Source: an uncultured Gemmobacter sp.
GTDB taxonomy: Bacteria; Pseudomonadota; Alphaproteobacteria; Rhodobacterales; Rhodobacteraceae
Reading direction: 5' to 3'
DNA length: 64,000 nt
Assembly: GCA_964439015.1 (NCBI GenBank)
Contig: CAYTMV010000001.1
Location: 34,174 to 98,173, forward strand
Shown here: piece after piece, positions 1 to 64,000 of the stretch
Layout: each line of letters begins with the position of its first letter
How positions within the stretch are numbered: position 1 is the stretch's first letter
Notes under the pieces: model-generated
Database searches by the model: none
What the model saw: the letters and a program-made list of their open reading frames with translations, nothing else
Told to the model about the DNA's origin: nothing
Position numbers and translations under genes: made by a program

Positions 1-8
1 GCAATCAA

Positions 9-980
9 TCAAAGCACCGCCGCACCGGCAAGAAACAGCGCAAACGCAAGCCCCGCATCACGGTTGGTGCGAAACAGCCGCAGGCAAAGCGCGGGGTCGC
101 GGGTGTCCAGCCGGGCCAGCTGCCACAGCATGTGCAGTCCAAAGACCGCGACGCCCGACAGCGCGAGTTGCCGCGCGCCCCCTGTCGGCAGCGCCACCAG
201 AACCGCGGCTGCCAGTGTCAGCACTGTCAGACCCGCAAAGACAGCCAGCCACCGACGCGTGCCGTGATCGCCAAACAGGCGGGCCGTCGATTTCACGCCG
301 ATCAGGGCGTCATCTTCCTTGTCCTGATGTGCATAGATCGTGTCATAAAACAGCGTCCAGAACAGACCGCCCAGCCACAGCAGGATCGCCGGCAGGCTCA
401 GGCTGCCGGCATGGGCCGCCCAGGCCACCAGCGCGCCCCAGTTGAACGCGATTCCCAGAAATGCCTGCGGCCACCAGGTAAAGCGTTTGGCGAAGGGATA
501 GACCGCGACGGGCAGCAAGGCGATCAGCCCCCAGAGGATCGCCGCGGGCGGAAAGGTCAGCAGCACCGCTCCGCCGATTGCGGTTTGCGCCACCAGCCAC
601 AGCAGCGCGCCCTTGACGCTGACCTGTCCCGATGGGATCGGGCGCGAGCGGGTGCGCGCCACGGCCGCGTCATACTCGCGGTCGGTGATGTCATTCCAGG
701 TGCAGCCCGCGCCGCGCATGACCGCCGATCCGAGGGTGCAGCCGATCAGCACCCACAGGTCGAACAGCCGCGCGCCCGCGGGATCGGCCGCGATTGCCAG
801 CGCCAGGCCCCAGAAGCAGGGGATCAGCAGCAGCCAGGTGCCGATCGGCCGGTCTGCCCGGCTGAGGCGCAGCCAGGGGCGCGTGGCGGGCGGGGCGTAA
901 CGATCCACCCAATTGTCTGGCGGCGCATCCGCGACGATGCCCGCGGGCGTTCCATCTGGCAATCCGTTGGCGGGAGGCAT
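9..980 (-). CDS. ubiA: 4-hydroxybenzoate polyprenyltransferase (UbiA family)
   Basis: 323-aa polytopic membrane ORF. It has the UbiA Asp-rich motifs NDITDREYD and YDTIYAHQDKEDD. Confidence 0.85.
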   Translation of the reverse strand: MPPANGLPDGTPAGIVADAPPDNWVDRYAPPATRPWLRLSRADRPIGTWLLLIPCFWGLALAIAADPAGARLFDLWVLIGCTLGSAVMRGAGCTWNDITDREYDAAVARTRSRPIPSGQVSVKGALLWLVAQTAIGGAVLLTFPPAAILWGLIALLPVAVYPFAKRFTWWPQAFLGIAFNWGALVAWAAHAGSLSLPAILLWLGGLFWTLFYDTIYAHQDKEDDALIGVKSTARLFGDHGTRRWLAVFAGLTVLTLAAAVLVALPTGGARQLALSGVAVFGLHMLWQLARLDTRDPALCLRLFRTNRDAGLAFALFLAGAAVL

Positions 981-991
981 AGGTTTGGACC

Positions 992-1717
992 ATGACGCAG
1001 GAAAAGATCAGGCTCCACATAGACCAGCCGCTGGCGACGGGGCAAGCACTGGCCCTGTCAGAGGGGCAGGCCAACTATCTGTTCGCGGTGATGCGCCTGT
1101 CTTTGGGCGCCACGCTGGCGGTGTTCAATGGCCGCGACGGCGTCTGGCGCGCCCGGGTCGAGGCGGCCGGAAAACGCGCCGGCATCCTGCGGGCCGAGCA
1201 ACAGATCGCCCCGCAGATCGTGCCCCCCGACCTTTGGCTGATCTTCGCACCGCTGAAAAAGGCCCGCACCGATTTTCTGGTGGAAAAGGCGGTCGAGCTG
1301 GGGGTGCGGCGCCTCGTGCCGGTCCAGACCCGCTTTACCAATGCCGAGCGGTTGCGGGCCGACAAGGCGCGCGCCCATGCCGTCGAGGCGGCCGAGCAAT
1401 GCGGTGCCTGTTTCGTGCCCGAAGTGGCCGAGTTGCAGCCCTTGGATCGTCTGTTGGCCAATTGGCCGGCGGATCGTCGCATCCTCTGGGGGGACGAGGC
1501 GTTGGCCGGGGTGGCGACGGTTCTTGCCGATGCGCCGCGCGGGCCATGGGCGATCCTGATCGGGCCGGAGGGCGGCTTTTCCGACGAGGAACGTGCCCGC
1601 CTGCGCGCCCATCCGCAGGTGCTGCCGGCCAGCCTTGGCCCGCGGGTGCTGCGCGCCGAAACCGCGGCACTGGCGGCGATCACGCTGTGGCAGGCCAGCC
1701 TCGGGGACTGGGTGTGA
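992..1717 (+). CDS. rsmE: 16S rRNA (uracil1498-N3)-methyltransferase RsmE
   Basis: 241 aa. It has a PUA-like N-terminus and a C-terminal SPOUT signature (ILIGPEGGFSDEE...LGPRVLRAETA). Confidence 0.85.
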   Translation: MTQEKIRLHIDQPLATGQALALSEGQANYLFAVMRLSLGATLAVFNGRDGVWRARVEAAGKRAGILRAEQQIAPQIVPPDLWLIFAPLKKARTDFLVEKAVELGVRRLVPVQTRFTNAERLRADKARAHAVEAAEQCGACFVPEVAELQPLDRLLANWPADRRILWGDEALAGVATVLADAPRGPWAILIGPEGGFSDEERARLRAHPQVLPASLGPRVLRAETAALAAITLWQASLGDWV

Positions 1718-1731
1718 TCCGCCCCGAGGCC

Positions 1732-2238
1732 ATGGCCTTTCTGCACCGTTGGCACGAGGTGGGGCTGTCTGCCCTGGGCGTGGCGCTGGGCCTGTGGCTG
1801 GCGGCCAAGGGCGGGATCGTGTTGCTGCCCATGGGGCTGGCGCTGGCGGCACTGGCCGCGGCCTTCGGCATTCTGGCCTTGCGGCGCCTGCGCTTTGCCG
1901 GGGCAGGCCAGGACGGCCCCGGTCTGGTCGAGATCGACGAGGGCGAAATCCGCTATTTCAGCCCGGATTTCGGCGGGGTCGCGCCGTTGCGCGACGTGAC
2001 CGAGGTGCGGCTGATCGTCCGCGCCGGCCAGCGATTGTGGCGGTTGCGGCTGGATCAGGGCGCGCTGGAGGTGCCCGTGGATGCTGCCGGGGCCGAGGTG
2101 CTGTTTGACGCGCTGTCGGCCCTGCCAGGCATGGATTCGGCCGGGCTGGTCGCCGCGTTGGAGGCGACAGCGCCCGATGCGCTGGGCGCGGTGATCTGGC
2201 GCAGGCCCGTGGCGCGGTTGCAACATCCGCGCGGGTGA
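1732..2238 (+). CDS. hypothetical membrane protein
   Basis: Internal ATG of the 913..2238 frame, just after the rsmE stop. Two hydrophobic helices (LSALGVALGLWLAA, LLPMGLALAALAAAFGILAL) precede a soluble tail. I recognise no family. Confidence 0.45.
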   Translation: MAFLHRWHEVGLSALGVALGLWLAAKGGIVLLPMGLALAALAAAFGILALRRLRFAGAGQDGPGLVEIDEGEIRYFSPDFGGVAPLRDVTEVRLIVRAGQRLWRLRLDQGALEVPVDAAGAEVLFDALSALPGMDSAGLVAALEATAPDALGAVIWRRPVARLQHPRG

Positions 2239-2345
2239 TCTGTGCAACGCTGCACGGATTGCGGGGGCCGCGCGGCAGGTGGCCGTCTTGACACCGGCCC
2301 GCCGCGCCGTCACCACTACGCGTCCCGAAAGAGCGGAGAGTTGCC

Positions 2346-3692
2346 ATGTCCATTCCTCAGTCCGGCGGCGGCCCGATCGAAAGCCTCGATCAGCTGGCGG
2401 CCTATATGGAAAGCGGCTGCAAACCGCCGGCGGATTGGCGCATTGGCACCGAGCATGAGAAGTTCGGCTGGATCGACAATGGGGCTGCGCCCTTGCCCTG
2501 TGACGGCCCGGCCTCGGTCAAGGCGGTGCTGGAGGGGCTGCGCGACAGGTTCGGCTGGCAGCCGGTGCTGGAGCAGGGCGCGCTGATCGGTCTTAGCCGC
2601 AATGGCGCGAATGTCAGCCTCGAGCCGGGCGGCCAGCTGGAGCTGTCGGGCGCACCGCTGACCGACATCCACGCCGTTGCCGCCGAGCTGGATCAGCATC
2701 TGGCCGAGGTGGCGCAGATTGCCGGACCGTTGGGCATCGGCTTTTCGGGCCTCGGCGCCGCACCGATCTGGCGGCACGAGGACATGCCGGTGATGCCCAA
2801 GGGGCGGTATCGGCTGATGACCGAATATATGGGGCGTGTCGGCACGCACGGCACCCAGATGATGTATCGCACCTGCACCGTGCAGGTGAATCTCGACTAT
2901 GCCTCCGAGGCCGACATGGTGAAGAAGCTGCGCGTGGCGCTGGCTTTGCAGCCGGTGGCGACGGCGCTGTTTGCGTCCTCGCCCTTCTTTGAAGGCAAGC
3001 CCAACGGCCACCGCAGCTGGCGCTCGCGGATCTGGCGCTCGCTCGACGATTCGCGCACGGGCATGCTGCCCTTCGCCTTCGAGTCCGGCATGGGCTTTCA
3101 GGCCTATGTGGACTGGGTTCTGGATGTGCCGATGTATTTCGTCTATCGCGACGGCCAATACATTGATGCCCGCGGCCAGAGTTTCCGCGATTTCCTGAAT
3201 GGCAAGCTGCCGGCGCTGCCGGGCGAAAAGCCCACGCTCAGCGATTGGGCCGACCATATGACGACGGTCTTCCCCGAGGCGAGGGTCAAGAAATACATTG
3301 AGATGCGCGGCGCAGATTGCGGCGACCGCGCGCATATCATCGCGCTGCCGGCCTTCTGGGTGGGGCTGATGTATGACCAGACGGCGCTGGATGCAGCCTG
3401 GGATCTGGTCAAGGGCTTTGACGCCGAGACGCGCGAGGGGCTGCGGGTTGCCGCTTCGGTCTCGGCCCTGGCCGGTGAGGCCGGGGGCGTCAAGCTGATG
3501 GATCTGGCGCGCGCCGCCGTGGGCCTGTCGCATGCTGGTCTGGCCGCGCGGGGCCTGGGCGAAGAGCGTTGGCTGGCGCCGCTGGTCGAAAGCCTCGACC
3601 GGGGCGAGGTGCAGGCCGACCGCTATCTCAAGGCGCTGAAAGGCGAATGGGGTGGCGATCTTGGCCGGATCTACGCCGCCACGCAGTTGTAA
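2346..3692 (+). CDS. gshA: glutamate--cysteine ligase, plant/alphaproteobacterial type (GCS2)
   Basis: 448 aa with the N-terminal RIGTEHEKFG motif. Overall similarity is to GSH1-type ligases. Confidence 0.85.
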   Translation: MSIPQSGGGPIESLDQLAAYMESGCKPPADWRIGTEHEKFGWIDNGAAPLPCDGPASVKAVLEGLRDRFGWQPVLEQGALIGLSRNGANVSLEPGGQLELSGAPLTDIHAVAAELDQHLAEVAQIAGPLGIGFSGLGAAPIWRHEDMPVMPKGRYRLMTEYMGRVGTHGTQMMYRTCTVQVNLDYASEADMVKKLRVALALQPVATALFASSPFFEGKPNGHRSWRSRIWRSLDDSRTGMLPFAFESGMGFQAYVDWVLDVPMYFVYRDGQYIDARGQSFRDFLNGKLPALPGEKPTLSDWADHMTTVFPEARVKKYIEMRGADCGDRAHIIALPAFWVGLMYDQTALDAAWDLVKGFDAETREGLRVAASVSALAGEAGGVKLMDLARAAVGLSHAGLAARGLGEERWLAPLVESLDRGEVQADRYLKALKGEWGGDLGRIYAATQL

Positions 3693-3694
3693 GA

Positions 3695-3725
3695 AAAAAG
3701 GCGCGGCAAATGCCGCGCCTTTCTC
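3695..3725. terminator. bidirectional intrinsic terminator between convergent gshA and plsY
   Basis: GC stem GGCGCGG/CCGCGCC is flanked by AAAAAA on one side and TTTCTCTT on the other. Confidence 0.6.
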
Positions 3726-4331
3726 TTACTTCTTGCCGATCTTCGGCTCGGTCCCGGCTTTGAGGCGGGCGATATTGGCGGCGTGACGCCAATAGACCAG
3801 CAGCGTCAGGATCACGCCCAGAATCATCAACCGGCCATGACCCAGCCCCAGCATCCAGAAGGTTGACGATCCGGCTGCCACCAACGCCGACAGCGACGAG
3901 ATGCGGCTCAGCACCGCCACGACCAGCCAGGTGGCACAGCAGGCCACGCCCACCGGCCAGGCCAGCGCCAGAAGGGTGCCCAGAAAGGTCGCAACCCCCT
4001 TGCCGCCCTTGAAATTCAGAAACACCGGGAACAGATGGCCCAGAAAGGCCGACAGTCCGGCCAATTGGGCGGCATCCTCGGCGACCAGCGCGCGGGCAAG
4101 CAGCACCGCGACGCCGCCCTTAGCGGCATCCAGCAGCAGCGTGGCCGCGGCGGCGGCCTTGTTGCCGGTGCGCAGCACATTTGTTGCGCCGATATTGCCC
4201 GAGCCGATCTGGCGCAGGTCGCCCAGCCCCAGAGAGCGGGTGATCAGGATGCCGAAGGGCACCGAGCCCAGCAGATAGGCCAGCGCCGCAACGATCGCCA
4301 GGGTCGCGCCGGGTGTGACCAGTTCAGGCAT
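3726..4331 (-). CDS. plsY: glycerol-3-phosphate acyltransferase PlsY
   Basis: PlsY signature GSVPFG...[12 protein letters not shown]. The start is set at MPELV, whose ATG overlaps the upstream stop as ATGCCTGA. Confidence 0.9.
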
Positions 4332-5601
4332 TCTGCCCCTCCGCATAGATACGCCGGCCACCGGCCCAGGTGCCCAGCACCTTGCCTTCCATCCGCGCGC
4401 CGTCAAAGGGGGTATTCTTGGATTTCGACATCAGTGTGAAACGGTCCAGCACAAAGGGCGCATCGGTGTCGAACAGCACCAGATCGGCGGGCGCCCCCAC
4501 CGCCAGCCGTCCGACGGGCAGCCCCAGCCGTTGTGCCGGGTTGAAGCTCATTGCGCGCCACAGTTGCGGCAGGCTGAGAAGCCCCGCGTGATACAGCCGC
4601 ATGGCCGCGGGCAGCAGGGTTTGCAGACCCACGGCACCGGCGGCGGCCTCTTCATAGGGCAGGCGCTTGCTTTCCTCATCCGCAGGGGTGTGCATCGAGC
4701 AGATCACATCGATCAGCCCGGTGCCCACCGCATCGACCATGGCCAGCCGGTCATCCTCGGATCGCAGCGGCGGGGTCAGCTTGAAGAAGGTGCGATAATC
4801 GCCCACGTCCAGATCGTTCAGCGTCAGGTGGTGGATCGAGACGCCGGCGGTCACATCCAGCCCGGCGCGCTTGGCCCGCTCCAGCGAGGGCAGGCTGCGT
4901 GCGACGGTGATCTGGTCGGCGTGATAGCGCACGCCCGTCATCTCGACCAGGCCCAGATCGCGGTCCAGCCCGATCCGCTCGGCCATGGGATGCACCGCGG
5001 GCAGGCCGCGCAGCGAGGCAAACTTGCCAGACGTGACTGCGGCGCCCGCCGACAAGCCCGGCTCTTGCGGATGGCCAACCACCAGGGCGCCAAGACTGCG
5101 GGCATAGGTCAGCGCGCGGCCCAGCGCCTTGGTGTCACTGGATACCGCATCGGCATCGGTAAAGGCCACGGCGCCGGCATCCATCAGGAAACCGATCTCG
5201 GTCATCTCATGCCCGCGCCGGCCTTTGGTCAGCGCCGCCATGTGCCGGATGCGCACGGGGCTGGCCTCGGCCGCGCGGCGGGTCACGAACTCCAGCGTTT
5301 CGGGGGTGTCGATGGCGGGGACGGTGTCGGGGCGGGCAATGATCGTGGTCACGCCCCCCGCCGCCGCCGCAAGCCCAGCCGAGCGGAAACTCTCGCGGTG
5401 GCGTTCGCCCGGTTCGCCGATCTTGACGCCCCAATCGACGATGCCGGGGGCGAGGCATTTGCCGCCGCCGTCGATCACCTCGGCCCCGGCGGGGGCGGGG
5501 CCATCGACGGCCGCAATCAGCCCGCCACTGACGGTCAGGCTGCCGGGCTGGTCGCTGAGGCCTTCGGGGTCGATCAGGCGGACATTGGTGAAATGCAGCA
5601 T
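4324..5601 (-). CDS. dihydroorotase-like protein, probably the non-catalytic PyrC-prime type
   Basis: 425-aa amidohydrolase fold encoded downstream of pyrB. The usual metal-binding D-x-H-x-H stretch reads [14 protein letters not shown], with no HxH. Confidence 0.75.
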
Positions 5602-5610
5602 GGTGCCTTC

Positions 5611-6072
5611 TCAGCCTTTCCTGCGCTTGCCGTTGCGGGCATCGGTGATCGCGGCGATGGTTCTTGCGGCCTCGCGCTGGTATTTGATCAAGTGCTTGTC
5701 GCCGCTTTGGGTGATGATCTGGACATCCCCGAAGAACGGGCGCGCCTCGCGGATATCCGCCAGGGCCACCGCCCGCCCGCCGGGGCCCAACAGTCGCCGA
5801 TCGGTCACGCGCCACGCCTGACCCAGCGCCTCGGACCGCAAGTAGGCGGCCCTTATCCCGATCGCCAGCGCCGCGGCCAGCGGGCCGACCCAGGGCGTCG
5901 GGTTGTCGATCCACCACAGCACCACGCCGGCGATGAAACCGAACACGACGACCATGATCAGATGGTTGCGGATATAGGTCTGGCCATCGGCGGTCAGGGT
6001 CGCCAGCAGCCGCTCGCCCTCAGCCAGAGGCTGATCGAGGCCGAGGACCGGGTCGCGCTGGATCTCAGACAT
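5611..6072 (-). CDS. hypothetical membrane protein between pyrB and the pyrC-like gene
   Basis: 153 aa from the internal ATG (MSEIQRD). That ATG overlaps the pyrB stop as ATGTCTGA. Two adjacent TM helices are followed by a soluble domain. Confidence 0.5.
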
Positions 6073-7027
6073 AGGTTTCCACCGCCTTGGCCCCACGTTC
6101 GGCGCGCAGGTTGCGGGCCAGCAGGTCCATGCAGGCCATCCGCACTGCCACGCCCATCTCGACCTGCTCCTGAATGACCGAGCGGTTGATGTCATCGGCA
6201 ATCTCGCCGTCGATCTCGACGCCGCGGTTCATCGGGCCGGGATGCATGACGATCGCATCGGGCGCGGCATGGGCCAGCTTTTCGGCATCCAGCCCGTAGC
6301 GGTGGTAATATTCGCGTTCCGAGGGGATGAAGCCGCCATCCATCCGCTCTTTCTGAAGGCGCAGCATCATGACGACGTCGGCGCCCTTCAGCCCCTCGCG
6401 CATGTCATCGGTCACCTCGCAGCCAAACTCGGCCACGCCGGGCGGCATCAGGGTGGGCGGGCCGACCAGCCGCACTCGGTTTTCCATCTTGCCCAGCAGG
6501 ATCAGGTTGCTGCGCGCCACCCGACTGTGGGCGATGTCGCCACAGATCGCAACGGTCAGGCGCTGGATGCGGCCCTTGGCGCGGCGGATGGTCAGCGCAT
6601 CCAGCAGCGCCTGCGTGGGATGCTCGTGCCGGCCGTCGCCCGCGTTCAGCACCGCGCAATTCACCTTGCTGGCCAGAAGGTTGACCGCACCCGAGGCCGG
6701 ATGCCGCACCACCAGCAGGTCGGGATGCATGGCGTTCAGCGTCAGGGCGGTATCGATCAGGGTTTCGCCCTTTTTCACGCTGGACTGCGACACCGCCATG
6801 TTCATCACATCGGCCCCCAGCCGCTTGCCGGCCAGTTCAAAACTGGCCTGCGTGCGGGTGGAGTTTTCGAAGAACATGTTGATCTGGGTCAGCCCCGCCA
6901 ACGCGTCCGAGGCCTTTACCGTGCGGCGGTTCAGCTCCACATAGCGGTCGGCAAGGTCAAGAACGGTGCGGATTTCATCGGGGGCCAGATGCTCGATGCC
7001 AAGCAGGTGACGGGCGCGGAAGCTCAT
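6065..7027 (-). CDS. pyrB: aspartate carbamoyltransferase catalytic subunit
   Basis: ATCase motifs STRTQASFE and HPTQALLD. The start MSFRARHLL is preceded by a GGGAGA RBS. Confidence 0.9.
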
Positions 7028-7123
7028 GGGCATCTCCCTTGGTTTCGCGCGGTTATAGGAAGGCCGCGCCGAGGGGGCAAGCGCGTGTTGTGCCTTGGCC
7101 CGCCCCGGCATAGCTTGGCGGCC

Positions 7124-7951
7124 ATGGGAATCGCCGCCGACATCACCGCCGATTGGCATGCCAGCCTAGCCGCGCTGGCCTGGCAGCTTGAGATGGGCGT
7201 CGATGAGCTGATGCTGGACGCGCCGCTGGACCGTTTTGCGCTGGCCGAGGCCGAAGCGGCCGCCCGCGCGGCCGAGCCTGCCCCGGCCCCGCGTCAGACG
7301 ACCCGCCAGACCCCATCAGAACCGCCGCCGCCCGCCACCAAGGTTGACCCCGTAGCCGAGGCCGAAGCGGCGGCCGGCCGCGCCACCAGCCTCGAGGCCC
7401 TGCACGACGCGCTGGCCGCCTTTCCGCATTGCGATCTGAAAAAGGGCGCCCGGAACACCGTGTTCTGTGATGGGCGGGCAGATGCGCGCGTGATGCTGAT
7501 CGGCGAGGCGCCGGGACGTGACGAGGATGTGTCCGGCCGCCCCTTCGTGGGCCGGGCCGGGCAGATGCTGGACCGGATGTTTGCGGCGATCGGCCTGTCG
7601 CGCTCCAGCCCTGATGCGCAGGCGGGGATTTACATCACCAATGTCATGCCGTGGCGGCCGCCCGGCAACCGTGACCCCTCGGCTGAAGAAATCGCGATGA
7701 TGCTGCCCTTTCTGCGCCGACATGTGGCGCTGGCCGATCCTGCGTTAATCGTGGTCATGGGCAATACCTCGGCCAAGGCGGTGCTGGGCGTGTCGGGGAT
7801 CACCCGGCTGCGCGGAGAGTGGACGCAAGGGCTTGGCAAGCCGGTCCTGCCGATGCTGCATCCGGCCTATCTGCTCCGGAACCCGTCGGCCAAGCGCGAG
7901 GCCTGGGCCGACCTGCTGTCGTTGCGCGCGCGGCTGGACAGCGTTGGCTGA
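7124..7951 (+). CDS. uracil-DNA glycosylase, family 4
   Basis: The C-terminal domain has the GEAPGRDED and RPFVGRAGQ motifs. An Ala/Pro-rich N-terminal extension is present. The start is the internal ATG (MGIAADI) of the 6242..7951 frame. Confidence 0.8.
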
Positions 7952-7971
7952 CGCTCAGCGTTGGCTGAGGC

Positions 7972-8754
7972 TCAATCGCAGCCGGTGATCTCGACCGCGC
8001 CGTCCTTGCCCAACACGGTCATACGCAGGCCCGTCGTGTCCAGATCGAAGGGCTTTCCCGCCCCCGGCACCAGATCGGCCTCGGCGGTCAGCTTGCCCTC
8101 CTGTTGTTCCAGCACCGCGTCAGACACCCAGATGCCAGCCTCGGCAGGCTCGATCACAACAGCCTGAGGGTCGGTGATCCTCGGCATATCGAACCGTGCC
8201 GTGACGCGGACACCGTCGCTGATCGGCTCGACCGCGCAGGCCACGCCGCCCGTTTCGGTCTCAGGCAGGTGCGCCAGCGCGGCCGCGATGCGCGGGTCTT
8301 CCGTCGGCTGCGGCTGCGCGCCCCCAAGGTTTGCGTCAAGGTCCAGCGCCGCGGGCATGCAGACATCCTCGCAGATGCCAAGGTCGATGCGGGCGGCAAT
8401 CTGCATCGGCTGGGTCGGATCGACCGGGGTCAATTCGATCGGCAGGATCAGCTCGTCGAGATAGCCGATGGTCTGCACCCCGTCGCGCTCAAACACCTGC
8501 GGCGTCGGCCAGTGCAACTGCGCGCCCGCCAGATTGGCCGAGCCCGACCAGTCGAACTGCGGAGGCAGACCGGCATCGCCGGGGCTGCGCCAGTAGGTTT
8601 TCCAGCCGGGGGCCAGTTGAAGGTGCAGCGCAGCCATGCGGGTGCCGCTTTCGGTGGTCCAGCCGGGCAGGATCTCTGCCGCCAGAATCTGCGGCGGGCT
8701 TTCCGCCTGGGCGGGCAGGGCGAGGGCGAGCAGGAGGGCAAAGGCTTTTCTCAT
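7972..8754 (-). CDS. secreted DsbD N-terminal-domain-like (thiol:disulfide interchange related) protein
   Basis: 260 aa with a signal peptide (MRKAFALLLALALPAQA). The GWKTYWRSPGDAGLPP motif is typical of DsbD-alpha/ScsB-like domains. Confidence 0.6.
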   Translation of the reverse strand: MRKAFALLLALALPAQAESPPQILAAEILPGWTTESGTRMAALHLQLAPGWKTYWRSPGDAGLPPQFDWSGSANLAGAQLHWPTPQVFERDGVQTIGYLDELILPIELTPVDPTQPMQIAARIDLGICEDVCMPAALDLDANLGGAQPQPTEDPRIAAALAHLPETETGGVACAVEPISDGVRVTARFDMPRITDPQAVVIEPAEAGIWVSDAVLEQQEGKLTAEADLVPGAGKPFDLDTTGLRMTVLGKDGAVEITGCD

Positions 8755-8876
8755 GCCCCCGATATGGCGCGCCCGAACGATTCAGCAAAATCACATTCGG
8801 GCGACACCGCGTTACAGTGGCCCTCTTGCCGCAGCCCGCCCGCCGGCCCACATTGAAGAAAACGGAGGTGCGGCAC

Positions 8877-9431
8877 ATGGACCTGACTGGCTCGATCCTG
8901 ATTTCGATGCCCGGCATGGGCGATCCACGGTTTGCCCATAGCGTGGTGCTGATCTGCGCCCATTCGGACGAGGGGGCGATGGGGCTGATCGTCAACAAGC
9001 CCCTGCCGGACCTGAACTTTGCCGGGTTGTTGCAGCATCTCAACATCCCGACCAGCCCCGAGGGGCGCGACATCCGCGTGCATTTCGGTGGCCCGGTAGA
9101 ACGCGGGCGCGGTTTCGTGCTGCATTCGACCGATTGGCCGGGCGAGGGTGGCACGCTGGAGGTTGCGGGCGACTACGGCCTGACCGGCACGATGGACGTG
9201 CTGCAATCGCTGGCCACGGGGGGCGGCCCCTCCCGCGCGCTGCTGGCGCTGGGCTACGCCGGCTGGTGGCCAGGGCAGCTGGAGGCCGAGATCGCGCGCA
9301 ACGACTGGCTGACGGCCGACGCCCCGCAGGATCTGGTGTTTGCCGCGGATGATGGCGGCAAATGGGCGGCGGCCTTGAAACAGCTGGGGGTCGACCCGCT
9401 GTCGCTGTCGGCCACCGCCGGGCGGGCCTGA
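8877..9431 (+). CDS. YqgE/AlgH family protein (UPF0301)
   Basis: 184 aa with a GGAGG RBS upstream. The motifs FAHSVVLICAHSDEGAMGLIVNKP and GYAGWWPGQLE are present. Confidence 0.85.
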   Translation: MDLTGSILISMPGMGDPRFAHSVVLICAHSDEGAMGLIVNKPLPDLNFAGLLQHLNIPTSPEGRDIRVHFGGPVERGRGFVLHSTDWPGEGGTLEVAGDYGLTGTMDVLQSLATGGGPSRALLALGYAGWWPGQLEAEIARNDWLTADAPQDLVFAADDGGKWAAALKQLGVDPLSLSATAGRA

Positions 9432-11771
9432 TCACTCGCCGTAAGGCACCCAGACGGTTTTCATCTCGGTCGCCTCGGCCAGAAACGCCGCCGCATCAGC
9501 GCGGGACCAATCGCGTGCCCTGCCGTAGTTGACCCAGGTGCGCTTGAGATTGCCGGCAGATTCGGCCTCGATGAGGCCCGATATATCGGCGCCGGAAAAG
9601 CTCCAGACCGCCTCGACATCCATATGCCCGGCAAGCGCCTTGGCCAGATCGCCATGCGGGCCGCTGATGATGTTGACCACGCCGCCGGGCACGTCCGAGG
9701 TTTCCAGCACCTGCCACAGATCGCAGGCCACCAGCGCGCCGGCCTGTCCCGGCACGATCACGCAGGCATTGCCCATCGCGATCGCCGCCCCCATCACCGA
9801 GACCAGCGCCAGAAGCGGCACCTCCTCGGGCAGCAGCGCACCGATCACGCCCACGGGCTCGGGCATCGCCAGCGCAAGGCCGCGCATCGGCACGGGCTTG
9901 GCACGACCTTCATGCTTGTCGGCCAATGCCGCCCAGGTGAACAGCCGCTCGATGCTGGCCTGCACCTCTGCCGTGCCATCGCGCCCGGTCAGGGCGGTGA
10001 TCCGGGCGGCAAACTCCGCCCCGCGGGCCGAGAGGTTTTCGGCGATGTAATAGACGACCTGCGCCCGGTTCCACGCGGTGGCCTTGGCCCAGCCCTTCTG
10101 CGCGGCTTGCGCGGCCTCCACGGCGTTGCGGATATCCTTGCGGTTGCCGATCGGCGCATGGCCCAACAGTTTGCCCCGCAGGCCAAACACCGCCCGGCAA
10201 TAGCCGCCATCCGGCCGGGCCTGCTTGCCGCCGACATAAAGCTTGGCAGTGCGGTCGATCCCCTCGACCAGCGGCTGCTCGGGCGGGGGCGTGTGGACCG
10301 GCGCGCGCGCTGCGACAGCCTTGGCTGCGGGTTTCAGCCAATGGCGCAACCCCTCGCGTCCGCCTTCGCGGCCAAAACCCGACTCCTTCACCCCGCCGAA
10401 ACCGGCGGCAGCGTCGAACATGTTGGTGCCATTGACCCAGACCACCCCCGCCCGCAGCTTCGGCGCGATATCGAGGGCAAGATTCACATTCTCGCTCCAG
10501 ACCGATGCCGCAAGGCCGTAGCGGCTGTTATTGGCCAGCTCCACCGCCTCGGCTGGCGTGCGGAAGGTCGTGGCCACCAGAACCGGGCCAAAGATTTCTT
10601 CCTGCATCAGCGGATCGGCGGGCGACAGACCGGTGACCAGCGTCGGCGGGAAGAAACACCCGCCCTCCGGCAGGGCGCAGTCCGGCTGCCAGACCACGCC
10701 CCCGCCGCCCGCCACCATCGCGGCGATGCGATCATGCTGCACCCGGTCGATGATCGCGCCGATATCGATGCACTTGTCCAGCGGGTTGCCCAGCCGCAGC
10801 CCGGCCATCCGCCGCTTCAGCTTGTCGACAAAGCGCGGGGCCAGCCCTTCCTGCACCAACAGGCGCGAGCCGGCGCAGCAGACCTGGCCCTGATTGAACC
10901 AGATCGCATCGACCAACCCTTCGATGGCCGAATCGACATCGGCGTCGTCAAAGACGATGAACGGGCTTTTGCCGCCCAACTCCAGCGTCAGGGCCTTGCC
11001 GGTGCCGGCGGTGGCACGGCGGATCGCGCGCCCGACTTCGGTCGAGCCGGTGAAGGCGACCTTGTCAACGCCCGGATGGGCCACCAGCGCCGCCCCGGTT
11101 TCCCCATCACCGGTGACGATGTTCAGCACGCCCTTGGGCAAACCGGCCTCGCGCGCGATCTCGGCAAACAGCAGCGCAGTCAGCGGTGTCTGTTCGGCAG
11201 GCTTGACCACCACGGTATTGCCGGCCGCCAGCGCCGGCGCCACCTTCCATGCCAGCATCAATAGCGGAAAGTTCCACGGGATCACCGCCGCGCACACGCC
11301 ATGCGGCACCATGCCCGGCGCCTCTTCCTCGATCAGCTGCGCAAGGCCCGCGTGATAGCCGAAATGCCGCGCCACCAAGGGCAGGTCGATATCGCGCGAT
11401 TCGCGGATCGGCTTGCCGTTATCCAGCGTCTCCAGCACTACGAACAGCCGCGCGTTTTTCTGCACCAGCCGCCCCAGCGCATACAGCACCCGTGCTCGTT
11501 CCGCGCCCGAGGTTTTTGACCACCGGCCAAAGGCGCGCCGAGCTGCCGCCACCGCCGCCTCCACATCCGCGCCAGTGCCTTGCGTCACCTCGGCCAGCAC
11601 CGCCCCGGTTGCCGGGTTGCGCGTTTCGAAAACCGCACCCTCATGCTGAAACCGGCCATCGACAAAGCAGCCGAACCGCCCGCCATGCCCCTTGATCCAG
11701 TCCAGCGCCTCGGTGGCGCTTTCCGGGGCCGGGCCATAGTCCATGCTTGCAAAGATATCCCGCACCGACAT
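9432..11771 (-). CDS. aldehyde dehydrogenase fused to a second, partial ALDH-like domain
   Basis: The N-terminal ~500 aa is a complete ALDH (ELGGKSP, catalytic VCCAGSR). The C-terminal ~280 aa resembles only the cofactor-binding half of an ALDH. The start is taken at MSVRDIF; an upstream in-frame start at 11798 is possible. Confidence 0.8.
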   Translation of the reverse strand: MSVRDIFASMDYGPAPESATEALDWIKGHGGRFGCFVDGRFQHEGAVFETRNPATGAVLAEVTQGTGADVEAAVAAARRAFGRWSKTSGAERARVLYALGRLVQKNARLFVVLETLDNGKPIRESRDIDLPLVARHFGYHAGLAQLIEEEAPGMVPHGVCAAVIPWNFPLLMLAWKVAPALAAGNTVVVKPAEQTPLTALLFAEIAREAGLPKGVLNIVTGDGETGAALVAHPGVDKVAFTGSTEVGRAIRRATAGTGKALTLELGGKSPFIVFDDADVDSAIEGLVDAIWFNQGQVCCAGSRLLVQEGLAPRFVDKLKRRMAGLRLGNPLDKCIDIGAIIDRVQHDRIAAMVAGGGGVVWQPDCALPEGGCFFPPTLVTGLSPADPLMQEEIFGPVLVATTFRTPAEAVELANNSRYGLAASVWSENVNLALDIAPKLRAGVVWVNGTNMFDAAAGFGGVKESGFGREGGREGLRHWLKPAAKAVAARAPVHTPPPEQPLVEGIDRTAKLYVGGKQARPDGGYCRAVFGLRGKLLGHAPIGNRKDIRNAVEAAQAAQKGWAKATAWNRAQVVYYIAENLSARGAEFAARITALTGRDGTAEVQASIERLFTWAALADKHEGRAKPVPMRGLALAMPEPVGVIGALLPEEVPLLALVSVMGAAIAMGNACVIVPGQAGALVACDLWQVLETSDVPGGVVNIISGPHGDLAKALAGHMDVEAVWSFSGADISGLIEAESAGNLKRTWVNYGRARDWSRADAAAFLAEATEMKTVWVPYGE

Positions 11772-11843
11772 CACAGCGCCCTTTTCATCATGATCCAAAT
11801 ACCCCGGGGTGAGGCCGCAGGCCGAGGGGCAGCGCCCCTTGCC

Positions 11844-12845
11844 TCAGCCCAGCCCATGGCGCCACCCGGCCGAATAATGCCCGGTCAGATGATGCTCCAA
11901 CTGCCGTTCGATATCGCCCAAAAGGCTGGAGGCGCCAAAGCGGAACAGGTCCGGTTGCAGCCAGTCATGGCCCAGCTCGTCCTTCATCAGGCTCAGATAG
12001 ACCAGCGCGTCCTTGGCCTTGGAGATCCCGCCCGCAGGCTTGTAGCCGACCTTGAAACCGGTGCGCGTCTCGTAATCCCGGATCGCGCGGATCATCGTCA
12101 GGCTGACGGGCAGGGTGGCGTTCACCGCTTCCTTGCCCGTCGAGGTCTTGATGAAGTCCGCGCCGGCCATCATGCAGACCAGACTGGCGCGGGCGACGTT
12201 GCGCAGGGTCTGCAACTCGCCCGTCGCAAGGATCGCCTTCACATGGGCCTGCCCGCAGGCGGCCCGCATCTCGCGCATTTCGTCATAGAGCGCCTGCCAG
12301 TTGCCGGTCAGAACATGGCGGCGCGAGATGACGATGTCGATCTCCTGTGCGCCCGCCTTCACGCTTTCGCCGATCTCGGCGATCCGCAGATGCCAAGGCG
12401 ACAGACCGGCGGGAAACCCGGTCGAGACGGCGGCGACCGGTATGCCCGATCCCTCCAGCGCGCGCACCGCCGGTTCCACCATCTCGTGATAGACGCAGAC
12501 CGCGCCCACGGTCAGGCCGGGCATGCCCAACGCCTCAAGCATCGCCGGCGCGATGGGCTGGCGGGCCTTGGCGCACAGCCGCCGCACCCGACCTTCGGTA
12601 TCATCGCCGGACAGGGTGGTCAGGTCGATCAGGCTGACGGCTTTCAACAGCCACGCCGCCTGCCAGTCCTTCTTGATTGACCGTCGCCCCGGCAGGGTGG
12701 CGCAGCGCCGCTCGATCGCCGAGGTGTTGGCCTGAACCGAGGCCACCCAGTCCAGATCCAGATCCATGCCGGGATTGCGCGGATGGCCGGAATGGCCGGT
12801 CAGTTGCGGCAGCGTCTGCATCTGTGTCAGCTGATCGGTCGGCAT
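11844..12845 (-). CDS. deoC: deoxyribose-phosphate aldolase (long form)
   Basis: DeoC-type TIM barrel with LIDLTTLSGDDT and FIKTSTGK (Schiff-base Lys). The ATG at 12845 has a GGAG RBS; an alternative GTG lies at 12860. Confidence 0.8.
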   Translation of the reverse strand: MPTDQLTQMQTLPQLTGHSGHPRNPGMDLDLDWVASVQANTSAIERRCATLPGRRSIKKDWQAAWLLKAVSLIDLTTLSGDDTEGRVRRLCAKARQPIAPAMLEALGMPGLTVGAVCVYHEMVEPAVRALEGSGIPVAAVSTGFPAGLSPWHLRIAEIGESVKAGAQEIDIVISRRHVLTGNWQALYDEMREMRAACGQAHVKAILATGELQTLRNVARASLVCMMAGADFIKTSTGKEAVNATLPVSLTMIRAIRDYETRTGFKVGYKPAGGISKAKDALVYLSLMKDELGHDWLQPDLFRFGASSLLGDIERQLEHHLTGHYSAGWRHGLG

Positions 12846-12922
12846 CGGCCTTTTCTCCACCCGTTCCGCAGGCAGAGTGCCACGCTGCCCCGCCTTTCGG
12901 CAAGGGCGGCAGTCGCGGGATT

Positions 12923-13336
12923 TTACCGTTCGGTCAGGTTTGTCTCCGGCTTGGTCTCGGTCAGGTTGGGCGACAAGTGCTGATCGGGCGCCTCGAAGGT
13001 GGCCCAGAGACTTTCCGTGCCAGTGGCGGGCAAGTTCTCGGTGCGTTCGGCGCCGTGCATATGTGCTTTTGCCAGGAAATTGGCGGTGACCGGCGCTGTC
13101 AGAAAGATGAACAGCGTGATCAGCAGCTCATGCCAGCTCAGATCCCCACGCGCGAACCACATGTAGGTCATCGAGGCCAGCAGCACCCCGCCCAGCCCCA
13201 GGGTCGAGGCCTTGGTCGGCGCATGCAGGCGCGTCATGGTATCTGGCAGGCGGATCAGGCCATAGCTGCCCACCAGCGCGAAGAAGCCACTCACCACCAG
13301 CAGGGCGGAAATGATGATCTCTGCAATCAGGTGCAT
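12923..13336 (-). CDS. phaG: monovalent cation/H+ antiporter subunit G
   Basis: 137 aa with MnhG/PhaG-type N-terminal helices (LRLPDTMTRLHAPTKASTLG). Confidence 0.85.
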   Translation of the reverse strand: MHLIAEIIISALLVVSGFFALVGSYGLIRLPDTMTRLHAPTKASTLGLGGVLLASMTYMWFARGDLSWHELLITLFIFLTAPVTANFLAKAHMHGAERTENLPATGTESLWATFEAPDQHLSPNLTETKPETNLTER

Positions 13337-13343
13337 GTCGCCC

Positions 13344-13613
13344 TCACTCGATGATGTCGCCGCGCAGCAGAAACTTGGCGTAGGCCACGGTCGAGATGAA
13401 CCCGGTCATGGCGAACAGCAGGGCTGCCTCGAAATTCAGGCCGGTGTTCTGCCAGATCCCGTAGGCCACCGTCAGGCCGATCATGTTCATCACCATCGTG
13501 TCCAGCGCCAGGATACGATCCGGTGGCGTCGGGCCGCGCATGAGACGCCAGAGGTTGGCCAGGAGGCCCAGCGTGAAACAGGCGCTGGCAAAGCCGAGGG
13601 CATAGCCGATCAT
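13344..13613 (-). CDS. phaF: monovalent cation/H+ antiporter subunit F
   Basis: 89-aa three-helix membrane protein at the conserved operon position. It overlaps the phaE stop. Confidence 0.8.
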   Translation of the reverse strand: MIGYALGFASACFTLGLLANLWRLMRGPTPPDRILALDTMVMNMIGLTVAYGIWQNTGLNFEAALLFAMTGFISTVAYAKFLLRGDIIE

Positions 13614-14107
13614 TCGAAGATCCTCCGCAAACGAGCCTCATACCGCGCCTTGATTTCGTCGCGCACGCTGTCGGGATCGGGGGCGTGCAGGGCATGGACC
13701 AGCAAGGCGCGGCCGTCCCCGGACATGTCGGCGGTCACGGTGCCGGGGGTCATGGTGATGGTGCCGGCCAACAGCGTGATCGCTTCGGGCGTGCGCAGAT
13801 CGATCGGCACGGTGATCCAGGCGGGACGCAGCGCATGCCGGGGCAGGAACAGCACGATCTTTGCCACCACGAAATTCGACTTCACGATGTCATGCAGCAC
13901 GATCCAAACATATTCGATCATCTGCGGCAGCCGTTTCAGGCGCAATATCGGACGGTCGGGCCACCATGCGGCAGTCAGCCATGGGATCATGATCCCGAGC
14001 AGGATCGCAAAGACCAGACTGCCCCAGCGAAACTCGTTCACAAGGCCAAGCCAGACCAGGATCAGCACCAGCGTCAAACCGGGATGAGGGAACAGGCGGC
14101 GCAGCAT
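13610..14107 (-). CDS. phaE: monovalent cation/H+ antiporter subunit E
   Basis: 165 aa, MnhE-like, at the conserved operon position. Confidence 0.8.
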   Translation of the reverse strand: MLRRLFPHPGLTLVLILVWLGLVNEFRWGSLVFAILLGIMIPWLTAAWWPDRPILRLKRLPQMIEYVWIVLHDIVKSNFVVAKIVLFLPRHALRPAWITVPIDLRTPEAITLLAGTITMTPGTVTADMSGDGRALLVHALHAPDPDSVRDEIKARYEARLRRIFE

Positions 14108-14108
14108 C

Positions 14109-15617
14109 TCAGCCCTCCGGCAGATTGTTGGCGGCGATATAGGCGGCGGGATCGTGCAGCTCGGCGGCGGTCTCGGCCAGCCACGCCGTCACAGGCCCGC
14201 TGGCCACGGTCAGGGTGGCCATCCCGGCCAGCAGCATCAGCACGGCGGCAATGGCCCAAGGTTTGCGCGGCGTGTCGAAATCATCAGCCGCGGGGGCCAC
14301 CGCATGGCTGGACCAGAACAGCAGGCTGCCAGCCCGTGCCATGCCGACGATCACCACAAGGCTGGAGCCGAGGATAGCCGCCCAGCTCAGCACACCTTCG
14401 GACGCTTGCAGGATCATCAACTTGCCGAAAAAGCCGGGCAGGGGCGGAAGCCCCGCTGCCGCCACCGCCGCCGCCATGAACAGGGCCGCGATCAGCCCTT
14501 GCTGCGGAATCGGCGCCACGGCCCGGCGCAGATCGCCCGTGCGGCGCCGTGTTGTCACCAGATCGGCGATCAGGAACAGCGCGCCCGCAGCCAAAGTGGA
14601 GTGCAGCGTGTAATAGAGCGCCGCCGCGGTATCCGGCGCGGTCCCGCCCGAAGCTGCCAGAAACAGCGTGCCCATCGAGGTGACGGCCGCAAAGGCCGCC
14701 AGCCGGTTCAGCGTCACAGCCCCCAGCACGCCTGCCGCGCCCACCACCAGCGTGGCGATCGCCGCCCAGAACATCAGATCCTGCAGCATCGTGCCGATCG
14801 CCGGGACCGAGGCTGGAAAGACCAGGGTCGAATAACGGATCGCCGCATAAGCGCCGATCTTGGTCATCACCGCAAACAGCGCCGAAACCGGCCCGGGCGC
14901 CTGCGCATAGGTGGCCGGCAGCCAGAAATGCAGCGGCACCAGCGCCCCCTTGATGGCAAAGACCATCATCAGCATCACCGCGGTGACGCGGATCAACGCC
15001 GCATCGCCTTCGGGCAGGGTCGTCAGCTTGACCGCCAGATCGGCGATGTTGAGCGTGCCGGCCACGGAATAGAGTGTGGCCAGCCCGAACAGGAACAGCG
15101 TCGAGCCGATCAGGTTATAGGCGATATACTGCACCCCGGCCTTCAGACGTGCCTTTCCGCCCGCATGGATCATCAGCCCATATGAGGCAATCAGCAGAAC
15201 CTCGAAGAACACGAAAAGGTTGAAGGCGTCGCCGGTCAGAAAGGCGCCGCAGATGCCCATCATCTGAAACTGCCACAGCGCATGGAAATGTTGCCCGCGC
15301 GCGTCCCAGCCGGAGCCAGCCGCATAGACCTGCACGACCAGGGCCAGCGCCGCGGCCAATGTCAGCATCATCGCGGCCAGCCGGTCCGCCACCAGCACGA
15401 TGCCGAAGGGCGCGGGCCAATCCCCCAGCGCATACGTCTCGGGCCCGCTGGCCGTGATGGCCGTCAGCAACAGCACCGATACCACCAGCAGCGCCGCCGA
15501 GCCAAAGATCGAGAGGACACGGGACAGCAACAGGTCGTGCCGCGCCACCAGCACGATAAAGGCACCAAGAACCGCCGGCATCACCACCGGCGTGACTATC
15601 AGATGCGACAGGCTCAT
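14109..15617 (-). CDS. phaD: monovalent cation/H+ antiporter subunit D (NuoM/N-like)
   Basis: 502-aa proton-pumping antiporter-like subunit. It overlaps phaC by 4 nt. Confidence 0.85.
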   Translation of the reverse strand: MSLSHLIVTPVVMPAVLGAFIVLVARHDLLLSRVLSIFGSAALLVVSVLLLTAITASGPETYALGDWPAPFGIVLVADRLAAMMLTLAAALALVVQVYAAGSGWDARGQHFHALWQFQMMGICGAFLTGDAFNLFVFFEVLLIASYGLMIHAGGKARLKAGVQYIAYNLIGSTLFLFGLATLYSVAGTLNIADLAVKLTTLPEGDAALIRVTAVMLMMVFAIKGALVPLHFWLPATYAQAPGPVSALFAVMTKIGAYAAIRYSTLVFPASVPAIGTMLQDLMFWAAIATLVVGAAGVLGAVTLNRLAAFAAVTSMGTLFLAASGGTAPDTAAALYYTLHSTLAAGALFLIADLVTTRRRTGDLRRAVAPIPQQGLIAALFMAAAVAAAGLPPLPGFFGKLMILQASEGVLSWAAILGSSLVVIVGMARAGSLLFWSSHAVAPAADDFDTPRKPWAIAAVLMLLAGMATLTVASGPVTAWLAETAAELHDPAAYIAANNLPEG

Positions 15618-15976
15618 GCGCGGCCCTCCGGTTTGGCGGGGGCATCATCCTCGATCCCGTCCATGTCCACGCTGTCAGATCCCGATTCCAGCCAGGCGCC
15701 GAGACCCATCATCACGATCACTGCCGTCATGCCGAAGCCGATCACGATGGCGGTCAGCACCAGGGCCTGCGGCAGGGGATCGGTATGGGCTTGCGCTGCC
15801 GGATCGAGGATCGGTGGCACGCCCACCGCAAGCCGCCCCGACACAAAGATGAACAGGTTGCAGGCATAGGACAGCAGCGCCAGCCCCAGGATCACCGGAA
15901 AGCTGCGCATCCGCAGCACCAGATACACCCCGCCCGCCGTCAGAAGGCCGATGGCCGATGCGATCAGATATTCCAT
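15614..15976 (-). CDS. phaC: monovalent cation/H+ antiporter subunit C (NuoK-like)
   Basis: 120-aa three-helix protein at the conserved operon position. Confidence 0.85.
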   Translation of the reverse strand: MEYLIASAIGLLTAGGVYLVLRMRSFPVILGLALLSYACNLFIFVSGRLAVGVPPILDPAAQAHTDPLPQALVLTAIVIGFGMTAVIVMMGLGAWLESGSDSVDMDGIEDDAPAKPEGRA

Positions 15977-15979
15977 GCC

Positions 15980-18829
15980 TCAGGTCTCCTTGCCGGGTGC
16001 GGACGGATCAATGTCCATCGCATCACGATTCACCCGTTGCCCGGCGCGCCTTGCCATCCGCGTCAACGAGTCCAGCATCAGCATCACCGCGCCCATCACC
16101 GTCAGGAACACACCCAGATCGAACAGCGCCGCGGTCGCCAGCTCGAACTTCTCGATGGGCCAGGGCGGATAGACATACCCGAAGGCCGAGGTCATGAACG
16201 GCTTGCCGTTGAACCAGGCCCCGATCCCGGTGGCAGCGGCGATCAGCACGCCCAGACCGATCAGGGCGTGGTAGTCGAACCTCAGCCGCTGATGCGTCCA
16301 GGCAAAGCCCGAGGCCATGTATTGCATCAACAGCGCGATGGCGAAGATCAGCCCGGCGACAAAGCCGCCGCCGGGCATGTTGTGGCCGCGCAGGAAGATG
16401 TAGATCCCGACAATCATTGTGATCGGCAGCATCAGACGCGTTGCCACCACCATCATCATCGGATGCCGGTCGCCGGCATCGCCCACGGTCATCCGCAACC
16501 CGCGCAGCCGGTCGGCGGCAGCACCGGGGCCAAGGATCCGCTGGGCCAGCGCAAAGATCACCAGGGCAGCGATGCCCAGCACGGTGATTTCGCCGAAGGT
16601 GTCATAGCCGCGGAAGTCCACCAGGATCACGTTCACCACGTTGGTGCCGCCGCCCTCGGTTTTCGCGTTTGCCAGATGCCAGCCGGAAATGCTGGGAAAG
16701 GCAAAATTGCGGGTCATCAAGGCAAAGGCCAGCGCGGCGGCGCCAAGCCCCGCGCCCGCCGCCACCAGCGCATCGCGTCCGCGGCGCAGCGCGCCGCTTT
16801 CACGGGGGCTACGGCGGGGCAGGAAGTTCAGCGCCAACAGCAGCAGGATGATCGTCACCACCTCGACCGAAATCTGGGTCAGCGCCAGATCGGGGGCCGA
16901 GAGATAGGCAAAGCCGACCGAGACCATCAGCCCGATCACGCCCAACAGGACCAACGACAGCAGCCGATCGCGGTGCAGGATCACCACCGCCGCCGTGGCG
17001 GACATCAGCGCCAGCCAGCCCACCAGCATGACACTATTGACCGGTTCGGCAGGGCGGTTGCCGGGGATATGGCCGCCACCGGTCCAGGCCCAGACTCCAA
17101 CCGCAACGATGGCAGCCACGCAGACCGCAAGATACCGGCCCAGCGAACCGTCATGTGCCGCCTCGGTCATGCGGCGCGACAGGGCGGCGAGGGGCTCGAC
17201 AATGCCATCAAAGATCGCTTTGGCCTCGGGGCGCGGGGCACCATCCCAGATCGCCCGCAGCGGGCGATAGGCCGCCAGCACCGCCACGCCAAAACCAAAG
17301 GCCGCCAGTGACATCCACAGCGCCGGGCTGCCCAGCCCGTGCCAGTGCTTGATATGGGCATGGGTCGGCGCGCCGGTCACCGCAGCCGCGGCGGCATCGA
17401 CCAGCGGGGCGGCAACCGTCATCGGGCCTGCGCCCAGCACCAGGACCAGCACCGCCAGAACCGCAGGCGCCGCCCACAGGCCAAAGCCCGGATCATGGGG
17501 CCGGTGCGGATAATCATCGCGCACCGGGCCAAGAAAGCCATGCACGACAAACCGCAGCGCATAGGCAACCGAGAAACCCGCGCCGATGGTGGCCAGCAGC
17601 GGCAGCAGCCAGACCGGGCCGAAAGCGGTATGTGCGGCCTCTTCCAGCATCATTTCCTTGGACAGGAACCCGTTCAGCGGCGGCACGCCCGCCATTGACA
17701 GCGCCGCCAGCGTGGCAATCGCGAAGGTCACCGGCATCAGGCGGCGCAGCCCGCCCAGACGGCTCAGGTCGCGGGTCTGGGCCTCATGGTCCACGATCCC
17801 GGCCGACATGAACAGCGCGGCCTTGAAGCTGGCGTGGTTGAGGATGTGAAACACCGCCGCAATCGCCGCGGCCTTGGTGCCAAATCCCAACAACATCGTC
17901 ACCAGCCCCAGATGCGAGACGGTCGAATATGCCAGCAGCGCCTTCAGGTCATCCTTGAACAGGGCGATCTTGGCGCCCAGCAGCATCGTCACCAGACCGG
18001 CGCCTGTGACCAGCCAGAACCACTCGGGCGTGCCCGAAAGGACGGGCGACAGCCGCGCCAGCAGGAAGATCCCGGCCTTCACCATTGTTGCCGAGTGCAG
18101 ATAGGCCGACACCGGCGTGGGCGCGGCCATTGCGTGCGGCAGCCAGAAATGGAACGGAAACTGCGCGGATTTGGTAAAGGCCCCCAGCAGGATCAGCAGC
18201 AGCGCCGGGACATAGAGGGCATGGGCGCGGATCGCCTCGCCCTTGGTCAGGATCACGCCCAGATCGTACGACCCCGCGATGTGACCCAGCATCAGCATGC
18301 CGCCGATCAGCGCCAGCCCGCCGCCCCCCGTTACCGCCAACGCCATCCGCGCGCCCTGCCGCCCCGCCGGCAGATGCCGCCAATAACCGATCAGCAGAAA
18401 AGAGGACAGCGAGGTCAGCTCCCAGAACACCAGCATCAGCAGGATGTTGTCCGACAGCACGATCCCCAGCATCGCCCCCTGAAACAGCATCAGATAGGTC
18501 AGAAACAGCCCGAAGGGATCGGATTTCGACAGGTAGAAGCGAGCATAAAGCTGGATCAGCAGACCGATACCGAGGATCAGGATCGCAAACAGAAGGCCCA
18601 ACCCGTCGAGGCGAAAATTCGCATTCAGTCCCAGAGCCGGCATCCAGTCGATCCGGGTTTCGACCACACCGCCCGCCAGAACAGCAGGCGCGTGAAGGGC
18701 GATGCCCAGCAGCGCCAAACCGGTAAACAGCGCCGCCACCAATGTTGCGGCATCGCGTCCCGCGCGGGCAATCAGGCCGGGCAAAAGCGCACCGAGGAAG
18801 GGCAGGGCTGCGATCAGGGCAAGCGACAT
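15980..18829 (-). CDS. phaA: monovalent cation/H+ antiporter fused subunit A/B (NuoL-like plus MnhB domain)
   Basis: 949 aa. It has an N-terminal NuoL/MnhA-type antiporter module and a C-terminal MnhB-like region, which is the group-2 Mrp/Pha architecture. Confidence 0.85.
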   Translation of the reverse strand: MSLALIAALPFLGALLPGLIARAGRDAATLVAALFTGLALLGIALHAPAVLAGGVVETRIDWMPALGLNANFRLDGLGLLFAILILGIGLLIQLYARFYLSKSDPFGLFLTYLMLFQGAMLGIVLSDNILLMLVFWELTSLSSFLLIGYWRHLPAGRQGARMALAVTGGGGLALIGGMLMLGHIAGSYDLGVILTKGEAIRAHALYVPALLLILLGAFTKSAQFPFHFWLPHAMAAPTPVSAYLHSATMVKAGIFLLARLSPVLSGTPEWFWLVTGAGLVTMLLGAKIALFKDDLKALLAYSTVSHLGLVTMLLGFGTKAAAIAAVFHILNHASFKAALFMSAGIVDHEAQTRDLSRLGGLRRLMPVTFAIATLAALSMAGVPPLNGFLSKEMMLEEAAHTAFGPVWLLPLLATIGAGFSVAYALRFVVHGFLGPVRDDYPHRPHDPGFGLWAAPAVLAVLVLVLGAGPMTVAAPLVDAAAAAVTGAPTHAHIKHWHGLGSPALWMSLAAFGFGVAVLAAYRPLRAIWDGAPRPEAKAIFDGIVEPLAALSRRMTEAAHDGSLGRYLAVCVAAIVAVGVWAWTGGGHIPGNRPAEPVNSVMLVGWLALMSATAAVVILHRDRLLSLVLLGVIGLMVSVGFAYLSAPDLALTQISVEVVTIILLLLALNFLPRRSPRESGALRRGRDALVAAGAGLGAAALAFALMTRNFAFPSISGWHLANAKTEGGGTNVVNVILVDFRGYDTFGEITVLGIAALVIFALAQRILGPGAAADRLRGLRMTVGDAGDRHPMMMVVATRLMLPITMIVGIYIFLRGHNMPGGGFVAGLIFAIALLMQYMASGFAWTHQRLRFDYHALIGLGVLIAAATGIGAWFNGKPFMTSAFGYVYPPWPIEKFELATAALFDLGVFLTVMGAVMLMLDSLTRMARRAGQRVNRDAMDIDPSAPGKET

Positions 18830-18995
18830 GCGGGTGTCCGTTCTGTTGTCGATCTTGACGAAGAACGGGCTATGTAACTGCCCGCGCTTGGTCTTTCACA
18901 GATGGGGTTCCTGCTTGATGGGTCAAGACAGGCGACCAAGTCAAGCAAGGGCGGGCGCATTTTACCCGCTCGGAACCCTTGGCACAGCGACAACG

Positions 18996-19934
18996 TCAGC
19001 CCTGCGGGGTCATGGCCTTGCGATGTTCTGCGCGCTTCAGCCCCAGCTGCCGCTCGCGCCAGATGATCAGAACGCCTGCCAGCATCACCAGACTTGCGCC
19101 GAACAGCATGGTGCCGGTGGGCACCTCGGAGAAAAAGAACCAGCCGATTGCAAGGGCGAAAATCATCGAGGCGTAGTCGAAGGGCGCCACGACCGAGGCA
19201 TCCGCCTCGCGATAGCTGGAGGTCAGGAAAATCTGCCCGAACCCGCCCAGAATGCCCGCCATGATCAGAATTGTCAGATCCTGCGGTCCGGGAAAGACCC
19301 AGCCGAAGGGCAGGGTAATGAAGGACAGCAGGGTCGCCGTGACAGAAAACCAGAACACGATGGCCGGCGTGCCCTCGGTATCGACCAGCTTGCGCACGAA
19401 GACTTGCGCCAGCGCGGTAAAGATCGCCCCCACCAACACCAGCATTGCCCCCAGTGCCTGTGCGTGGCTGATTGCATCGCCCTGTGTCACGGTCAGCCGA
19501 GGGGCGACGATGATCAGCACACCCGCAAGGCCCAGCGCCACCGCCGACAGCCGGAACAGCCGCACCTCCTCTCCCAGAAACATCGCGGCGAAGATCACGG
19601 TCAGCAGCGGCGCGGCATAGCCGATGGCCGTGACCTCGGGCAGGGGCAGGAAGGCGAGACTGGCAAAGCCGAAGCCCATGGCGCAGGTGCCCATCACCCC
19701 GCGCCACAGATGGCCGATCGGGTTGCGGGTCTTCAATCCCTGCCGCAACTCGCCGCGCAGCAGCAGCCAGACCAGAATCACCGGGATGGCGAAGGCCGAG
19801 CGGAAGAACACCGTCTCGCCCGCCGGCACGCGGCCGCCGGTCGATTTGATCAGCGCCGTCATGGTGATGAAGATCAGCACCGATGTCAGCTTGTAGGCAA
19901 TGCCGCGCAGCGGGCGGCGGGTCCGCGTTTCCAT
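18996..19934 (-). CDS. EamA/DMT family transporter
   Basis: 312 aa from METRTRR. It has ten predicted helices in a two-EamA-repeat layout. The annotated longer ORF start runs into the divergent ade promoter region. Confidence 0.75.
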
Positions 19935-20031
19935 CCGCCGACCGTGGCAGGGGCAGGCCTTCATCGCAAGGGGGGCGCAATCTCTTGCGCGCCGCCGCTC
20001 ATCGCGCTTTGCTGGCCGAAAGGAGTCCCCA

Positions 20032-21744
20032 ATGCCCGGTATCGCCCCCAAAGCCCCGCTGTCAGACCGCATCGCCCAAGGCCGCGGGGATGCGCCCGCC
20101 GATCTGGTGCTGAAGGGCGGGCGGGTCTTCGACCTGATCGCAGGTGACTTGGTCGAAAGCGACGTGGCGATCTGCGGCGATACCATCGTCGGCACCTTCG
20201 GCACCTATAATGGCCGGCGCGAGATCGACGTTGCGGGCCGCGTGCTGGTGCCGGGTTTCATCGACACCCATCTGCACATCGAATCCTCGCTGGTCACGCC
20301 GTTCGAGTTTGATCGCTGCGTGGCCCCGCGCGGCATCACCACCGCCATCTGCGATCCGCACGAGATCGCCAATGTGCTTGGCCTGCCGGGGATCGACTAT
20401 TTCCTTGAGGCATCCGCCCGCACGGTCATGGATATCCGGGTGCAGCTGTCCTCCTGCGTGCCGTCCACGCATATGGAAACCGCCGGCGCCCGGCTTGAGG
20501 CCACAGACCTGATCCCGCTGATCGACCATCCCCGCGTGATCGGGCTGGCCGAGTTCATGAATTTTCCGGGAGTGCTGATGCAGGATCCCGGCTGCATGGC
20601 AAAGTTGTCGGCATGGCAGGGCCGCCATATTGACGGCCACGCGCCCTTGCTGCGCGGCCATGACCTGAACGGCTATATCGCCGCCGGCATGCGCACCGAG
20701 CATGAGGCGACCACCGCCGACGAGGCGCTGGAAAAGCTGCGCAAGGGGATGCGGGTGCTGATCCGCGAGGGCTCTGTCTCAAAGGATCTGCACGCGCTGG
20801 CACCACTGCTGACCGAGCGTCTGTCGCCCTATCTGTGCCTTTGCACCGATGACCGCAACCCGCTGGATATCGCCGAGCATGGCCATCTGGATTACATGAT
20901 TCGTGCGGCCCTCCGCCTGGGCGCGTCGCCGCTGGCGGTCTATCGCGCGGCCAGCCTTTCGGCGGCCGAGGCCTTCGGCCTGAAGGACCGCGGGCTGATT
21001 GCGCCGGGAAAGCGTGCCGATATCGCCGTGATCGACAGTCTTGAGGGTTGCCATGCCAGCCTGGTGCTGGCCGGGGGCGTGGTGGTCGATGACACAGCCT
21101 TTGCCGCCCGCCAGACGATCGCGCCGGTGGGCCGCCACTCGGTCAAGGCGCGCGCGCTGGTGCCTGCCGATTTTCGCACGCCGGGCAACCGGGTCGAGAC
21201 GCCGGTGATCGGCATCCTGCCCGGCAAGATCATCACCGAACATCGCCGTTTCGACATCGCCCCTGTCGATGGAGACAAGCGGCCTGACCCGGCGCGCGAC
21301 CTGATGAAGGTGGCGGTGGTCGAGCGGCACGGCGTGAACGGCAATATCGCCACCGGCTTCGTGCAGGGCTTTGGTCTGCACCGCGGCGCCATCGCGGCCA
21401 CGGTGGCGCATGACCATCACAATATCGTGGTGGTGGGGGCCGATCCCGTGGCGATGGCGCAAGCCTGCAACCGCCTGCGCGAGATCGAGGGGGGCTTTGT
21501 CGTGGCGGATGGCGATTCGGTTCTGGCCGAGCTGGCGCTGCCGGTTGCCGGTCTGATGAGCTTGCAGCCGTTCGAATCGGTGCGTGACAGCCTGGTTACG
21601 CTGCGCGCCGCCGCCCGGTCCCTTGGTGTCACGCTGGAAGAGCCGTTCCTGCAGCTGGCCTTCATCGCCCTGCCGGTGATCCCGCATCTCAAGATCACCG
21701 ATCATGGCATGGTCGATGTCGACCGCTTTGAAATCCTGCCGTGA
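20032..21744 (+). CDS. ade: adenine deaminase
   Basis: 570 aa with an AGGAG RBS. The amidohydrolase metal motif is [13 protein letters not shown], and similarity to Ade runs full length. Confidence 0.85.
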
Positions 21745-21758
21745 AGCGCAAACGAAAA

Positions 21759-21776
21759 GGGCGCCCGAAGGCGCCC
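21759..21776 (+). terminator. intrinsic terminator downstream of ade
   Basis: GGGCGCC-CGAA-GGCGCCC hairpin followed by TTGTTCG...TTTTTT. Confidence 0.6.
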
Positions 21777-21795
21777 TTGTTCGTCAGCGGTTTTT

Positions 21796-21871
<76 letters not shown>

Positions 21872-22041
21872 ACCGGGAACCGCGGCGCTTTTCCTTTTCT
21901 TGGCCGTCTTTCGACGCTTCGATCCGGTCCAGCGCTTCGATGTGCGGCTATTTAGGGGAGGTGTCGGGGGGCTGCAAGTGGAAAATTCATCCCCCCGTCA
22001 CGATTTTTGTCCCGGCCAGTGAAACGGGCCGGCAAAGGACC

Positions 22042-22374
22042 TCAGACTTCTTCCTCGTCGCCGGCCACGTCGGCCAGATCGTCGAGCGAGACGTTGTCGT
22101 CGGCGTCGTCCTCCAGCAGATCATCGTCCAGCTCGGCGTCGTCGGTGACGCCGGCTTCCAGCAGATCATCATCGGCTTCCAGATCGTCGACCAGAACGTC
22201 GTCCTTGTCGGGCGCGACCCGGCTGATGACCGAGGCAGCCATTTTGCGGCGTGCGCTTTCGATATCCACGATCTCGCCGGTGTAGGGGCTGACGATCGGC
22301 GTGCGGTTGAGGTCGTAAAAGCGTTTGCCGGTGGTCGGGCAGACGCGCTTGGTACCCCATTCTTCCTTGGGCAT
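22042..22374 (-). CDS. TIGR02300-type FYDLN_acid protein (zinc-ribbon plus acidic tail)
   Basis: 110 aa from MPKEEWGTKRVCPTTGKRFYDLN, with a very acidic D/E-rich C-terminus. Confidence 0.8.
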   Translation of the reverse strand: MPKEEWGTKRVCPTTGKRFYDLNRTPIVSPYTGEIVDIESARRKMAASVISRVAPDKDDVLVDDLEADDDLLEAGVTDDAELDDDLLEDDADDNVSLDDLADVAGDEEEV

Positions 22375-22498
22375 GGTGCTTCCCTTGCAAGGCCAGGCAA
22401 TCTGGTGAAAACCGGCCCATGCCACAGCATATGGTCCTTGTCAAAGCCTTTCGCACCGCGTGCGGCAGCCCTATGCTGCGCCGTGAAAGCGAGGCCTG

Positions 22499-23191
22499 AT
22501 GCGCGACCTGCCTGCCCTGCCCGGGATCCCTGTCACCCTGCGCCGCTCGGCGCGGGCAAGTCGGTTTTCGTTGCGCGTGTCGCGGCTGGATGGCCGGGTG
22601 ACGCTGACCCTGCCGGTGCGGGCGCGCGAGTCGGATGGCATCGCCTTTCTGCATGCGCAGGAGGATTGGCTGCGGCGGGCGCTGGCGTCCATGCCGCAGA
22701 CGCCGCAGCTGACATTCGGGGTGGCCTTTCCGCTGGAGGGGCAGGCGCTGGTGCTGACCCCCGGCGCTGGCCGCCTGATCCGCACGGAAGGCGCGGCGCT
22801 AGTGGTGCCCGGCGATGCGGCGCGGCTGGGCGCGCGGCTGTCGGCCTGGCTGAAGGCGCGGGCGCGTGACCGTCTGGCTGCGGCCTCGGATCGTCACGCC
22901 GCGGCCCTGGGCCGGCCCTATACTGCGCTGTCCTTGCGCGATACCCGTTCGCGCTGGGGCAGTTGCACCCATGACGGGCGGCTGATGTATAACTGGCGGC
23001 TGATCATGGCCCCGCCCGCGGTGCTGGATTATGTGGCGGCCCATGAGGTGGCGCATCTGGCGCAGATGAATCACTCAGCCGCCTTCTGGTCCACGGTGGC
23101 GCGGTTGCTGCCCGGATACGAGGCACAGCGCCGCTGGCTGAAGGCCCACGGGCAGGAGTTGCAGGGGTGGCGATTCGACACGGGCAATTGA
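22499..23191 (+). CDS. M48/YgjP-like metal-dependent hydrolase (DUF45)
   Basis: 230 aa with the HEVAHL zinc motif near the C-terminus. Confidence 0.75.
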   Translation: MRDLPALPGIPVTLRRSARASRFSLRVSRLDGRVTLTLPVRARESDGIAFLHAQEDWLRRALASMPQTPQLTFGVAFPLEGQALVLTPGAGRLIRTEGAALVVPGDAARLGARLSAWLKARARDRLAAASDRHAAALGRPYTALSLRDTRSRWGSCTHDGRLMYNWRLIMAPPAVLDYVAAHEVAHLAQMNHSAAFWSTVARLLPGYEAQRRWLKAHGQELQGWRFDTGN

Positions 23192-23210
23192 CGTTGCCGC
23201 GTGGCGATGC

Positions 23211-23870
23211 TTGGCTGCGGCCATGAACACCGCCGCCCGCCCTTCGGAAAACGCCGCCGCGCATGAGCGTCTGTATCGCACCCTGCGCGCGCAAGTGATG
23301 CATGGCGAATTGGCGCCGGGGCAGGCGCTGACCCTGCGGGGCCTGGGCAAGCAGTTCAACGTCTCGATGACCCCCGCGCGCGAGGCGGTGCGGCGACTGG
23401 TGGCGGAAGGGGCGCTGACGCTGTCTGCCTCGGGCCGGGTCTCGACGCCGGAACTGACGGCAGAGCGGATCGAGGAGCTTGCGGCGATTCGCGCCCTGCT
23501 GGAGCCCGAGTTGGCCGCCCGCGCCCTGCCGCGCGCCCATTTCGCCTTGATCGACCGGCTGGCCGCGATCAACACGGCCAATGCGGCCGCGGTCGCCCGG
23601 CAGGATGCGGTGGCCTATATCCGCACCAATCTCGAGTTTCACCGCACGCTCTATCTGCGGGCACAGGCGCCGGCGATGCTGGCAATGCTGGAAACGGTCT
23701 GGCTGCAACTGGGGCCGACGATGCGGGCGCTTTACGCACGCCTGCGTCGCAACGAGCCGCCGCCCTATCACCGCATGATCCTCGCCGCCCTGCGGGCGGG
23801 CGACGAGCCGGGATTGCGGTTGGCGGTGCGCACCGATGTGACGCAGGGGCTGAAACACCTGGCGAGTTGA
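23211..23870 (+). CDS. GntR family transcriptional regulator (FadR/FCD subfamily)
   Basis: N-terminal winged HTH (LRGLGKQFNVSMTPAREAVRRLVAEGAL) plus a helical FCD-like C-terminal domain. Confidence 0.8.
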   Translation: MAAAMNTAARPSENAAAHERLYRTLRAQVMHGELAPGQALTLRGLGKQFNVSMTPAREAVRRLVAEGALTLSASGRVSTPELTAERIEELAAIRALLEPELAARALPRAHFALIDRLAAINTANAAAVARQDAVAYIRTNLEFHRTLYLRAQAPAMLAMLETVWLQLGPTMRALYARLRRNEPPPYHRMILAALRAGDEPGLRLAVRTDVTQGLKHLAS

Positions 23871-23876
23871 GCGCGC

Positions 23877-24737
23877 TTACCGCCCGTGGCTTCGGTCATA
23901 ACCGTTGCGGGGCGGGCTGACCCAGCCTTGCGGCAGGGCTGTGGGTTGCCAGACCTCGATCCCCAGCGGATGGCAGGCGGCCACGTCAGATGAATGCTCG
24001 GTCGAGCAATCGCCGCCGGGGCAGGCTGACAGGCCGACCAGCAGGTCGATCTCGGCAAAGAACTCCAGATAGTCGCCCTGCCGCACCGGGCTGGCCTTCA
24101 TGATGTATTGCCCGGTTTCGCGGCTGAAGCCGGTACACATGAAGACGTTCAGCACGTCATGCACCAGCGGCTCGGCCTCGTGAAGGGTGCGGCCCGAGGC
24201 ATCAGCCAGCGCCCGCGTCAGGTTGGAATGGCAGCAATGGTGATACTGCCCGCCATGCGACAGCAGGTTGTGGGTATAGGGATCGCAGCGGGTGCCGATC
24301 ACGTCATGGACCGAGCAGCCGTCGCCATCAAAGCCATACCAGTCCAGGCTGTCATCGGTGACGGTCGCCATCGCCCGCAGATGCGGAAAGGCCGACCACA
24401 GCCGGTCGCCGGTGCTGAGATGGGTGCCATGCAGCGCGCGGGTCTTGCCGGAAAAGAAACGCTCGGTCAGGTCGGCGGACCACAGGTTCAAATCGCCCAC
24501 CTGCGGGCCTTCGGGGCAGGTGATGCGGAAGAACTGCCCGGCCTTCACCGCAGCACATGCCGCGTCTCGCGCCGGAACCACGGTGGTCGAGACCAGCTGT
24601 GCGCCCACGCGCGCCGCCTGCAGGGCTGACAGATTGGCGTCGGGCAGGGTTTCAGGCGGATAGCAGATCACCGGCCGAATCGCGCGGCGGGTGCCGGCAT
24701 CGGCAGGGGCAGGGTGGACGGGGTGGTCAGGCTTCAT
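23877..24737 (-). CDS. DUF1989 / urea-carboxylase-associated family protein
   Basis: 286 aa from MKPDHP. It has a cyclophilin-like DUF1989 pattern (GQFFRI...GDLNLW...DGCSVHD). Confidence 0.65.
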   Translation of the reverse strand: MKPDHPVHPAPADAGTRRAIRPVICYPPETLPDANLSALQAARVGAQLVSTTVVPARDAACAAVKAGQFFRITCPEGPQVGDLNLWSADLTERFFSGKTRALHGTHLSTGDRLWSAFPHLRAMATVTDDSLDWYGFDGDGCSVHDVIGTRCDPYTHNLLSHGGQYHHCCHSNLTRALADASGRTLHEAEPLVHDVLNVFMCTGFSRETGQYIMKASPVRQGDYLEFFAEIDLLVGLSACPGGDCSTEHSSDVAACHPLGIEVWQPTALPQGWVSPPRNGYDRSHGR

Positions 24738-24945
24738 CGCGGTCTCCGGGCTGGTCAGCCCGCAGACAATGGCGCGGGCTTTGCCCGGCTGGCAAGCGCA
24801 TTTCCGCCCCGCAGGCCGCGCAGCGCCAGACACTGCGCGCGCGATCCTCGCGCCAGCGACAGGCGCGGGTCAGTGTCGATCCGCGCCGGCTGAGCCAGAG
24901 GTAGAGAAACACCCCTACCCCCAGCAGGATCAGCAGGATCGGCAC
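24727..24945 (-). CDS. possible small membrane-anchored Cys-rich protein
   Basis: 72-aa ORF with a GTG start 1 nt after the ETF-QO stop. One N-terminal TM helix is followed by C-x13-C-x2-C-x15-C. Third-position GC is high, as in real genes. I recognise no family. Confidence 0.3.
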   Translation of the reverse strand: MPILLILLGVGVFLYLWLSRRGSTLTRACRWREDRARSVWRCAACGAEMRLPAGQSPRHCLRADQPGDRDEA

Positions 24946-26592
24946 TTACATGTTCGGATAGTTCGGGCCGTCGCCACCCTGCGGCGTGGTCCAGACGATG
25001 TTCTGGCTGGGGTCCTTGATGTCGCAGGTCTTGCAGTGGACGCAGTTCTGGAAGTTGATGCGGAAGGTCGCATCCTTGCCCTCGCCCAGCACCTCATAGA
25101 CGCCAGCCGGGCAGTAACGCTGCGCGGGCTCGTCATATTCGGGCAGGTTCACCGTGATCGGCACCGAGGCGTCGCGCAGTTTCAGGTGCGCGGGCTGGTT
25201 TTCATCGTGGTTGGTGAAGCTGAAGGCCACGTTGGTCAGCCGGTCAAAGCTGAGCTTTCCATCGGGCTTCGGATAGTCGATCTTCTTGTGATCCTTGGCC
25301 TTGCCCGTGGCGGCCGCGTCCGATTTGCCGTGGCGCAGCGTGCCGAACAGGCTGAAGCCCAGCGTGTTGGTCCACATGTCGAGGCCCCCGCCCATCAGCG
25401 AGGCTACCAGACCGTATTTCGACCACAGCGGCTTGACGTTACGGACCTTCTTCAGGTCGCGGCTGATCGCGCCGCTGCGGACCTCGGTCTCATAGGCGGT
25501 CAGCTCGTCGCCTTCGCGCCCGGCCCGGATCGCCTCGAACGCGGCTTCGGCCGCGGCCTTGCCCGACAGCATGGCGTTGTGGTTGCCCTTGATGCGCGGC
25601 ACGTTGACCATGCCGACGCTGCACCCCAGCAGCGCCACGCCCGGCGCCACCATCTTGGGCATCGACTGCCAGCCGCCCTCGCTGATCGCGCGGGCGCCAT
25701 AGGCCACGCGCTTACCACCCTTCAGGAGTTCAGCCACCATCGGGTGATGCTTGAAACGCTGGAACTCCATGTAAGGATAGAGGTGCGGGTTGGCGTAGTT
25801 CAGGTGAACCACGAAGCCGATGTAAACCTGATTGTTCTCAAGGTGGTAGATGAAGCTGCCGCCGCCGGCATTCTTGCCCAGCGGCCAGCCCATCGTATGG
25901 GTCACGGTGCCCTCGCGGTGCTTGGCGGGGTCGATCTCCCAGATCTCTTTCATGCCGATGCCGAATTTCTGCGGGCAATGGCCTTTCGAGAGGTCATATT
26001 TGGCGATCACTTCCTTGGCGAGGCTGCCGCGCACGCCTTCGGACAAAAAGACGTATTTGCCGCGCAGCTCCATCCCCGGCTCATAGCTGGGGCCGGGATC
26101 GCCGGTTTCGGGATCACGGCCGAACTCACCGGCCACCACGCCCGCGACGCGGTTGCCGTCAAAGACCAGCTGGCTGGCCGACATGCCGGGGAAAATCTCG
26201 ACCCCCAGCCCCTCGGCCACGCCCGCCATCCAGCGGCAGACATTGGCCATCGAGACGATGTAATTTCCGTGGTTGTTCATCAGGGGCGGCATGGGCCAGT
26301 TGGGGATGCGCACCTGACCGGCCGGGCCCAGCATGTAGAAGTTGTCGTGCTTGACCGGGGTCTTGATCGGCGCGTCCATATTGCGCCAGTCGGGCAGCAG
26401 TGCGTCGAGGCCGCAGGTGTCCAGCACCGCCCCCGACAGGATATGCGCGCCAACCTCGGAGCCCTTCTCGATCACCACCACGTTCAGATCGGGGTCAAGC
26501 TGCTTCAGCCGGATCGCCGCTGACAGACCAGATGGCCCCGCGCCCACGATCACAACGTCATAATCCATGCTCTCGCGTTCGATCTCGGCCAT
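24946..26592 (-). CDS. electron-transfer flavoprotein:ubiquinone oxidoreductase
   Basis: 548 aa with an N-terminal FAD fold (DVVIVGAGPSGLSAA) and a C-terminal 4Fe-4S motif (CVHCKTCDIKDP). Confidence 0.9.
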   Translation of the reverse strand: MAEIERESMDYDVVIVGAGPSGLSAAIRLKQLDPDLNVVVIEKGSEVGAHILSGAVLDTCGLDALLPDWRNMDAPIKTPVKHDNFYMLGPAGQVRIPNWPMPPLMNNHGNYIVSMANVCRWMAGVAEGLGVEIFPGMSASQLVFDGNRVAGVVAGEFGRDPETGDPGPSYEPGMELRGKYVFLSEGVRGSLAKEVIAKYDLSKGHCPQKFGIGMKEIWEIDPAKHREGTVTHTMGWPLGKNAGGGSFIYHLENNQVYIGFVVHLNYANPHLYPYMEFQRFKHHPMVAELLKGGKRVAYGARAISEGGWQSMPKMVAPGVALLGCSVGMVNVPRIKGNHNAMLSGKAAAEAAFEAIRAGREGDELTAYETEVRSGAISRDLKKVRNVKPLWSKYGLVASLMGGGLDMWTNTLGFSLFGTLRHGKSDAAATGKAKDHKKIDYPKPDGKLSFDRLTNVAFSFTNHDENQPAHLKLRDASVPITVNLPEYDEPAQRYCPAGVYEVLGEGKDATFRINFQNCVHCKTCDIKDPSQNIVWTTPQGGDGPNYPNM

Positions 26593-26868
26593 GTATGTCT
26601 CCTCTGGCGGCGGAGGATTCCGCTTGCTGAATCGGCAGGGCTTGTCTGACGCAAGGGACAGCCTGCGTCAACCGCAACGCAACATCGCGACGCTGCGACG
26701 CAGCGGTGTCGCAATTTTATTGCGCAAAGGCCGCAATCCTGCCGGGTGGAGCCGCCGAAATGCCTGTGCCTCTTGCAATTTGGGGGGCAGTGGGGTCAGG
26801 TGCTGAAAAGGAAATGCAGGGTCATGGTGCAGCCGCATCATGGCTCTGATGTTTTTGGTAAGGGACCG

Positions 26869-27339
26869 ATGGAAAAGATTCCGATGACCCGCGCGGGTTT
26901 TGTCGCGCTCGATGAAGAGTTGAAGGTGCTGAAATCGGTCGAACGGCCGGCGGTGATCCGTGCGATTGCCGAAGCGCGCGAGCATGGCGATCTGTCGGAA
27001 AACGCCGAATACCACGCCGCCCGCGAAAAACAGAGCTTCATCGAGGGGCGGATCAAGGAGCTTGAAGGCATCCTGTCGTTGGCCGAGGTGATCGACCCGG
27101 CGAAACTCTCGGGTTCGATCAAGTTCGGCGCCACCATCACCATCGTCGACGAGGACAGCGACGAGGAAAAGACCTATCAGATCGTGGGCGAGGCCGAAGC
27201 CGATCTTGAAAAGGGTTTGCTGAACGTGCGCTCGCCGCTGGCCCGCGCGCTCATCGGCAAGGAGGAGGGCGACTCGGTCGAGGTGCGCACCCCCGGCGGA
27301 CAGCGCAGTTACGAAGTCCTGTCGGTGCGCTATATCTGA
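26869..27339 (+). CDS. greA: transcription elongation factor GreA
   Basis: 156 aa from MEKIPMT. The motif [16 protein letters not shown] is present. Confidence 0.9.
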
Positions 27340-27346
27340 GGCCGCG

Positions 27347-28330
27347 ATGACCGATCCCCTCCACCCTGTCCCGCTCACGACGGACTCTCAGCAGCGGACC
27401 TTCGGGCGGTATGAGGTGATGGGCGCGGCGCTGTCGCTGGTCTGGCTGGTGGCGGTGCTGGCCTATGTCTACCGCGCCTCCAGCGGGGCGGCGCCGGTCG
27501 GGCTGGTGCTGACGCTGCTGCTGGTGTTTCTGCCGATTGCGCTGATCTGGATGACCATCGTCACCCTGCGCAGCGTGCAGGATCTGCGGGCCGAGGCGGC
27601 ACGGCTGCAAGAGGCGGTCGAGGCGATGCGCACCGCCTTCATGGCCGGGCAGGTGCGCCCCGAGGTCGAGAAGAAGCTGGACGAGATCGCCGCCACCGCG
27701 CGCGAAACCGGCGCGGCGTTGGCCACTTTTTCGTCGCGGCGCGATCACGCGCGGGTGGTGCCATCGGCCGACCGCAAGGCTGCCATGCCGCTGCCCGCCG
27801 ATACGCAGGATGATCAGCCCGTATTGGCGCTGGGCACCCCGGCTGACGATCTGAAGGAACCGCTGTCGATTGCAGATTTTGTCCGCGCGCTGAACTTTCC
27901 TGACAATGCCGAGGATCGCGAGGGATTTCGCGCCCTGCGTCTGGCGCTGGAGGATCGGCATGTGGCCAAGCTGATCCGCGCGGCGCAGGACGTGCTGACC
28001 CTTCTGTCGCAAGAGGGGATCTTCATGGACGATCTGCGCCCCGACCGGGCCCGGCCGGAACTCTGGCGGCAGTTTGCCAGCGGTGCCCGTGGACGGGCGA
28101 TTGCCGGGCTGGGCGGCATCCGTGACCGCTCGTCTCTGGCGCTGACGGCGGGGCGGATGCGGGAAGACCCGGTGTTTCGTGATGCGGCGCACCACTTCTT
28201 GCGGACCTTCGACAAGGTTTTTGTCGAGGCTGAAGCCAATGCGACCGATGCCGATCTGGCCGAGCTGTCCGACACCCGCACCGCACGCGCCTTCATGCTG
28301 CTGGGGCGTGTGACCGGTATCTTCGACTGA
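27347..28330 (+). CDS. hypothetical membrane protein with coiled-coil segment
   Basis: 327 aa. Two N-terminal TM helices are followed by a helical/coiled region and a soluble C-terminal domain. It lies 7 nt after greA. Confidence 0.5.
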   Translation: MTDPLHPVPLTTDSQQRTFGRYEVMGAALSLVWLVAVLAYVYRASSGAAPVGLVLTLLLVFLPIALIWMTIVTLRSVQDLRAEAARLQEAVEAMRTAFMAGQVRPEVEKKLDEIAATARETGAALATFSSRRDHARVVPSADRKAAMPLPADTQDDQPVLALGTPADDLKEPLSIADFVRALNFPDNAEDREGFRALRLALEDRHVAKLIRAAQDVLTLLSQEGIFMDDLRPDRARPELWRQFASGARGRAIAGLGGIRDRSSLALTAGRMREDPVFRDAAHHFLRTFDKVFVEAEANATDADLAELSDTRTARAFMLLGRVTGIFD

Positions 28331-28337
28331 CCGGGGC

Positions 28338-28928
28338 TTACAGCGTTTTCACCATCGTCAGGGTCTGTGCTACGCCGATCAGGTGACCGGCCAGGCCCAT
28401 GAGCTGGGTCCCGACGACGGCAAAGCCCTCGCGCTCGTAAAGGGAGCGGGCGCGGAGGTTTTCCGGCAGCACGTCCAACCGGATTTCACGGTAGCCGCGC
28501 GCATACCCGGCATCGTACAGCGCCGCCAGCAGGGCGGTGCCGACGCCCCGGCCCCGCGATGCGCGGGCGACCGAAATGCCGTCGATCAGGAAGCGCGTGT
28601 TGTCCACGTCCTGCTCCAGCGCGCGGAAGGCCAACCGGCGCCAGGTTGCCCCCCAAAGCCCGTAGGTCTGCCGCATCAGCGCCGGTCCCTGGTCGGTCAG
28701 GCCGCCGTCCGGGTCACGAAAGCCGGCAATGCCGATCAGCCGGCCCTTGGGGTCCAGCGCCGCTATGGCGTGATCGTGCCGGATGCCGGCCGCCAGCATC
28801 CGCAGCGCGCGTGCCTCTGGCCCGAGCAGACGGTTCAGCTTGGGGCCGAATGCATGCCAATAGAGGTCCGAGGCCGCGCCCTCCTGCCCTGAGGGCAGGC
28901 CGAGGTGGATGGTAAAGGGCAGGGTCAT
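28338..28928 (-). CDS. GNAT family N-acetyltransferase
   Basis: 196 aa from MTLPFT. It has the acetyl-CoA binding motif RGRGVGTALL and an ATGA overlap with the mobA stop. Confidence 0.75.
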   Translation of the reverse strand: MTLPFTIHLGLPSGQEGAASDLYWHAFGPKLNRLLGPEARALRMLAAGIRHDHAIAALDPKGRLIGIAGFRDPDGGLTDQGPALMRQTYGLWGATWRRLAFRALEQDVDNTRFLIDGISVARASRGRGVGTALLAALYDAGYARGYREIRLDVLPENLRARSLYEREGFAVVGTQLMGLAGHLIGVAQTLTMVKTL

Positions 28929-29491
28929 CGCAGCGCGGCCTCGGCGCGCGCCAGATCCTCGGGGGTGTTGAGGTTGGTGATGCTGCCTGCCGGCAGGTCC
29001 ACCGCATGCGCCGCGATCCGATCCATCAGGGTCATCAGGCGCCGCTCGCCGGCATCGAGCCATTCCTCGATCTCCGGTGCCGCCGATACTGGCCAGAGCG
29101 TAAAAGTCGGATGATCGCGGTCGTCCGACCGGGCCATCGCCGGTGCCCCGGCAGCCGTCAGGCGGGCGACAAGATCGGTGGGAAACAGCGGCGAATCAAC
29201 CGCGACGGTCATCAGCGCCGTTGCGCCCCCCGCCTGGGCCCAGCGCAGGCCTGCCAGCACACCTTCCAGCGGGCCGCGCCCGGCAGCGGCATCGCCCAGC
29301 ACCGGAAGTCCGGTAAAATCCAGCCGCGCCGGATCGCCATTGGCCGAAATGGCCAGCCGGTTTACCTGCGGGGCCAGACGTTCGATGGCATGGGCAACCA
29401 GCGGGCGGCCCGCAAGCCGCAGCAGAGCCTTGTCCGCCCCGCCCATCCTGCGGCCGGCACCGCCCGCGAGGATCAGGCCGAAGATCGCCAT
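28925..29491 (-). CDS. mobA: molybdenum cofactor guanylyltransferase
   Basis: 188 aa with the N-terminal LAGGAGRRMGG motif. Confidence 0.85.
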   Translation of the reverse strand: MAIFGLILAGGAGRRMGGADKALLRLAGRPLVAHAIERLAPQVNRLAISANGDPARLDFTGLPVLGDAAAGRGPLEGVLAGLRWAQAGGATALMTVAVDSPLFPTDLVARLTAAGAPAMARSDDRDHPTFTLWPVSAAPEIEEWLDAGERRLMTLMDRIAAHAVDLPAGSITNLNTPEDLARAEAALR

Positions 29492-29500
29492 GCCATCCCC

Positions 29501-30181
29501 TTATTCGGTGGTCGCAGCCTCAAGCGCGGCCGTGTTCGCGGCATCGCGTGCGGCGTTCTTTGCCATGATCTCGGCTGCCCGCGGGTCGTCCAGCTGGATC
29601 ATCAGCACACCGTGATTGTCGTCGGCGTCAGTATCGGTGATGGTGCGGGATTTGACGCCCGGATACTTGCCGAAGGCGCGCGACAGCACCTTGGGACCAT
29701 AGGTGGCCGGGATCTTCTCGAAGCCGGGCACCTTGCGCAGGATCGACGAAACCGATTGCGCGCAATGCGCCCGCGGCACCGCGCCATAGTTCAACGCCAG
29801 CTCTTGCGCGCGCAGCGCCTGCTCCGGCGTAACCACCAGGCGCTGTTCGATGACGTCATACGATTCGCGCGCGTGATAGTCGATGTAGAAGGCCACCATC
29901 CGGTCCGTCATGCCGCGATGCACGTCGTTGCGCTCGGCCAGAGAGGGCAGATACCAGCTGCCGGCCGGGTCGAACATCAGCCGCTCGGTGCCGTTGATCA
30001 TCAGCGCCGAATGGGCGCCTGCACCGCTGGACTTGTCGATCACCGTGAACAGCGTCAATTCCGGCGGGCCGGAATGGACGTAACGGGCACGGGCCACCTC
30101 TTCATCAGGGGCCCAGCGGGGCTGTGCGCCACAGGCGGCCAATGCAAGGGGCAGGCAAAGACAGATGATCAGCCGGCGCAT
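29501..30181 (-). CDS. hypothetical lipoprotein
   Basis: 226 aa with a lipobox (LALAAC) after a signal peptide. I recognise no family. Confidence 0.55.
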   Translation of the reverse strand: MRRLIICLCLPLALAACGAQPRWAPDEEVARARYVHSGPPELTLFTVIDKSSGAGAHSALMINGTERLMFDPAGSWYLPSLAERNDVHRGMTDRMVAFYIDYHARESYDVIEQRLVVTPEQALRAQELALNYGAVPRAHCAQSVSSILRKVPGFEKIPATYGPKVLSRAFGKYPGVKSRTITDTDADDNHGVLMIQLDDPRAAEIMAKNAARDAANTAALEAATTE

Positions 30182-30217
30182 AAGCGACGCACTCCAAATT
30201 GCAGGCTTGCGGCGGGA

Positions 30218-30352
30218 TCAGGCGTTGGCCAGCGCCATGAAAATCAACACGCCGATCGACAGGCCGGCGACCCAGATCGACATGCGGATAAAACCGGCAA
30301 ATGTCTTCTCGTGTTCACGAATGTCCATCGATCCCTGCTTGTGTTCGGCCAT
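30218..30352 (-). CDS. aa3-type cytochrome c oxidase subunit IV
   Basis: 44 aa from MAEHKQGSMDIREHEKTFAGFI... It closely resembles the single-helix Paracoccus-type subunit IV. The 75-aa ORF call is probably over-extended. Confidence 0.7.
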   Translation of the reverse strand: MAEHKQGSMDIREHEKTFAGFIRMSIWVAGLSIGVLIFMALANA

Positions 30353-30453
30353 GCTGCGTCTCCCTCGGCTGGTCGTCTTTGGGGCCTTGTTAAAGGATGC
30401 GCAAGCCGCTGTCACGCCCGCTTGCGAGATTTGCCGGGCGGTCATGGCAAAGA

Positions 30454-30482
30454 CGCCGCAGGGGGCGTTTGCCCCCGCGGCG
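30454..30482 (-). terminator. intrinsic terminator downstream of the usp gene
   Basis: On the minus strand, CGCCGCGGGGGC-AAAC-GCCCCCTGCGGCG is followed by TCTTTG. Confidence 0.55.
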
Positions 30483-30503
30483 CGTTTCGGAAATGGGTGG
30501 ACT

Positions 30504-31349
30504 TCAATGCGCCATCAGCACCGGAACTTCGGCATTTTCCAGCATGTTGCGGGTGGCGCCGCCCAGAATCGCCTCGCGGAAGCGCGAGTGGCCATAGGCA
30601 CCCATGACCAGCATGTCGCCATCCAGATCGCGCACGTGACGGTTCAGCACGTCGGAAATCCGCGGCATCGAGCGCGCCAGCACCGAAACCTCGGCCTTCA
30701 CGCCATGCCGCACCAACATCTGGCACAGCGCCCCGCCCGGGTCCGAGCGTTCCGGCCCGTGCGCCGGCGGGTCGATCACCGCGATGTTCACCAATGCGGC
30801 TTTCTTCAGGAAAGGCAGGGCACGGCGCACCGCCACCATCGCCTCGCGGCTCTGGTTCCAGCCGATCACGATCCGCGAGGGCAGGGCGGTACCCATCGGT
30901 TTGTTGGGTAGCACCAGCACCGGGGCCTGACCCTCGAACAGCGCCGCCTCGACAACGGCTTCGGCCTCGGCGCCGACGCCTTCGCCATAAGGTTGGGGCA
31001 GCACTACAAGGTCGGCAAAGCGGGCGCGCAGGGCGACCAGATCCACCAGTCCGCCCATCTGCGCCACCGCACCTTCGACGGCCCAGCGCAAAGTGGCGGG
31101 TTGCGCCTCAAGCGCCTTGCGGGTTGCAGCCTCGGCGGCCTTGGCGTCAGCCTCTGCCCTGTCCATGGCCACCTGAAGCATGACCGCGCCGCCACCCACA
31201 TAGGAATAACCGACCTGTGTGCGATCCAGACCCAACGCCAGCACATCGAGATGAGCGTCCAGCGCCAGCGCCATTCTGGCGGCGGCATCAACACTGGCCT
31301 GAGCCCGGTCGGCCTGAGTCACGATCGTGGAAATCGTCTTGTAGGACAT
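30504..31349 (-). CDS. universal stress protein (tandem UspA domains)
   Basis: 281 aa with two Usp repeats. The C-terminal ATP-binding-like motif is GAYGHSRFREAILGGATR. Confidence 0.8.
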   Translation of the reverse strand: MSYKTISTIVTQADRAQASVDAAARMALALDAHLDVLALGLDRTQVGYSYVGGGAVMLQVAMDRAEADAKAAEAATRKALEAQPATLRWAVEGAVAQMGGLVDLVALRARFADLVVLPQPYGEGVGAEAEAVVEAALFEGQAPVLVLPNKPMGTALPSRIVIGWNQSREAMVAVRRALPFLKKAALVNIAVIDPPAHGPERSDPGGALCQMLVRHGVKAEVSVLARSMPRISDVLNRHVRDLDGDMLVMGAYGHSRFREAILGGATRNMLENAEVPVLMAH

Positions 31350-31411
31350 CGTCCGAACCTCATGATGGGAAAAACGTGTATGCAGAATGCAAGATGCGGC
31401 AATCCGGCGCC

Positions 31412-31425
31412 TTGACCTTGATCAA
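31412..31425. promoter_or_regulatory. FNR/FnrL box TTGACCTTGATCAA
   Basis: Matches TTGAT-N4-ATCAA at 13 of the 14 positions, i.e. one mismatch. It lies in the divergent usp-ccoN intergenic region. Confidence 0.7.
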
Positions 31426-31443
31426 AGAGGATGAACCCTTCTG

Positions 31444-31457
31444 TTGACATGGATCAA
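31444..31457. promoter_or_regulatory. FNR/FnrL box TTGACATGGATCAA
   Basis: Second box, 32 bp centre-to-centre from the first and about 100 bp upstream of the ccoN ATG. Confidence 0.7.
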
Positions 31458-31554
31458 AGCGTGGCTCGCCGCCAGGCTGCATTGCATGTATGTCGAAAGT
31501 GCCCGGGCGGGAGGATTCCCCCTTTTGCACCGGGCCAGGACGAAGGGACGCAAA

Positions 31555-33153
31555 ATGTGGGATTACGTTAAACTGGTCGCGCTGGGGGTCGTGGCGGTCT
31601 TTGCCGCTTACGCCGCCAACAATGCGCATGACCTCGCCTATTTGGTGAACGCGATCGTCGTCATGCTTGCCGCCGCTGCCGCTTTCATCGCGGTTGCGCG
31701 CAACATGGGTTACGAAAAGGTCACCAATGTTAATGAATATAACGACGGTGTCGTGCGCGCCGGCGTGATCGCGACCACCTTCTGGGGGGTCGTGGGCTTT
31801 CTGGTTGGCGTGGTCATCGCGCTGCAGCTGGCCTTCCCGTCGCTGAACATTCCTGGCGTCGAGGGCATCCTGAACTTCGGTCGCCTGCGGCCGCTGCACA
31901 CCTCGGCGGTGATCTTCGCCTTTGGTGGCAACGCGCTGATCATGACCGCGTTCTACGTCGTGCAGCGCACCTCGGCCGTGCGGCTGTGGGGCGGTGGTCT
32001 GGCGTGGTTCGTGTTCTGGGGCTGGCAGGTGATGATCCTTCTTGCCGCGACCTCCTATGTTCTGGGCGGCACGCAGAGCAGGGAATATGCCGAGACCGTC
32101 TGGTATATCGACTGGTGGATCGTGGTGGTCTGGGTTGCCTTCCTGGCGGTGTTCTTCGGCACCATCCTGATGCGGAAAGAGCCCCATATCTACGTCGCCA
32201 ACTGGTTCTACCTTTCGTTCATCATCACCATTGCCATGCTGCATGTGGTGAACAACCTCGCGATCCCGGTCTCGATCTTCTCGTCCAAGTCGGTCTCGCT
32301 GTTCTCGGGCGTGCAGGATGCGATGACGCAGTGGTGGTATGGCCACAATGCGGTGGGCTTCTTCCTGACCGCGGGCTTCCTGGGGATGATGTATTACTTC
32401 GTGCCCAAGCAGGCCGAACGTCCGGTCTTCAGCTACAAGCTGTCGATCATCCACTTCTGGGCGCTGATCTTCCTCTATATCTGGGCCGGTCCGCACCACC
32501 TGCACTACACTGCACTGCCTGAATGGGCCGCGACGCTGGGCATGACCTTCTCGATCATGCTGTGGATGCCGTCCTGGGGTGGCATGATCAACGGCCTGAT
32601 GACGCTGTCGGGCGCCTGGGACAAGCTGCGCACCGACCCGATCATCCGCATGATGGTGGTGTCGATCGGCTTCTACGGCATGTCGACCTTCGAAGGCCCG
32701 ATGATGTCGATCAAGGCCGTGAACTCGCTGTCGCACTACACTGACTGGACCATCGGCCACGTCCACTCCGGCGCGTTGGGCTGGAACGGCATGATCACCT
32801 TCGGTGCGCTGTACTTCCTGACGCCGCGCCTGTGGAACCGCGAACGCCTCTACAGCCTGTCGCTGGTCAGCTGGCACTTCTGGCTCGCCACCATCGGCAT
32901 CGTGCTCTACGCCTCGTCGATGTGGGTGACCGGTATCATGGAAGGCCTGATGTGGCGTGAAGTTGACGCCAACGGCTTCTTGGTCAACGCGTTCGCCGAC
33001 ACCGTGGCCGCGAAATACCCGATGTATGTGGTGCGTGCGCTGGGCGGTCTGATGTTCCTGGCTGGTGCCTGCATCATGGCCTACAACCTGTGGATGACCG
33101 TCAAGGCTGCGCCTGCCAAGGTGCAATCGCCTGCGGCCGTTCCGGCTGAATGA
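31555..33153 (+). CDS. ccoN: cbb3-type cytochrome c oxidase subunit I
   Basis: 532 aa from MWDYVKL. It is a 12+ helix haem-copper oxidase with conserved His ligands and is followed by ccoOQP. Confidence 0.95.
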
Positions 33154-33167
33154 GGGAGGGGTAAGAC

Positions 33168-33893
33168 ATGGCTTTCCTCGACAAGCACAAGAAACTTGAA
33201 ACCAACGCCACGCTGCTGTTGATCTTCGCCTTTCTGGTGGTGACCATCGGTGGTCTGGTTCAGATCGTGCCGCTGTTCTATCTTGAGAACACCATCGAAA
33301 AGGTAGAGGGCATGCGCCCCTACGCGCCGCTGGAACTGGCGGGCCGCGAAATCTACATCCGCGAAGGCTGCTACGTCTGCCACAGCCAGATGATCCGCCC
33401 GATGCGGGACGAGGTGGAGCGTTATGGCCACTACTCGCTGGCGGCCGAGTCGATGTATGACCATCCGTTCCAGTGGGGCTCCAAGCGCACCGGGCCGGAT
33501 CTGGCCCGTGTGGGTGGCCGCTATTCGGACGACTGGCATGTGGATCACCTGATGAGCCCGCAGTCGGTCGTGCCGGAATCGGTGATGCCGAAATACGAGT
33601 ATCTGATGGGCAACGTCATCGACGCCCGCTACATCAAGGATTCGATGTGGGCCAATCAGGTCGTGGGTGTGCCCTACACCGACGAGATGATGGAAAATGC
33701 CGAGGCCGACTTTGCGGCGCAGGCTGATCCGAATGCCGACACCGAGGGCCTGATGGCGCGCTATCCCAAGGCGCAGGTCCGCAACTTCGACGGCCAGCCC
33801 GAGCTGACCGAAATGGATGCGCTGATCGCCTATCTGCAGATGCTGGGCACGCTGGTCGACTTCTCGACCTTCCAGCCCGATCCGGGCCGGTGA
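33168..33893 (+). CDS. ccoO: cbb3-type cytochrome c oxidase subunit II (monohaem)
   Basis: 241 aa with a CYVCH haem-c motif and an N-terminal anchor. Confidence 0.95.
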
Positions 33894-33903
33894 GGAGGCA
33901 AGG

Positions 33904-34113
33904 ATGGATACCTATTCCTTCCTTCGCCAATTCGCCGACAGCTGGATGCTTCTGGCCATGACGCTGGGGTTCGTGGGGATCGTTCTCTACGCGTTCCGGC
34001 CCGGCTCGAAGCCGCTGCACGACGATGCCGCCGCCGTGATCTTCCGCAACGAAAAGCGCCCTGTGGGCGAAGCGGCGGACGATCAGGCAAGCCGCAACTT
34101 CAAGGAGGCGTGA
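33904..34113 (+). CDS. ccoQ: cbb3-type cytochrome c oxidase subunit CcoQ
   Basis: 69-aa single-helix protein between ccoO and ccoP. Confidence 0.85.
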   Translation: MDTYSFLRQFADSWMLLAMTLGFVGIVLYAFRPGSKPLHDDAAAVIFRNEKRPVGEAADDQASRNFKEA

Positions 34114-34116
34114 AGC

Positions 34117-35028
34117 ATGTGCGCCAAACAAGTCAAGACCAAGCCGGGTGAGATCGAGACCACCGGCCATTCCTGGGACGGGATCGAGGAATACAACAAC
34201 CCGCTGCCGCGCTGGTGGTTGTGGACCTTTTACCTGACGATCATCTGGTCGATCGGCTACATGATCGTCTATCCGGCCTGGCCACTGGTGACCAAAGCCA
34301 CGGACGGGCTGTGGGGCAGGGAACCTGCCGGCGATACCCGCATGGCGGTTGCCGCCGAAATCAAGCGCTTTGACGACGCGAATGCCGAGATCAAGGCCAA
34401 GCTGGTCGCGGCCGACCTGAACGCGATCATCGGCAATGCCGAGCTGGAAGGCTATGCCAAGTCGGCGGGCGCTGCGGTGTTCCGCACCTGGTGCGCACAG
34501 TGCCACGGTTCGGGCGGCGCTGGCGTGCAGGCGGGCGGCTATCCCAACCTGCTGGACGATGACTGGATCTGGGGCGGCGATATCGAGTCGATCCATACGA
34601 CCATCGCCCATGGCATCCGTAACCCTGAAGACCCGGATGCCCGGTACTCGCAAATGCCGAGCTTTGGTGTCGACGGCCTGCTTGAGCCGGCCCAGATCGA
34701 CGACGTGACCGAGTATGTGCTGAAGATCTCGGGTCAGGAAGCTGACGCTGCCAAGGCCGCTGCCGGTGAGGTCGTGTTTGCCGAAAACTGCGTGGCTTGC
34801 CACGGCGAGGCCGGTCAGGGTGATCGCCTGCAGGGCGCGCCGAACCTGACGGATCCGATCTGGCTCTATGGCGGCGACCGTGAAACCGTGCGCGCGTCGA
34901 TCCATCAGGCCCGCTTCGGTGTGATGCCGTCGTGGTCCTGGGCGCCGCCCGGTGGCCAGTCCCGCCTGACGGAAGACGAGATCCGCTCGGTGGCGGTCTA
35001 CGTCCACAGCCTGGGTGGCGGCGAGTAA
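34117..35028 (+). CDS. ccoP: cbb3-type cytochrome c oxidase subunit III (dihaem)
   Basis: 303 aa with the [17 protein letters not shown] motif and two CxxCH motifs (CAQCH, CVACH). Confidence 0.95.
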
Positions 35029-35055
35029 ACGCGCCTCTCACCTGAATCGCATCAG

Positions 35056-35090
35056 AAAGGCCCCCCATAATCGCGGGGGCCTTTCGCGTT
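35056..35090 (+). terminator. intrinsic terminator after ccoP
   Basis: AAAGGCCCCC-loop-GGGGGCCTTT followed by CGCGTTTG. Confidence 0.65.
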
Positions 35091-35157
35091 TGAGATTCCG
35101 CCATGGCGTCGTGACGAAGGCCAAAAGGCGATCAGAGGGGCATTCGCGCCCGCGCGA

Positions 35158-35171
35158 TTGATATGGATCAA
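35158..35171. promoter_or_regulatory. perfect FNR box TTGATATGGATCAA with class-II geometry
   Basis: The box centre is 41.5 bp upstream of the start predicted from the -10 hexamer TATGAT (35194..35199). Confidence 0.7.
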
Positions 35172-35205
35172 CGGCGGCGCTCCAAACGCGTCCTATGATG
35201 AAAAC

Positions 35206-35286
35206 TGACCTGAGGGGCTGCCCTTCGGTCCGGCACCGGCGCCCCATCCTGTTCGCGCGTTTCCTGGGGGGGCCGGTGCCTTTTTC
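35206..35286 (+). ncRNA. candidate FNR-dependent small RNA or terminated leader
   Basis: The predicted TSS is about 35206. A 9+4 bp GC stem (35232..35245 with 35067-equivalent arm 35267..35280) is followed by TTTTT (35281..35285). No credible ORF starts downstream of the TSS. Confidence 0.35.
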
Positions 35287-35371
35287 ATTCCGTCTTGCCG
35301 TGTCTGATGGGGGCGCCCAGCGCGGTGCGGCTAAAATGCCGCATGGAATTGTTGTATATCCAATTCTAATT

Positions 35372-35385
35372 TTGATGCATGTCAA
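35372..35385. promoter_or_regulatory. FNR box TTGATGCATGTCAA upstream of ccoG
   Basis: One mismatch to consensus. A -10-like TATCAA (35409..35414) places the box centre within 1 bp of -41.5. Confidence 0.65.
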
Positions 35386-35506
35386 AGTTGAGACCGCCAC
35401 CGATCCGCTATCAAGCATCATAGGCGGTCTCGACCCGCCAGATTTCAAGGGATGACTCGCGGCCCACCCCCGCGCTGCCAGCCAGAACGCCAGTCGGAGA
35501 ATCTCC

Positions 35507-36934
35507 TTGTCCAACCCCGAATCCCAGCCCGAAATCCTCTACAAAACACGCGAGCCGGTTTTCCCCAAGCGCGTCAAGGGCACCTTTCGTAGTCTGAAAT
35601 GGTGGCTGATGGCGCTGATGTTAGGCGCCTATTACCTTGTGCCGTTCATCCGCTGGGATCGTGGCCCGGCACTGCCGGACCAGGCGGTGCTGATCGACAT
35701 GGCCAACCGCCGGTTTTTCTTTTTCATGATCGAGATATGGCCGCATGAGTTTTATTTCGTGGCCGGGCTTCTGATCATGGCGGGGCTGGGGCTGTTTCTG
35801 TTCACCTCGGCGGCCGGGCGGGTCTGGTGCGGCTATGCCTGCCCGCAGACCGTCTGGACCGACCTGATGATTCTGGTCGAACGCTGGGTGGAGGGAGACC
35901 GCAATGCGCGGCTGCGGTTGCATCGTCAGGGCTGGGATTTCGAAAAGATCCGCAAGCGGGCGCTGAAATGGACGCTGTGGCTGCTGATCGCCGTGGCGAC
36001 GGGCGGCGCCTGGGTCTTCTACTTCACCGACGCGCCCACGCTGGCCCGCGATCTTGTGGCGGGCACGGCGCATCCGATTGCCTACACGACCATCGCAGTC
36101 CTGACCGCGACCACATTCCTGTTCGGCGGCTTTTTCCGCGAGCAGGTTTGCATTTATGCCTGCCCCTGGCCGCGTATCCAGGCGGCGATGATGGACGAGG
36201 ACACGCTGACCATCGGCTATCGTGAATGGCGGGGCGAGCCGCGCGGCAAGCTGGCCAAGGGGGCCGTGGCCGAAGGGCAGGGTGATTGCATCGATTGCAT
36301 GGCTTGCGTGAACGTCTGCCCGATGGGTATCGACATCCGCAATGGCCAGCAGCTGGCCTGCATCACCTGCGGTCTTTGCATCGACGCCTGCAATGAGATC
36401 ATGGACAAGATCGGCAAGCCGCGCGACCTGATCGGCTACATGGCCTTGACCGACGAGGTGCGCGAGCGCAAGGGCCTGCCGCCGAAATCGGTTTGGAAGC
36501 ACGTGTTCCGGCCGCGCACGATCCTTTACACTACACTGTGGGCGGCGGTCGGCATCGGCCTGACGGTCGCGCTGTTCCTGCGTTCGGATATCGACATTAA
36601 CCTCACTCCGGTGCGCAACCCGACCTTCGTGACGCTGTCGGACGGCACGATCCGCAACACCTATGAACTGCGGCTGCGCAACAAGCTGGGTTCTGAAGCA
36701 GAATATGTGATCTCGGTGGACGGTGCCGATCTTGCCGTGCGGCTGGAAGGCGAAGATGATGCCACCGTCGCCGTGCCGGCAAACGAGATGCTGTCGCAGC
36801 GCGTCTATCTCGAGGCCGCGCCGGGAACCCCGGCTGCCGAGGGTGACCGGACCGACGTGACGATCTGGGTGGCAAGCCCGGACGGCACCACGCGGGTGCA
36901 GGCGGGCACGGTCTTCAACGGCAAGGCGCATTGA
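35507..36934 (+). CDS. ccoG: cbb3 oxidase accessory protein CcoG (RdxB-type polyferredoxin)
   Basis: 475 aa with a TTG start and GGAGA RBS. It has TM helices plus two 4Fe-4S motifs (CIDCMACVNVCP, CITCGLCIDAC). Confidence 0.9.
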   Translation: MSNPESQPEILYKTREPVFPKRVKGTFRSLKWWLMALMLGAYYLVPFIRWDRGPALPDQAVLIDMANRRFFFFMIEIWPHEFYFVAGLLIMAGLGLFLFTSAAGRVWCGYACPQTVWTDLMILVERWVEGDRNARLRLHRQGWDFEKIRKRALKWTLWLLIAVATGGAWVFYFTDAPTLARDLVAGTAHPIAYTTIAVLTATTFLFGGFFREQVCIYACPWPRIQAAMMDEDTLTIGYREWRGEPRGKLAKGAVAEGQGDCIDCMACVNVCPMGIDIRNGQQLACITCGLCIDACNEIMDKIGKPRDLIGYMALTDEVRERKGLPPKSVWKHVFRPRTILYTTLWAAVGIGLTVALFLRSDIDINLTPVRNPTFVTLSDGTIRNTYELRLRNKLGSEAEYVISVDGADLAVRLEGEDDATVAVPANEMLSQRVYLEAAPGTPAAEGDRTDVTIWVASPDGTTRVQAGTVFNGKAH

Positions 36935-37013
36935 GCGCGGTGGCGAAAAAATGACGGGACGGCGCGGCCCCCCTGGGGGCCGCAAATCATGACGGACAGC
37001 AAAGGAAAGCCCT

Positions 37014-37472
37014 ATGGGAGAGATCACCGGCCGCAAGGTTTTTGCCATTACCGCAAGTGCCTTTGCGGTGATCATCGCGGTGAACGTCTTCATGGCGGTC
37101 AAGGCGGTCTCGACATTTCCGGGGCTTGAGGTCGGCAATTCCTACGTTGCCTCGCAAAGTTTTGACGCGGACCGCAACGCGCAGGCAATGCTCGACTGGA
37201 CGCTGACTCACGAGTTCGACGCTGCCGCCAAACAATTGCGACTCACCTTTCTCGATGCCAATGGCCAGCCCGCGCAGCTGTCAGACTTGCAGGTTCTGGT
37301 AGGCCGGCCCACTTCGGCAGCCGATGACATGCGGCCCGAGTTCATCCGCCAGGGGGGCGCCTATATCGCCGGGGTTGATCTGCAGCCCGGCAAGTGGATG
37401 CTGCATGTCGAGGCCCGCTCGCAAAGCGGTGTGCACTTCAAGCAGCGGCTCGATCTGTTGATCAAGGGGTGA
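37014..37472 (+). CDS. ccoH: FixH/CcoH family protein
   Basis: 152 aa with a single N-terminal helix, at the conserved position. Confidence 0.85.
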   Translation: MGEITGRKVFAITASAFAVIIAVNVFMAVKAVSTFPGLEVGNSYVASQSFDADRNAQAMLDWTLTHEFDAAAKQLRLTFLDANGQPAQLSDLQVLVGRPTSAADDMRPEFIRQGGAYIAGVDLQPGKWMLHVEARSQSGVHFKQRLDLLIKG

Positions 37473-37476
37473 TGCG

Positions 37477-39699
37477 ATGACACTGGCGCAGCCGATCCAG
37501 CCCACTGTGCAGGAGGATGACGGCCACATCGGCCCGTCGGCTTGCCCGGCCTGTGTCGTTGCCCCCTCGGCCGAGCGGTTGGCGCAAATGTCGGCGGTGG
37601 GGCAAGCGCGGCTGATGCTGTCGATCCCCACCGCGCATTGCGCCGCCTGCATGGTGACGGTCGAGGATGCGCTGCAGGCGTTGCCCGGTGTGCATTCGGC
37701 CCGCGTGAACCTGACGCTGAAGCGTGTTTCAGTCGATGCCGACCCCGACGTGACACCCGAGGCCGCGATCGCCGCGCTGAAGGGCGTTGGCTATGAGGCG
37801 CATGAGCTGGACCCCGGTCTGCTGTCCGCGACCGAGACCGACCGTCAGGGCCGCGACTTGCTGATGCGGCTGGGTGTGGCCTTCTTTGCGATGATGAACG
37901 TCATGCTGCTGTCGGTCGCCGTCTGGTCGGGGGCCGAGGACGCAACGCGCGACATGTTCCACTGGATTTCGGCGGCCATCGCGCTGCCGACCGTGGTGTT
38001 CGTGGGGCAACCCTTCTTCAAATCGGCCTGGGCCTCGCTGCGGGTGGGGCGGCTGGGCATGGATGTGCCGATCAGCCTGGCGTTGATCCTCGCCTCGGGC
38101 ATCTCGCTGTTCGAGACCTTCAAGGGCGGGCATCACGCCTATTTCGACGCGGCGGTGATGCTGGCCTTCTTTTTGCTGGGCGGGCGCTATCTGGACCATC
38201 GCACGCGCGCCGTGGCGCGCTCGGCCGCAGAAGAACTGGCCGCGCTGGAAGTGCCGCGCGCCCTGCGCGTGACGGAGGCCGGCGACGAAACCGTGGCGAT
38301 CTCGGATCTGGTGGTGGGCGATCTGGTCCGGGTGCGGCCGGGCGCGCGGATGCCGGTCGATGGAATCGTGGTCGAGGGCACCTCCGAGGTGGACCGCTCG
38401 CTTCTGACTGGCGAAAGCCTGCCGGTCTGGGCCGGGCCTGAGGCTGTGGTTTCGGCCGGCGAGGTCAACCTGACGGGCCCGTTGCTGGTGCGCGTCACCG
38501 CTGCGGGACGGGATTCAAGCCTGCACCGCATGGCGGATCTGGTCGCCGTGGCCGAGGCCGCCAAGACCCGCTACACCAGTCTGGCCGAGCAGGCATCGCG
38601 CCTCTATTCGCCCTTGGTGCATCTGCTGTCGTTTACCGCCTTCGGCTACTGGATGTGGCGCACCGGCGGCGATCTGCGCTATGCGGTGAACATCTCGGCG
38701 GCGGTGCTGATCATCACCTGCCCCTGCGCCCTGGGCCTTGCCGTGCCGGCGGTGGTTACATCGGCCAGCGGCAAGCTGTTCCGCAAGGGGCTGCTGATCA
38801 AGGAAGGCACCGCGCTGGAGCGGTTGGCCGAGGTGGACACGGTGGTCTTCGACAAGACCGGCACGCTGACCATGGGCACACCGCAGCCGACCAATCTTGG
38901 CGATCACCCGCGGCAGGCGGCCGAAGTGGCGCTGGCGCTGGCCGAGGCCTCGGGCCATCCGCTGGCGCGCGCCTTGGTCGAGGGCGCCCGCGCAGCCGGA
39001 CTGCATCCCGCCCGGGTGGACGATCTGCGCGAGGTGCCGGGTTACGGAATCGAGGGCGTCTGGCGTGGCCAGCGCGTGCGGCTGGGGCGCGCGTCGTGGT
39101 GTGGTGCGGATGAGCTGGACGTGACGGCGACCTATCTCTGCCTGTCCGAGGGCCGCCCGCGGCCCTTTACCTTTATCGACTCCCCCCGCCCCGGGGCCGA
39201 GGCGCTGGTCAAGGCGCTGAAGGATCAGGGCAAGCGGGTGATGCTGGTTTCGGGGGACAGCGCGGCTGCGGTGGCGGCGACCGCCGCGCGGCTGGGGATC
39301 GACGAATGGCAGGCGGGTGCCCTGCCGGCCGAGAAATCGGCGCTGGTGTCGCAACTGACCGCCGACGGGGCAAGGGTGCTGATGGTGGGCGACGGGCTGA
39401 ACGATACCGCGGCGCTGGCCGCGGCGCATGTCTCGATCTCGCCGGCTTCGGCGCTGGATGCGGCGCGCGTGGCCTCGGACATGGTGCTGCTGGGGCAGGA
39501 CATCGCGCCGATTGCCGATGCCGCCCGGATCGCCCGGCAGGCGCGCGCCCGGATCAAGGAAAACTTTGCTGCTTCGGCCTTGTATAACGTGATCGCCGTG
39601 CCGTTGGCTCTGGTGGGGCTGGCCACGCCCTTGGCGGCGGCGGCGGCAATGTCGATCAGTTCCATCACCGTGTCGCTGAACGCGCTGCGGCTGAAATGA
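37477..39699 (+). CDS. ccoI: copper-translocating P1B-type ATPase CcoI/FixI
   Basis: 740 aa with the CPC motif (ITCPCALG), DKTGTLT phosphorylation site and GDGLNDTAAL hinge. Confidence 0.9.
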   Translation: MTLAQPIQPTVQEDDGHIGPSACPACVVAPSAERLAQMSAVGQARLMLSIPTAHCAACMVTVEDALQALPGVHSARVNLTLKRVSVDADPDVTPEAAIAALKGVGYEAHELDPGLLSATETDRQGRDLLMRLGVAFFAMMNVMLLSVAVWSGAEDATRDMFHWISAAIALPTVVFVGQPFFKSAWASLRVGRLGMDVPISLALILASGISLFETFKGGHHAYFDAAVMLAFFLLGGRYLDHRTRAVARSAAEELAALEVPRALRVTEAGDETVAISDLVVGDLVRVRPGARMPVDGIVVEGTSEVDRSLLTGESLPVWAGPEAVVSAGEVNLTGPLLVRVTAAGRDSSLHRMADLVAVAEAAKTRYTSLAEQASRLYSPLVHLLSFTAFGYWMWRTGGDLRYAVNISAAVLIITCPCALGLAVPAVVTSASGKLFRKGLLIKEGTALERLAEVDTVVFDKTGTLTMGTPQPTNLGDHPRQAAEVALALAEASGHPLARALVEGARAAGLHPARVDDLREVPGYGIEGVWRGQRVRLGRASWCGADELDVTATYLCLSEGRPRPFTFIDSPRPGAEALVKALKDQGKRVMLVSGDSAAAVAATAARLGIDEWQAGALPAEKSALVSQLTADGARVLMVGDGLNDTAALAAAHVSISPASALDAARVASDMVLLGQDIAPIADAARIARQARARIKENFAASALYNVIAVPLALVGLATPLAAAAAMSISSITVSLNALRLK

Positions 39700-39706
39700 G
39701 GGTTAC

Positions 39707-39895
39707 ATGGGTATTCTGGCTTATCTGATCCCGATTTCGCTGTTCATGGGCGGTGTGGGTCTGGCGGCGTTTTTCTGGGCGATGCGGACCCGGCAATTCG
39801 ATGATCCGCAGGGCAATGCCAACCGCATCCTGACCACGAAATACGACGACCGGCCCGCGACGGGGCCGGTCGGCGTCAAGTCGGATCAGGACTGA
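39707..39895 (+). CDS. ccoS: cbb3 oxidase maturation protein CcoS/FixS
   Basis: 62 aa with a single helix and the FFWAMRTRQFDD motif. Confidence 0.85.
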   Translation: MGILAYLIPISLFMGGVGLAAFFWAMRTRQFDDPQGNANRILTTKYDDRPATGPVGVKSDQD

Positions 39896-39896
39896 C

Positions 39897-40853
39897 TCAG
39901 CGCCAGTCGAAGAAGCCCTTCGGGGCCTGGGCCAGCAGGCGGCGGGCCAGATCGGCCCCCAGTGCTGCGCCATCGGCAATCATGCCGCGGGCTTCGCCAG
40001 CGATGACTTCGGATCCGTCGGGACGCAGGATTTCGCCCCGTAGCCAGATCTCGCCCCCTTCCAGCAGTGCCAGCCCGGCAATCGGCGTCTCGCAAGAGCC
40101 GTCGAGGGTCGCGAGATAGGCGCGCTCGGCGGCGAGGCGGTGCCCGGTTTCGGTGTGGTGGATCGCGGCCAGCATGGCCTCGGCCCGCGTGTCGTCCAGC
40201 CGACGCTCGATGCCGATGGCGCCTTGGGCTACCGCGGGCAGCATCTCATCCACCGCGATGGCCGAGCGTGCCACATCGGCCATGCCCAGCCGGTTCAGTC
40301 CGGCCATGGCGAGGAAGGTGGCAACCGCCACGCCATCCTCGAGTTTTTTCATCCGGGTCTGCACATTGCCCCGAAACTCGACCAGTTTCAGGTCGGGCCG
40401 GCGATGGGCCAGTTGCGCGCGGCGGCGCAGGCTGGAGGAGCCGACGGTCGCGCCCTGCGGCAGATCGGCCAGCCGGGCGACAGAGGGCGAGACAAAGGCA
40501 TCGCGCACATCTTCGCGCGGCAGGTAGGTGTCGAGGATCAGCCCCGCGGGCTGGGCGACCGGCATGTCCTTCATCGAATGGACGGCGATGTCGATCCCCC
40601 CCGACAGCAGCGCCTCTTCGATCTCCTTGGTAAACAGCCCCTTGCCGCCGATCTCTTTCAGCGGGCGGTCCAGCACCCGGTCGCCGGTGGTCTTGATCAC
40701 CACGATCTCGAAGGCGGCCTCGGGCAGGCCGAAGGCCGCCATCAGCCGGCGGCGGGTCTCATGGGCCTGCGCCAGAGCCAGCGGCGAGCCGCGGGTGCCG
40801 ATCTTCAGGGGCTGGGCGGGGGTGGGGAGAGGCTTGGTCATGACCGAAGGCAT
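39897..40853 (-). CDS. hemC: hydroxymethylbilane synthase
   Basis: Motifs are KIGTRGSPLALAQA and the cofactor-binding GSCETPIAG. The start is at MPSVMTKP; an alternative ATG lies at 40841. The 497-aa ORF call is over-extended. Confidence 0.85.
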   Translation of the reverse strand: MPSVMTKPLPTPAQPLKIGTRGSPLALAQAHETRRRLMAAFGLPEAAFEIVVIKTTGDRVLDRPLKEIGGKGLFTKEIEEALLSGGIDIAVHSMKDMPVAQPAGLILDTYLPREDVRDAFVSPSVARLADLPQGATVGSSSLRRRAQLAHRRPDLKLVEFRGNVQTRMKKLEDGVAVATFLAMAGLNRLGMADVARSAIAVDEMLPAVAQGAIGIERRLDDTRAEAMLAAIHHTETGHRLAAERAYLATLDGSCETPIAGLALLEGGEIWLRGEILRPDGSEVIAGEARGMIADGAALGADLARRLLAQAPKGFFDWR

Positions 40854-41045
40854 AGCGGCAAGGCGATGGCGTTTCAACTGTGGCAGGCGCGCGCGGGGGG
40901 CTTTGCCCCCCTCTTGGCCTGCGGCCAATTCACCCCCCAGGATATTTGCGCCTGAATGATGGGCAAGCACATGGCGACACCCTGACACGCTTGACCTTCC
41001 GGGGCCGGACAGGCAGACCGGTTGGCGACTGGACAGGAGCCCGCC

Positions 41046-42077
41046 ATGACTGAAAAGCTGATCCTCCGTGCGCTGAAGGGCGAGATTCTGCCAACGCCGC
41101 CGATCTGGATGATGCGGCAGGCAGGGCGCTATCTGCCGGAATACCGGGCAACGCGGGCAGAGGCCGGAGATTTTCTTTCGCTGTGCTATAACCCGGAATT
41201 GGCGGCCGAGGTGACCTTGCAGCCGATCCGGCGCTATGGCTTTGATGCGGCGATCCTCTTTGCCGACATCCTGCTGTTGCCGCAGGCGCTGGGACCGAAG
41301 CTGTGGTTTGAAACCGGCGAAGGTCCGCGGATGGAGACGACCACGACGATGGCGCAGGTGCAGGCGTTGAAGCCGAAAGAGGCGATCCATGACATGCTGG
41401 CACCGGTCTATGAAACCGTGCGTATCCTGTCACGAGAGCTGCCGCGCGAGACCACGCTGATCGGGTTTGCCGGGGCGCCCTGGACGGTCGCCACCTACAT
41501 GATTGCCGGGCGCGGGTCAAAGGATCAGGGCGCGGCGCATCGGCTGAAGGATAGCGACCGGGCGACCTTTGTTGCGCTGATCGAGGTGATTACCGAGGCG
41601 ACCATCGACTACCTCTCCGAGCAGGTGAAGGCCGGGGCCGAGGTGGTCAAGCTGTTCGACAGTTGGGCCGGCAGCCTGAAGGGGGCGGATTTTACCGATT
41701 TCGCGCTGAAGCCCGCCGCCCGCATCATTGCGGAACTCAAGGCGCGCCACCCCGGTCTGCCGATCATCGCCTTTCCGCGCGAGGCGGGGCAGGGCTATAT
41801 CGGGTTTGCCAAGGCGACCGGGGCCGATTGCGTGGCAATCGACAATTCCGTCACGCCCGAATGGGCGGCGGCAAATGTGCAGGTCGATGGCTGCGTGCAG
41901 GGTAATCTGGCGCCGCACCATCTGGTGACCGGGGGTGAGGCGCTGGTGCGCGAAACCCGGCGCGTGGTCGAGGCCTTCCGCAACGGTCCGCATATCTTCA
42001 ACCTCGGCCATGGCATTACGCCGGACGCTGACCCCGAGAATGTGGCGCGGATGATCGCGGCGGTGCGGGGGGCGTGA
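41046..42077 (+). CDS. hemE: uroporphyrinogen decarboxylase
   Basis: 343 aa with a CAGGAG RBS and the [15 protein letters not shown] motif. Confidence 0.9.
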
Positions 42078-42086
42078 CGCCCCCAC

Positions 42087-42422
42087 TCAGACCGTCAGCC
42101 CCATCTCGCGCAGCGCGGTCAGGGCGGCTTCGGCCCCCTCGCAGGTTTTCAGCCGCACGGCCACCGTGCCTGCATAGCCGAAGCGGCCCGACAGCGCGGG
42201 GCGGATCGTCGCTTCCAGACCCAGCGGGCCAAGGGTCAGCGCGTCCAACGCATCCTCGGCGCCAAAGCCTTCGTCATTCACCTCGAACCAGATCGGGCCG
42301 CCGTCGAGGGCTTGGCTGAACAGCACGTAATCGTCGCGCTTCGGGTCGACGAAGCCAACGAAACGCCGGCCATCCTCTGCCGTCACAGTGGCATAGCCCG
42401 CCTTCACCACGATATCCGCCAT
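42087..42422 (-). CDS. hypothetical small cytoplasmic protein
   Basis: 111 aa from MADIVVKAGY. It has no TM helix and I recognise no family. It sits at the hemE-proximal edge of the accessory block, divergent from the diflavin reductase. Confidence 0.4.
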   Translation of the reverse strand: MADIVVKAGYATVTAEDGRRFVGFVDPKRDDYVLFSQALDGGPIWFEVNDEGFGAEDALDALTLGPLGLEATIRPALSGRFGYAGTVAVRLKTCEGAEAALTALREMGLTV

Positions 42423-42588
42423 CTTGCCGTCCTCCATTCTGTCGGGTGCATACGCGGTTTGGCGCTCTTTCACCACGTCGTTTTCCGGGGCGTGGCCTTG
42501 GTGGAGGCGCGTGGACGGCACGCACCTGTTCCGAGTGCAGCGTTCCGGAAGGATGGATGTGCCGGTTGTTTTACCCCCCTGCGCAATC

Positions 42589-42604
42589 TGGCACAGGTCT
42601 TGCA
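42589..42604 (+). promoter_or_regulatory. sigma-54 (-24/-12) promoter TGGCAC-AGGTC-TTGCA
   Basis: Perfect match to TGGCAC-N5-TTGCA, 26-38 nt upstream of the reductase start codons. A 21-nt stretch including it is identical to the promoter at 56279..56299. Confidence 0.75.
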
Positions 42605-42641
42605 TGGGGAGGGAAAGGTTTCCGTCAAGATGAGATGTCCC

Positions 42642-44309
42642 ATGCAGCAGGTAGTTCCCGTCGCGCAGAGCCAGCAGGGCGCGGCTTCGATTCATGTATT
42701 GTTCGGCACCCAGACCGGCACGACCGAAATGGTCGCATCGGATATCGAGGACGCGCTGGCGGCCAAGGGCTTTGCGGTCTCTGCCCCGCGCGGTCTGGAT
42801 GAGGTGACCATGGCCGAGCTTTCCGGTCTGGGCACGGTGCTGGTTGTCTGCTCAAGCTATGGCGATGGCTGGTTTCCGGATGCGGCGGTCGATTTCTACG
42901 AGGCGCTGACCGCGCCGGATGCGCCGGATCTGACGGGTCTCAGCTTTGCTGTGCTTGGGTTTGGCGACAGCGGTTATGATGATTTCTGCGCGGCCGGTCG
43001 TCTGCTGGACGAGGCGTTGGCGGCCTGTGGGGCCTTGCGTATCCACCCTCGCGGCAGCTGCGACATTGTCTATGAGCAGGCTGCCGAAACCTGGACGGAG
43101 GGCGTGCTGTCGGTGCTGCAAACACGCCGCGCCGAGGGTGCGGTGGCGGCCGTGGCCGCGCCCGTGGTGCTGCGGGAAAAAGGTGAGCGCCCGAAATGGA
43201 CCCGCGCCCATCCCTGCGCGGCGCGGCTGGTGGAAAACCGTCTGTTGTCCGATCCCGCCTCGGACAAGGAAATCCGGCATTTCCGCATCGAGCTGGGCGA
43301 GGACGGGCCGGCTTATGAGGTCGGGGATGCGCTGAACATCCTGCCGGAAAACGATCCGGCACTGGTCGAGGCTTGGCTTGACCGCAGCGGCGTCGCGCCC
43401 GAGACGGTCCTTCCGGGCCATGATCGCCCCTTTGCCGACATGCTGCGGGATGGTCTGGAGATCGTGACCCCCTCGCGGGAATTGCTGGAGTTGATGGCCA
43501 AACGCGCAGCGGGGGGGGAACTTGGGCGGCTGATGGCACAAGGCGACCGCGCCGGGCTTGAGGCCTGGCTGTGGGGGCGCGATGCGCTGGACCTTCTGAC
43601 GGAGGTGCCCGAAGTCACGCTGTCGCCTGAGGAGCTTGTATCGGTGCTGCGTCCGCTGCAGCATCGGTCCTATTCGATTGCCTCCAGTGCGCGGGTCTTG
43701 CCGCATGCAGTGGATCTGACGGTGTCGGTGGTGCGCTTTGACAGAAATGGGCGGGCCCATGGCGGGGTCTGCTCGACCTATCTGGCAGACCGGCTGCCGG
43801 TCGGTGGCGCGGTGAACGTGTTTGTTACGCCCAATTCGGCGTTCCGGGTGCCGTCGGACCCGGCGGTGCCGATGATCATGGTTGGTCCCGGCGCCGGCAT
43901 CGCCCCGTTCATCGGCTTTTTGCAGGAGCGTGCGGCGGTCGGCGCAACGGGCAGCAACTGGCTGTTCTTCGGTGATCGGCGCCGCGCGCATGACTTCATC
44001 TATCGCGCCGAGCTGGAGGCGTGGCAGCAGCAGGGGGTTTTGACCCGGCTGGATCTGGCCTTCTCGCGCGATGGCGCGGAAAAGGTCTATGTGCAGGACC
44101 GGATGCGCGCCGCCGGGGCCGATCTTTTTGCCGCACTGGAGGCAGGGGGGCATTTTTACGTCTGCGGTGACGCGCAGCGCATGGCCCCCGATGTCGAGGC
44201 GGCGCTGCTTGAGGTCATTGCCGAGCATGGCGGTCTGGATGCTGCGGGGGCGCAGGAATATCTGGCGCGGTTGCGGCGCGAAAGGCGCTATCTGCGCGAC
44301 GTTTACTGA
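42642..44309 (+). CDS. diflavin reductase (flavodoxin + FAD/NADPH domains, CysJ/CPR-like)
   Basis: FMN motifs are VLFGTQTGTTE and SSYGDGWFPD. The FAD motif is RSYSIASS and the NADPH motif is GPGAGIAPFIGF, with a C-terminal RYLRDVY. The start is at MQQVV; an alternative ATG lies at 42630. Confidence 0.8.
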   Translation: MQQVVPVAQSQQGAASIHVLFGTQTGTTEMVASDIEDALAAKGFAVSAPRGLDEVTMAELSGLGTVLVVCSSYGDGWFPDAAVDFYEALTAPDAPDLTGLSFAVLGFGDSGYDDFCAAGRLLDEALAACGALRIHPRGSCDIVYEQAAETWTEGVLSVLQTRRAEGAVAAVAAPVVLREKGERPKWTRAHPCAARLVENRLLSDPASDKEIRHFRIELGEDGPAYEVGDALNILPENDPALVEAWLDRSGVAPETVLPGHDRPFADMLRDGLEIVTPSRELLELMAKRAAGGELGRLMAQGDRAGLEAWLWGRDALDLLTEVPEVTLSPEELVSVLRPLQHRSYSIASSARVLPHAVDLTVSVVRFDRNGRAHGGVCSTYLADRLPVGGAVNVFVTPNSAFRVPSDPAVPMIMVGPGAGIAPFIGFLQERAAVGATGSNWLFFGDRRRAHDFIYRAELEAWQQQGVLTRLDLAFSRDGAEKVYVQDRMRAAGADLFAALEAGGHFYVCGDAQRMAPDVEAALLEVIAEHGGLDAAGAQEYLARLRRERRYLRDVY

Positions 44310-44330
44310 TCGCACTCCTTCAGGATGGCA

Positions 44331-44365
44331 AAGGCCGCGCCCCGGTCAAGGGCGCGGCCTTTTCG
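44331..44365. terminator. bidirectional terminator between the reductase and the amidotransferase-like gene
   Basis: 12-bp stem AAGGCCGCGCCC/GGGCGCGGCCTT followed by TTTCGG. Confidence 0.6.
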
Positions 44366-44384
44366 GTTTCAAGGGGCGCGCGGA

Positions 44385-45101
44385 TCAGCCGGCCTTCGCC
44401 TCGATACCTGCGCCGCGCATCAGGGCGGCGACCTTGCGGGCAAGCGGGGCATTGTCGACCTCAGACTGCGCGAGTTTGCCCTTGGCTTCGGCGGCGTGGT
44501 CGTGGCTGATCCACTCACCCGCCAGATCATCCGTCAGATCCTGCATGAATTCCTTTGTGAATTCAGGGTGAAACTGGACACTCAAGGCAGGGAAGTCATA
44601 GGCAATGACGCCAAAGGGGCAGAAATCATTGCCCCCGGACGAGCGGGCCGAGGGTGGCAGAACCTCGACCTGATCCTGATGGAAGACCAGGACGTCCTGA
44701 GGGGCGAGGCCAAGATCGCCGAAATGATAGGGCTGCGGTCCGGTGGCCACGCCCTTGTCGGATTTGCGCACCGCGCCGCCAAAGGCTGCCGCCATGATCT
44801 GATGGCCAAAGCAGATGCCGAACATCGGGATGCGCGCCTCGGCCAGACGGTTGAGGAAACGCTGCACATCCAGCATCCAGGGCAGGTTTTCATAGACGCC
44901 ATGCTTTGAGCCGGTCAGCAGATAGCCATCATAGTCCGCCGGATCTTCTGGCAGGGCCTCGCCCGAGACGACGCTGATAGTGGTAAATGTGGCTTCTGGC
45001 AGGGCCGGGCCAAGCCAGTTGCGCGCCATCTGCGGATATGTCCCGTGCTGGTCACGCAATTGCTCGGGGGTAAGGCCGTTTTCAATGATGCAGATTTTCA
45101 T
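44385..45101 (-). CDS. class I glutamine amidotransferase-like protein (PuuD-type gamma-glutamyl amide hydrolase candidate)
   Basis: 238 aa with the GATase1 nucleophile elbow GICFGHQ and a His (FHPE) near the C-terminus. Confidence 0.7.
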   Translation of the reverse strand: MKICIIENGLTPEQLRDQHGTYPQMARNWLGPALPEATFTTISVVSGEALPEDPADYDGYLLTGSKHGVYENLPWMLDVQRFLNRLAEARIPMFGICFGHQIMAAAFGGAVRKSDKGVATGPQPYHFGDLGLAPQDVLVFHQDQVEVLPPSARSSGGNDFCPFGVIAYDFPALSVQFHPEFTKEFMQDLTDDLAGEWISHDHAAEAKGKLAQSEVDNAPLARKVAALMRGAGIEAKAG

Positions 45102-45120
45102 CGCGTCTTCCTTTTGCGGT

Positions 45121-46632
45121 TCAGCCGCCGAGATGGATCCAGACCGATTTGGTCTGGGAATACTGGTGCAGGGCTTCTAGGCACTTGTCGCGGCCGTTGC
45201 CAGATTGCTTGACGCCGCCCCAAGGCGCCGTGGCATCGCGGTCGAAATAGGTGTTCACCCAGACCATGCCGCTTTCGACATCGCGGGCAAAACGGTGGGC
45301 GCGGCCCAGGTCGCGGGTCCAGACCGAGGCGCCCAGACCGAAGATCGAGCTGTTGGCCAGTTCCAACCCATGTTCCATGTCGCGGATGGGCAGCACGACG
45401 CCCACCGGCCCAAAGATCTCGTGCGCGGCAATCGTCATGTCGTTGCGCGCCTCGGTGAACAGGGTGGGCGAGATGTAGAGGCCATCCTCCAGCCCCTCGG
45501 GTGCGCCCCCGCCCATGGCCAGATGCGCGCCCTCTTCCCGGCCCTTGGCGATATAGCTGCAGACCGTCCGGTGCTGGCGGTCATCCACCATTGGCCCCAT
45601 GCTGGTGGCCGGGTCCAGTGGATCGCCGGGCTGATAAAGTGCTGCGGTTCTGTCGATGAAACGCTGCAGAAATTCATCATGGATCGACCGTTCGACCATG
45701 ATCCGCGATCCGGCGGCGCAAACCTCGCCCTGATTGGAATAGATGCCATGCACGGCGTTTTCCACGGCGCGATCCAGATCGCAATCGGCCAGGATGATCT
45801 GGGGCGACTTGCCGCCACACTCGGTGGTGACATGCTTGAGGTTGGACTCGCCGGCATAGCGCATCATCAGCCCGCCGACCGGCACCGATCCGGTAAAGCC
45901 GATCTTGTCCACGTCCATGTGCCGGGCCAGCGCCTGCCCGGCATCCGAACCCGAGCCATTGACGACGCTGAACACCCCCGCCGGCCCGCCGGCCTCGGCA
46001 AACAGCCGCGCCAGCAGCACGGCCGACATGCCGGTCTGTTGGGCGGGCTTCAGCACCACCGAGTTGCCCATCGCCAACGCCGGACCCAGTTTCCAGCAGG
46101 CCATCAGCATCGGATAGTTCCACGGCACGATCAGCCCGACGACCCCCAGCGGCTGGCGCAGCACATAGTGCAGGGCGCCTGGGTCGGTATTGGTCACGGC
46201 CCCTTCGATCTTGTCGATCGCCTCGGCGGCGAAGCGGATGTTGGCGACCGCCGAAGGCACGTCAAAGCCCAGCATCCCCGATACGGTCTTGCCCATCTCG
46301 ACACTGTCCAGCAGCGCAAATTCAGCCGCGTGGGCGCCGATCAGATCGGTAAAGCGCAGCAGCACATCCATGCGCGCGCGCGGCGGCAGGCGCGACCAGA
46401 CGCCCTCGCGGAAGGCGCGGCGGGCGGCTTTTACCGCGCGATCGACATCTTCCGCCGTGCCCGCGGCCATCGCGGCAATCACCTGCCCGGTGGCAGGGTT
46501 GACGCTGTCATAGCGGCCACCGGCAGCGGCATCGCAAAGCGCGCCGTCGATGAACATCCGGGTTTCATAGGCGTGGCTGGCGGCAAGGGCGTGCCATTCG
46601 GTCTTGCTGGCAGGGATGGGGCGCGAAGTCAT
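45121..46632 (-). CDS. NAD(P)-dependent aldehyde dehydrogenase
   Basis: 503 aa from MTSRPIP with an AGGAG RBS. It has ECGGKSP and the catalytic Cys in GEVCAAGSR. Confidence 0.85.
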   Translation of the reverse strand: MTSRPIPASKTEWHALAASHAYETRMFIDGALCDAAAGGRYDSVNPATGQVIAAMAAGTAEDVDRAVKAARRAFREGVWSRLPPRARMDVLLRFTDLIGAHAAEFALLDSVEMGKTVSGMLGFDVPSAVANIRFAAEAIDKIEGAVTNTDPGALHYVLRQPLGVVGLIVPWNYPMLMACWKLGPALAMGNSVVLKPAQQTGMSAVLLARLFAEAGGPAGVFSVVNGSGSDAGQALARHMDVDKIGFTGSVPVGGLMMRYAGESNLKHVTTECGGKSPQIILADCDLDRAVENAVHGIYSNQGEVCAAGSRIMVERSIHDEFLQRFIDRTAALYQPGDPLDPATSMGPMVDDRQHRTVCSYIAKGREEGAHLAMGGGAPEGLEDGLYISPTLFTEARNDMTIAAHEIFGPVGVVLPIRDMEHGLELANSSIFGLGASVWTRDLGRAHRFARDVESGMVWVNTYFDRDATAPWGGVKQSGNGRDKCLEALHQYSQTKSVWIHLGG

Positions 46633-46649
46633 GTGGGCTCCTGAGGATG

Positions 46650-46678
46650 AAAAAGGGGGCGCGCCGATGCGCGCCCCC
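46650..46678 (-). terminator. intrinsic terminator/attenuator inside the P450-ligase-ALDH gene string
   Basis: 10-bp perfect GC stem GGGGGCGCGC/GCGCGCCCCC with a 4-nt loop. On the minus strand it is followed by TTTTT, and it lies 17 nt before the ALDH start. Confidence 0.55.
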
Positions 46679-46697
46679 GATGCCGGAAAGGCGGGTG

Positions 46698-48200
46698 TCA
46701 GGGCAGGCAGTTCATGTAACGCCCGATGTCCCAATTGGTGACTTCCTTCAGGAAACGCTGCCAATCGTCGCGCTTCATCAGGTCATACAGCTCGTAGAGG
46801 CGGCCAGGCATGGCCTCCAGCACGATCGGGTCGGCCGCCAACGCGTCCAGCGCCTCTTTGAGGTTCATCGGGATCAGGTCGACATGCTCACCGGCCTTCA
46901 TCACCTCGACCACGTTGCGGGTTTCCGCCGGGCCGGGGTCGATGCCTTCGCGGATGCCTTCGTCGATCGCCTTCAGCAGCGCGCCGCAGAACAGGTAGGG
47001 GTTCACCATCGCATCCACCGCGCGGAACTCGAACCGGTCGGGCGAGGAGATGCGGATGGTGCAAGAGCGGTTCTGCGGACCCCAGTTGGCCCCGATCGGC
47101 GCCCAGAGGCCGACATCGGCAAAGCGGCGATAGGAGTTGACGGTCGAGGCCCCGATGGCGGTCAGCGCACCGATATGCTTCAGCGCACCGCCAAGGGCAT
47201 GCAGACCCAGTTGCGACGGCATCCAGCTGCCGTCCTTGCCCTCGAACTCGTTGGTGCCGCCGCGGTTATAGGTGAACACCTCTTCCATGCCCGGCAGATC
47301 GCCCTCGACCGAGCGGACGATCTCGTCGCCGTCGCCGCGCCACAGCGAGCAGTTGTGGTGGCATCCCAGCGCCGGATAGCCGACCATCGGCTTGGCCATG
47401 AAGCAGGCCTTCAGCCCGTGCTGCCGCGCCACCTCGTCGGCGATCTGGCGATAAGTGGTCAGGCGGTCGCAGGTGCGCAGCGCGTTGTCGAAGCTGAAAT
47501 TCAGCTCCAGCAGGCCCGGCGCATCCTCGACATCGCCCTGAACCATATCGAGGCCCATCGCCTCGGCATATTCATAGACCTGGGTCCACAGACCGCGCAC
47601 CGACTCGAACTGGCCGATGTGATAGGCATGCGGACCGGTGATCCCTTCATAGGGGAAGGCGCTGCCGTCATTGGTGGGGCGCAGCCACAGCATCTCGGGC
47701 TCCAGCCCCAGACGCAGGTGCAGACCGTCATGGGCGGCGCGGAATTCGCGCTCGAAACGCTTGAGGTTGCCGCGCACGTCGCATTCGAAATACATGCCCG
47801 GATTGACGTCTTCCTCAAGGCTGCGGAACAGCGTGCAGAACACCCGGCCGACATTCTTGTCCCACGGCAGTTGCACGAAGGTTTCCGGGTCGGGCAGGGC
47901 CAGCAACTCGCCGTCATTGGCCGAAAAGCCGTAAAGCTGGCCGTGGATGTCGCTGGCCACGTCGGTCACGCCGCCGATCCAGGTCTGGATGCCTTTCTTG
48001 GCGGTCCGTTCCCAATGGCGGGCGGGCAGCGCCTTGCCCAGAACGCGACCGGTGATCGTCACGAATTGGTAGTAGATGTATTTCACGCCGGTGGCGTTGA
48101 TCTTCTCGCGCACCCGGGCAATCCGCTCCTGACGCTGCGGGTCCGCGATTTCGCGGAACAGATCGCATTCTGCCAGTGTGGAAAAGTGATCTTTTGCCAT
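46698..48200 (-). CDS. glutamine synthetase family ligase (gamma-glutamyl-amide synthetase candidate)
   Basis: 500 aa. GS catalytic-domain motifs are retained: LEPEMLWL, DVEDAPGLLELNF, KPMVGYPALGCHHNCSLW, NSYRRF and FEFRAVDAMVNPY. Confidence 0.8.
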   Translation of the reverse strand: MAKDHFSTLAECDLFREIADPQRQERIARVREKINATGVKYIYYQFVTITGRVLGKALPARHWERTAKKGIQTWIGGVTDVASDIHGQLYGFSANDGELLALPDPETFVQLPWDKNVGRVFCTLFRSLEEDVNPGMYFECDVRGNLKRFEREFRAAHDGLHLRLGLEPEMLWLRPTNDGSAFPYEGITGPHAYHIGQFESVRGLWTQVYEYAEAMGLDMVQGDVEDAPGLLELNFSFDNALRTCDRLTTYRQIADEVARQHGLKACFMAKPMVGYPALGCHHNCSLWRGDGDEIVRSVEGDLPGMEEVFTYNRGGTNEFEGKDGSWMPSQLGLHALGGALKHIGALTAIGASTVNSYRRFADVGLWAPIGANWGPQNRSCTIRISSPDRFEFRAVDAMVNPYLFCGALLKAIDEGIREGIDPGPAETRNVVEVMKAGEHVDLIPMNLKEALDALAADPIVLEAMPGRLYELYDLMKRDDWQRFLKEVTNWDIGRYMNCLP

Positions 48201-48239
48201 CTTGTTTCTCCCTGTGAATGGCTGGTCTTGTTTGGCGCG

Positions 48240-49550
48240 TCACCCTTCGAGGTAACGGCGTCTTTCGGCATCGCTGACCTCGCGGGCGAGGCTGGCGGTT
48301 TCGGCGGCGCAAAAGGCCGTGAAATTGTCGATGAAGGCCCCGCCGAACAGGCGGCGGGCATGATCGCTGGCGGCCAGGCGGGCGGCGGCCTCGGGCAGGG
48401 TGCCAGGCAGACGCGCGCCCACGATGTCATCCGGGCCGGAATTGGGGCTGGGATCGGGGGCCTGCAGCCCGCGTGCGATGCCGTCGAGGCCCGCGCCCAG
48501 CATCAGCGCCAGCGTCAGATGGGTGTTGCAATCCGTGCCGGGCAGGCGGAACTCCAACCGCGCGGTGTCGCCGGCCGAGGGGCAGGAGCGGACCGCCGTG
48601 GTAAAGCACCAATCCGACCAGCTGACCGATTTCGGCGCCCAGGTCCCCGGCGCGAAGCGGCGATAGGCGTTGACGGTGTGGGCGCAAAGCGCAAACGCTT
48701 CGGGCACGATCTGGGTCATGCCGCCGATGAAATTGCGGGCCAGCGCGTTGGTTTCGCCTGCGGGATCGGCAAACAGGTTGCGCCCCGTCGCCTTGTCGAT
48801 CAGCGACAGCGTGACGTGACCGCCCAGCCCCGGATAATCCGGCCCCAGCGAGGGCATGAACGTCGCGGTCATGTTGCGCTGGCGGGCAAAGGCGCGGCTG
48901 GCCAGCCGGAAGAAACTGGCGTCATCCGCGGCCTTGAGGCCGTTGGTTGCGCCCAGCGTGGCCTCGAAACAGCCCGGCCCCAGCTCGCCGCCGACGCCGA
49001 ACAGGTCGATGCCATGGGCCAGCAGCGCCTGTTCCCATGCGGTGACAAAGGCTGCCTCGGTCGCGGCGGTCGTGCCGGACCAGCACTTGTTGTCGGCGGC
49101 AAACTGGGCCGGCGGCGCAAAGCCCCTGGCGCGCAGGCTGGACGCAGTTTCATTGAGAAAGATCACCTCGAACTCGAAGGCGGCGCGCACGTCAAAGCCC
49201 ATCTCGGCCGCACGGGCGATCTGCGCTTTCAGCACGTTGCGCGGCATGATCGGCGCATATTGGCCCGCCAGATCGGCGATGATCGCGGCCGAGCGCGCCT
49301 CGAACCCGAAGGGGCGCAAAGACGCGGTGTCGATCTCCAGCTCTTCGGTGCGATAGGGGCCGCCGCCGAACAGGGCTTCGCCCGCATCCCAATGGCCGAC
49401 GACATTGGCAAAGCGCGGCTCTGCGGCCCATTGCAGAAACTGGTCGCGGCGCAGCCTGCGTTCGCGAAACAGGCCCATATTGTCGAACTGGCCGACATGG
49501 ATGATGTCGTAACCGTGGTCATGCAGCAGTTGGCTGAGGCTTTTGGCCAT
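48240..49550 (-). CDS. glutamine synthetase family protein, divergent paralog
   Basis: 436 aa. It has the GS fold motifs FEFEVIFL, GGELGPGCFEATL, NAYRRF and LEFRLPGTD. The ATP/His motif reads GLGGHVTLSL, so the second His of the GS H-x-H pair is not conserved. Confidence 0.75.
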   Translation of the reverse strand: MAKSLSQLLHDHGYDIIHVGQFDNMGLFRERRLRRDQFLQWAAEPRFANVVGHWDAGEALFGGGPYRTEELEIDTASLRPFGFEARSAAIIADLAGQYAPIMPRNVLKAQIARAAEMGFDVRAAFEFEVIFLNETASSLRARGFAPPAQFAADNKCWSGTTAATEAAFVTAWEQALLAHGIDLFGVGGELGPGCFEATLGATNGLKAADDASFFRLASRAFARQRNMTATFMPSLGPDYPGLGGHVTLSLIDKATGRNLFADPAGETNALARNFIGGMTQIVPEAFALCAHTVNAYRRFAPGTWAPKSVSWSDWCFTTAVRSCPSAGDTARLEFRLPGTDCNTHLTLALMLGAGLDGIARGLQAPDPSPNSGPDDIVGARLPGTLPEAAARLAASDHARRLFGGAFIDNFTAFCAAETASLAREVSDAERRRYLEG

Positions 49551-49613
49551 GGAATTTCGGTCCTGTTGGGGAAGGGGGCGCGCGGAGCCGCAGCCCCGCG
49601 CGTGGCTTGGCGT

Positions 49614-50822
49614 TCAGACTTCGGGATCGAAGGCCATCGGCATCGTCAGCGGGCCGGTATTGCCGCTGTCGCGCAGGAAGGTCGGCTCGGCGCTGTAGCG
49701 CGGGTTGCGGATGCGTTGCGCCAGCAGCGACAGCGCCTCGGTCATGTCGCCACGGGCGATGAAGTGGCCGATGCAGTGATGCGGCCCCAGCCCGAAGCCG
49801 AAATGGTTCTTGCGGTCGGTGACGGTGATGTCGAAGCCGGGAGTGTCGAAGGCGCGCGGGTCCGAGCAGGCAGACTGGCTGAAGATGTGGACGGTGGTGC
49901 CCTTCTTGATCGCCAGATCCTGAAACTCGAAATCCTCCAGCGCCTCGCGCGTGACCCAGGTGACGGTGGGGCGCACGCGCATCACCTCTTCCACTGCCAC
50001 CCGCGCCAGATCGGGGTTCTGGCCCAGCAGCGCCCATTGATCCGGGTGGCGCAGGAAGGTGTCCATCGCCAGACCGATCTGGTTGCGGGTGGTGTCGATG
50101 CCGCCAAAGACCGACAGCACGATCATGTCGATCATTTCCTGTTCGCTCAGCGCATCGGCGCTTTCCTGATTGGCGCGGATCAGGGATGAGACAAAGCCGT
50201 CATCCAGCCCCTTGGCGCGCAGATCGTCGACGATCCCCTGCGCATAGGCGAACATCATGTCAGTGGCCGCGTTGATCTGGTCCTGATCCTGTTTGTAGCT
50301 GGTGCCCAAGGCCATGCCCATCTGCACGGCCAGATCGACCAGATACTCCCAATCGCCCTGATTGGTGCCCAGCAGCAGGCAGATCACCCGCGTCGCATAG
50401 GGCTCGGCAAAGGCGCGGACAAAGTCGCACTCGCCCTTTTTGGCGAAACCGTCGATCAGCTCATTCGCGAGGTTCTGGAATTCGGGGCGCAGCACCTTGA
50501 CCAGCTTGGGCGAAAAGGCGGGGTTGGCCAGCTTGCGCAGGCGCTGATGGTCCGCGCCCTCGCGGTTCAGCATGATGCGCAGCCACCAGTCGGCCCAGCT
50601 GCCGGTCGCCTGATTATGCGCAGGCCAGGCGTAGGAGCCCTGCCGCAGCCGCGTGTCGCGGATCAGTTGCGAGACCTCTGCATAGCGCAGCACGGCGATG
50701 CCATAGGGGGTGCGCGCATACCAGCTGCGTTCGCGCGCATCCGCGACCTCCTGCGACCGCATCGAGAAGTTCGGGTCGGTCAGATCAAGGTAAGGGGCAT
50801 TGTCGAGTGTGGCGGTATCCAT
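49614..50822 (-). CDS. cytochrome P450
   Basis: 402 aa from MDTATL with a GGGAGA RBS. The I-helix is GGIDTT, the ExxR is EEVMRVRP and the haem ligand loop is FGFGLGPHHCIGHF. Confidence 0.85.
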   Translation of the reverse strand: MDTATLDNAPYLDLTDPNFSMRSQEVADARERSWYARTPYGIAVLRYAEVSQLIRDTRLRQGSYAWPAHNQATGSWADWWLRIMLNREGADHQRLRKLANPAFSPKLVKVLRPEFQNLANELIDGFAKKGECDFVRAFAEPYATRVICLLLGTNQGDWEYLVDLAVQMGMALGTSYKQDQDQINAATDMMFAYAQGIVDDLRAKGLDDGFVSSLIRANQESADALSEQEMIDMIVLSVFGGIDTTRNQIGLAMDTFLRHPDQWALLGQNPDLARVAVEEVMRVRPTVTWVTREALEDFEFQDLAIKKGTTVHIFSQSACSDPRAFDTPGFDITVTDRKNHFGFGLGPHHCIGHFIARGDMTEALSLLAQRIRNPRYSAEPTFLRDSGNTGPLTMPMAFDPEV

Positions 50823-50872
50823 CGGTATCTCCCTGATGCATGCGTTCTGGCTGCGCGTGTCATCAGGGCCTA

Positions 50873-50889
50873 TGAAATTGCCGTGCCAG
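50873..50889 (-). promoter_or_regulatory. sigma-54-like promoter CTGGCACG-GCAA-TTTCA
   Basis: The -24 element TGGCACG is perfect. The -12 element is TTTCA instead of TTGCA, so the conserved G is replaced. It lies 50 nt upstream of the P450 ATG, immediately after the rpoN paralog. Confidence 0.45.
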
Positions 50890-50960
50890 TTTGCCAAAAT
50901 GGGCAAGCACGCGGGATGCTGCCGCGGCCGGGTGCAGGCGCATCCTTTTGAGAAAATGTT

Positions 50961-52271
50961 TTATTTCAGATACTTGCGCCGGTCTGATGTGGCCGGGATG
51001 CCCATTTGCGCGCGATATTTCGCGATGGTGCGCCGCGCAATGGACAGGCCGCGCTGCGACAGACGCGCGGCTATTGCCGCATCGCTGACGGGCTTTCGGG
51101 GGTTCTCGGCGTCAATCTGGGCGCGGATCGCCCCGCAGAGCCATGCGGCAGACACCCCTTCCGCCGCATCATCGCCGCCGATGGATTGCAGGAAAAATCG
51201 TTTCAGGGCCAGAGTGCCGGTCGGCGTCTGGATGAAAACCGCATTGACCACACGGCTGACAGTGCTTTCGCTGAGATTGAGCTGCTCGGCGAGGCTGCGC
51301 TGCGACAGGGGCCGCAGATTGCCGGGGCCGCGTTCCAGAAAATCACGTTGGTGCTGCACCAGTGCAGCGCCAATATTCAGCACGGTCCGTTGCCGGCGGG
51401 CGACGGCCTCTACCAGCCAGCGCGCGGTGCCATAAGCCGCCCGCAGTTCGGGCGAGGGCTTGCCGCGCTCCAACCGCTGCATCAGCGTTTCATCAACCGC
51501 GACAGTGGGCAAAATCGACCGGTCCAGCCGCACCTGCCACGCGCCGGTCGCATTCTGCTCTGCCAGCAGATCGGGGCGGATGGTTTGCACGGGCGGGATC
51601 GAGAAGGCGAGGCCCGGCTTTGGGTCCAGCCGCCGCAGCCGCTGCAAAACCGCATCAACGGATGCGCGAGGCAATCCGGTTGCGCGGGTCAACGCGTTGG
51701 GGCCGCCGCGTTCCAGTTCTGGCAGATGGGTCAGCACCGTCTCGGCGGCTGCGTCCAAGGCCCCTGCCTCGGCCAGTTGCAGGCGCAGACAGTCGGCCAG
51801 GTTGCGGGCGAAGAGCCCGGTGGGTTCGATCCGCTGCAATTTTTCCAGCACGGTTTCCAGGCGCCGCACCGGCACACCATGGCGGGCAGCGATCTGCTCG
51901 GGGGGCTCGGCCAGCCAACCAGCGGGCAGCAGCGCATCCGTCAGCAGAAGCGCGAGGCCACGCTCGGCCTGTGAAACCCCGCAAAGCCCCATCTGCGCCA
52001 GAACGTGATCCATCAGGCAGGGGCCATCGGCCGAACCGGCGGCAAAGGGCAGGTCGTCAGCGTCCAGCCCGCCCGGCGAGGGGCTGCGCGAAAAAGGCAG
52101 CTCGAGTGGCGGGGCGCTGATGCGCAGCAGGGGGTTTGCATCCGCCTCGCGCTGCAGCATCGCTGTCAGTTCGATGGCATTCATCTGCAGGATTGCAAGG
52201 GCCCGCTGCATGTCCGGGGTCAGCGCCAGCAGCCGCTTTTGTCGAAGATCGAGGCCCGGATTGATCTTCAT
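50961..52271 (-). CDS. rpoN: RNA polymerase sigma-54 factor, short paralog
   Basis: 436 aa from MKINPGLDLRQ. It has region I (LALTPDMQRALAILQMN), an HTH (LNLSESTVSRVV) and the RpoN box (ARRTIAKYR). Confidence 0.85.
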   Translation of the reverse strand: MKINPGLDLRQKRLLALTPDMQRALAILQMNAIELTAMLQREADANPLLRISAPPLELPFSRSPSPGGLDADDLPFAAGSADGPCLMDHVLAQMGLCGVSQAERGLALLLTDALLPAGWLAEPPEQIAARHGVPVRRLETVLEKLQRIEPTGLFARNLADCLRLQLAEAGALDAAAETVLTHLPELERGGPNALTRATGLPRASVDAVLQRLRRLDPKPGLAFSIPPVQTIRPDLLAEQNATGAWQVRLDRSILPTVAVDETLMQRLERGKPSPELRAAYGTARWLVEAVARRQRTVLNIGAALVQHQRDFLERGPGNLRPLSQRSLAEQLNLSESTVSRVVNAVFIQTPTGTLALKRFFLQSIGGDDAAEGVSAAWLCGAIRAQIDAENPRKPVSDAAIAARLSQRGLSIARRTIAKYRAQMGIPATSDRRKYLK

Positions 52272-52281
52272 GGTGGTGGCG

Positions 52282-53676
52282 TCAGTCGGCCGGTTTGGTC
52301 TTGCGGACGATCGTGCCGATATCGACATCAAGGGCCGCGGCCGCCTTGCGCTTGCTGCCATGCATCGCAATTGCGGACTCGATCAGTTGACGCTCGTAGC
52401 GGGCGACCATCTCCTTGAGGGTCTTGCCTTCGATCGGTGTGACCGGGGGCGGGGCATCCGCGGTGACGGTGCCGCCTTCAAGGACGGGCGTCAGCTCATC
52501 TTCGCCCATGATCGAGATCTGCTGGATGATGTTGTAGAGTTCGCGGATATTGCCGGGATAATCATAGGTCATCAGCCGGGCGTGGAGTTCGGCGCTGAGG
52601 ACCAGCGGCTCTGACCGGCGCTGATTGACGATGGCGACAAACCGCTCGATCAGATGCGCGATCAGTTCGGGCGTGTCGCGCAGCGGGCGGATCGGCAGCT
52701 TGACCACCGCCAGCCGGTGATAGAGATCGCGCCGGAAGGTCCGGTCGTTCACCATCTCCAGCAATTCGCGATTGGTGGCCGAAATCACCCGCACATGCAC
52801 GGCCCGCGGCTTTGAGCCGCCAACGCGCTGCACCGTGCCATCCTCCAGAAACGACAGCAGTTTGGATTGCAGATGCAGAGGGATCTCGCCGACCTCGTCG
52901 AGAAACAGCGTGCCGCCCTCGGCCTGCTCGATCAGCCCCTTCTTGCCCGAGCTGAGCGCGCCGGTGAACGCGCCTTTCTCATAGCCGAACAGCTCGGATT
53001 CAAACAGCGTATCGGGAATGGCCGCGCAATTCACGACGATGAAGGGGTCAGAGGCGTCGCTGACGTGGCGGTGCAGGTGGCGGGCGATCTCGGTCTTGCC
53101 GACGCCGCTTTCGCCCGTGATGATGACCCGCGCATCCTGCACCAACGCGCGTTCGTCCAGGGCAATGATGCGGTCGAGGTAGGAGCAGATCTGCCGCTGG
53201 CGCAGGAAATCCGGGCGCACCTTGCGTTCGGCGCCGGGGGTGCGGCCCGCATGGGGCAGGCCAGTCGCGCGGCGTCGGGCATGGTCAAAGACCTCGAGGT
53301 CGCGCAGCTGCATCACCATGCCGCCATCCCCGCCCATCACCCGCCGCAGGGTCACGAAAACCGCCCCGCGGATCCCGCCGCGCAGCACGAAATCGCCATT
53401 GCCCTGCCGTTCGACCGCGCCCAGCACGGTATCCCAGTCATAGCCCCCCACGGAGCCCAGCGCCTCGGCATCCTGACCGGCCAGATCGGCGCCCTTGATG
53501 CCAAGGATCTGCCCGGCCTCGGCATTGATGAACACAAGGCGGCGGTCGCGGTTGATGACGACGATCCCGTCGGCAAAAGAGGCAACGCTGCGCAGGATCA
53601 GGTCGGTTGCGTCGCCCAGAGTGGGCGGGCGCGACCTGTGGGAAGGTGCCGTTTCCTCTGGGCGGGGGCTGGTCAT
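52282..53676 (-). CDS. sigma-54-dependent transcriptional activator (PAS-AAA+-HTH)
   Basis: 464 aa with Walker A GESGVGKT, the GAFTGA loop, Walker B LFLDEVGE and a C-terminal Fis-type HTH. Its ATG overlaps the stop of the upstream PAS gene (ATGA). Confidence 0.85.
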   Translation of the reverse strand: MTSPRPEETAPSHRSRPPTLGDATDLILRSVASFADGIVVINRDRRLVFINAEAGQILGIKGADLAGQDAEALGSVGGYDWDTVLGAVERQGNGDFVLRGGIRGAVFVTLRRVMGGDGGMVMQLRDLEVFDHARRRATGLPHAGRTPGAERKVRPDFLRQRQICSYLDRIIALDERALVQDARVIITGESGVGKTEIARHLHRHVSDASDPFIVVNCAAIPDTLFESELFGYEKGAFTGALSSGKKGLIEQAEGGTLFLDEVGEIPLHLQSKLLSFLEDGTVQRVGGSKPRAVHVRVISATNRELLEMVNDRTFRRDLYHRLAVVKLPIRPLRDTPELIAHLIERFVAIVNQRRSEPLVLSAELHARLMTYDYPGNIRELYNIIQQISIMGEDELTPVLEGGTVTADAPPPVTPIEGKTLKEMVARYERQLIESAIAMHGSKRKAAAALDVDIGTIVRKTKPAD

Positions 53677-54875
53677 TTTGCCAGGATCTCGTCTTGCTGG
53701 GGATCATCGGGCATCCGCGCCTGCGGCTTGCGGAGGGTGACGGCCAGATAGGGCAGGCCGCGCGTCTCGAACCGGCGGGCGTTCACTTCAGCCTGGATCG
53801 GCCCGTCATGGTGCTGGGCGTCGACCAGGATCGGCGCCCGCAGCGCCCCGGTCACGCTTTGCTCGGTCAGGGTCATCAGGCGATGCGGATGCGCGGCGGC
53901 GCTGACCAGCTTTTCCAGCGGCTGGCCGACGATCATGTCGGTGTTCATGCCAAAGAAAACCCGGGCGGCGGTGTTGGCCAGCAGGATCAGGCCGCTGCCA
54001 TCGACCAGCAGCAGGGCCTCGGGCACTGCCACGAGGGCCAGTTCCAGATCGCCCATCCGCTTGCGCAGCTCGTCATTGCGGCGCAGGTGCTTGGAGACAT
54101 CGCGCACCGTGCCCCACATCCTGTGCAGCTGGTTGTTGCGGATCAGCCCGCGCACGTCGTTTTCGACATCGACCGTGGTGCCGTCGTAACGGGTGTCGTG
54201 GGACAGCGCGCGCACCACGTCAAAGTTGTTGCGCAGCAGGAAAAGCGCGAAGGCCTCGTTTCCCGGGTTGCGGTCGAAGATCTCTCGCACCGGCCGGTCA
54301 TTCAGATCCTGATCATCCGGCAGCCGGTAAAACCGCCCCATCGCGGCGTTGCAAAACCGCCAATGCCGGCGGTTCTCGAACATCTGGCGTACGATCTCCT
54401 GCTCCGGGGCGGACAGGTCAACCGGCTCGGCATATTCGATGCACCAGCTGGGATCGTCCGAGGCGTTGAGGATGTCGATCAACACCGCCTTGCCCTCGGC
54501 AAGGGCGTCGCGGTCGGCAAAAGAGGCGTGATGCCATTTGAAGGTCCGCAGGGTCCGTGTCGGACCCGAGCCCTCAACCTCGACGACCGCACAGACGTTC
54601 TGTGGCCTTCCATCGGCGCGGCGCAGTTCAAGCACAAGGGCCTTGGGCGCGTTTTGGGGGTGGTCAAGGATGTTGGAAAGATGTGCGCGGGCGCTGCGGC
54701 TGTAGATCCGCGACCAGTCGGCGCCCGTGATCTCTTCTGTCGCATAACCCAGCCATGCGGCCTGACGGTCGTCGCAAGCCAGGATGATCCCCTGATCCGA
54801 AATGCGGTCGATCATCGCCACGTTCTCATCCTCTGGCGAGGGGATCGGGGAAGATGCGGCGGAAACGGGTGTCAT
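53673..54875 (-). CDS. multi-PAS-domain protein without output domain
   Basis: 400 aa with PAS-like repeats (for example ILACDDRQAAWLGYATEEITG and LLVDGSGLILLANTAARVFFG). I detect no kinase, GGDEF, HTH or receiver motif. The start codon is uncertain because there is no clear RBS. Confidence 0.6.
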   Translation of the reverse strand: MTPVSAASSPIPSPEDENVAMIDRISDQGIILACDDRQAAWLGYATEEITGADWSRIYSRSARAHLSNILDHPQNAPKALVLELRRADGRPQNVCAVVEVEGSGPTRTLRTFKWHHASFADRDALAEGKAVLIDILNASDDPSWCIEYAEPVDLSAPEQEIVRQMFENRRHWRFCNAAMGRFYRLPDDQDLNDRPVREIFDRNPGNEAFALFLLRNNFDVVRALSHDTRYDGTTVDVENDVRGLIRNNQLHRMWGTVRDVSKHLRRNDELRKRMGDLELALVAVPEALLLVDGSGLILLANTAARVFFGMNTDMIVGQPLEKLVSAAAHPHRLMTLTEQSVTGALRAPILVDAQHHDGPIQAEVNARRFETRGLPYLAVTLRKPQARMPDDPQQDEILAK

Positions 54876-54965
54876 GGCGGGGCCTGCGATGCGTCGGGGA
54901 TACTGCGTTCCGTCAATGCTGGCGCTGACGGATACAGGCGGTCAAGGGGCTTGTTGTGGGTGATG

Positions 54966-54999
54966 TAAGTATGCGCTGCAAAACTGCAGCGCATACTTA
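54966..54999. repeat. perfect 15-bp-arm inverted repeat TAAGTATGCGCTGCA-AAAC-TGCAGCGCATACTTA
   Basis: Base pairing was checked position by position (54966-54980 with 54985-54999). It is relatively AT-rich for this genome and lies between the MFS stop and the PAS gene start. Confidence 0.8.
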
Positions 55000-55023
55000 A
55001 TTTTGCAGCGGATGAGTCCGATT

Positions 55024-56238
55024 TCAGGCCGCGCTTGGCACGCGCCGACGCAGGCCCCGCAGGCTGCGATAGGCGATGAACGCGCCGCCAAGCGTGGCGA
55101 GGATCAGCAGGTTATTCACATGCCCGACAATGACATAGCTGCCATCCGCGATCAGCGCGCCCCCAAGGCTGGGCCCGACGAACAGGCCGACCATCAGCGC
55201 GCTGCCTGCCGCGGCCGCCACCCGGCCCTCCACATCCATCTCGGCGGCAAGGGCCGTCAGATAGGACAGGCAGAAGAAATAGCTGCCAACCCAGAACAGC
55301 GCCGAAATCGAATAGAGCGTGGCATCATTGGACGCCTGGCTGACCAGATAGGTCACCAGACCCGAGGCGATGATTCCGACGACCAGTGGCAGACGCAGGC
55401 CAAACCGCGCCCCGATCACCGTTGCCAGCAGCGGACCGACAAGCCCGAACAGCGCCGAGTTCGCCAGAAGCGCGCCAACCTCGGCTTCGCTCAGTCCCGC
55501 TTCCATGCCGGTCGTGGCGATGAACGCCCACGAAATGGTGTCGCGCAACGAGAAGCAGAAGAAGGCGATCAGGATGGCGATGCCGCCCATGTCGAGGATC
55601 GAGAAGTGGCCACGATCGGTCTGGTGCGCCTTCACGAACTCCTGGGTCGGTGCGGCTTTCGGCAGAAACACCAGCAAAGGCGACAGGACGGCAACGGTGC
55701 CGGCCAATGCCAGATAGACCCCGGTTTGCCCGTAGGCCTCGCTGATCGGGCCGAAGATCCGGGAAATGACCGCCATCACGAAGACGAACAGCACGGTCAT
55801 GTGGCCGGCAAACTTTTCGGGCTGCTCTGCATTGGCGACGGTTGCATTGCCGGTGGCCAGCGCCAGACCCGCGCCCAGACCAGCGCAGGTCCGCAGCACC
55901 ATCAGCGACTCATAGCTGCCCCAGATGGCGCTGGCGAGGTTGGCCAGGACGACGATGGCCGCGCCTGCCATCGCAACCGTGCGGCGGTTGATGACCGCGA
56001 CCCGCGGCGCAAGCAGCACCGAAGTCACGAAGACGCCGGCAAATTCCAATGTGCTGAGCAAACCGGCCTGGGCCTCGTCAAGGCCGAGGCTGGCCATGTT
56101 GGCACCCACCATGAAGGGCAGCGCGATCAGCGCCAGCAATCCGGTGCCATAGGCAGCGGCAAAGGCGGCCAGCAAGGTGCCCCAGTTGTTGGGCATCAAA
56201 TCCCTGAGCCCTCCGGGGGCGAGGGGTCTTTCGGTCAT
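55024..56238 (-). CDS. MFS transporter
   Basis: 404 aa from MTERPLAP with a GGGAGA RBS and a 12-helix profile. The longer ORF call (to 56313) would swallow the sigma-54 promoter. Confidence 0.75.
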   Translation of the reverse strand: MTERPLAPGGLRDLMPNNWGTLLAAFAAAYGTGLLALIALPFMVGANMASLGLDEAQAGLLSTLEFAGVFVTSVLLAPRVAVINRRTVAMAGAAIVVLANLASAIWGSYESLMVLRTCAGLGAGLALATGNATVANAEQPEKFAGHMTVLFVFVMAVISRIFGPISEAYGQTGVYLALAGTVAVLSPLLVFLPKAAPTQEFVKAHQTDRGHFSILDMGGIAILIAFFCFSLRDTISWAFIATTGMEAGLSEAEVGALLANSALFGLVGPLLATVIGARFGLRLPLVVGIIASGLVTYLVSQASNDATLYSISALFWVGSYFFCLSYLTALAAEMDVEGRVAAAAGSALMVGLFVGPSLGGALIADGSYVIVGHVNNLLILATLGGAFIAYRSLRGLRRRVPSAA

Positions 56239-56279
56239 GGCAGTCTCCCTGTTTGTCTTGTTTTTCTGTTGATCGGGGA

Positions 56280-56295
56280 TGCAAGACCTGTGCCA
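56280..56295 (-). promoter_or_regulatory. sigma-54 (-24/-12) promoter TGGCAC-AGGTC-TTGCA
   Basis: Perfect consensus on the minus strand, 42 nt upstream of the MFS ATG. It lies within a 21-nt stretch identical to 42585..42605. Confidence 0.75.
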
Positions 56296-56370
56296 GATTT
56301 GTCCACCTGACAAGAAACCTGTCGTTTCAACACGCTAGGCTTGCGGGGCGGTTGGTGTTGTATCCAGTGG

Positions 56371-56395
56371 TGCAGCAGGGCTGCATCACGTGATG
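56371..56395. promoter_or_regulatory. candidate upstream activator sites: TGCAGC-AGG-GCTGCA and CATCACGTGATG
   Basis: Two adjacent or overlapping perfect palindromes lie 76-100 bp upstream of the -24 element, which is the usual distance for an enhancer-binding protein. Confidence 0.3.
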
Positions 56396-56768
56396 AGGTT
56401 GCGCTTCCGTTGGCGGCCCGGCCTTGGCGCCGGGAGGGATGTGGATGGTCTGGATCTCGCGGTGGGCTGTGCTGCGCCTGCATCCGGGCCCTGTGGCGAC
56501 GGGCCTGAGCGCCGACTTTGCAGCCAATCATCCGACCATTTCGGCGCGGGCTTCGGCCCCGGCGCTGTTGGAGGTGATGAACCGCCTGACCCCGGCCGAC
56601 AGCGGCACCTTCCGGGACTGGAAGGGCCGGCCGGTGCCGTGGGGAGGTCAGTCTGCGAGGACGTGGCGTAGTTTCATCGCCTCTGCCGGTGTGAGTCCGG
56701 TTGGCCATCGAAGTGAATGGTGGAGATGGAGTTTGAAGGCTTCAACCAAGGACCGTGCGAAGTCGCCG

Positions 56769-56930
56769 ATGACCAATACCACCATGGACCTGTCCGGGTT
56801 TCTGCCAAGGGAGTATCACGAAGACTGCTTGCACGGCATCGCCGAAGCCGTGCTGCGACTTTTCACGAAGACCGAGGTGGAAGGCATCGTCGGCGCCGGA
56901 CGACTCGAACGCAGCGGCTACCGAACCCAG
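56769..56930 (+). pseudogene. IS256-family (mutator-type) transposase N-terminal remnant
   Basis: MTNTTMDLSGFLPREYHEDCLHGIAEAVLRLFTKTEVEGIVGAGRLERSGYRTQ follows the pattern of IS256 transposase N-termini (..DLL.E.I....QRLMELEVE...GA...ERS...R.GYR). It stops after about 55 aa at the hemF 3-prime end. Confidence 0.5.
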
Positions 56931-56936
56931 CTGGGA

Positions 56937-57791
56937 TCAAATCCACTTGGCCAGCGGCGGCAGGCTCATCAACACGGCATCCGGGTTATGTCCGGTCTCC
57001 AGCCCGAACTTCGTGCCACGGTCGTAGACAAGATTGTATTCGGCATAAAGCCCGCGGTGGATCAGTTGCGTCTCGCGATCTGCATCGGTGAAAGGTTGGG
57101 CATGATGCCTTTCGGCCAGCGGCAGGAAGGCCGGCAGGAAGGCGCGGCCCACATCCTGCGTGAAGGCGAAATCTGCCGCCCAATCGCCGGTGTTCAGATC
57201 GTCGTAGAAGATCCCGCCCACGCCCCGTGCCCGCCCCCGGTGGGGGATGAAGAAATACTCATCTGCCCAGGCCTTGAAGCGCGGATAGCGGTCTGCGCCA
57301 TGGGCCTCGCAGGCAAGGCGCAGCGTGGCGTGGAAATGGGCGGTATCCTCGGGGTATTCGATGCAGGGATTGAGGTCGGCGCCACCGCCGAACCACCAGG
57401 CGCCCGGGGTCCAGAACATCCGCGTGTTCATGTGAACCGCCGGCGCGTGGGGGTTTTGCATATGGGCGACAAGGCTGATGCCGCTGGCCCAGAAACGCGG
57501 GTCCTCGGCCATGCCGGGCACGCCGCGCGCCGCCATCGCGGCCTGCGCCCGCGCGCCAAGGCTGCCCCAGACGGTCGAGATGTTGACGCCCACCTTTTCG
57601 AACACCCGGCCGCCGCGCATCACGCTCATCAATCCGCCGCCGCCATCCGGGCGGGAGGTGGGCGTGACCTCGAAGCGGCCTGCCGGACAAGCGCCGCCCG
57701 CCTGATCCTCCAGCCCTTCGAAGGCTGCAACGATCTGGTCGCGCAGGCTGGAAAACCACGCGGCTGCCTCGGTCTTTTCGCTGTCCATCAT
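56937..57791 (-). CDS. hemF: oxygen-dependent coproporphyrinogen III oxidase
   Basis: 284 aa from MMDSEKT. The HemF motifs are VFEKVGVNIS, HMNTRMF, WFGGGADL, RGRARGVGGIFYDD and GLYAEYNLVYDRGTKFGL. Confidence 0.9.
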   Translation of the reverse strand: MMDSEKTEAAAWFSSLRDQIVAAFEGLEDQAGGACPAGRFEVTPTSRPDGGGGLMSVMRGGRVFEKVGVNISTVWGSLGARAQAAMAARGVPGMAEDPRFWASGISLVAHMQNPHAPAVHMNTRMFWTPGAWWFGGGADLNPCIEYPEDTAHFHATLRLACEAHGADRYPRFKAWADEYFFIPHRGRARGVGGIFYDDLNTGDWAADFAFTQDVGRAFLPAFLPLAERHHAQPFTDADRETQLIHRGLYAEYNLVYDRGTKFGLETGHNPDAVLMSLPPLAKWI

Positions 57792-57900
57792 CCTCGCCCC
57801 TCCGGTTCGCACGGCGGCTTCTAACCGCATTGCCGCGCGCTTTCCAGAAACGGTTTGTCTGAGGCCCCTGCGCGCGCTAGCATTTGCGGGCAAGCAAAGG

Positions 57901-58308
57901 ATGTCCCCCATGAAACCGATCCACCCGCTGATCGCCATTCTGCCGCTGCTGGCCGCTTGCGGCACCCCGCAAGAGCAGTGCATCGCCCGCGAAACCCGCG
58001 ACCTGCGCGTGGTCGAGCAACTGATTGCGGAAAGCGAGCGCAATCTGGCGCGCGGTTATGCAATGGTCGAGACGACGGTCTGGCGGACAGACTGGGAGCC
58101 CTGCGGTCCCGTGATCGTCGACAAGAATGGCAAGGTGCTTCCGCGGCGCATGTGCCTTGAAGATGTGCCCGAAACGGTGCGCCGTCCCAAGGCGATCGAC
58201 CTGAACGCCGAGGCGGCGGCGCTGAAACAGCTGAAGGCCAAGCGGCTGTCGCTGCAAAAGGCGGCAGAGCCGGCGATTGCCGCCTGCCGCCGCGCCTATC
58301 CCCAGTGA
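57901..58308 (+). CDS. hypothetical lipoprotein
   Basis: 135 aa with the lipobox LLAAC. I recognise no family. Confidence 0.5.
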   Translation: MSPMKPIHPLIAILPLLAACGTPQEQCIARETRDLRVVEQLIAESERNLARGYAMVETTVWRTDWEPCGPVIVDKNGKVLPRRMCLEDVPETVRRPKAIDLNAEAAALKQLKAKRLSLQKAAEPAIAACRRAYPQ

Positions 58309-59112
58309 TCAGAACGCCGGGACGCGCACCGGATCCAGCAGCCCGCGGCCGCCATCCACCGTCAACACCTGCCCGGTGACGAACCCGGCGCCGTCCGAGG
58401 CCAGAAACTGCACCGCATCCACCAGTTCCGCCGGGGGCGCAATGCGGTGCAGGGGCGTGCCGTCGACGATCACCTGTCGCCACTCGGGGTGATCTTTCAG
58501 CTTGTATTGCAGGCAGGCCGACATGACCGAGCCGAAGGCGATCGCATTGACGCGGATGCCCTTGGGGGCCAGCGCGACCGCCATGGCGCGGGTCATCTGT
58601 TCGACCGCAGCAGCCGCGATCGAAAACCCAAGCAATTCCGGCTGCACCTGCCGAGCGGCGGTTGACGATAGGTTGATGATCGAACCTGAAGGGGCCTCGC
58701 CGGCGGCCTCGGCCTGCGCGATCATCCGCTTGGCTGTCATCTGGGTCAGGCGCAGGGCAGTCATCAGGTTTTGCTGAAGCATCTCCTCCACTGCGTCCTC
58801 ATCGGGGGAAAGCGGGTTGGAGGTCAGCATCTGCCGGCTGGCGTTGACCAACACATCCACGCGGCCAAAGGCATCTATCGTGGCGGACAAAAGGTTGGTG
58901 ATCGTCAGTTTCTTGCGCAGATCACCCGCAAACATCCGCACCGGACCCTCGGCCCGGGCGGCGGCGCCCAGCTCGGCGTCAAGCCGGGCCTCGTCGATAT
59001 CGGCAAAGACGACATTGGCGCCCCGGTCCTGAAAATGCCGGGCGATGGCCAGACCGACGCCATTGGCGGCCCCGGTGACAATGCAAGTCTTGCCGGTGAT
59101 GATCAGCGACAT
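58309..59112 (-). CDS. SDR family oxidoreductase
   Basis: 267 aa with the TGAANGVG cofactor motif and short-chain dehydrogenase length. Confidence 0.8.
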   Translation of the reverse strand: MSLIITGKTCIVTGAANGVGLAIARHFQDRGANVVFADIDEARLDAELGAAARAEGPVRMFAGDLRKKLTITNLLSATIDAFGRVDVLVNASRQMLTSNPLSPDEDAVEEMLQQNLMTALRLTQMTAKRMIAQAEAAGEAPSGSIINLSSTAARQVQPELLGFSIAAAAVEQMTRAMAVALAPKGIRVNAIAFGSVMSACLQYKLKDHPEWRQVIVDGTPLHRIAPPAELVDAVQFLASDGAGFVTGQVLTVDGGRGLLDPVRVPAF

Positions 59113-59121
59113 GGGATATCC

Positions 59122-60126
59122 TCAGAGGCGGCGCTTCACGGGGCGGCGCGCATGGGTCAGGCGGAAAGTGCCGTTGCCGCCAAGGTCTTCCACCTCCCGG
59201 AAGTGCTGGCGCAGCACCGCATCATAGGGCAGGTGGCGGTTGGCGACCATCCACAGATCGCCCTCGGGCGACAGGATGCGCGCCGCCGCAACGATGAATT
59301 CCGCCCCCAGCGCCGGATCGGCCTTGCGTGTGGTGTGGAACGGCGGGTTCATCACCACATGATCGGCGTGACCGTCGGCGCGGAACTGGGTGGCATCAGC
59401 CCAGACAAACCGCACCCGCGGATCGGCGCAGTTTTCGCGCGCGCAGGCCAGTGCATCAGCCTCGGCCTCGACCAGATCGAGACGCTTTACGCCCTTGCGT
59501 GCCAGCACGGCGCGGCCCAGATACCCCCAGCCTGCCCCCAGATCGACGGTGTAGCCGGGCAGATAATCCGGCAGCACCCCCGCCAGCAGGACCGAGGCAG
59601 GGTCGGGGCCATCGGCCGAGAAGACGCCCGGTCGGGTAACGAAATCCCCCTCGATCCGGATGGGCTGGGCGGCCCAATCTGAAAGTCGGTCGGTGGCGGC
59701 AAAATGCGCCAGCTTGCCATGCGCCTTTGCCACCGGTTTCGACAGCGCCACGCGGGTCCGCAGGTCTTTCAGCAGCGAATCGACGCCGTCGGTCTTGAAC
59801 CCGTCCACCACGACAAGCCCGCTGGGGACCACGGCCGCGCAGGCGGCCGCGATCAGGGCGCGGGCCTCGGCCTTGGCGCGGGGCAGGAACACGATCGCCC
59901 CCGCATGCCCCTGGCCCGCCTCGGTGGCGACGGTGAAACCGCGGGCGGCAAGCTGGTCATGGACGACCTTGTTGCCCTGCACCACGGTCAGCCGCGCGCG
60001 CGGCAGGCTGGCCAGCCCGTCCTCGGGGCGGGCGCGAAACAGCACGAGGCTGCCAGTTTCAGGCAGCGCCAGCGCACCGGTGTCCAGCGCATGGGCCAGA
60101 CGGGTATCTCGGTCGATCTCGGCCAT
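59122..60126 (-). CDS. class I SAM-dependent methyltransferase (RsmC/RlmG-like, NPPFH motif)
   Basis: 334 aa with a two-lobed layout. The C-terminal MTS domain has VDLGAGWG and VVMNPPFH. Confidence 0.7.
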   Translation of the reverse strand: MAEIDRDTRLAHALDTGALALPETGSLVLFRARPEDGLASLPRARLTVVQGNKVVHDQLAARGFTVATEAGQGHAGAIVFLPRAKAEARALIAAACAAVVPSGLVVVDGFKTDGVDSLLKDLRTRVALSKPVAKAHGKLAHFAATDRLSDWAAQPIRIEGDFVTRPGVFSADGPDPASVLLAGVLPDYLPGYTVDLGAGWGYLGRAVLARKGVKRLDLVEAEADALACARENCADPRVRFVWADATQFRADGHADHVVMNPPFHTTRKADPALGAEFIVAAARILSPEGDLWMVANRHLPYDAVLRQHFREVEDLGGNGTFRLTHARRPVKRRL

Positions 60127-60134
60127 GGTCCGGC

Positions 60135-61586
60135 TTATGACTCTCTGAACGCTCGGTTGAAGTAGTCGGTGAACGGCTTGATGAGGTAGGCAAGCGGGGT
60201 TCTGTCGTCGGTCTTGATGAAGGCTTCGACAGGCATGCCCGGCAGCAGCGTCAGACCTTCGAGCTTTTCGATCTCGCCTTGGTCCAGCGTGATTTCGGCG
60301 CGGTAGAAGGTCGCGCCGCTGCGCTGATCCGACAGGGCGTCGGCCGAAACTTTCGTGACATGGCCGGTCAGTTCCGGCGTGGTGCGCGAGGAAAAGGCCG
60401 AGAAGATCAGCTTGGCTTCCTGCCCCGCATAGACCTGATCGACATGGATCGGCGAAACCTGCGCCGCGATCACCAGCGGGCGGTCCTGAGGGATCAGATA
60501 CAGCACCGGATCGGCGGGGCGCAGCACCGAGCGCGGCGTTGTGGTCTGCAAGCCCAGCACCACCCCCGAAACCGGGGCGCGGATATCCAGCCGGGCCACC
60601 TGTTCCGTCAGGGCGCGGCGACGCTCGGCCAGCTCAAGCTCCTGGCTGCCGATGTCGCGCAGCTGGGTCGAGGCCTCTTCGCGGCGGGTGGAGGCCATGC
60701 GCAGCATCTCGATCTCGATTTCCGAAATGCTCTCGCGGGCCTGTGCCGCACTGGCCTCCAGCTCGCCCACTTGCCCGGCCAGCCGGGCCTCTTCGCGTTG
60801 CAGCGCCAGAACCCGGCTGGATTGCGCCAGCCCCTTGTCCAGCAGCGCCTGCTGATCGCCCAGTTCCTGACTGATCAGATTTTGCTGGGTGGTCAGGGCT
60901 GCGGATTGGGCGGTGATGCCCTTGATCTGCGACTCGATCTGGGCGCGGCGTTCGGTCAGTTGGGCCATCTGCCGCGAGAGGGTCTCGGCACGAGCCTCGA
61001 ACAGCAGCACCTGACCCTCCATCAGCTCGGCCACCTCTGGACGGGTCTTGGCCATGTCCTGAAGTTCGGCCGGGAAGGTGAACTCTGTCGCGTCGTCACG
61101 TTCGGCGGTCAGCCGGGCGCGGCGCGCCATGATCTCGAACAGCTGCCCCTCGACGATCGCAAGTTCCGATTTCACCAGCGATCCGTCCAGCGTCAGCAAC
61201 AGGTCGCCCGCCGCGACCTTATCGCCCTCCTTGACGGCGATGGACGCCACCACCCCGCCATCGGGATGCTGCACGACCTGGCGCGAGCTTTCGACCTCGA
61301 TCTGGCCCGGCGCGATCACCGCGCCGGCAATGTTGGTCGCGACCGACCAGATGCCAAAGCCGCCCAGCAGCACGGCCAATGAGACAAAGCCCACGATCAG
61401 GTGGCGACGCGGCGACCAGGCCTCGGCGGCGCCATCGACCGTGGGGCCGGAGGTTTTGAACGGCACCTTGGGCGCCTCGGCCGGGGTGGGGGCTGGGGCG
61501 GTGGCCTTGGCCACGGTGTCGGGCCGCGACTCCGGTTGCAGGATTGTCACGGCGGCGGCGTCGGGGCGTTTCGGGGACTCGCTCAT
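60135..61586 (-). CDS. HlyD family type I secretion periplasmic adaptor
   Basis: 483 aa with a single N-terminal TM helix, long coiled-coil and C-terminal barrel. It has an ATGA overlap with the upstream ABC gene. Confidence 0.85.
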   Translation of the reverse strand: MSESPKRPDAAAVTILQPESRPDTVAKATAPAPTPAEAPKVPFKTSGPTVDGAAEAWSPRRHLIVGFVSLAVLLGGFGIWSVATNIAGAVIAPGQIEVESSRQVVQHPDGGVVASIAVKEGDKVAAGDLLLTLDGSLVKSELAIVEGQLFEIMARRARLTAERDDATEFTFPAELQDMAKTRPEVAELMEGQVLLFEARAETLSRQMAQLTERRAQIESQIKGITAQSAALTTQQNLISQELGDQQALLDKGLAQSSRVLALQREEARLAGQVGELEASAAQARESISEIEIEMLRMASTRREEASTQLRDIGSQELELAERRRALTEQVARLDIRAPVSGVVLGLQTTTPRSVLRPADPVLYLIPQDRPLVIAAQVSPIHVDQVYAGQEAKLIFSAFSSRTTPELTGHVTKVSADALSDQRSGATFYRAEITLDQGEIEKLEGLTLLPGMPVEAFIKTDDRTPLAYLIKPFTDYFNRAFRES

Positions 61587-63331
61587 ACCACACCTCCGGG
61601 GGCAGCACTGGACTGGATCTCGTTGGCGTTCTTGACCATTTCGCGCAGCACCTGATCGCGGGGGCCAAAGGCACGGCGCATGCCGTCCTCGATCACCATC
61701 AGCAGGTCACACTCCTGGATGGCGGCGGGGCGGTGGGCCATGATGATCACCGATTTTCCCTGTTCCTTCATGGTCTTGATGGCGATGTTCAGCGCCACCG
61801 ACCCCTCGTTGTCGAGGTTCGAGTTCGGCTCGTCCAGCACCAGGATCACCGGGTCGCCATACATGGCGCGCGCAAGGCCGATCCGTTGGATCTGCCCGCC
61901 CGACAGCCGCCCGCCCAAGGCGGATACGCGGGTGTCATACCCTTCGGGCAGGCGCAGGATCATGTCATGCGCAGCGGCGCGCTGGGCGGCCTCGACCACC
62001 TTTGCCCCGTCCGGGTTACCCTGCAGGCGGGCGATATTCTCGGCGATCGTGCCCTCAAACAGCGTCACGCGCTGCGGCAGATAGCCGATATAGCTGCCGA
62101 AGGTGTCCGGGTCATATTGCTCGAGTGCCGCTCCATCGAGGCGCACCTTGCCGCCAGCGGGCCGCCAGACCCCGGTGATGGCCCGGGCCAGCGACGACTT
62201 GCCCGAGCCGGAGGGGCCGATGATCCCCAGCGCCTGACCCGGTTCCAACCGGAACGAGACCATCCGCAGCACCGCGGCCTGTTCGCCCGGCGGCACCACC
62301 GTCAGGTTCTGCGCCTCCAGCAGCGCGCGGGGGCGGGGCAGCCGGGTGCGTGGCGCTTCTTTGGGCACGCGGGTATAAAGTTCGGCCAGCCGGTTCCAGC
62401 CCTCCTGCGCGCGCTGCACCACCGCCCATTGGCCCACCGCCATCTCGATCGGCGACAGCGCACGGCCCATCAGGATCGAGCCCGCGATCATCGCCCCCGC
62501 CGACAACTCCTGTTGCAGCACCAGCCAGGCGCCGAGGCCCAGCATCGCCGATTGCAGGAACAGCCGGAAGGTCTTGGTCAGGGTGGAATAGCCGCCGCCG
62601 ATATCGGCCGCCGACATGGTCTCGGCCAGCGCCGCGCCGCGGGCGCGTTGCCAGCGGTCAAAGCCCGCGCCCTGCATCCCCAACGCCTGCACCACCTCGG
62701 ATTCGGCCTTGAGGTTTTCGGCAAAGCGTTCGGCCGCGAGGGTCGCGCTGTTGGCGCGATTGAGGGGGGTCTTGGTGGCGCGCTGGTTCATCACGGTCAT
62801 GGCGATCAGGATCGCCCCGCCCAGCACGGCCAGCCAGCCCATCCAGAAATGGAAAACGAAGATCGCGGCGATGTAAAGCGGCGTCCAGGGAATGTCGAAC
62901 AACGCCAGCAGCACCGGCGAGGCCCAGAGCCGTTGCAGCGATTCGAGGTCGCGTTGCGCGGCGATGGCGGCCGGATCGCCCGGGGCCATCTGGCTGCGGC
63001 GCAGCGCAGCCTCGAAGGTGCGCCGGTCCAGCCGGTCCTGAAAGCGCGCGCCGATTCGCGCCATGATACGCCCGCGCACATGATCGAGGATGCCCATCAT
63101 CAGGAACAGGAACACCACCAGCACCGACAGCGCCACCAGCGTGGCCTCGGACCGGCTGCCCAGCACCCGGTCATAGACTTGCAGCATGTAAAGCGGTCCG
63201 GTCAGCATCAGCAGGTTCACCACCACACTGAAGACAAACACCGCAAGGATCAGCCGCCGGGATTCTGCCCGCGCAGCCTTCAACTCCGCATATCCCGCCG
63301 CAAACAGACTTCCGGCATCAATCCGCGTCAT
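61583..63331 (-). CDS. type I secretion system permease/ATPase (PrtD-type, no C39 peptidase domain)
   Basis: Walker A is GPSGSGKSS, the signature is LSGGQIQR and Walker B is ILVLDEP. The ATG at 63331 has a GGAAGGA RBS; an upstream TTG at 63370 is possible. Confidence 0.85.
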   Translation of the reverse strand: MTRIDAGSLFAAGYAELKAARAESRRLILAVFVFSVVVNLLMLTGPLYMLQVYDRVLGSRSEATLVALSVLVVFLFLMMGILDHVRGRIMARIGARFQDRLDRRTFEAALRRSQMAPGDPAAIAAQRDLESLQRLWASPVLLALFDIPWTPLYIAAIFVFHFWMGWLAVLGGAILIAMTVMNQRATKTPLNRANSATLAAERFAENLKAESEVVQALGMQGAGFDRWQRARGAALAETMSAADIGGGYSTLTKTFRLFLQSAMLGLGAWLVLQQELSAGAMIAGSILMGRALSPIEMAVGQWAVVQRAQEGWNRLAELYTRVPKEAPRTRLPRPRALLEAQNLTVVPPGEQAAVLRMVSFRLEPGQALGIIGPSGSGKSSLARAITGVWRPAGGKVRLDGAALEQYDPDTFGSYIGYLPQRVTLFEGTIAENIARLQGNPDGAKVVEAAQRAAAHDMILRLPEGYDTRVSALGGRLSGGQIQRIGLARAMYGDPVILVLDEPNSNLDNEGSVALNIAIKTMKEQGKSVIIMAHRPAAIQECDLLMVIEDGMRRAFGPRDQVLREMVKNANEIQSSAAPGGVV

Positions 63332-63533
63332 AAAGCGTCCTTCCTTGCCCTGGGCGGTTGTCCGCGCCAATCGGCCAAAATCACCACATCGTGGACCACA
63401 GATCCGCGGGCGCGGATTGTCATTGCCGGTCGCTGCCTTTATGCCTGCGTCGAAAGATCGCCGCCGTCGTGGCGGGGGCGGTCAGGCGGGCATGGCGTCG
63501 GACAACGGTTTTCCACATTCATCGGGTTCTGTG

Positions 63534-64000
63534 ATGATTCAGAATAAAGGCATTCGCAAGGCTGGAATTGGCGCCGTCATGGCGACAATCCTGTTGGCAG
63601 GCTGCGCAGCCCCTCCGCCCGGTCCGATCGAGAACGATCCGAACGAGGCGCTGAACCGCAAGGTGCATGCCTTCAACAAGGGGTTGGACCGGGCGTTGTT
63701 GCGGCCGGCCTCGGATGTCTATGGCGTGGTGCCCAATCCCGTGCAGCGGGGGATCGGCAACTTTGCCGCCAACCTCGACCTGCCGGGCGATGTGCTGAAC
63801 AACCTGTTGCAGAACAACGGCCCTGATGCCGCCAACAATGCCGGTCGTTTTGTCATCAACACCGTGTTTGGTCTGGCGGGTATCCTCGATCCGGCCTCGG
63901 TGATGGGGCTGCCGCATCGCAAGACCGATTTCGGCGAGACGCTGCATCATTACGGCATGGCCGAAGGGGCCTATGTCGAGTTGCCCGGCTTTGGCCCGTC
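63534..64000 (+). CDS. mlaA: MlaA/VacJ family lipoprotein (3-prime end outside the window)
   Basis: I translated this frame by hand; it is not in the ORF track because it runs off the window. It reads MIQNKGIRKAGIGAVMATILLAGC..NEALNRKVHAFNKGLDRALLRP..GNFAANL..VINTVFGLAGILD. Confidence 0.75.
   Translation, partial: MIQNKGIRKAGIGAVMATILLAGCAAPPPGPIENDPNEALNRKVHAFNKGLDRALLRPASDVYGVVPNPVQRGIGNFAANLDLPGDVLNNLLQNNGPDAANNAGRFVINTVFGLAGILDPASVMGLPHRKTDFGETLHHYGMAEGAYVELPGFGP

Follow-up and report, generated by a model that had tools for sequence, protein, structure and literature searches.

A free-standing CysJ-type diflavin reductase as the probable redox partner of a cytochrome P450 in an uncultured Gemmobacter sp.

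Which redox partner a bacterial cytochrome P450 uses in nature is unknown in most cases (PMC6123783), and this limits the use of these enzymes as catalysts. Here we analysed a 64-kb stretch of DNA from an uncultured Gemmobacter sp. (64,000 nucleotides, hereafter the window) that carries a P450 island and, convergent to it, a gene for a soluble diflavin reductase. Judged from sequence comparisons, this reductase is very probably dedicated to the island P450 and supplies it with electrons from NADPH. A free-standing diflavin reductase that serves a P450 is an uncommon arrangement in bacteria. The preliminary description of this DNA had named the protein as the probable partner, and the comparative data support that proposal: the two genes are syntenic in all eight loci of the reductase clade with readable context, P450 and reductase are fused in relatives, other electron donors replace the reductase in other clades of the same P450, and sigma-54 promoters precede both genes in related loci.

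Results

Organization of the reductase gene and the P450 island

The features of the system are compiled in Table 1. The reductase gene is a stop-free ORF of 555 codons that encodes intact flavodoxin, FAD and NADPH reductase modules. Translation confirmed the motifs TQTGTTE, RSYSIASS and GPGAGIAPF and the C-terminal RYLRDVY named in the preliminary description, and three Pfam domains account for the FMN + FAD/NADPH layout given there. In an alignment with E. coli SiR-FP (388 bits over aa 16–555) the FMN motifs TQTG, YGDG and GDSGY, the FAD motifs RSYSIASS and GGVCSTYL, and the NADPH motifs GPGAGIAPF, FSRD and YVCGD are conserved, as is the C-terminal aromatic residue. The start at ATG 42642 is backed by homologues beginning with MQHALPVA, compared with MQQVVPVA in the window.

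Table 1. Features of the reductase gene and the P450 island (positions in the window)
Feature	Position	Strand	Evidence and remarks
Sigma-54 (−24/−12) promoter of reductase, AATCTGGCACAGGTCTTGCAT, 21 nt	42585..42605	+	Exact TGGCAC-N5-TTGCA match
Stand-alone CysJ-like diflavin reductase	42642..44309	+	Pfam domains, E. coli SiR-FP alignment
Flavodoxin_1, FMN domain of reductase	aa 19–150 (~42696–43091)	+	Pfam, 92 bits
FAD_binding_1, FAD/connecting domain of reductase	aa 188–380 (~43203–43781)	+	Pfam, 92 bits
NAD_binding_1, NADPH domain of reductase	aa 413–519 (~43878–44198)	+	Pfam, 56 bits
Bidirectional intrinsic terminator	44330..44363		GC-rich hairpin, A and U runs on either side; between convergent reductase and GATase genes
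GATase class-I-like, PuuD-like gamma-glutamyl amide hydrolase candidate, last operon gene	44385..45101	−	Pfam GATase, Peptidase_C26
NAD(P)-dependent aldehyde dehydrogenase (ALDH), PuuC-like, 503 aa	45121..46632	−	Pfam Aldedh, 552 bits
Glutamine-synthetase-like (GS-like) ligase B, gamma-glutamyl-amine synthetase candidate	46698..48200	−	Pfam Gln-synt_C
Glutamine-synthetase-like protein A	48240..49550	−	Pfam Gln-synt_C
Cytochrome P450, 402 aa, class-I-sized, Cys-ligand loop FGFGLGPHHCIGHFIA	49614..50822	−	Pfam p450
Sigma-54-like P450 promoter, TGGCACGGCAATTTC	50874..50888	−	One mismatch to consensus; −12 is TTTC, not TTGC
Island-private RpoN (sigma-54) paralogue, 436 aa	50961..52271	−	Pfam Sigma54_AID, Sigma54_CBD, Sigma54_DBD
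Sigma-54-dependent enhancer-binding protein (EBP), AAA+ with C-terminal HTH	52282..53676	−	Pfam Sigma54_activat (210 bits), HTH_50
PAS-domain sensor, translationally coupled to EBP	53673..54875	−	Pfam PAS_9, PAS
MFS transporter, probable substrate uptake, first island gene	55024..56238	−	Pfam MFS_1; ATG at 56238
Sigma-54 promoter of MFS gene, AATCTGGCACAGGTCTTGCAT	56279..56299	−	Identical over 21 nt to reductase promoter

A 665-aa ORF from TTG 42312 was rejected as the reductase because homologues begin at the ATG-equivalent position; the extra 5' portion would also run across the promoter and across an ORF on the minus strand. ORF 42087–42437 (−), which has neither a family match nor a homologue in related loci, was not counted in the system. 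A link of the reductase to haem biosynthesis was rejected because the adjoining hemE flank is not kept in relatives. Downstream, the region of the intrinsic terminator (44295–44400) folds with −54.8 kcal/mol (z=−4.06), and none of 200 shuffled sequences was equally stable.

The island genes run convergent to the reductase in the order MFS, PAS, EBP, private RpoN, P450, two GS-like, ALDH and GATase. Start codons were picked by homologue length for the ALDH (homologues of 502–503 aa) and from the canonical N-terminus for the RpoN paralogue (MKINPGLDLRQ). The best NCBIfam match of the ALDH is PuuC (541 bits, under its cut-off), and ligase B matches type III GS and gamma-glutamylputrescine synthetase, both likewise under cut-off. 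In most related loci, protein A comes immediately after the P450 or after the partner genes of the P450, and the PAS–EBP pair is kept in most of them. At the island borders, no tRNA gene or other mobile-element hallmark was found.

The P450 is the sole island enzyme that needs an external electron donor. A tblastn search of the window, with the partner proteins from related loci as queries, detected neither a ferredoxin nor a ferredoxin reductase, and no AdR-like reductase or separate flavodoxin either; the earlier observation that no ferredoxin gene is visible in the island is upheld. P450 orthologues are 59–87% identical (80 species genomes among the matches listed); the closest named relative, at 87% identity, belongs to a Stappia sp., and the P450 of Pseudomonas sp. 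KU43P is 66% identical.

The reductase clade is linked to the P450 operon

In neighbour-joining trees, which carry no support values, the window reductase belongs to a distinct clade (P0001–P0010). All eight members with readable context (the window, L001, L002, L005, L087, L088, L089 and L090) have a GATase-(ALDH)-GS-GS-P450 operon beside the reductase gene, and the GATase gene adjoins the reductase in L001, L002, L087, L089 and L090 as it does in the window. The outer flanks vary: hemE in the window, a LysR gene in L002, an MFS gene in L001 and L090, and IS elements in L088. The MFS homologue that adjoins the reductase in L001 is 75% identical to the island transporter. Some relatives of the reductase, P0008 for example, carry duplicated, tandem FMN domains, a further unexplored architecture.

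Fusion and replacement of the electron donor in P450 orthologues

Proteins P0074 (from Ciceribacter naphthalenivorans), P0068 and P0031 (964–969 aa) combine P450 and reductase in one polypeptide, with parts that are 65% (P450) and 51% (reductase) identical to the window proteins. The fusion occurs in Ciceribacter, Allorhizobium and Rhizobium, only in Rhizobiales relatives, and was found in nine species genomes in the same GS-GS, PAS-EBP and GATase context. A short linker joins the P450 to the FMN domain, without an iron-sulfur module.

We also recorded which genes come immediately after the P450 in the 80 orthologous loci listed. A 61-aa ferredoxin together with a Pyr_redox_2 reductase follows in 32/80, and an AdR-like reductase with a 149-aa flavodoxin in 15/80. 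The reductase is fused in nine of the 80 listed loci and directly follows as a stand-alone gene in one; in 23/80 there is no partner gene in this position. Every partner type corresponds to its own P450 subclade in the neighbour-joining tree, where the clade with the stand-alone reductase is sister to the flavodoxin-using clade. An FMN donor is therefore usual in this region of the tree.

These data bear on whether the reductase might serve the P450 through an unlinked small carrier, that is, a ferredoxin or flavodoxin encoded elsewhere. BmCPR of Bacillus megaterium, also a soluble stand-alone bacterial diflavin reductase driving P450s, is routinely paired with a ferredoxin; in PMC6123783 it is combined in every case with one (Fdx2 or adrenodoxin) to drive a P450 in vitro. 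Many of the orthologous P450s likewise use ferredoxin. However, the orthologous P450 of the Rhizobiales is fused straight to an FMN domain with no iron-sulfur module between them, the sister P450 clade has flavodoxin as direct donor, no carrier gene is present in the island, and reductase relatives duplicate the FMN domain instead of recruiting ferredoxin. We therefore consider an unlinked carrier very unlikely and favour direct reduction of the P450 by the diflavin protein.

Sigma-54 promoters

Exactly two matches to TGGCAC-N5-TTGCA occur in the 64 kb (0.04 expected; none of 100 shuffles reached two). One, AATCTGGCACAGGTCTTGCAT, precedes the reductase ATG by 37 nt, and the second copy lies 41 nt upstream of the ATG of the MFS gene that opens the island. 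The preliminary description had the reductase co-regulated through an identical sigma-54 promoter. The identity was confirmed, over 21 nt and in two copies, but the second copy precedes the MFS gene and not the P450. In sequence, the reductase and the P450 island have a sigma-54 promoter type in common.

The P450 itself has a weaker site, TGGCACGGCAATTTC, which precedes its ATG (50822) by 51 nt. Its non-consensus −12 element (TTTC) counts against the partnership, as does the fact that the reductase is not in the transcription unit of the P450. Among related loci, L001, L002, L005 and L087 have strong TGGCAC-N5-TTGCAT sites before the P450, positioned like TGGCACGGCAATTTC, and such sites also precede the P450-reductase fusions. 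The reductase gene is likewise preceded by a sigma-54 site in L002, L005 and L087 and by a weaker one in L001; in L002, L005 and L087, TGGCAC-N5-TTGCAT stands before both reductase and P450.

Apart from the promoter itself, the regions upstream of the three window promoters have no k-mer of at least 9 nt in common. Candidate palindromes upstream of them differ, and we therefore claim no enhancer site. One wastewater run labelled 'RNA-Seq' gave even coverage of ~30–50× across the island and the neighbouring hem genes, a DNA-like pattern, and in true metatranscriptomes the locus appeared in few contigs at 2–4× depth. Work on RpoN3/AprX of C. sphaeroides was set aside because it concerns a different regulon.

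Family placement of the reductase

The reductase has the CysJ architecture (flavodoxin-like FMN, FAD_binding_1 and NAD_binding_1 domains by Pfam). Against PDB sequences it scored 388 bits with CysJ, 248 bits with CPR and 219–231 bits with BM3-type reductases. By these scores it is a CysJ-type protein and not a eukaryote-type CPR, and the earlier label 'CPR/CysJ-like' is qualified accordingly. It matches the CysJ family TIGR01931 with E=5e-157, but scores below both CysJ equivalog cut-offs of NCBIfam (524 bits vs 668.15 bits for TIGR01931; 438.3 bits vs 838 bits for NF008197). Both alignments begin at profile positions 53–54: the N-terminal ~52 residues of CysJ are absent, and just ~15 residues precede the FMN domain. 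In E. coli CysJ, the N-terminal segment is responsible for oligomerization. When the window's 48 main ORFs were scanned, no NIR_SIR (cysI) domain was detected, in agreement with the preliminary description, which had noted no adjacent cysI, and cysI was absent from the eight reductase-clade loci examined.

The closest large sister family (~585 aa, 49–54% identity) shows translational coupling to a GltB-like protein of 1830 aa and not to a P450 or cysI, and the reductase scaffold is therefore promiscuous as to its acceptor. This coupling would fit a reductase that feeds another acceptor, such as a glutamate-synthase-like enzyme, or that reduces quinones, iron or flavins in general and is linked to the island because the two are induced together; the many artificial acceptors reduced by diflavin reductases (reviewed in PMC9687028) point the same way. 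However, neither a GltB-like gene nor any other evident redox acceptor is present in the island, and its P450 alone calls for an external donor. Fusion and partner replacement, moreover, tie this type of reductase specifically to this P450, and we regard service to another acceptor as highly improbable.

Relatives of the reductase are named 'sulfite reductase subunit alpha' in databases. This annotation is probably wrong for the reductase clade and looks questionable for the large GltB-coupled sister family. Although this naming and the best family and structure matches point to CysJ, we can hardly credit that the gene is the organism's CysJ (assimilatory NADPH-sulfite reductase) lying beside the P450 island by chance, given the scores under both cut-offs, the missing N-terminal segment, the lack of a cysI domain in the scanned ORFs, the eight of eight clade loci that adjoin the P450 operon and not cys genes, the island-type sigma-54 promoter, and the coupling of the so-named sister family to a GltB-like gene. 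The earlier argument against a CysJ role thus held for the ORFs and loci covered here.

Discussion

Our results point to the island P450 as the acceptor of the reductase, and from the domain order and the gene context we infer the following path and pathway. NADPH would reduce FAD in the C-terminal ferredoxin-reductase-like module, and FAD would pass electrons one at a time to the FMN of the N-terminal flavodoxin-like domain. This domain would then dock on the P450 and reduce its haem directly, without a ferredoxin. The P450 may hydroxylate a gamma-glutamylated amine produced by the GS-like ligases, and the aldehyde dehydrogenase and the GATase-type hydrolase would complete the amine pathway. 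As a separate, convergently transcribed unit, the reductase would be induced along with the operon; because both carry the same sigma-54 promoter type, it is presumably switched on together with it, with the island RpoN paralogue and the PAS/EBP activator pair serving the promoters of reductase and operon.

Among known systems, CysJ (SiR-FP) of E. coli is the best sequence match and has the same FMN – connecting/FAD – NADPH layout, all cofactor motifs and the ...RY(L/Q)RDVY ending in common with the window reductase. In contrast to CysJ, the window protein lacks the N-terminal segment and a cysI neighbour, and its gene belongs to a P450 catabolic island with which it has a sigma-54 promoter type in common. 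The path from NADPH through FAD and FMN to haem would be that of CYP102A1 (P450 BM3; class VIII) and of other CPR-fused, self-sufficient P450s. Here, however, P450 and reductase are separate genes on opposite strands, with fusions of ~965 aa in orthologues; the P450 is a ~400-aa class-I-type protein and not a CYP102-type haem domain, and the reductase matches BM3-type reductases less well than CysJ. Eukaryotic microsomal CPR (class II) likewise forms a two-component system of P450 and diflavin reductase with homologous domains, but the window reductase has no N-terminal extension for a membrane anchor, its FMN domain beginning at about residue 16, and it resembles CysJ in having Tyr as the terminal aromatic residue. 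For BmCPR, we know of no conserved genomic link to a particular P450, whereas the window reductase is syntenic with one specific P450 family, has a promoter type in common with its operon, and is fused to it in relatives.

By its gene content the operon resembles gamma-glutamyl amine pathways, namely ipu and probably pip, which have the same set of GS-like ligase, P450, ALDH, GATase-type hydrolase and transporter genes. The ipu genes are reportedly the isopropylamine cluster of Pseudomonas sp. KIE171 and the pip genes the piperidine/pyrrolidine cluster of Pseudomonas sp. KU43P, and ipu reportedly uses a two-protein ferredoxin-type partner system. The KU43P locus with the 66% identical P450, which we take to be the published pip cluster, has the order P450-AdR-flavodoxin-GATase-GS. 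Where KU43P has a separate AdR-like reductase and a flavodoxin, the window has one diflavin protein; it also differs from ipu and pip in having two GS-like genes and its own RpoN. The ipu pathway is cited in PMC10832564. Our search found no open-access paper on the window cluster, the P450-reductase fusions or the KU43P pip genes.

Here the partner of a P450 can be assigned with high confidence by genomics alone, and free-standing diflavin reductases that serve class-I-sized P450s have rarely been documented in bacteria. Ready-made self-sufficient fusions and two classical partner pairs also occur in this P450 family, which thus provides a matched set for studying electron-donor switching in P450s and the origin of fusions. 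It is an evenly balanced question whether the window reductase represents an undescribed class of soluble, dedicated bacterial P450 reductases that derive from CysJ, have a single FMN domain or two in tandem, became partners of a CYP151-like amine-hydroxylating P450 in an event separate from the Rhizobiales fusions, and are expressed from an island with its own sigma-54 paralogue. If so, this P450 family would be a natural experiment in redox-partner replacement with four systems, namely ferredoxin with ferredoxin reductase, flavodoxin with AdR, the stand-alone diflavin reductase and the fused diflavin reductase.

The reductase gene and its product

Translation of the reductase gene gave 555 codons with no interruption, and the motifs quoted for it in the preliminary description (TQTGTTE, RSYSIASS, GPGAGIAPF and a C-terminal RYLRDVY) were all recovered. 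The ATG start is backed by homologues that open with MQHALPVA; a longer reading frame from an upstream TTG was rejected as an artefact of the high G+C content. The product carries the Pfam domains Flavodoxin_1 (residues 19–150), FAD_binding_1 (188–380) and NAD_binding_1 (413–519), and across residues 16–555 it matches the structurally solved E. coli sulfite reductase flavoprotein with 388 bits. A residue-by-residue alignment with that protein revealed that the FMN loops, the R-x-Y-S FAD motif, the GPG-x-G-x-APF and S-R NADPH motifs, the YVCGD segment and the terminal aromatic residue are kept. Because these flavin and NADPH motifs are conserved, the reductase looks fully functional. In wastewater metagenome contigs, a 6-nt insertion (GGCCGT, at window position 43147) adds two residues to the Ala/Val-rich FMN–FAD linker, as in the close relative P0001 (97% identical). 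The hinge thus appears tolerant of length variation.

By similarity, the reductase is of the CysJ type (388 bits) and not of the CPR (248 bits) or BM3 (231 bits) type. We consider an actual CysJ role most improbable. The protein falls below both NCBIfam cysJ equivalog cut-offs, and the first ~52 profile positions are missing. The preliminary description had seen no adjacent cysI; a sulfite/nitrite reductase haemoprotein domain was indeed present in none of the 48 main window ORFs scanned, and no cysI association was found in the window or in any related locus examined. The nearest large sister family comprises proteins of ~585 aa that are 49–54% identical to the reductase, have an N-terminal PFSxxQxxWLxGF motif and are annotated as 'sulfite reductase subunit alpha'. 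In both members examined, one from a Xanthobacteraceae bacterium and one from Rhodococcus pyridinivorans, an overlap exists between the start of this gene's reading frame and the stop codon of a gene for a 1830-aa GltB-like protein with GATase_2, Glu_syn_central, Glu_synthase and GXGXG domains. This arrangement suggests a diflavin-reductase-dependent glutamate-synthase-like enzyme rather than a sulfite reductase and, because of the coupling to the GltB-like gene in these members, the annotation is unreliable for the ~585-aa family too.

The island and its surroundings

Nine genes on the opposite strand, running from an MFS transporter gene to a class-I amidotransferase-like (GATase) gene, converge on the reductase. 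Between the convergent 3′ ends lies a perfect 13-bp GC-rich hairpin with A and U runs on either side, which is very stable (fold z = −4.06) and resembles a bidirectional intrinsic terminator serving the reductase and operon transcripts. The island is bracketed by haem-biosynthesis genes (hemC and hemE at one end, hemF at the other), with a cbb3 oxidase cluster just upstream. Inspection of its borders turned up neither a tRNA gene nor any other feature of mobile elements. That no ferredoxin gene is visible, as first reported for the island, holds window-wide: ferredoxin, ferredoxin reductase, AdR-like reductase and free flavodoxin were all undetected.

Two further reading frames were recorded. 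A 116-aa ORF between hemE and the reductase promoter has coding-like GC3 and a GGAGG-type ribosome-binding site; it had no Pfam or NCBIfam match and no homologue in related loci. An unusually long 803-aa ORF of the aldehyde dehydrogenase (ALDH) family, with two Aldedh matches and adjoining a DeoC-like aldolase, could have arisen by ALDH fusion or duplication.

Features of the window and of related loci (GS, glutamine synthetase; EBP, sigma-54 enhancer-binding protein)
Feature	Sequence	Position	Strand
803-aa ALDH-family ORF	window	9432-11843	-
cbb3 oxidase cluster, ccoNOQP/ccoGHIS	window	31435-39699	
hemC/hemE	window	39897-42077	
116-aa ORF	window	42087-42437	-
Diflavin reductase	window	42642-44309	+
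Hairpin	window	44330-44363	
Class-I amidotransferase-like (GATase)	window	44385-45101	-
PuuC-like ALDH	window	45121-46632	-
GS-like, second of two	window	46698-48200	-
GS-like, first of two	window	48240-49550	-
Cytochrome P450, 402 aa	window	49614-50822	-
RpoN (sigma-54) paralogue, complete	window	50961-52271	-
EBP	window	52282-53676	-
PAS protein	window	53673-54875	-
MFS transporter	window	55024-56238	-
hemF	window	56937-58055	
GltB-like + ~585-aa pair	L085	2512-9764	
GltB-like + ~585-aa pair	L086	2509-9764	
Tandem-FMN reductase	L001	10001-12127	
Tandem-FMN reductase	L005	16442-18550	
Tandem-FMN reductase	L089	171-2312	
Tandem-FMN reductase	L090	2842-4983	
Locus with inserted transposase genes	L088	6184-14950	
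P450 cluster of Pseudomonas sp. KU43P	L091, AP019365.1	8996-15227	

Conserved linkage of reductase and P450

When the 120 best homologues were arranged by neighbour joining, the window protein fell into a small separate clade (P0001–P0010). Gene contexts were readable for eight members (the window and, from other genomes or metagenomes, L001, L002, L005 of Oricola nitratireducens, L087, L088, L089 and L090). The GATase–(ALDH)–GS–GS–P450 operon adjoins the reductase in all eight; the neighbour on the reductase's other side varies (hemE, a LysR gene, MFS or IS elements). In the marine-type locus L088, IS66- and IS110-family transposase genes are inserted between GATase and reductase, the reductase orientation is changed and CBASS-like defence genes (SMODS, patatin, Cap15-like) adjoin.

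Seven of the ten closest homologues (P0002–P0004 and P0006–P0009; 694–717 aa) have two tandem, apparently intact FMN domains ahead of the FAD/NADPH module, both with FMN motifs and 56–62% identical to one another. The single FMN domain of the window protein is 72–73% identical to copy 1 versus 61–62% to copy 2. To our knowledge, no comparable reductase with three flavin domains has been described.

Fusion and replacement of the probable redox partner

P0031, P0068 and P0074 (Ciceribacter naphthalenivorans) are single polypeptides of ~965 aa. Their residues 1–400 share 65% identity with the window P450, and their remaining part shares 51% with the window reductase. The fusion occurs in nine species genomes (Ciceribacter, Allorhizobium, Rhizobium and one Ensifer MAG), with GATase, PAS and EBP genes before it and the same two GS-like genes after it.

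A survey of the P450 with one genome per species yielded 283 relatives, the best 80 of which (59–78% identical) were analysed. Among these 80, the partner genes beside the P450 encoded a 61-aa Fe-S ferredoxin plus Pyr_redox_2 ferredoxin reductase in 32 (Rhodobacterales, Xanthobacter, Hyphomicrobium and others), a 419-aa AdR-like flavoprotein plus 149-aa flavodoxin in 15 (Pseudomonas oleovorans and citronellolis groups, Halomonas, Zobellella), a fused diflavin reductase in nine (Rhizobiales) and a stand-alone diflavin reductase at the operon end in one (O. nitratireducens); 23 from various taxa had no adjacent partner. The stand-alone type was further found in the window and six metagenomic loci.

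In the P450 tree, a distance tree without support values, every partner type formed a coherent subclade, the stand-alone-reductase clade being sister to the flavodoxin-using clade and the fusion clade sister to a ferredoxin-using Xanthobacter group. In the reductase tree, likewise without support values, the fused domains were nested inside the 585-aa family and the stand-alone proteins formed a clade apart. Taken together, the trees suggest that a diflavin reductase was recruited to the P450 twice, independently, a point that is provisional because these are distance trees lacking support values.

Sigma-54 promoters and a private rpoN

The sequence TGGCAC-N5-TTGCA has exactly two matches in the 64 kb versus 0.04 expected, one preceding the reductase ATG by 37 nt and the other preceding the MFS ATG by 41 nt. 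The identical sigma-54 promoter proposed to co-regulate reductase and P450 is thus real, with 21 nt identical, but the twin copy fronts the MFS gene, the first of the island, and not the P450. A weaker third site, TGGCACGGCAATTTC, precedes the P450 start by 51 nt, at the position where four related loci have a strong consensus site ahead of their P450. Consensus promoters precede reductase and P450 alike in L002, L005 and L087; in L001 they precede the P450, PAS and MFS genes, and the reductase site has two mismatches. The fused P450–reductase genes are likewise preceded by consensus sigma-54 promoters. In public read sets, no usable sign of expression was seen for the locus.

The island has its own complete RpoN paralogue directly after the PAS and EBP genes (50961-54875). 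An adjacent rpoN was present in every stand-alone-clade locus whose contig extends there (window, L001, L002, L005 and L089) and absent at loci with other partner types, where the PAS–EBP pair alone remains.

A putative gamma-glutamyl amine pathway

The island gene set resembles that of gamma-glutamyl amine routes (Puu/Pau), with a GS-like ligase, an oxidising enzyme, an ALDH and a GATase-type hydrolase. In P450 versions of these routes the P450 is the oxidising enzyme, a role that it reportedly has in Pseudomonas sp. KIE171 during the breakdown of isopropylamine. This ipu pathway, one example of the P450 version, is cited in PMC10832564. A P450 of Pseudomonas sp. KU43P is 66% identical to that of the window and lies on the chromosome in the order P450–AdR-like reductase–flavodoxin–GATase–GS-like, beside divergent GATase, ALDH and aminotransferase genes. 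In KU43P, a pathway for piperidine/pyrrolidine (pip) has reportedly been described that includes a P450 as well as a gamma-glutamylpiperidide synthetase, and the strain's cluster is presumably the published pip cluster. The nearest solved structures to the P450 are 3p3l and 3p3o (260 bits), which we take to be AurH. AurH is classed with the cyclic-amine P450s PipA and MorA in the CYP151 family. What PipA and MorA do in the oxidation of N-heterocycles has been summarised (PMC9477822). Given the gene-set parallel, the KU43P match and the nearest structures, a gamma-glutamylated small amine is our proposed substrate for hydroxylation by the P450.

Discussion

The preliminary description had taken the reductase for the probable redox partner of the P450, and synteny, fusion, partner replacement and promoters support this. 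We consider it very probable that the protein is the dedicated reductase of the P450. Electrons would pass from NADPH through FAD and FMN to the P450 haem without an iron-sulfur carrier. Support for direct electron transfer from FMN to haem in this P450 family comes from the short-linker fusions, which have no Fe-S module, and from the sister clade, which employs flavodoxin. Judged from sequence only, induction would proceed at three promoters, through the PAS/EBP pair together with the sigma-54 that the island itself encodes.

The proposed electron path is the one found in class II/VIII P450 systems; in its logic, the island's pathway follows known gamma-glutamyl amine catabolism. No conserved genomic association with one given P450 is known to us for BmCPR of Bacillus megaterium. 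It provides a precedent through its in vitro use, which in the cited work is always with a ferredoxin (PMC6123783). Sulfite reductase and P450 BM3 are the sole bacterial diflavin reductases named in a review of FNR/flavodoxin-derived systems (PMC9687028), and we found no description of the ~965-aa fusions or the tandem-FMN relatives in the open-access literature. What is unusual here is that a proteobacterial P450 of class-I size has, by its genomic context, a free-standing diflavin reductase of CysJ descent dedicated to it.
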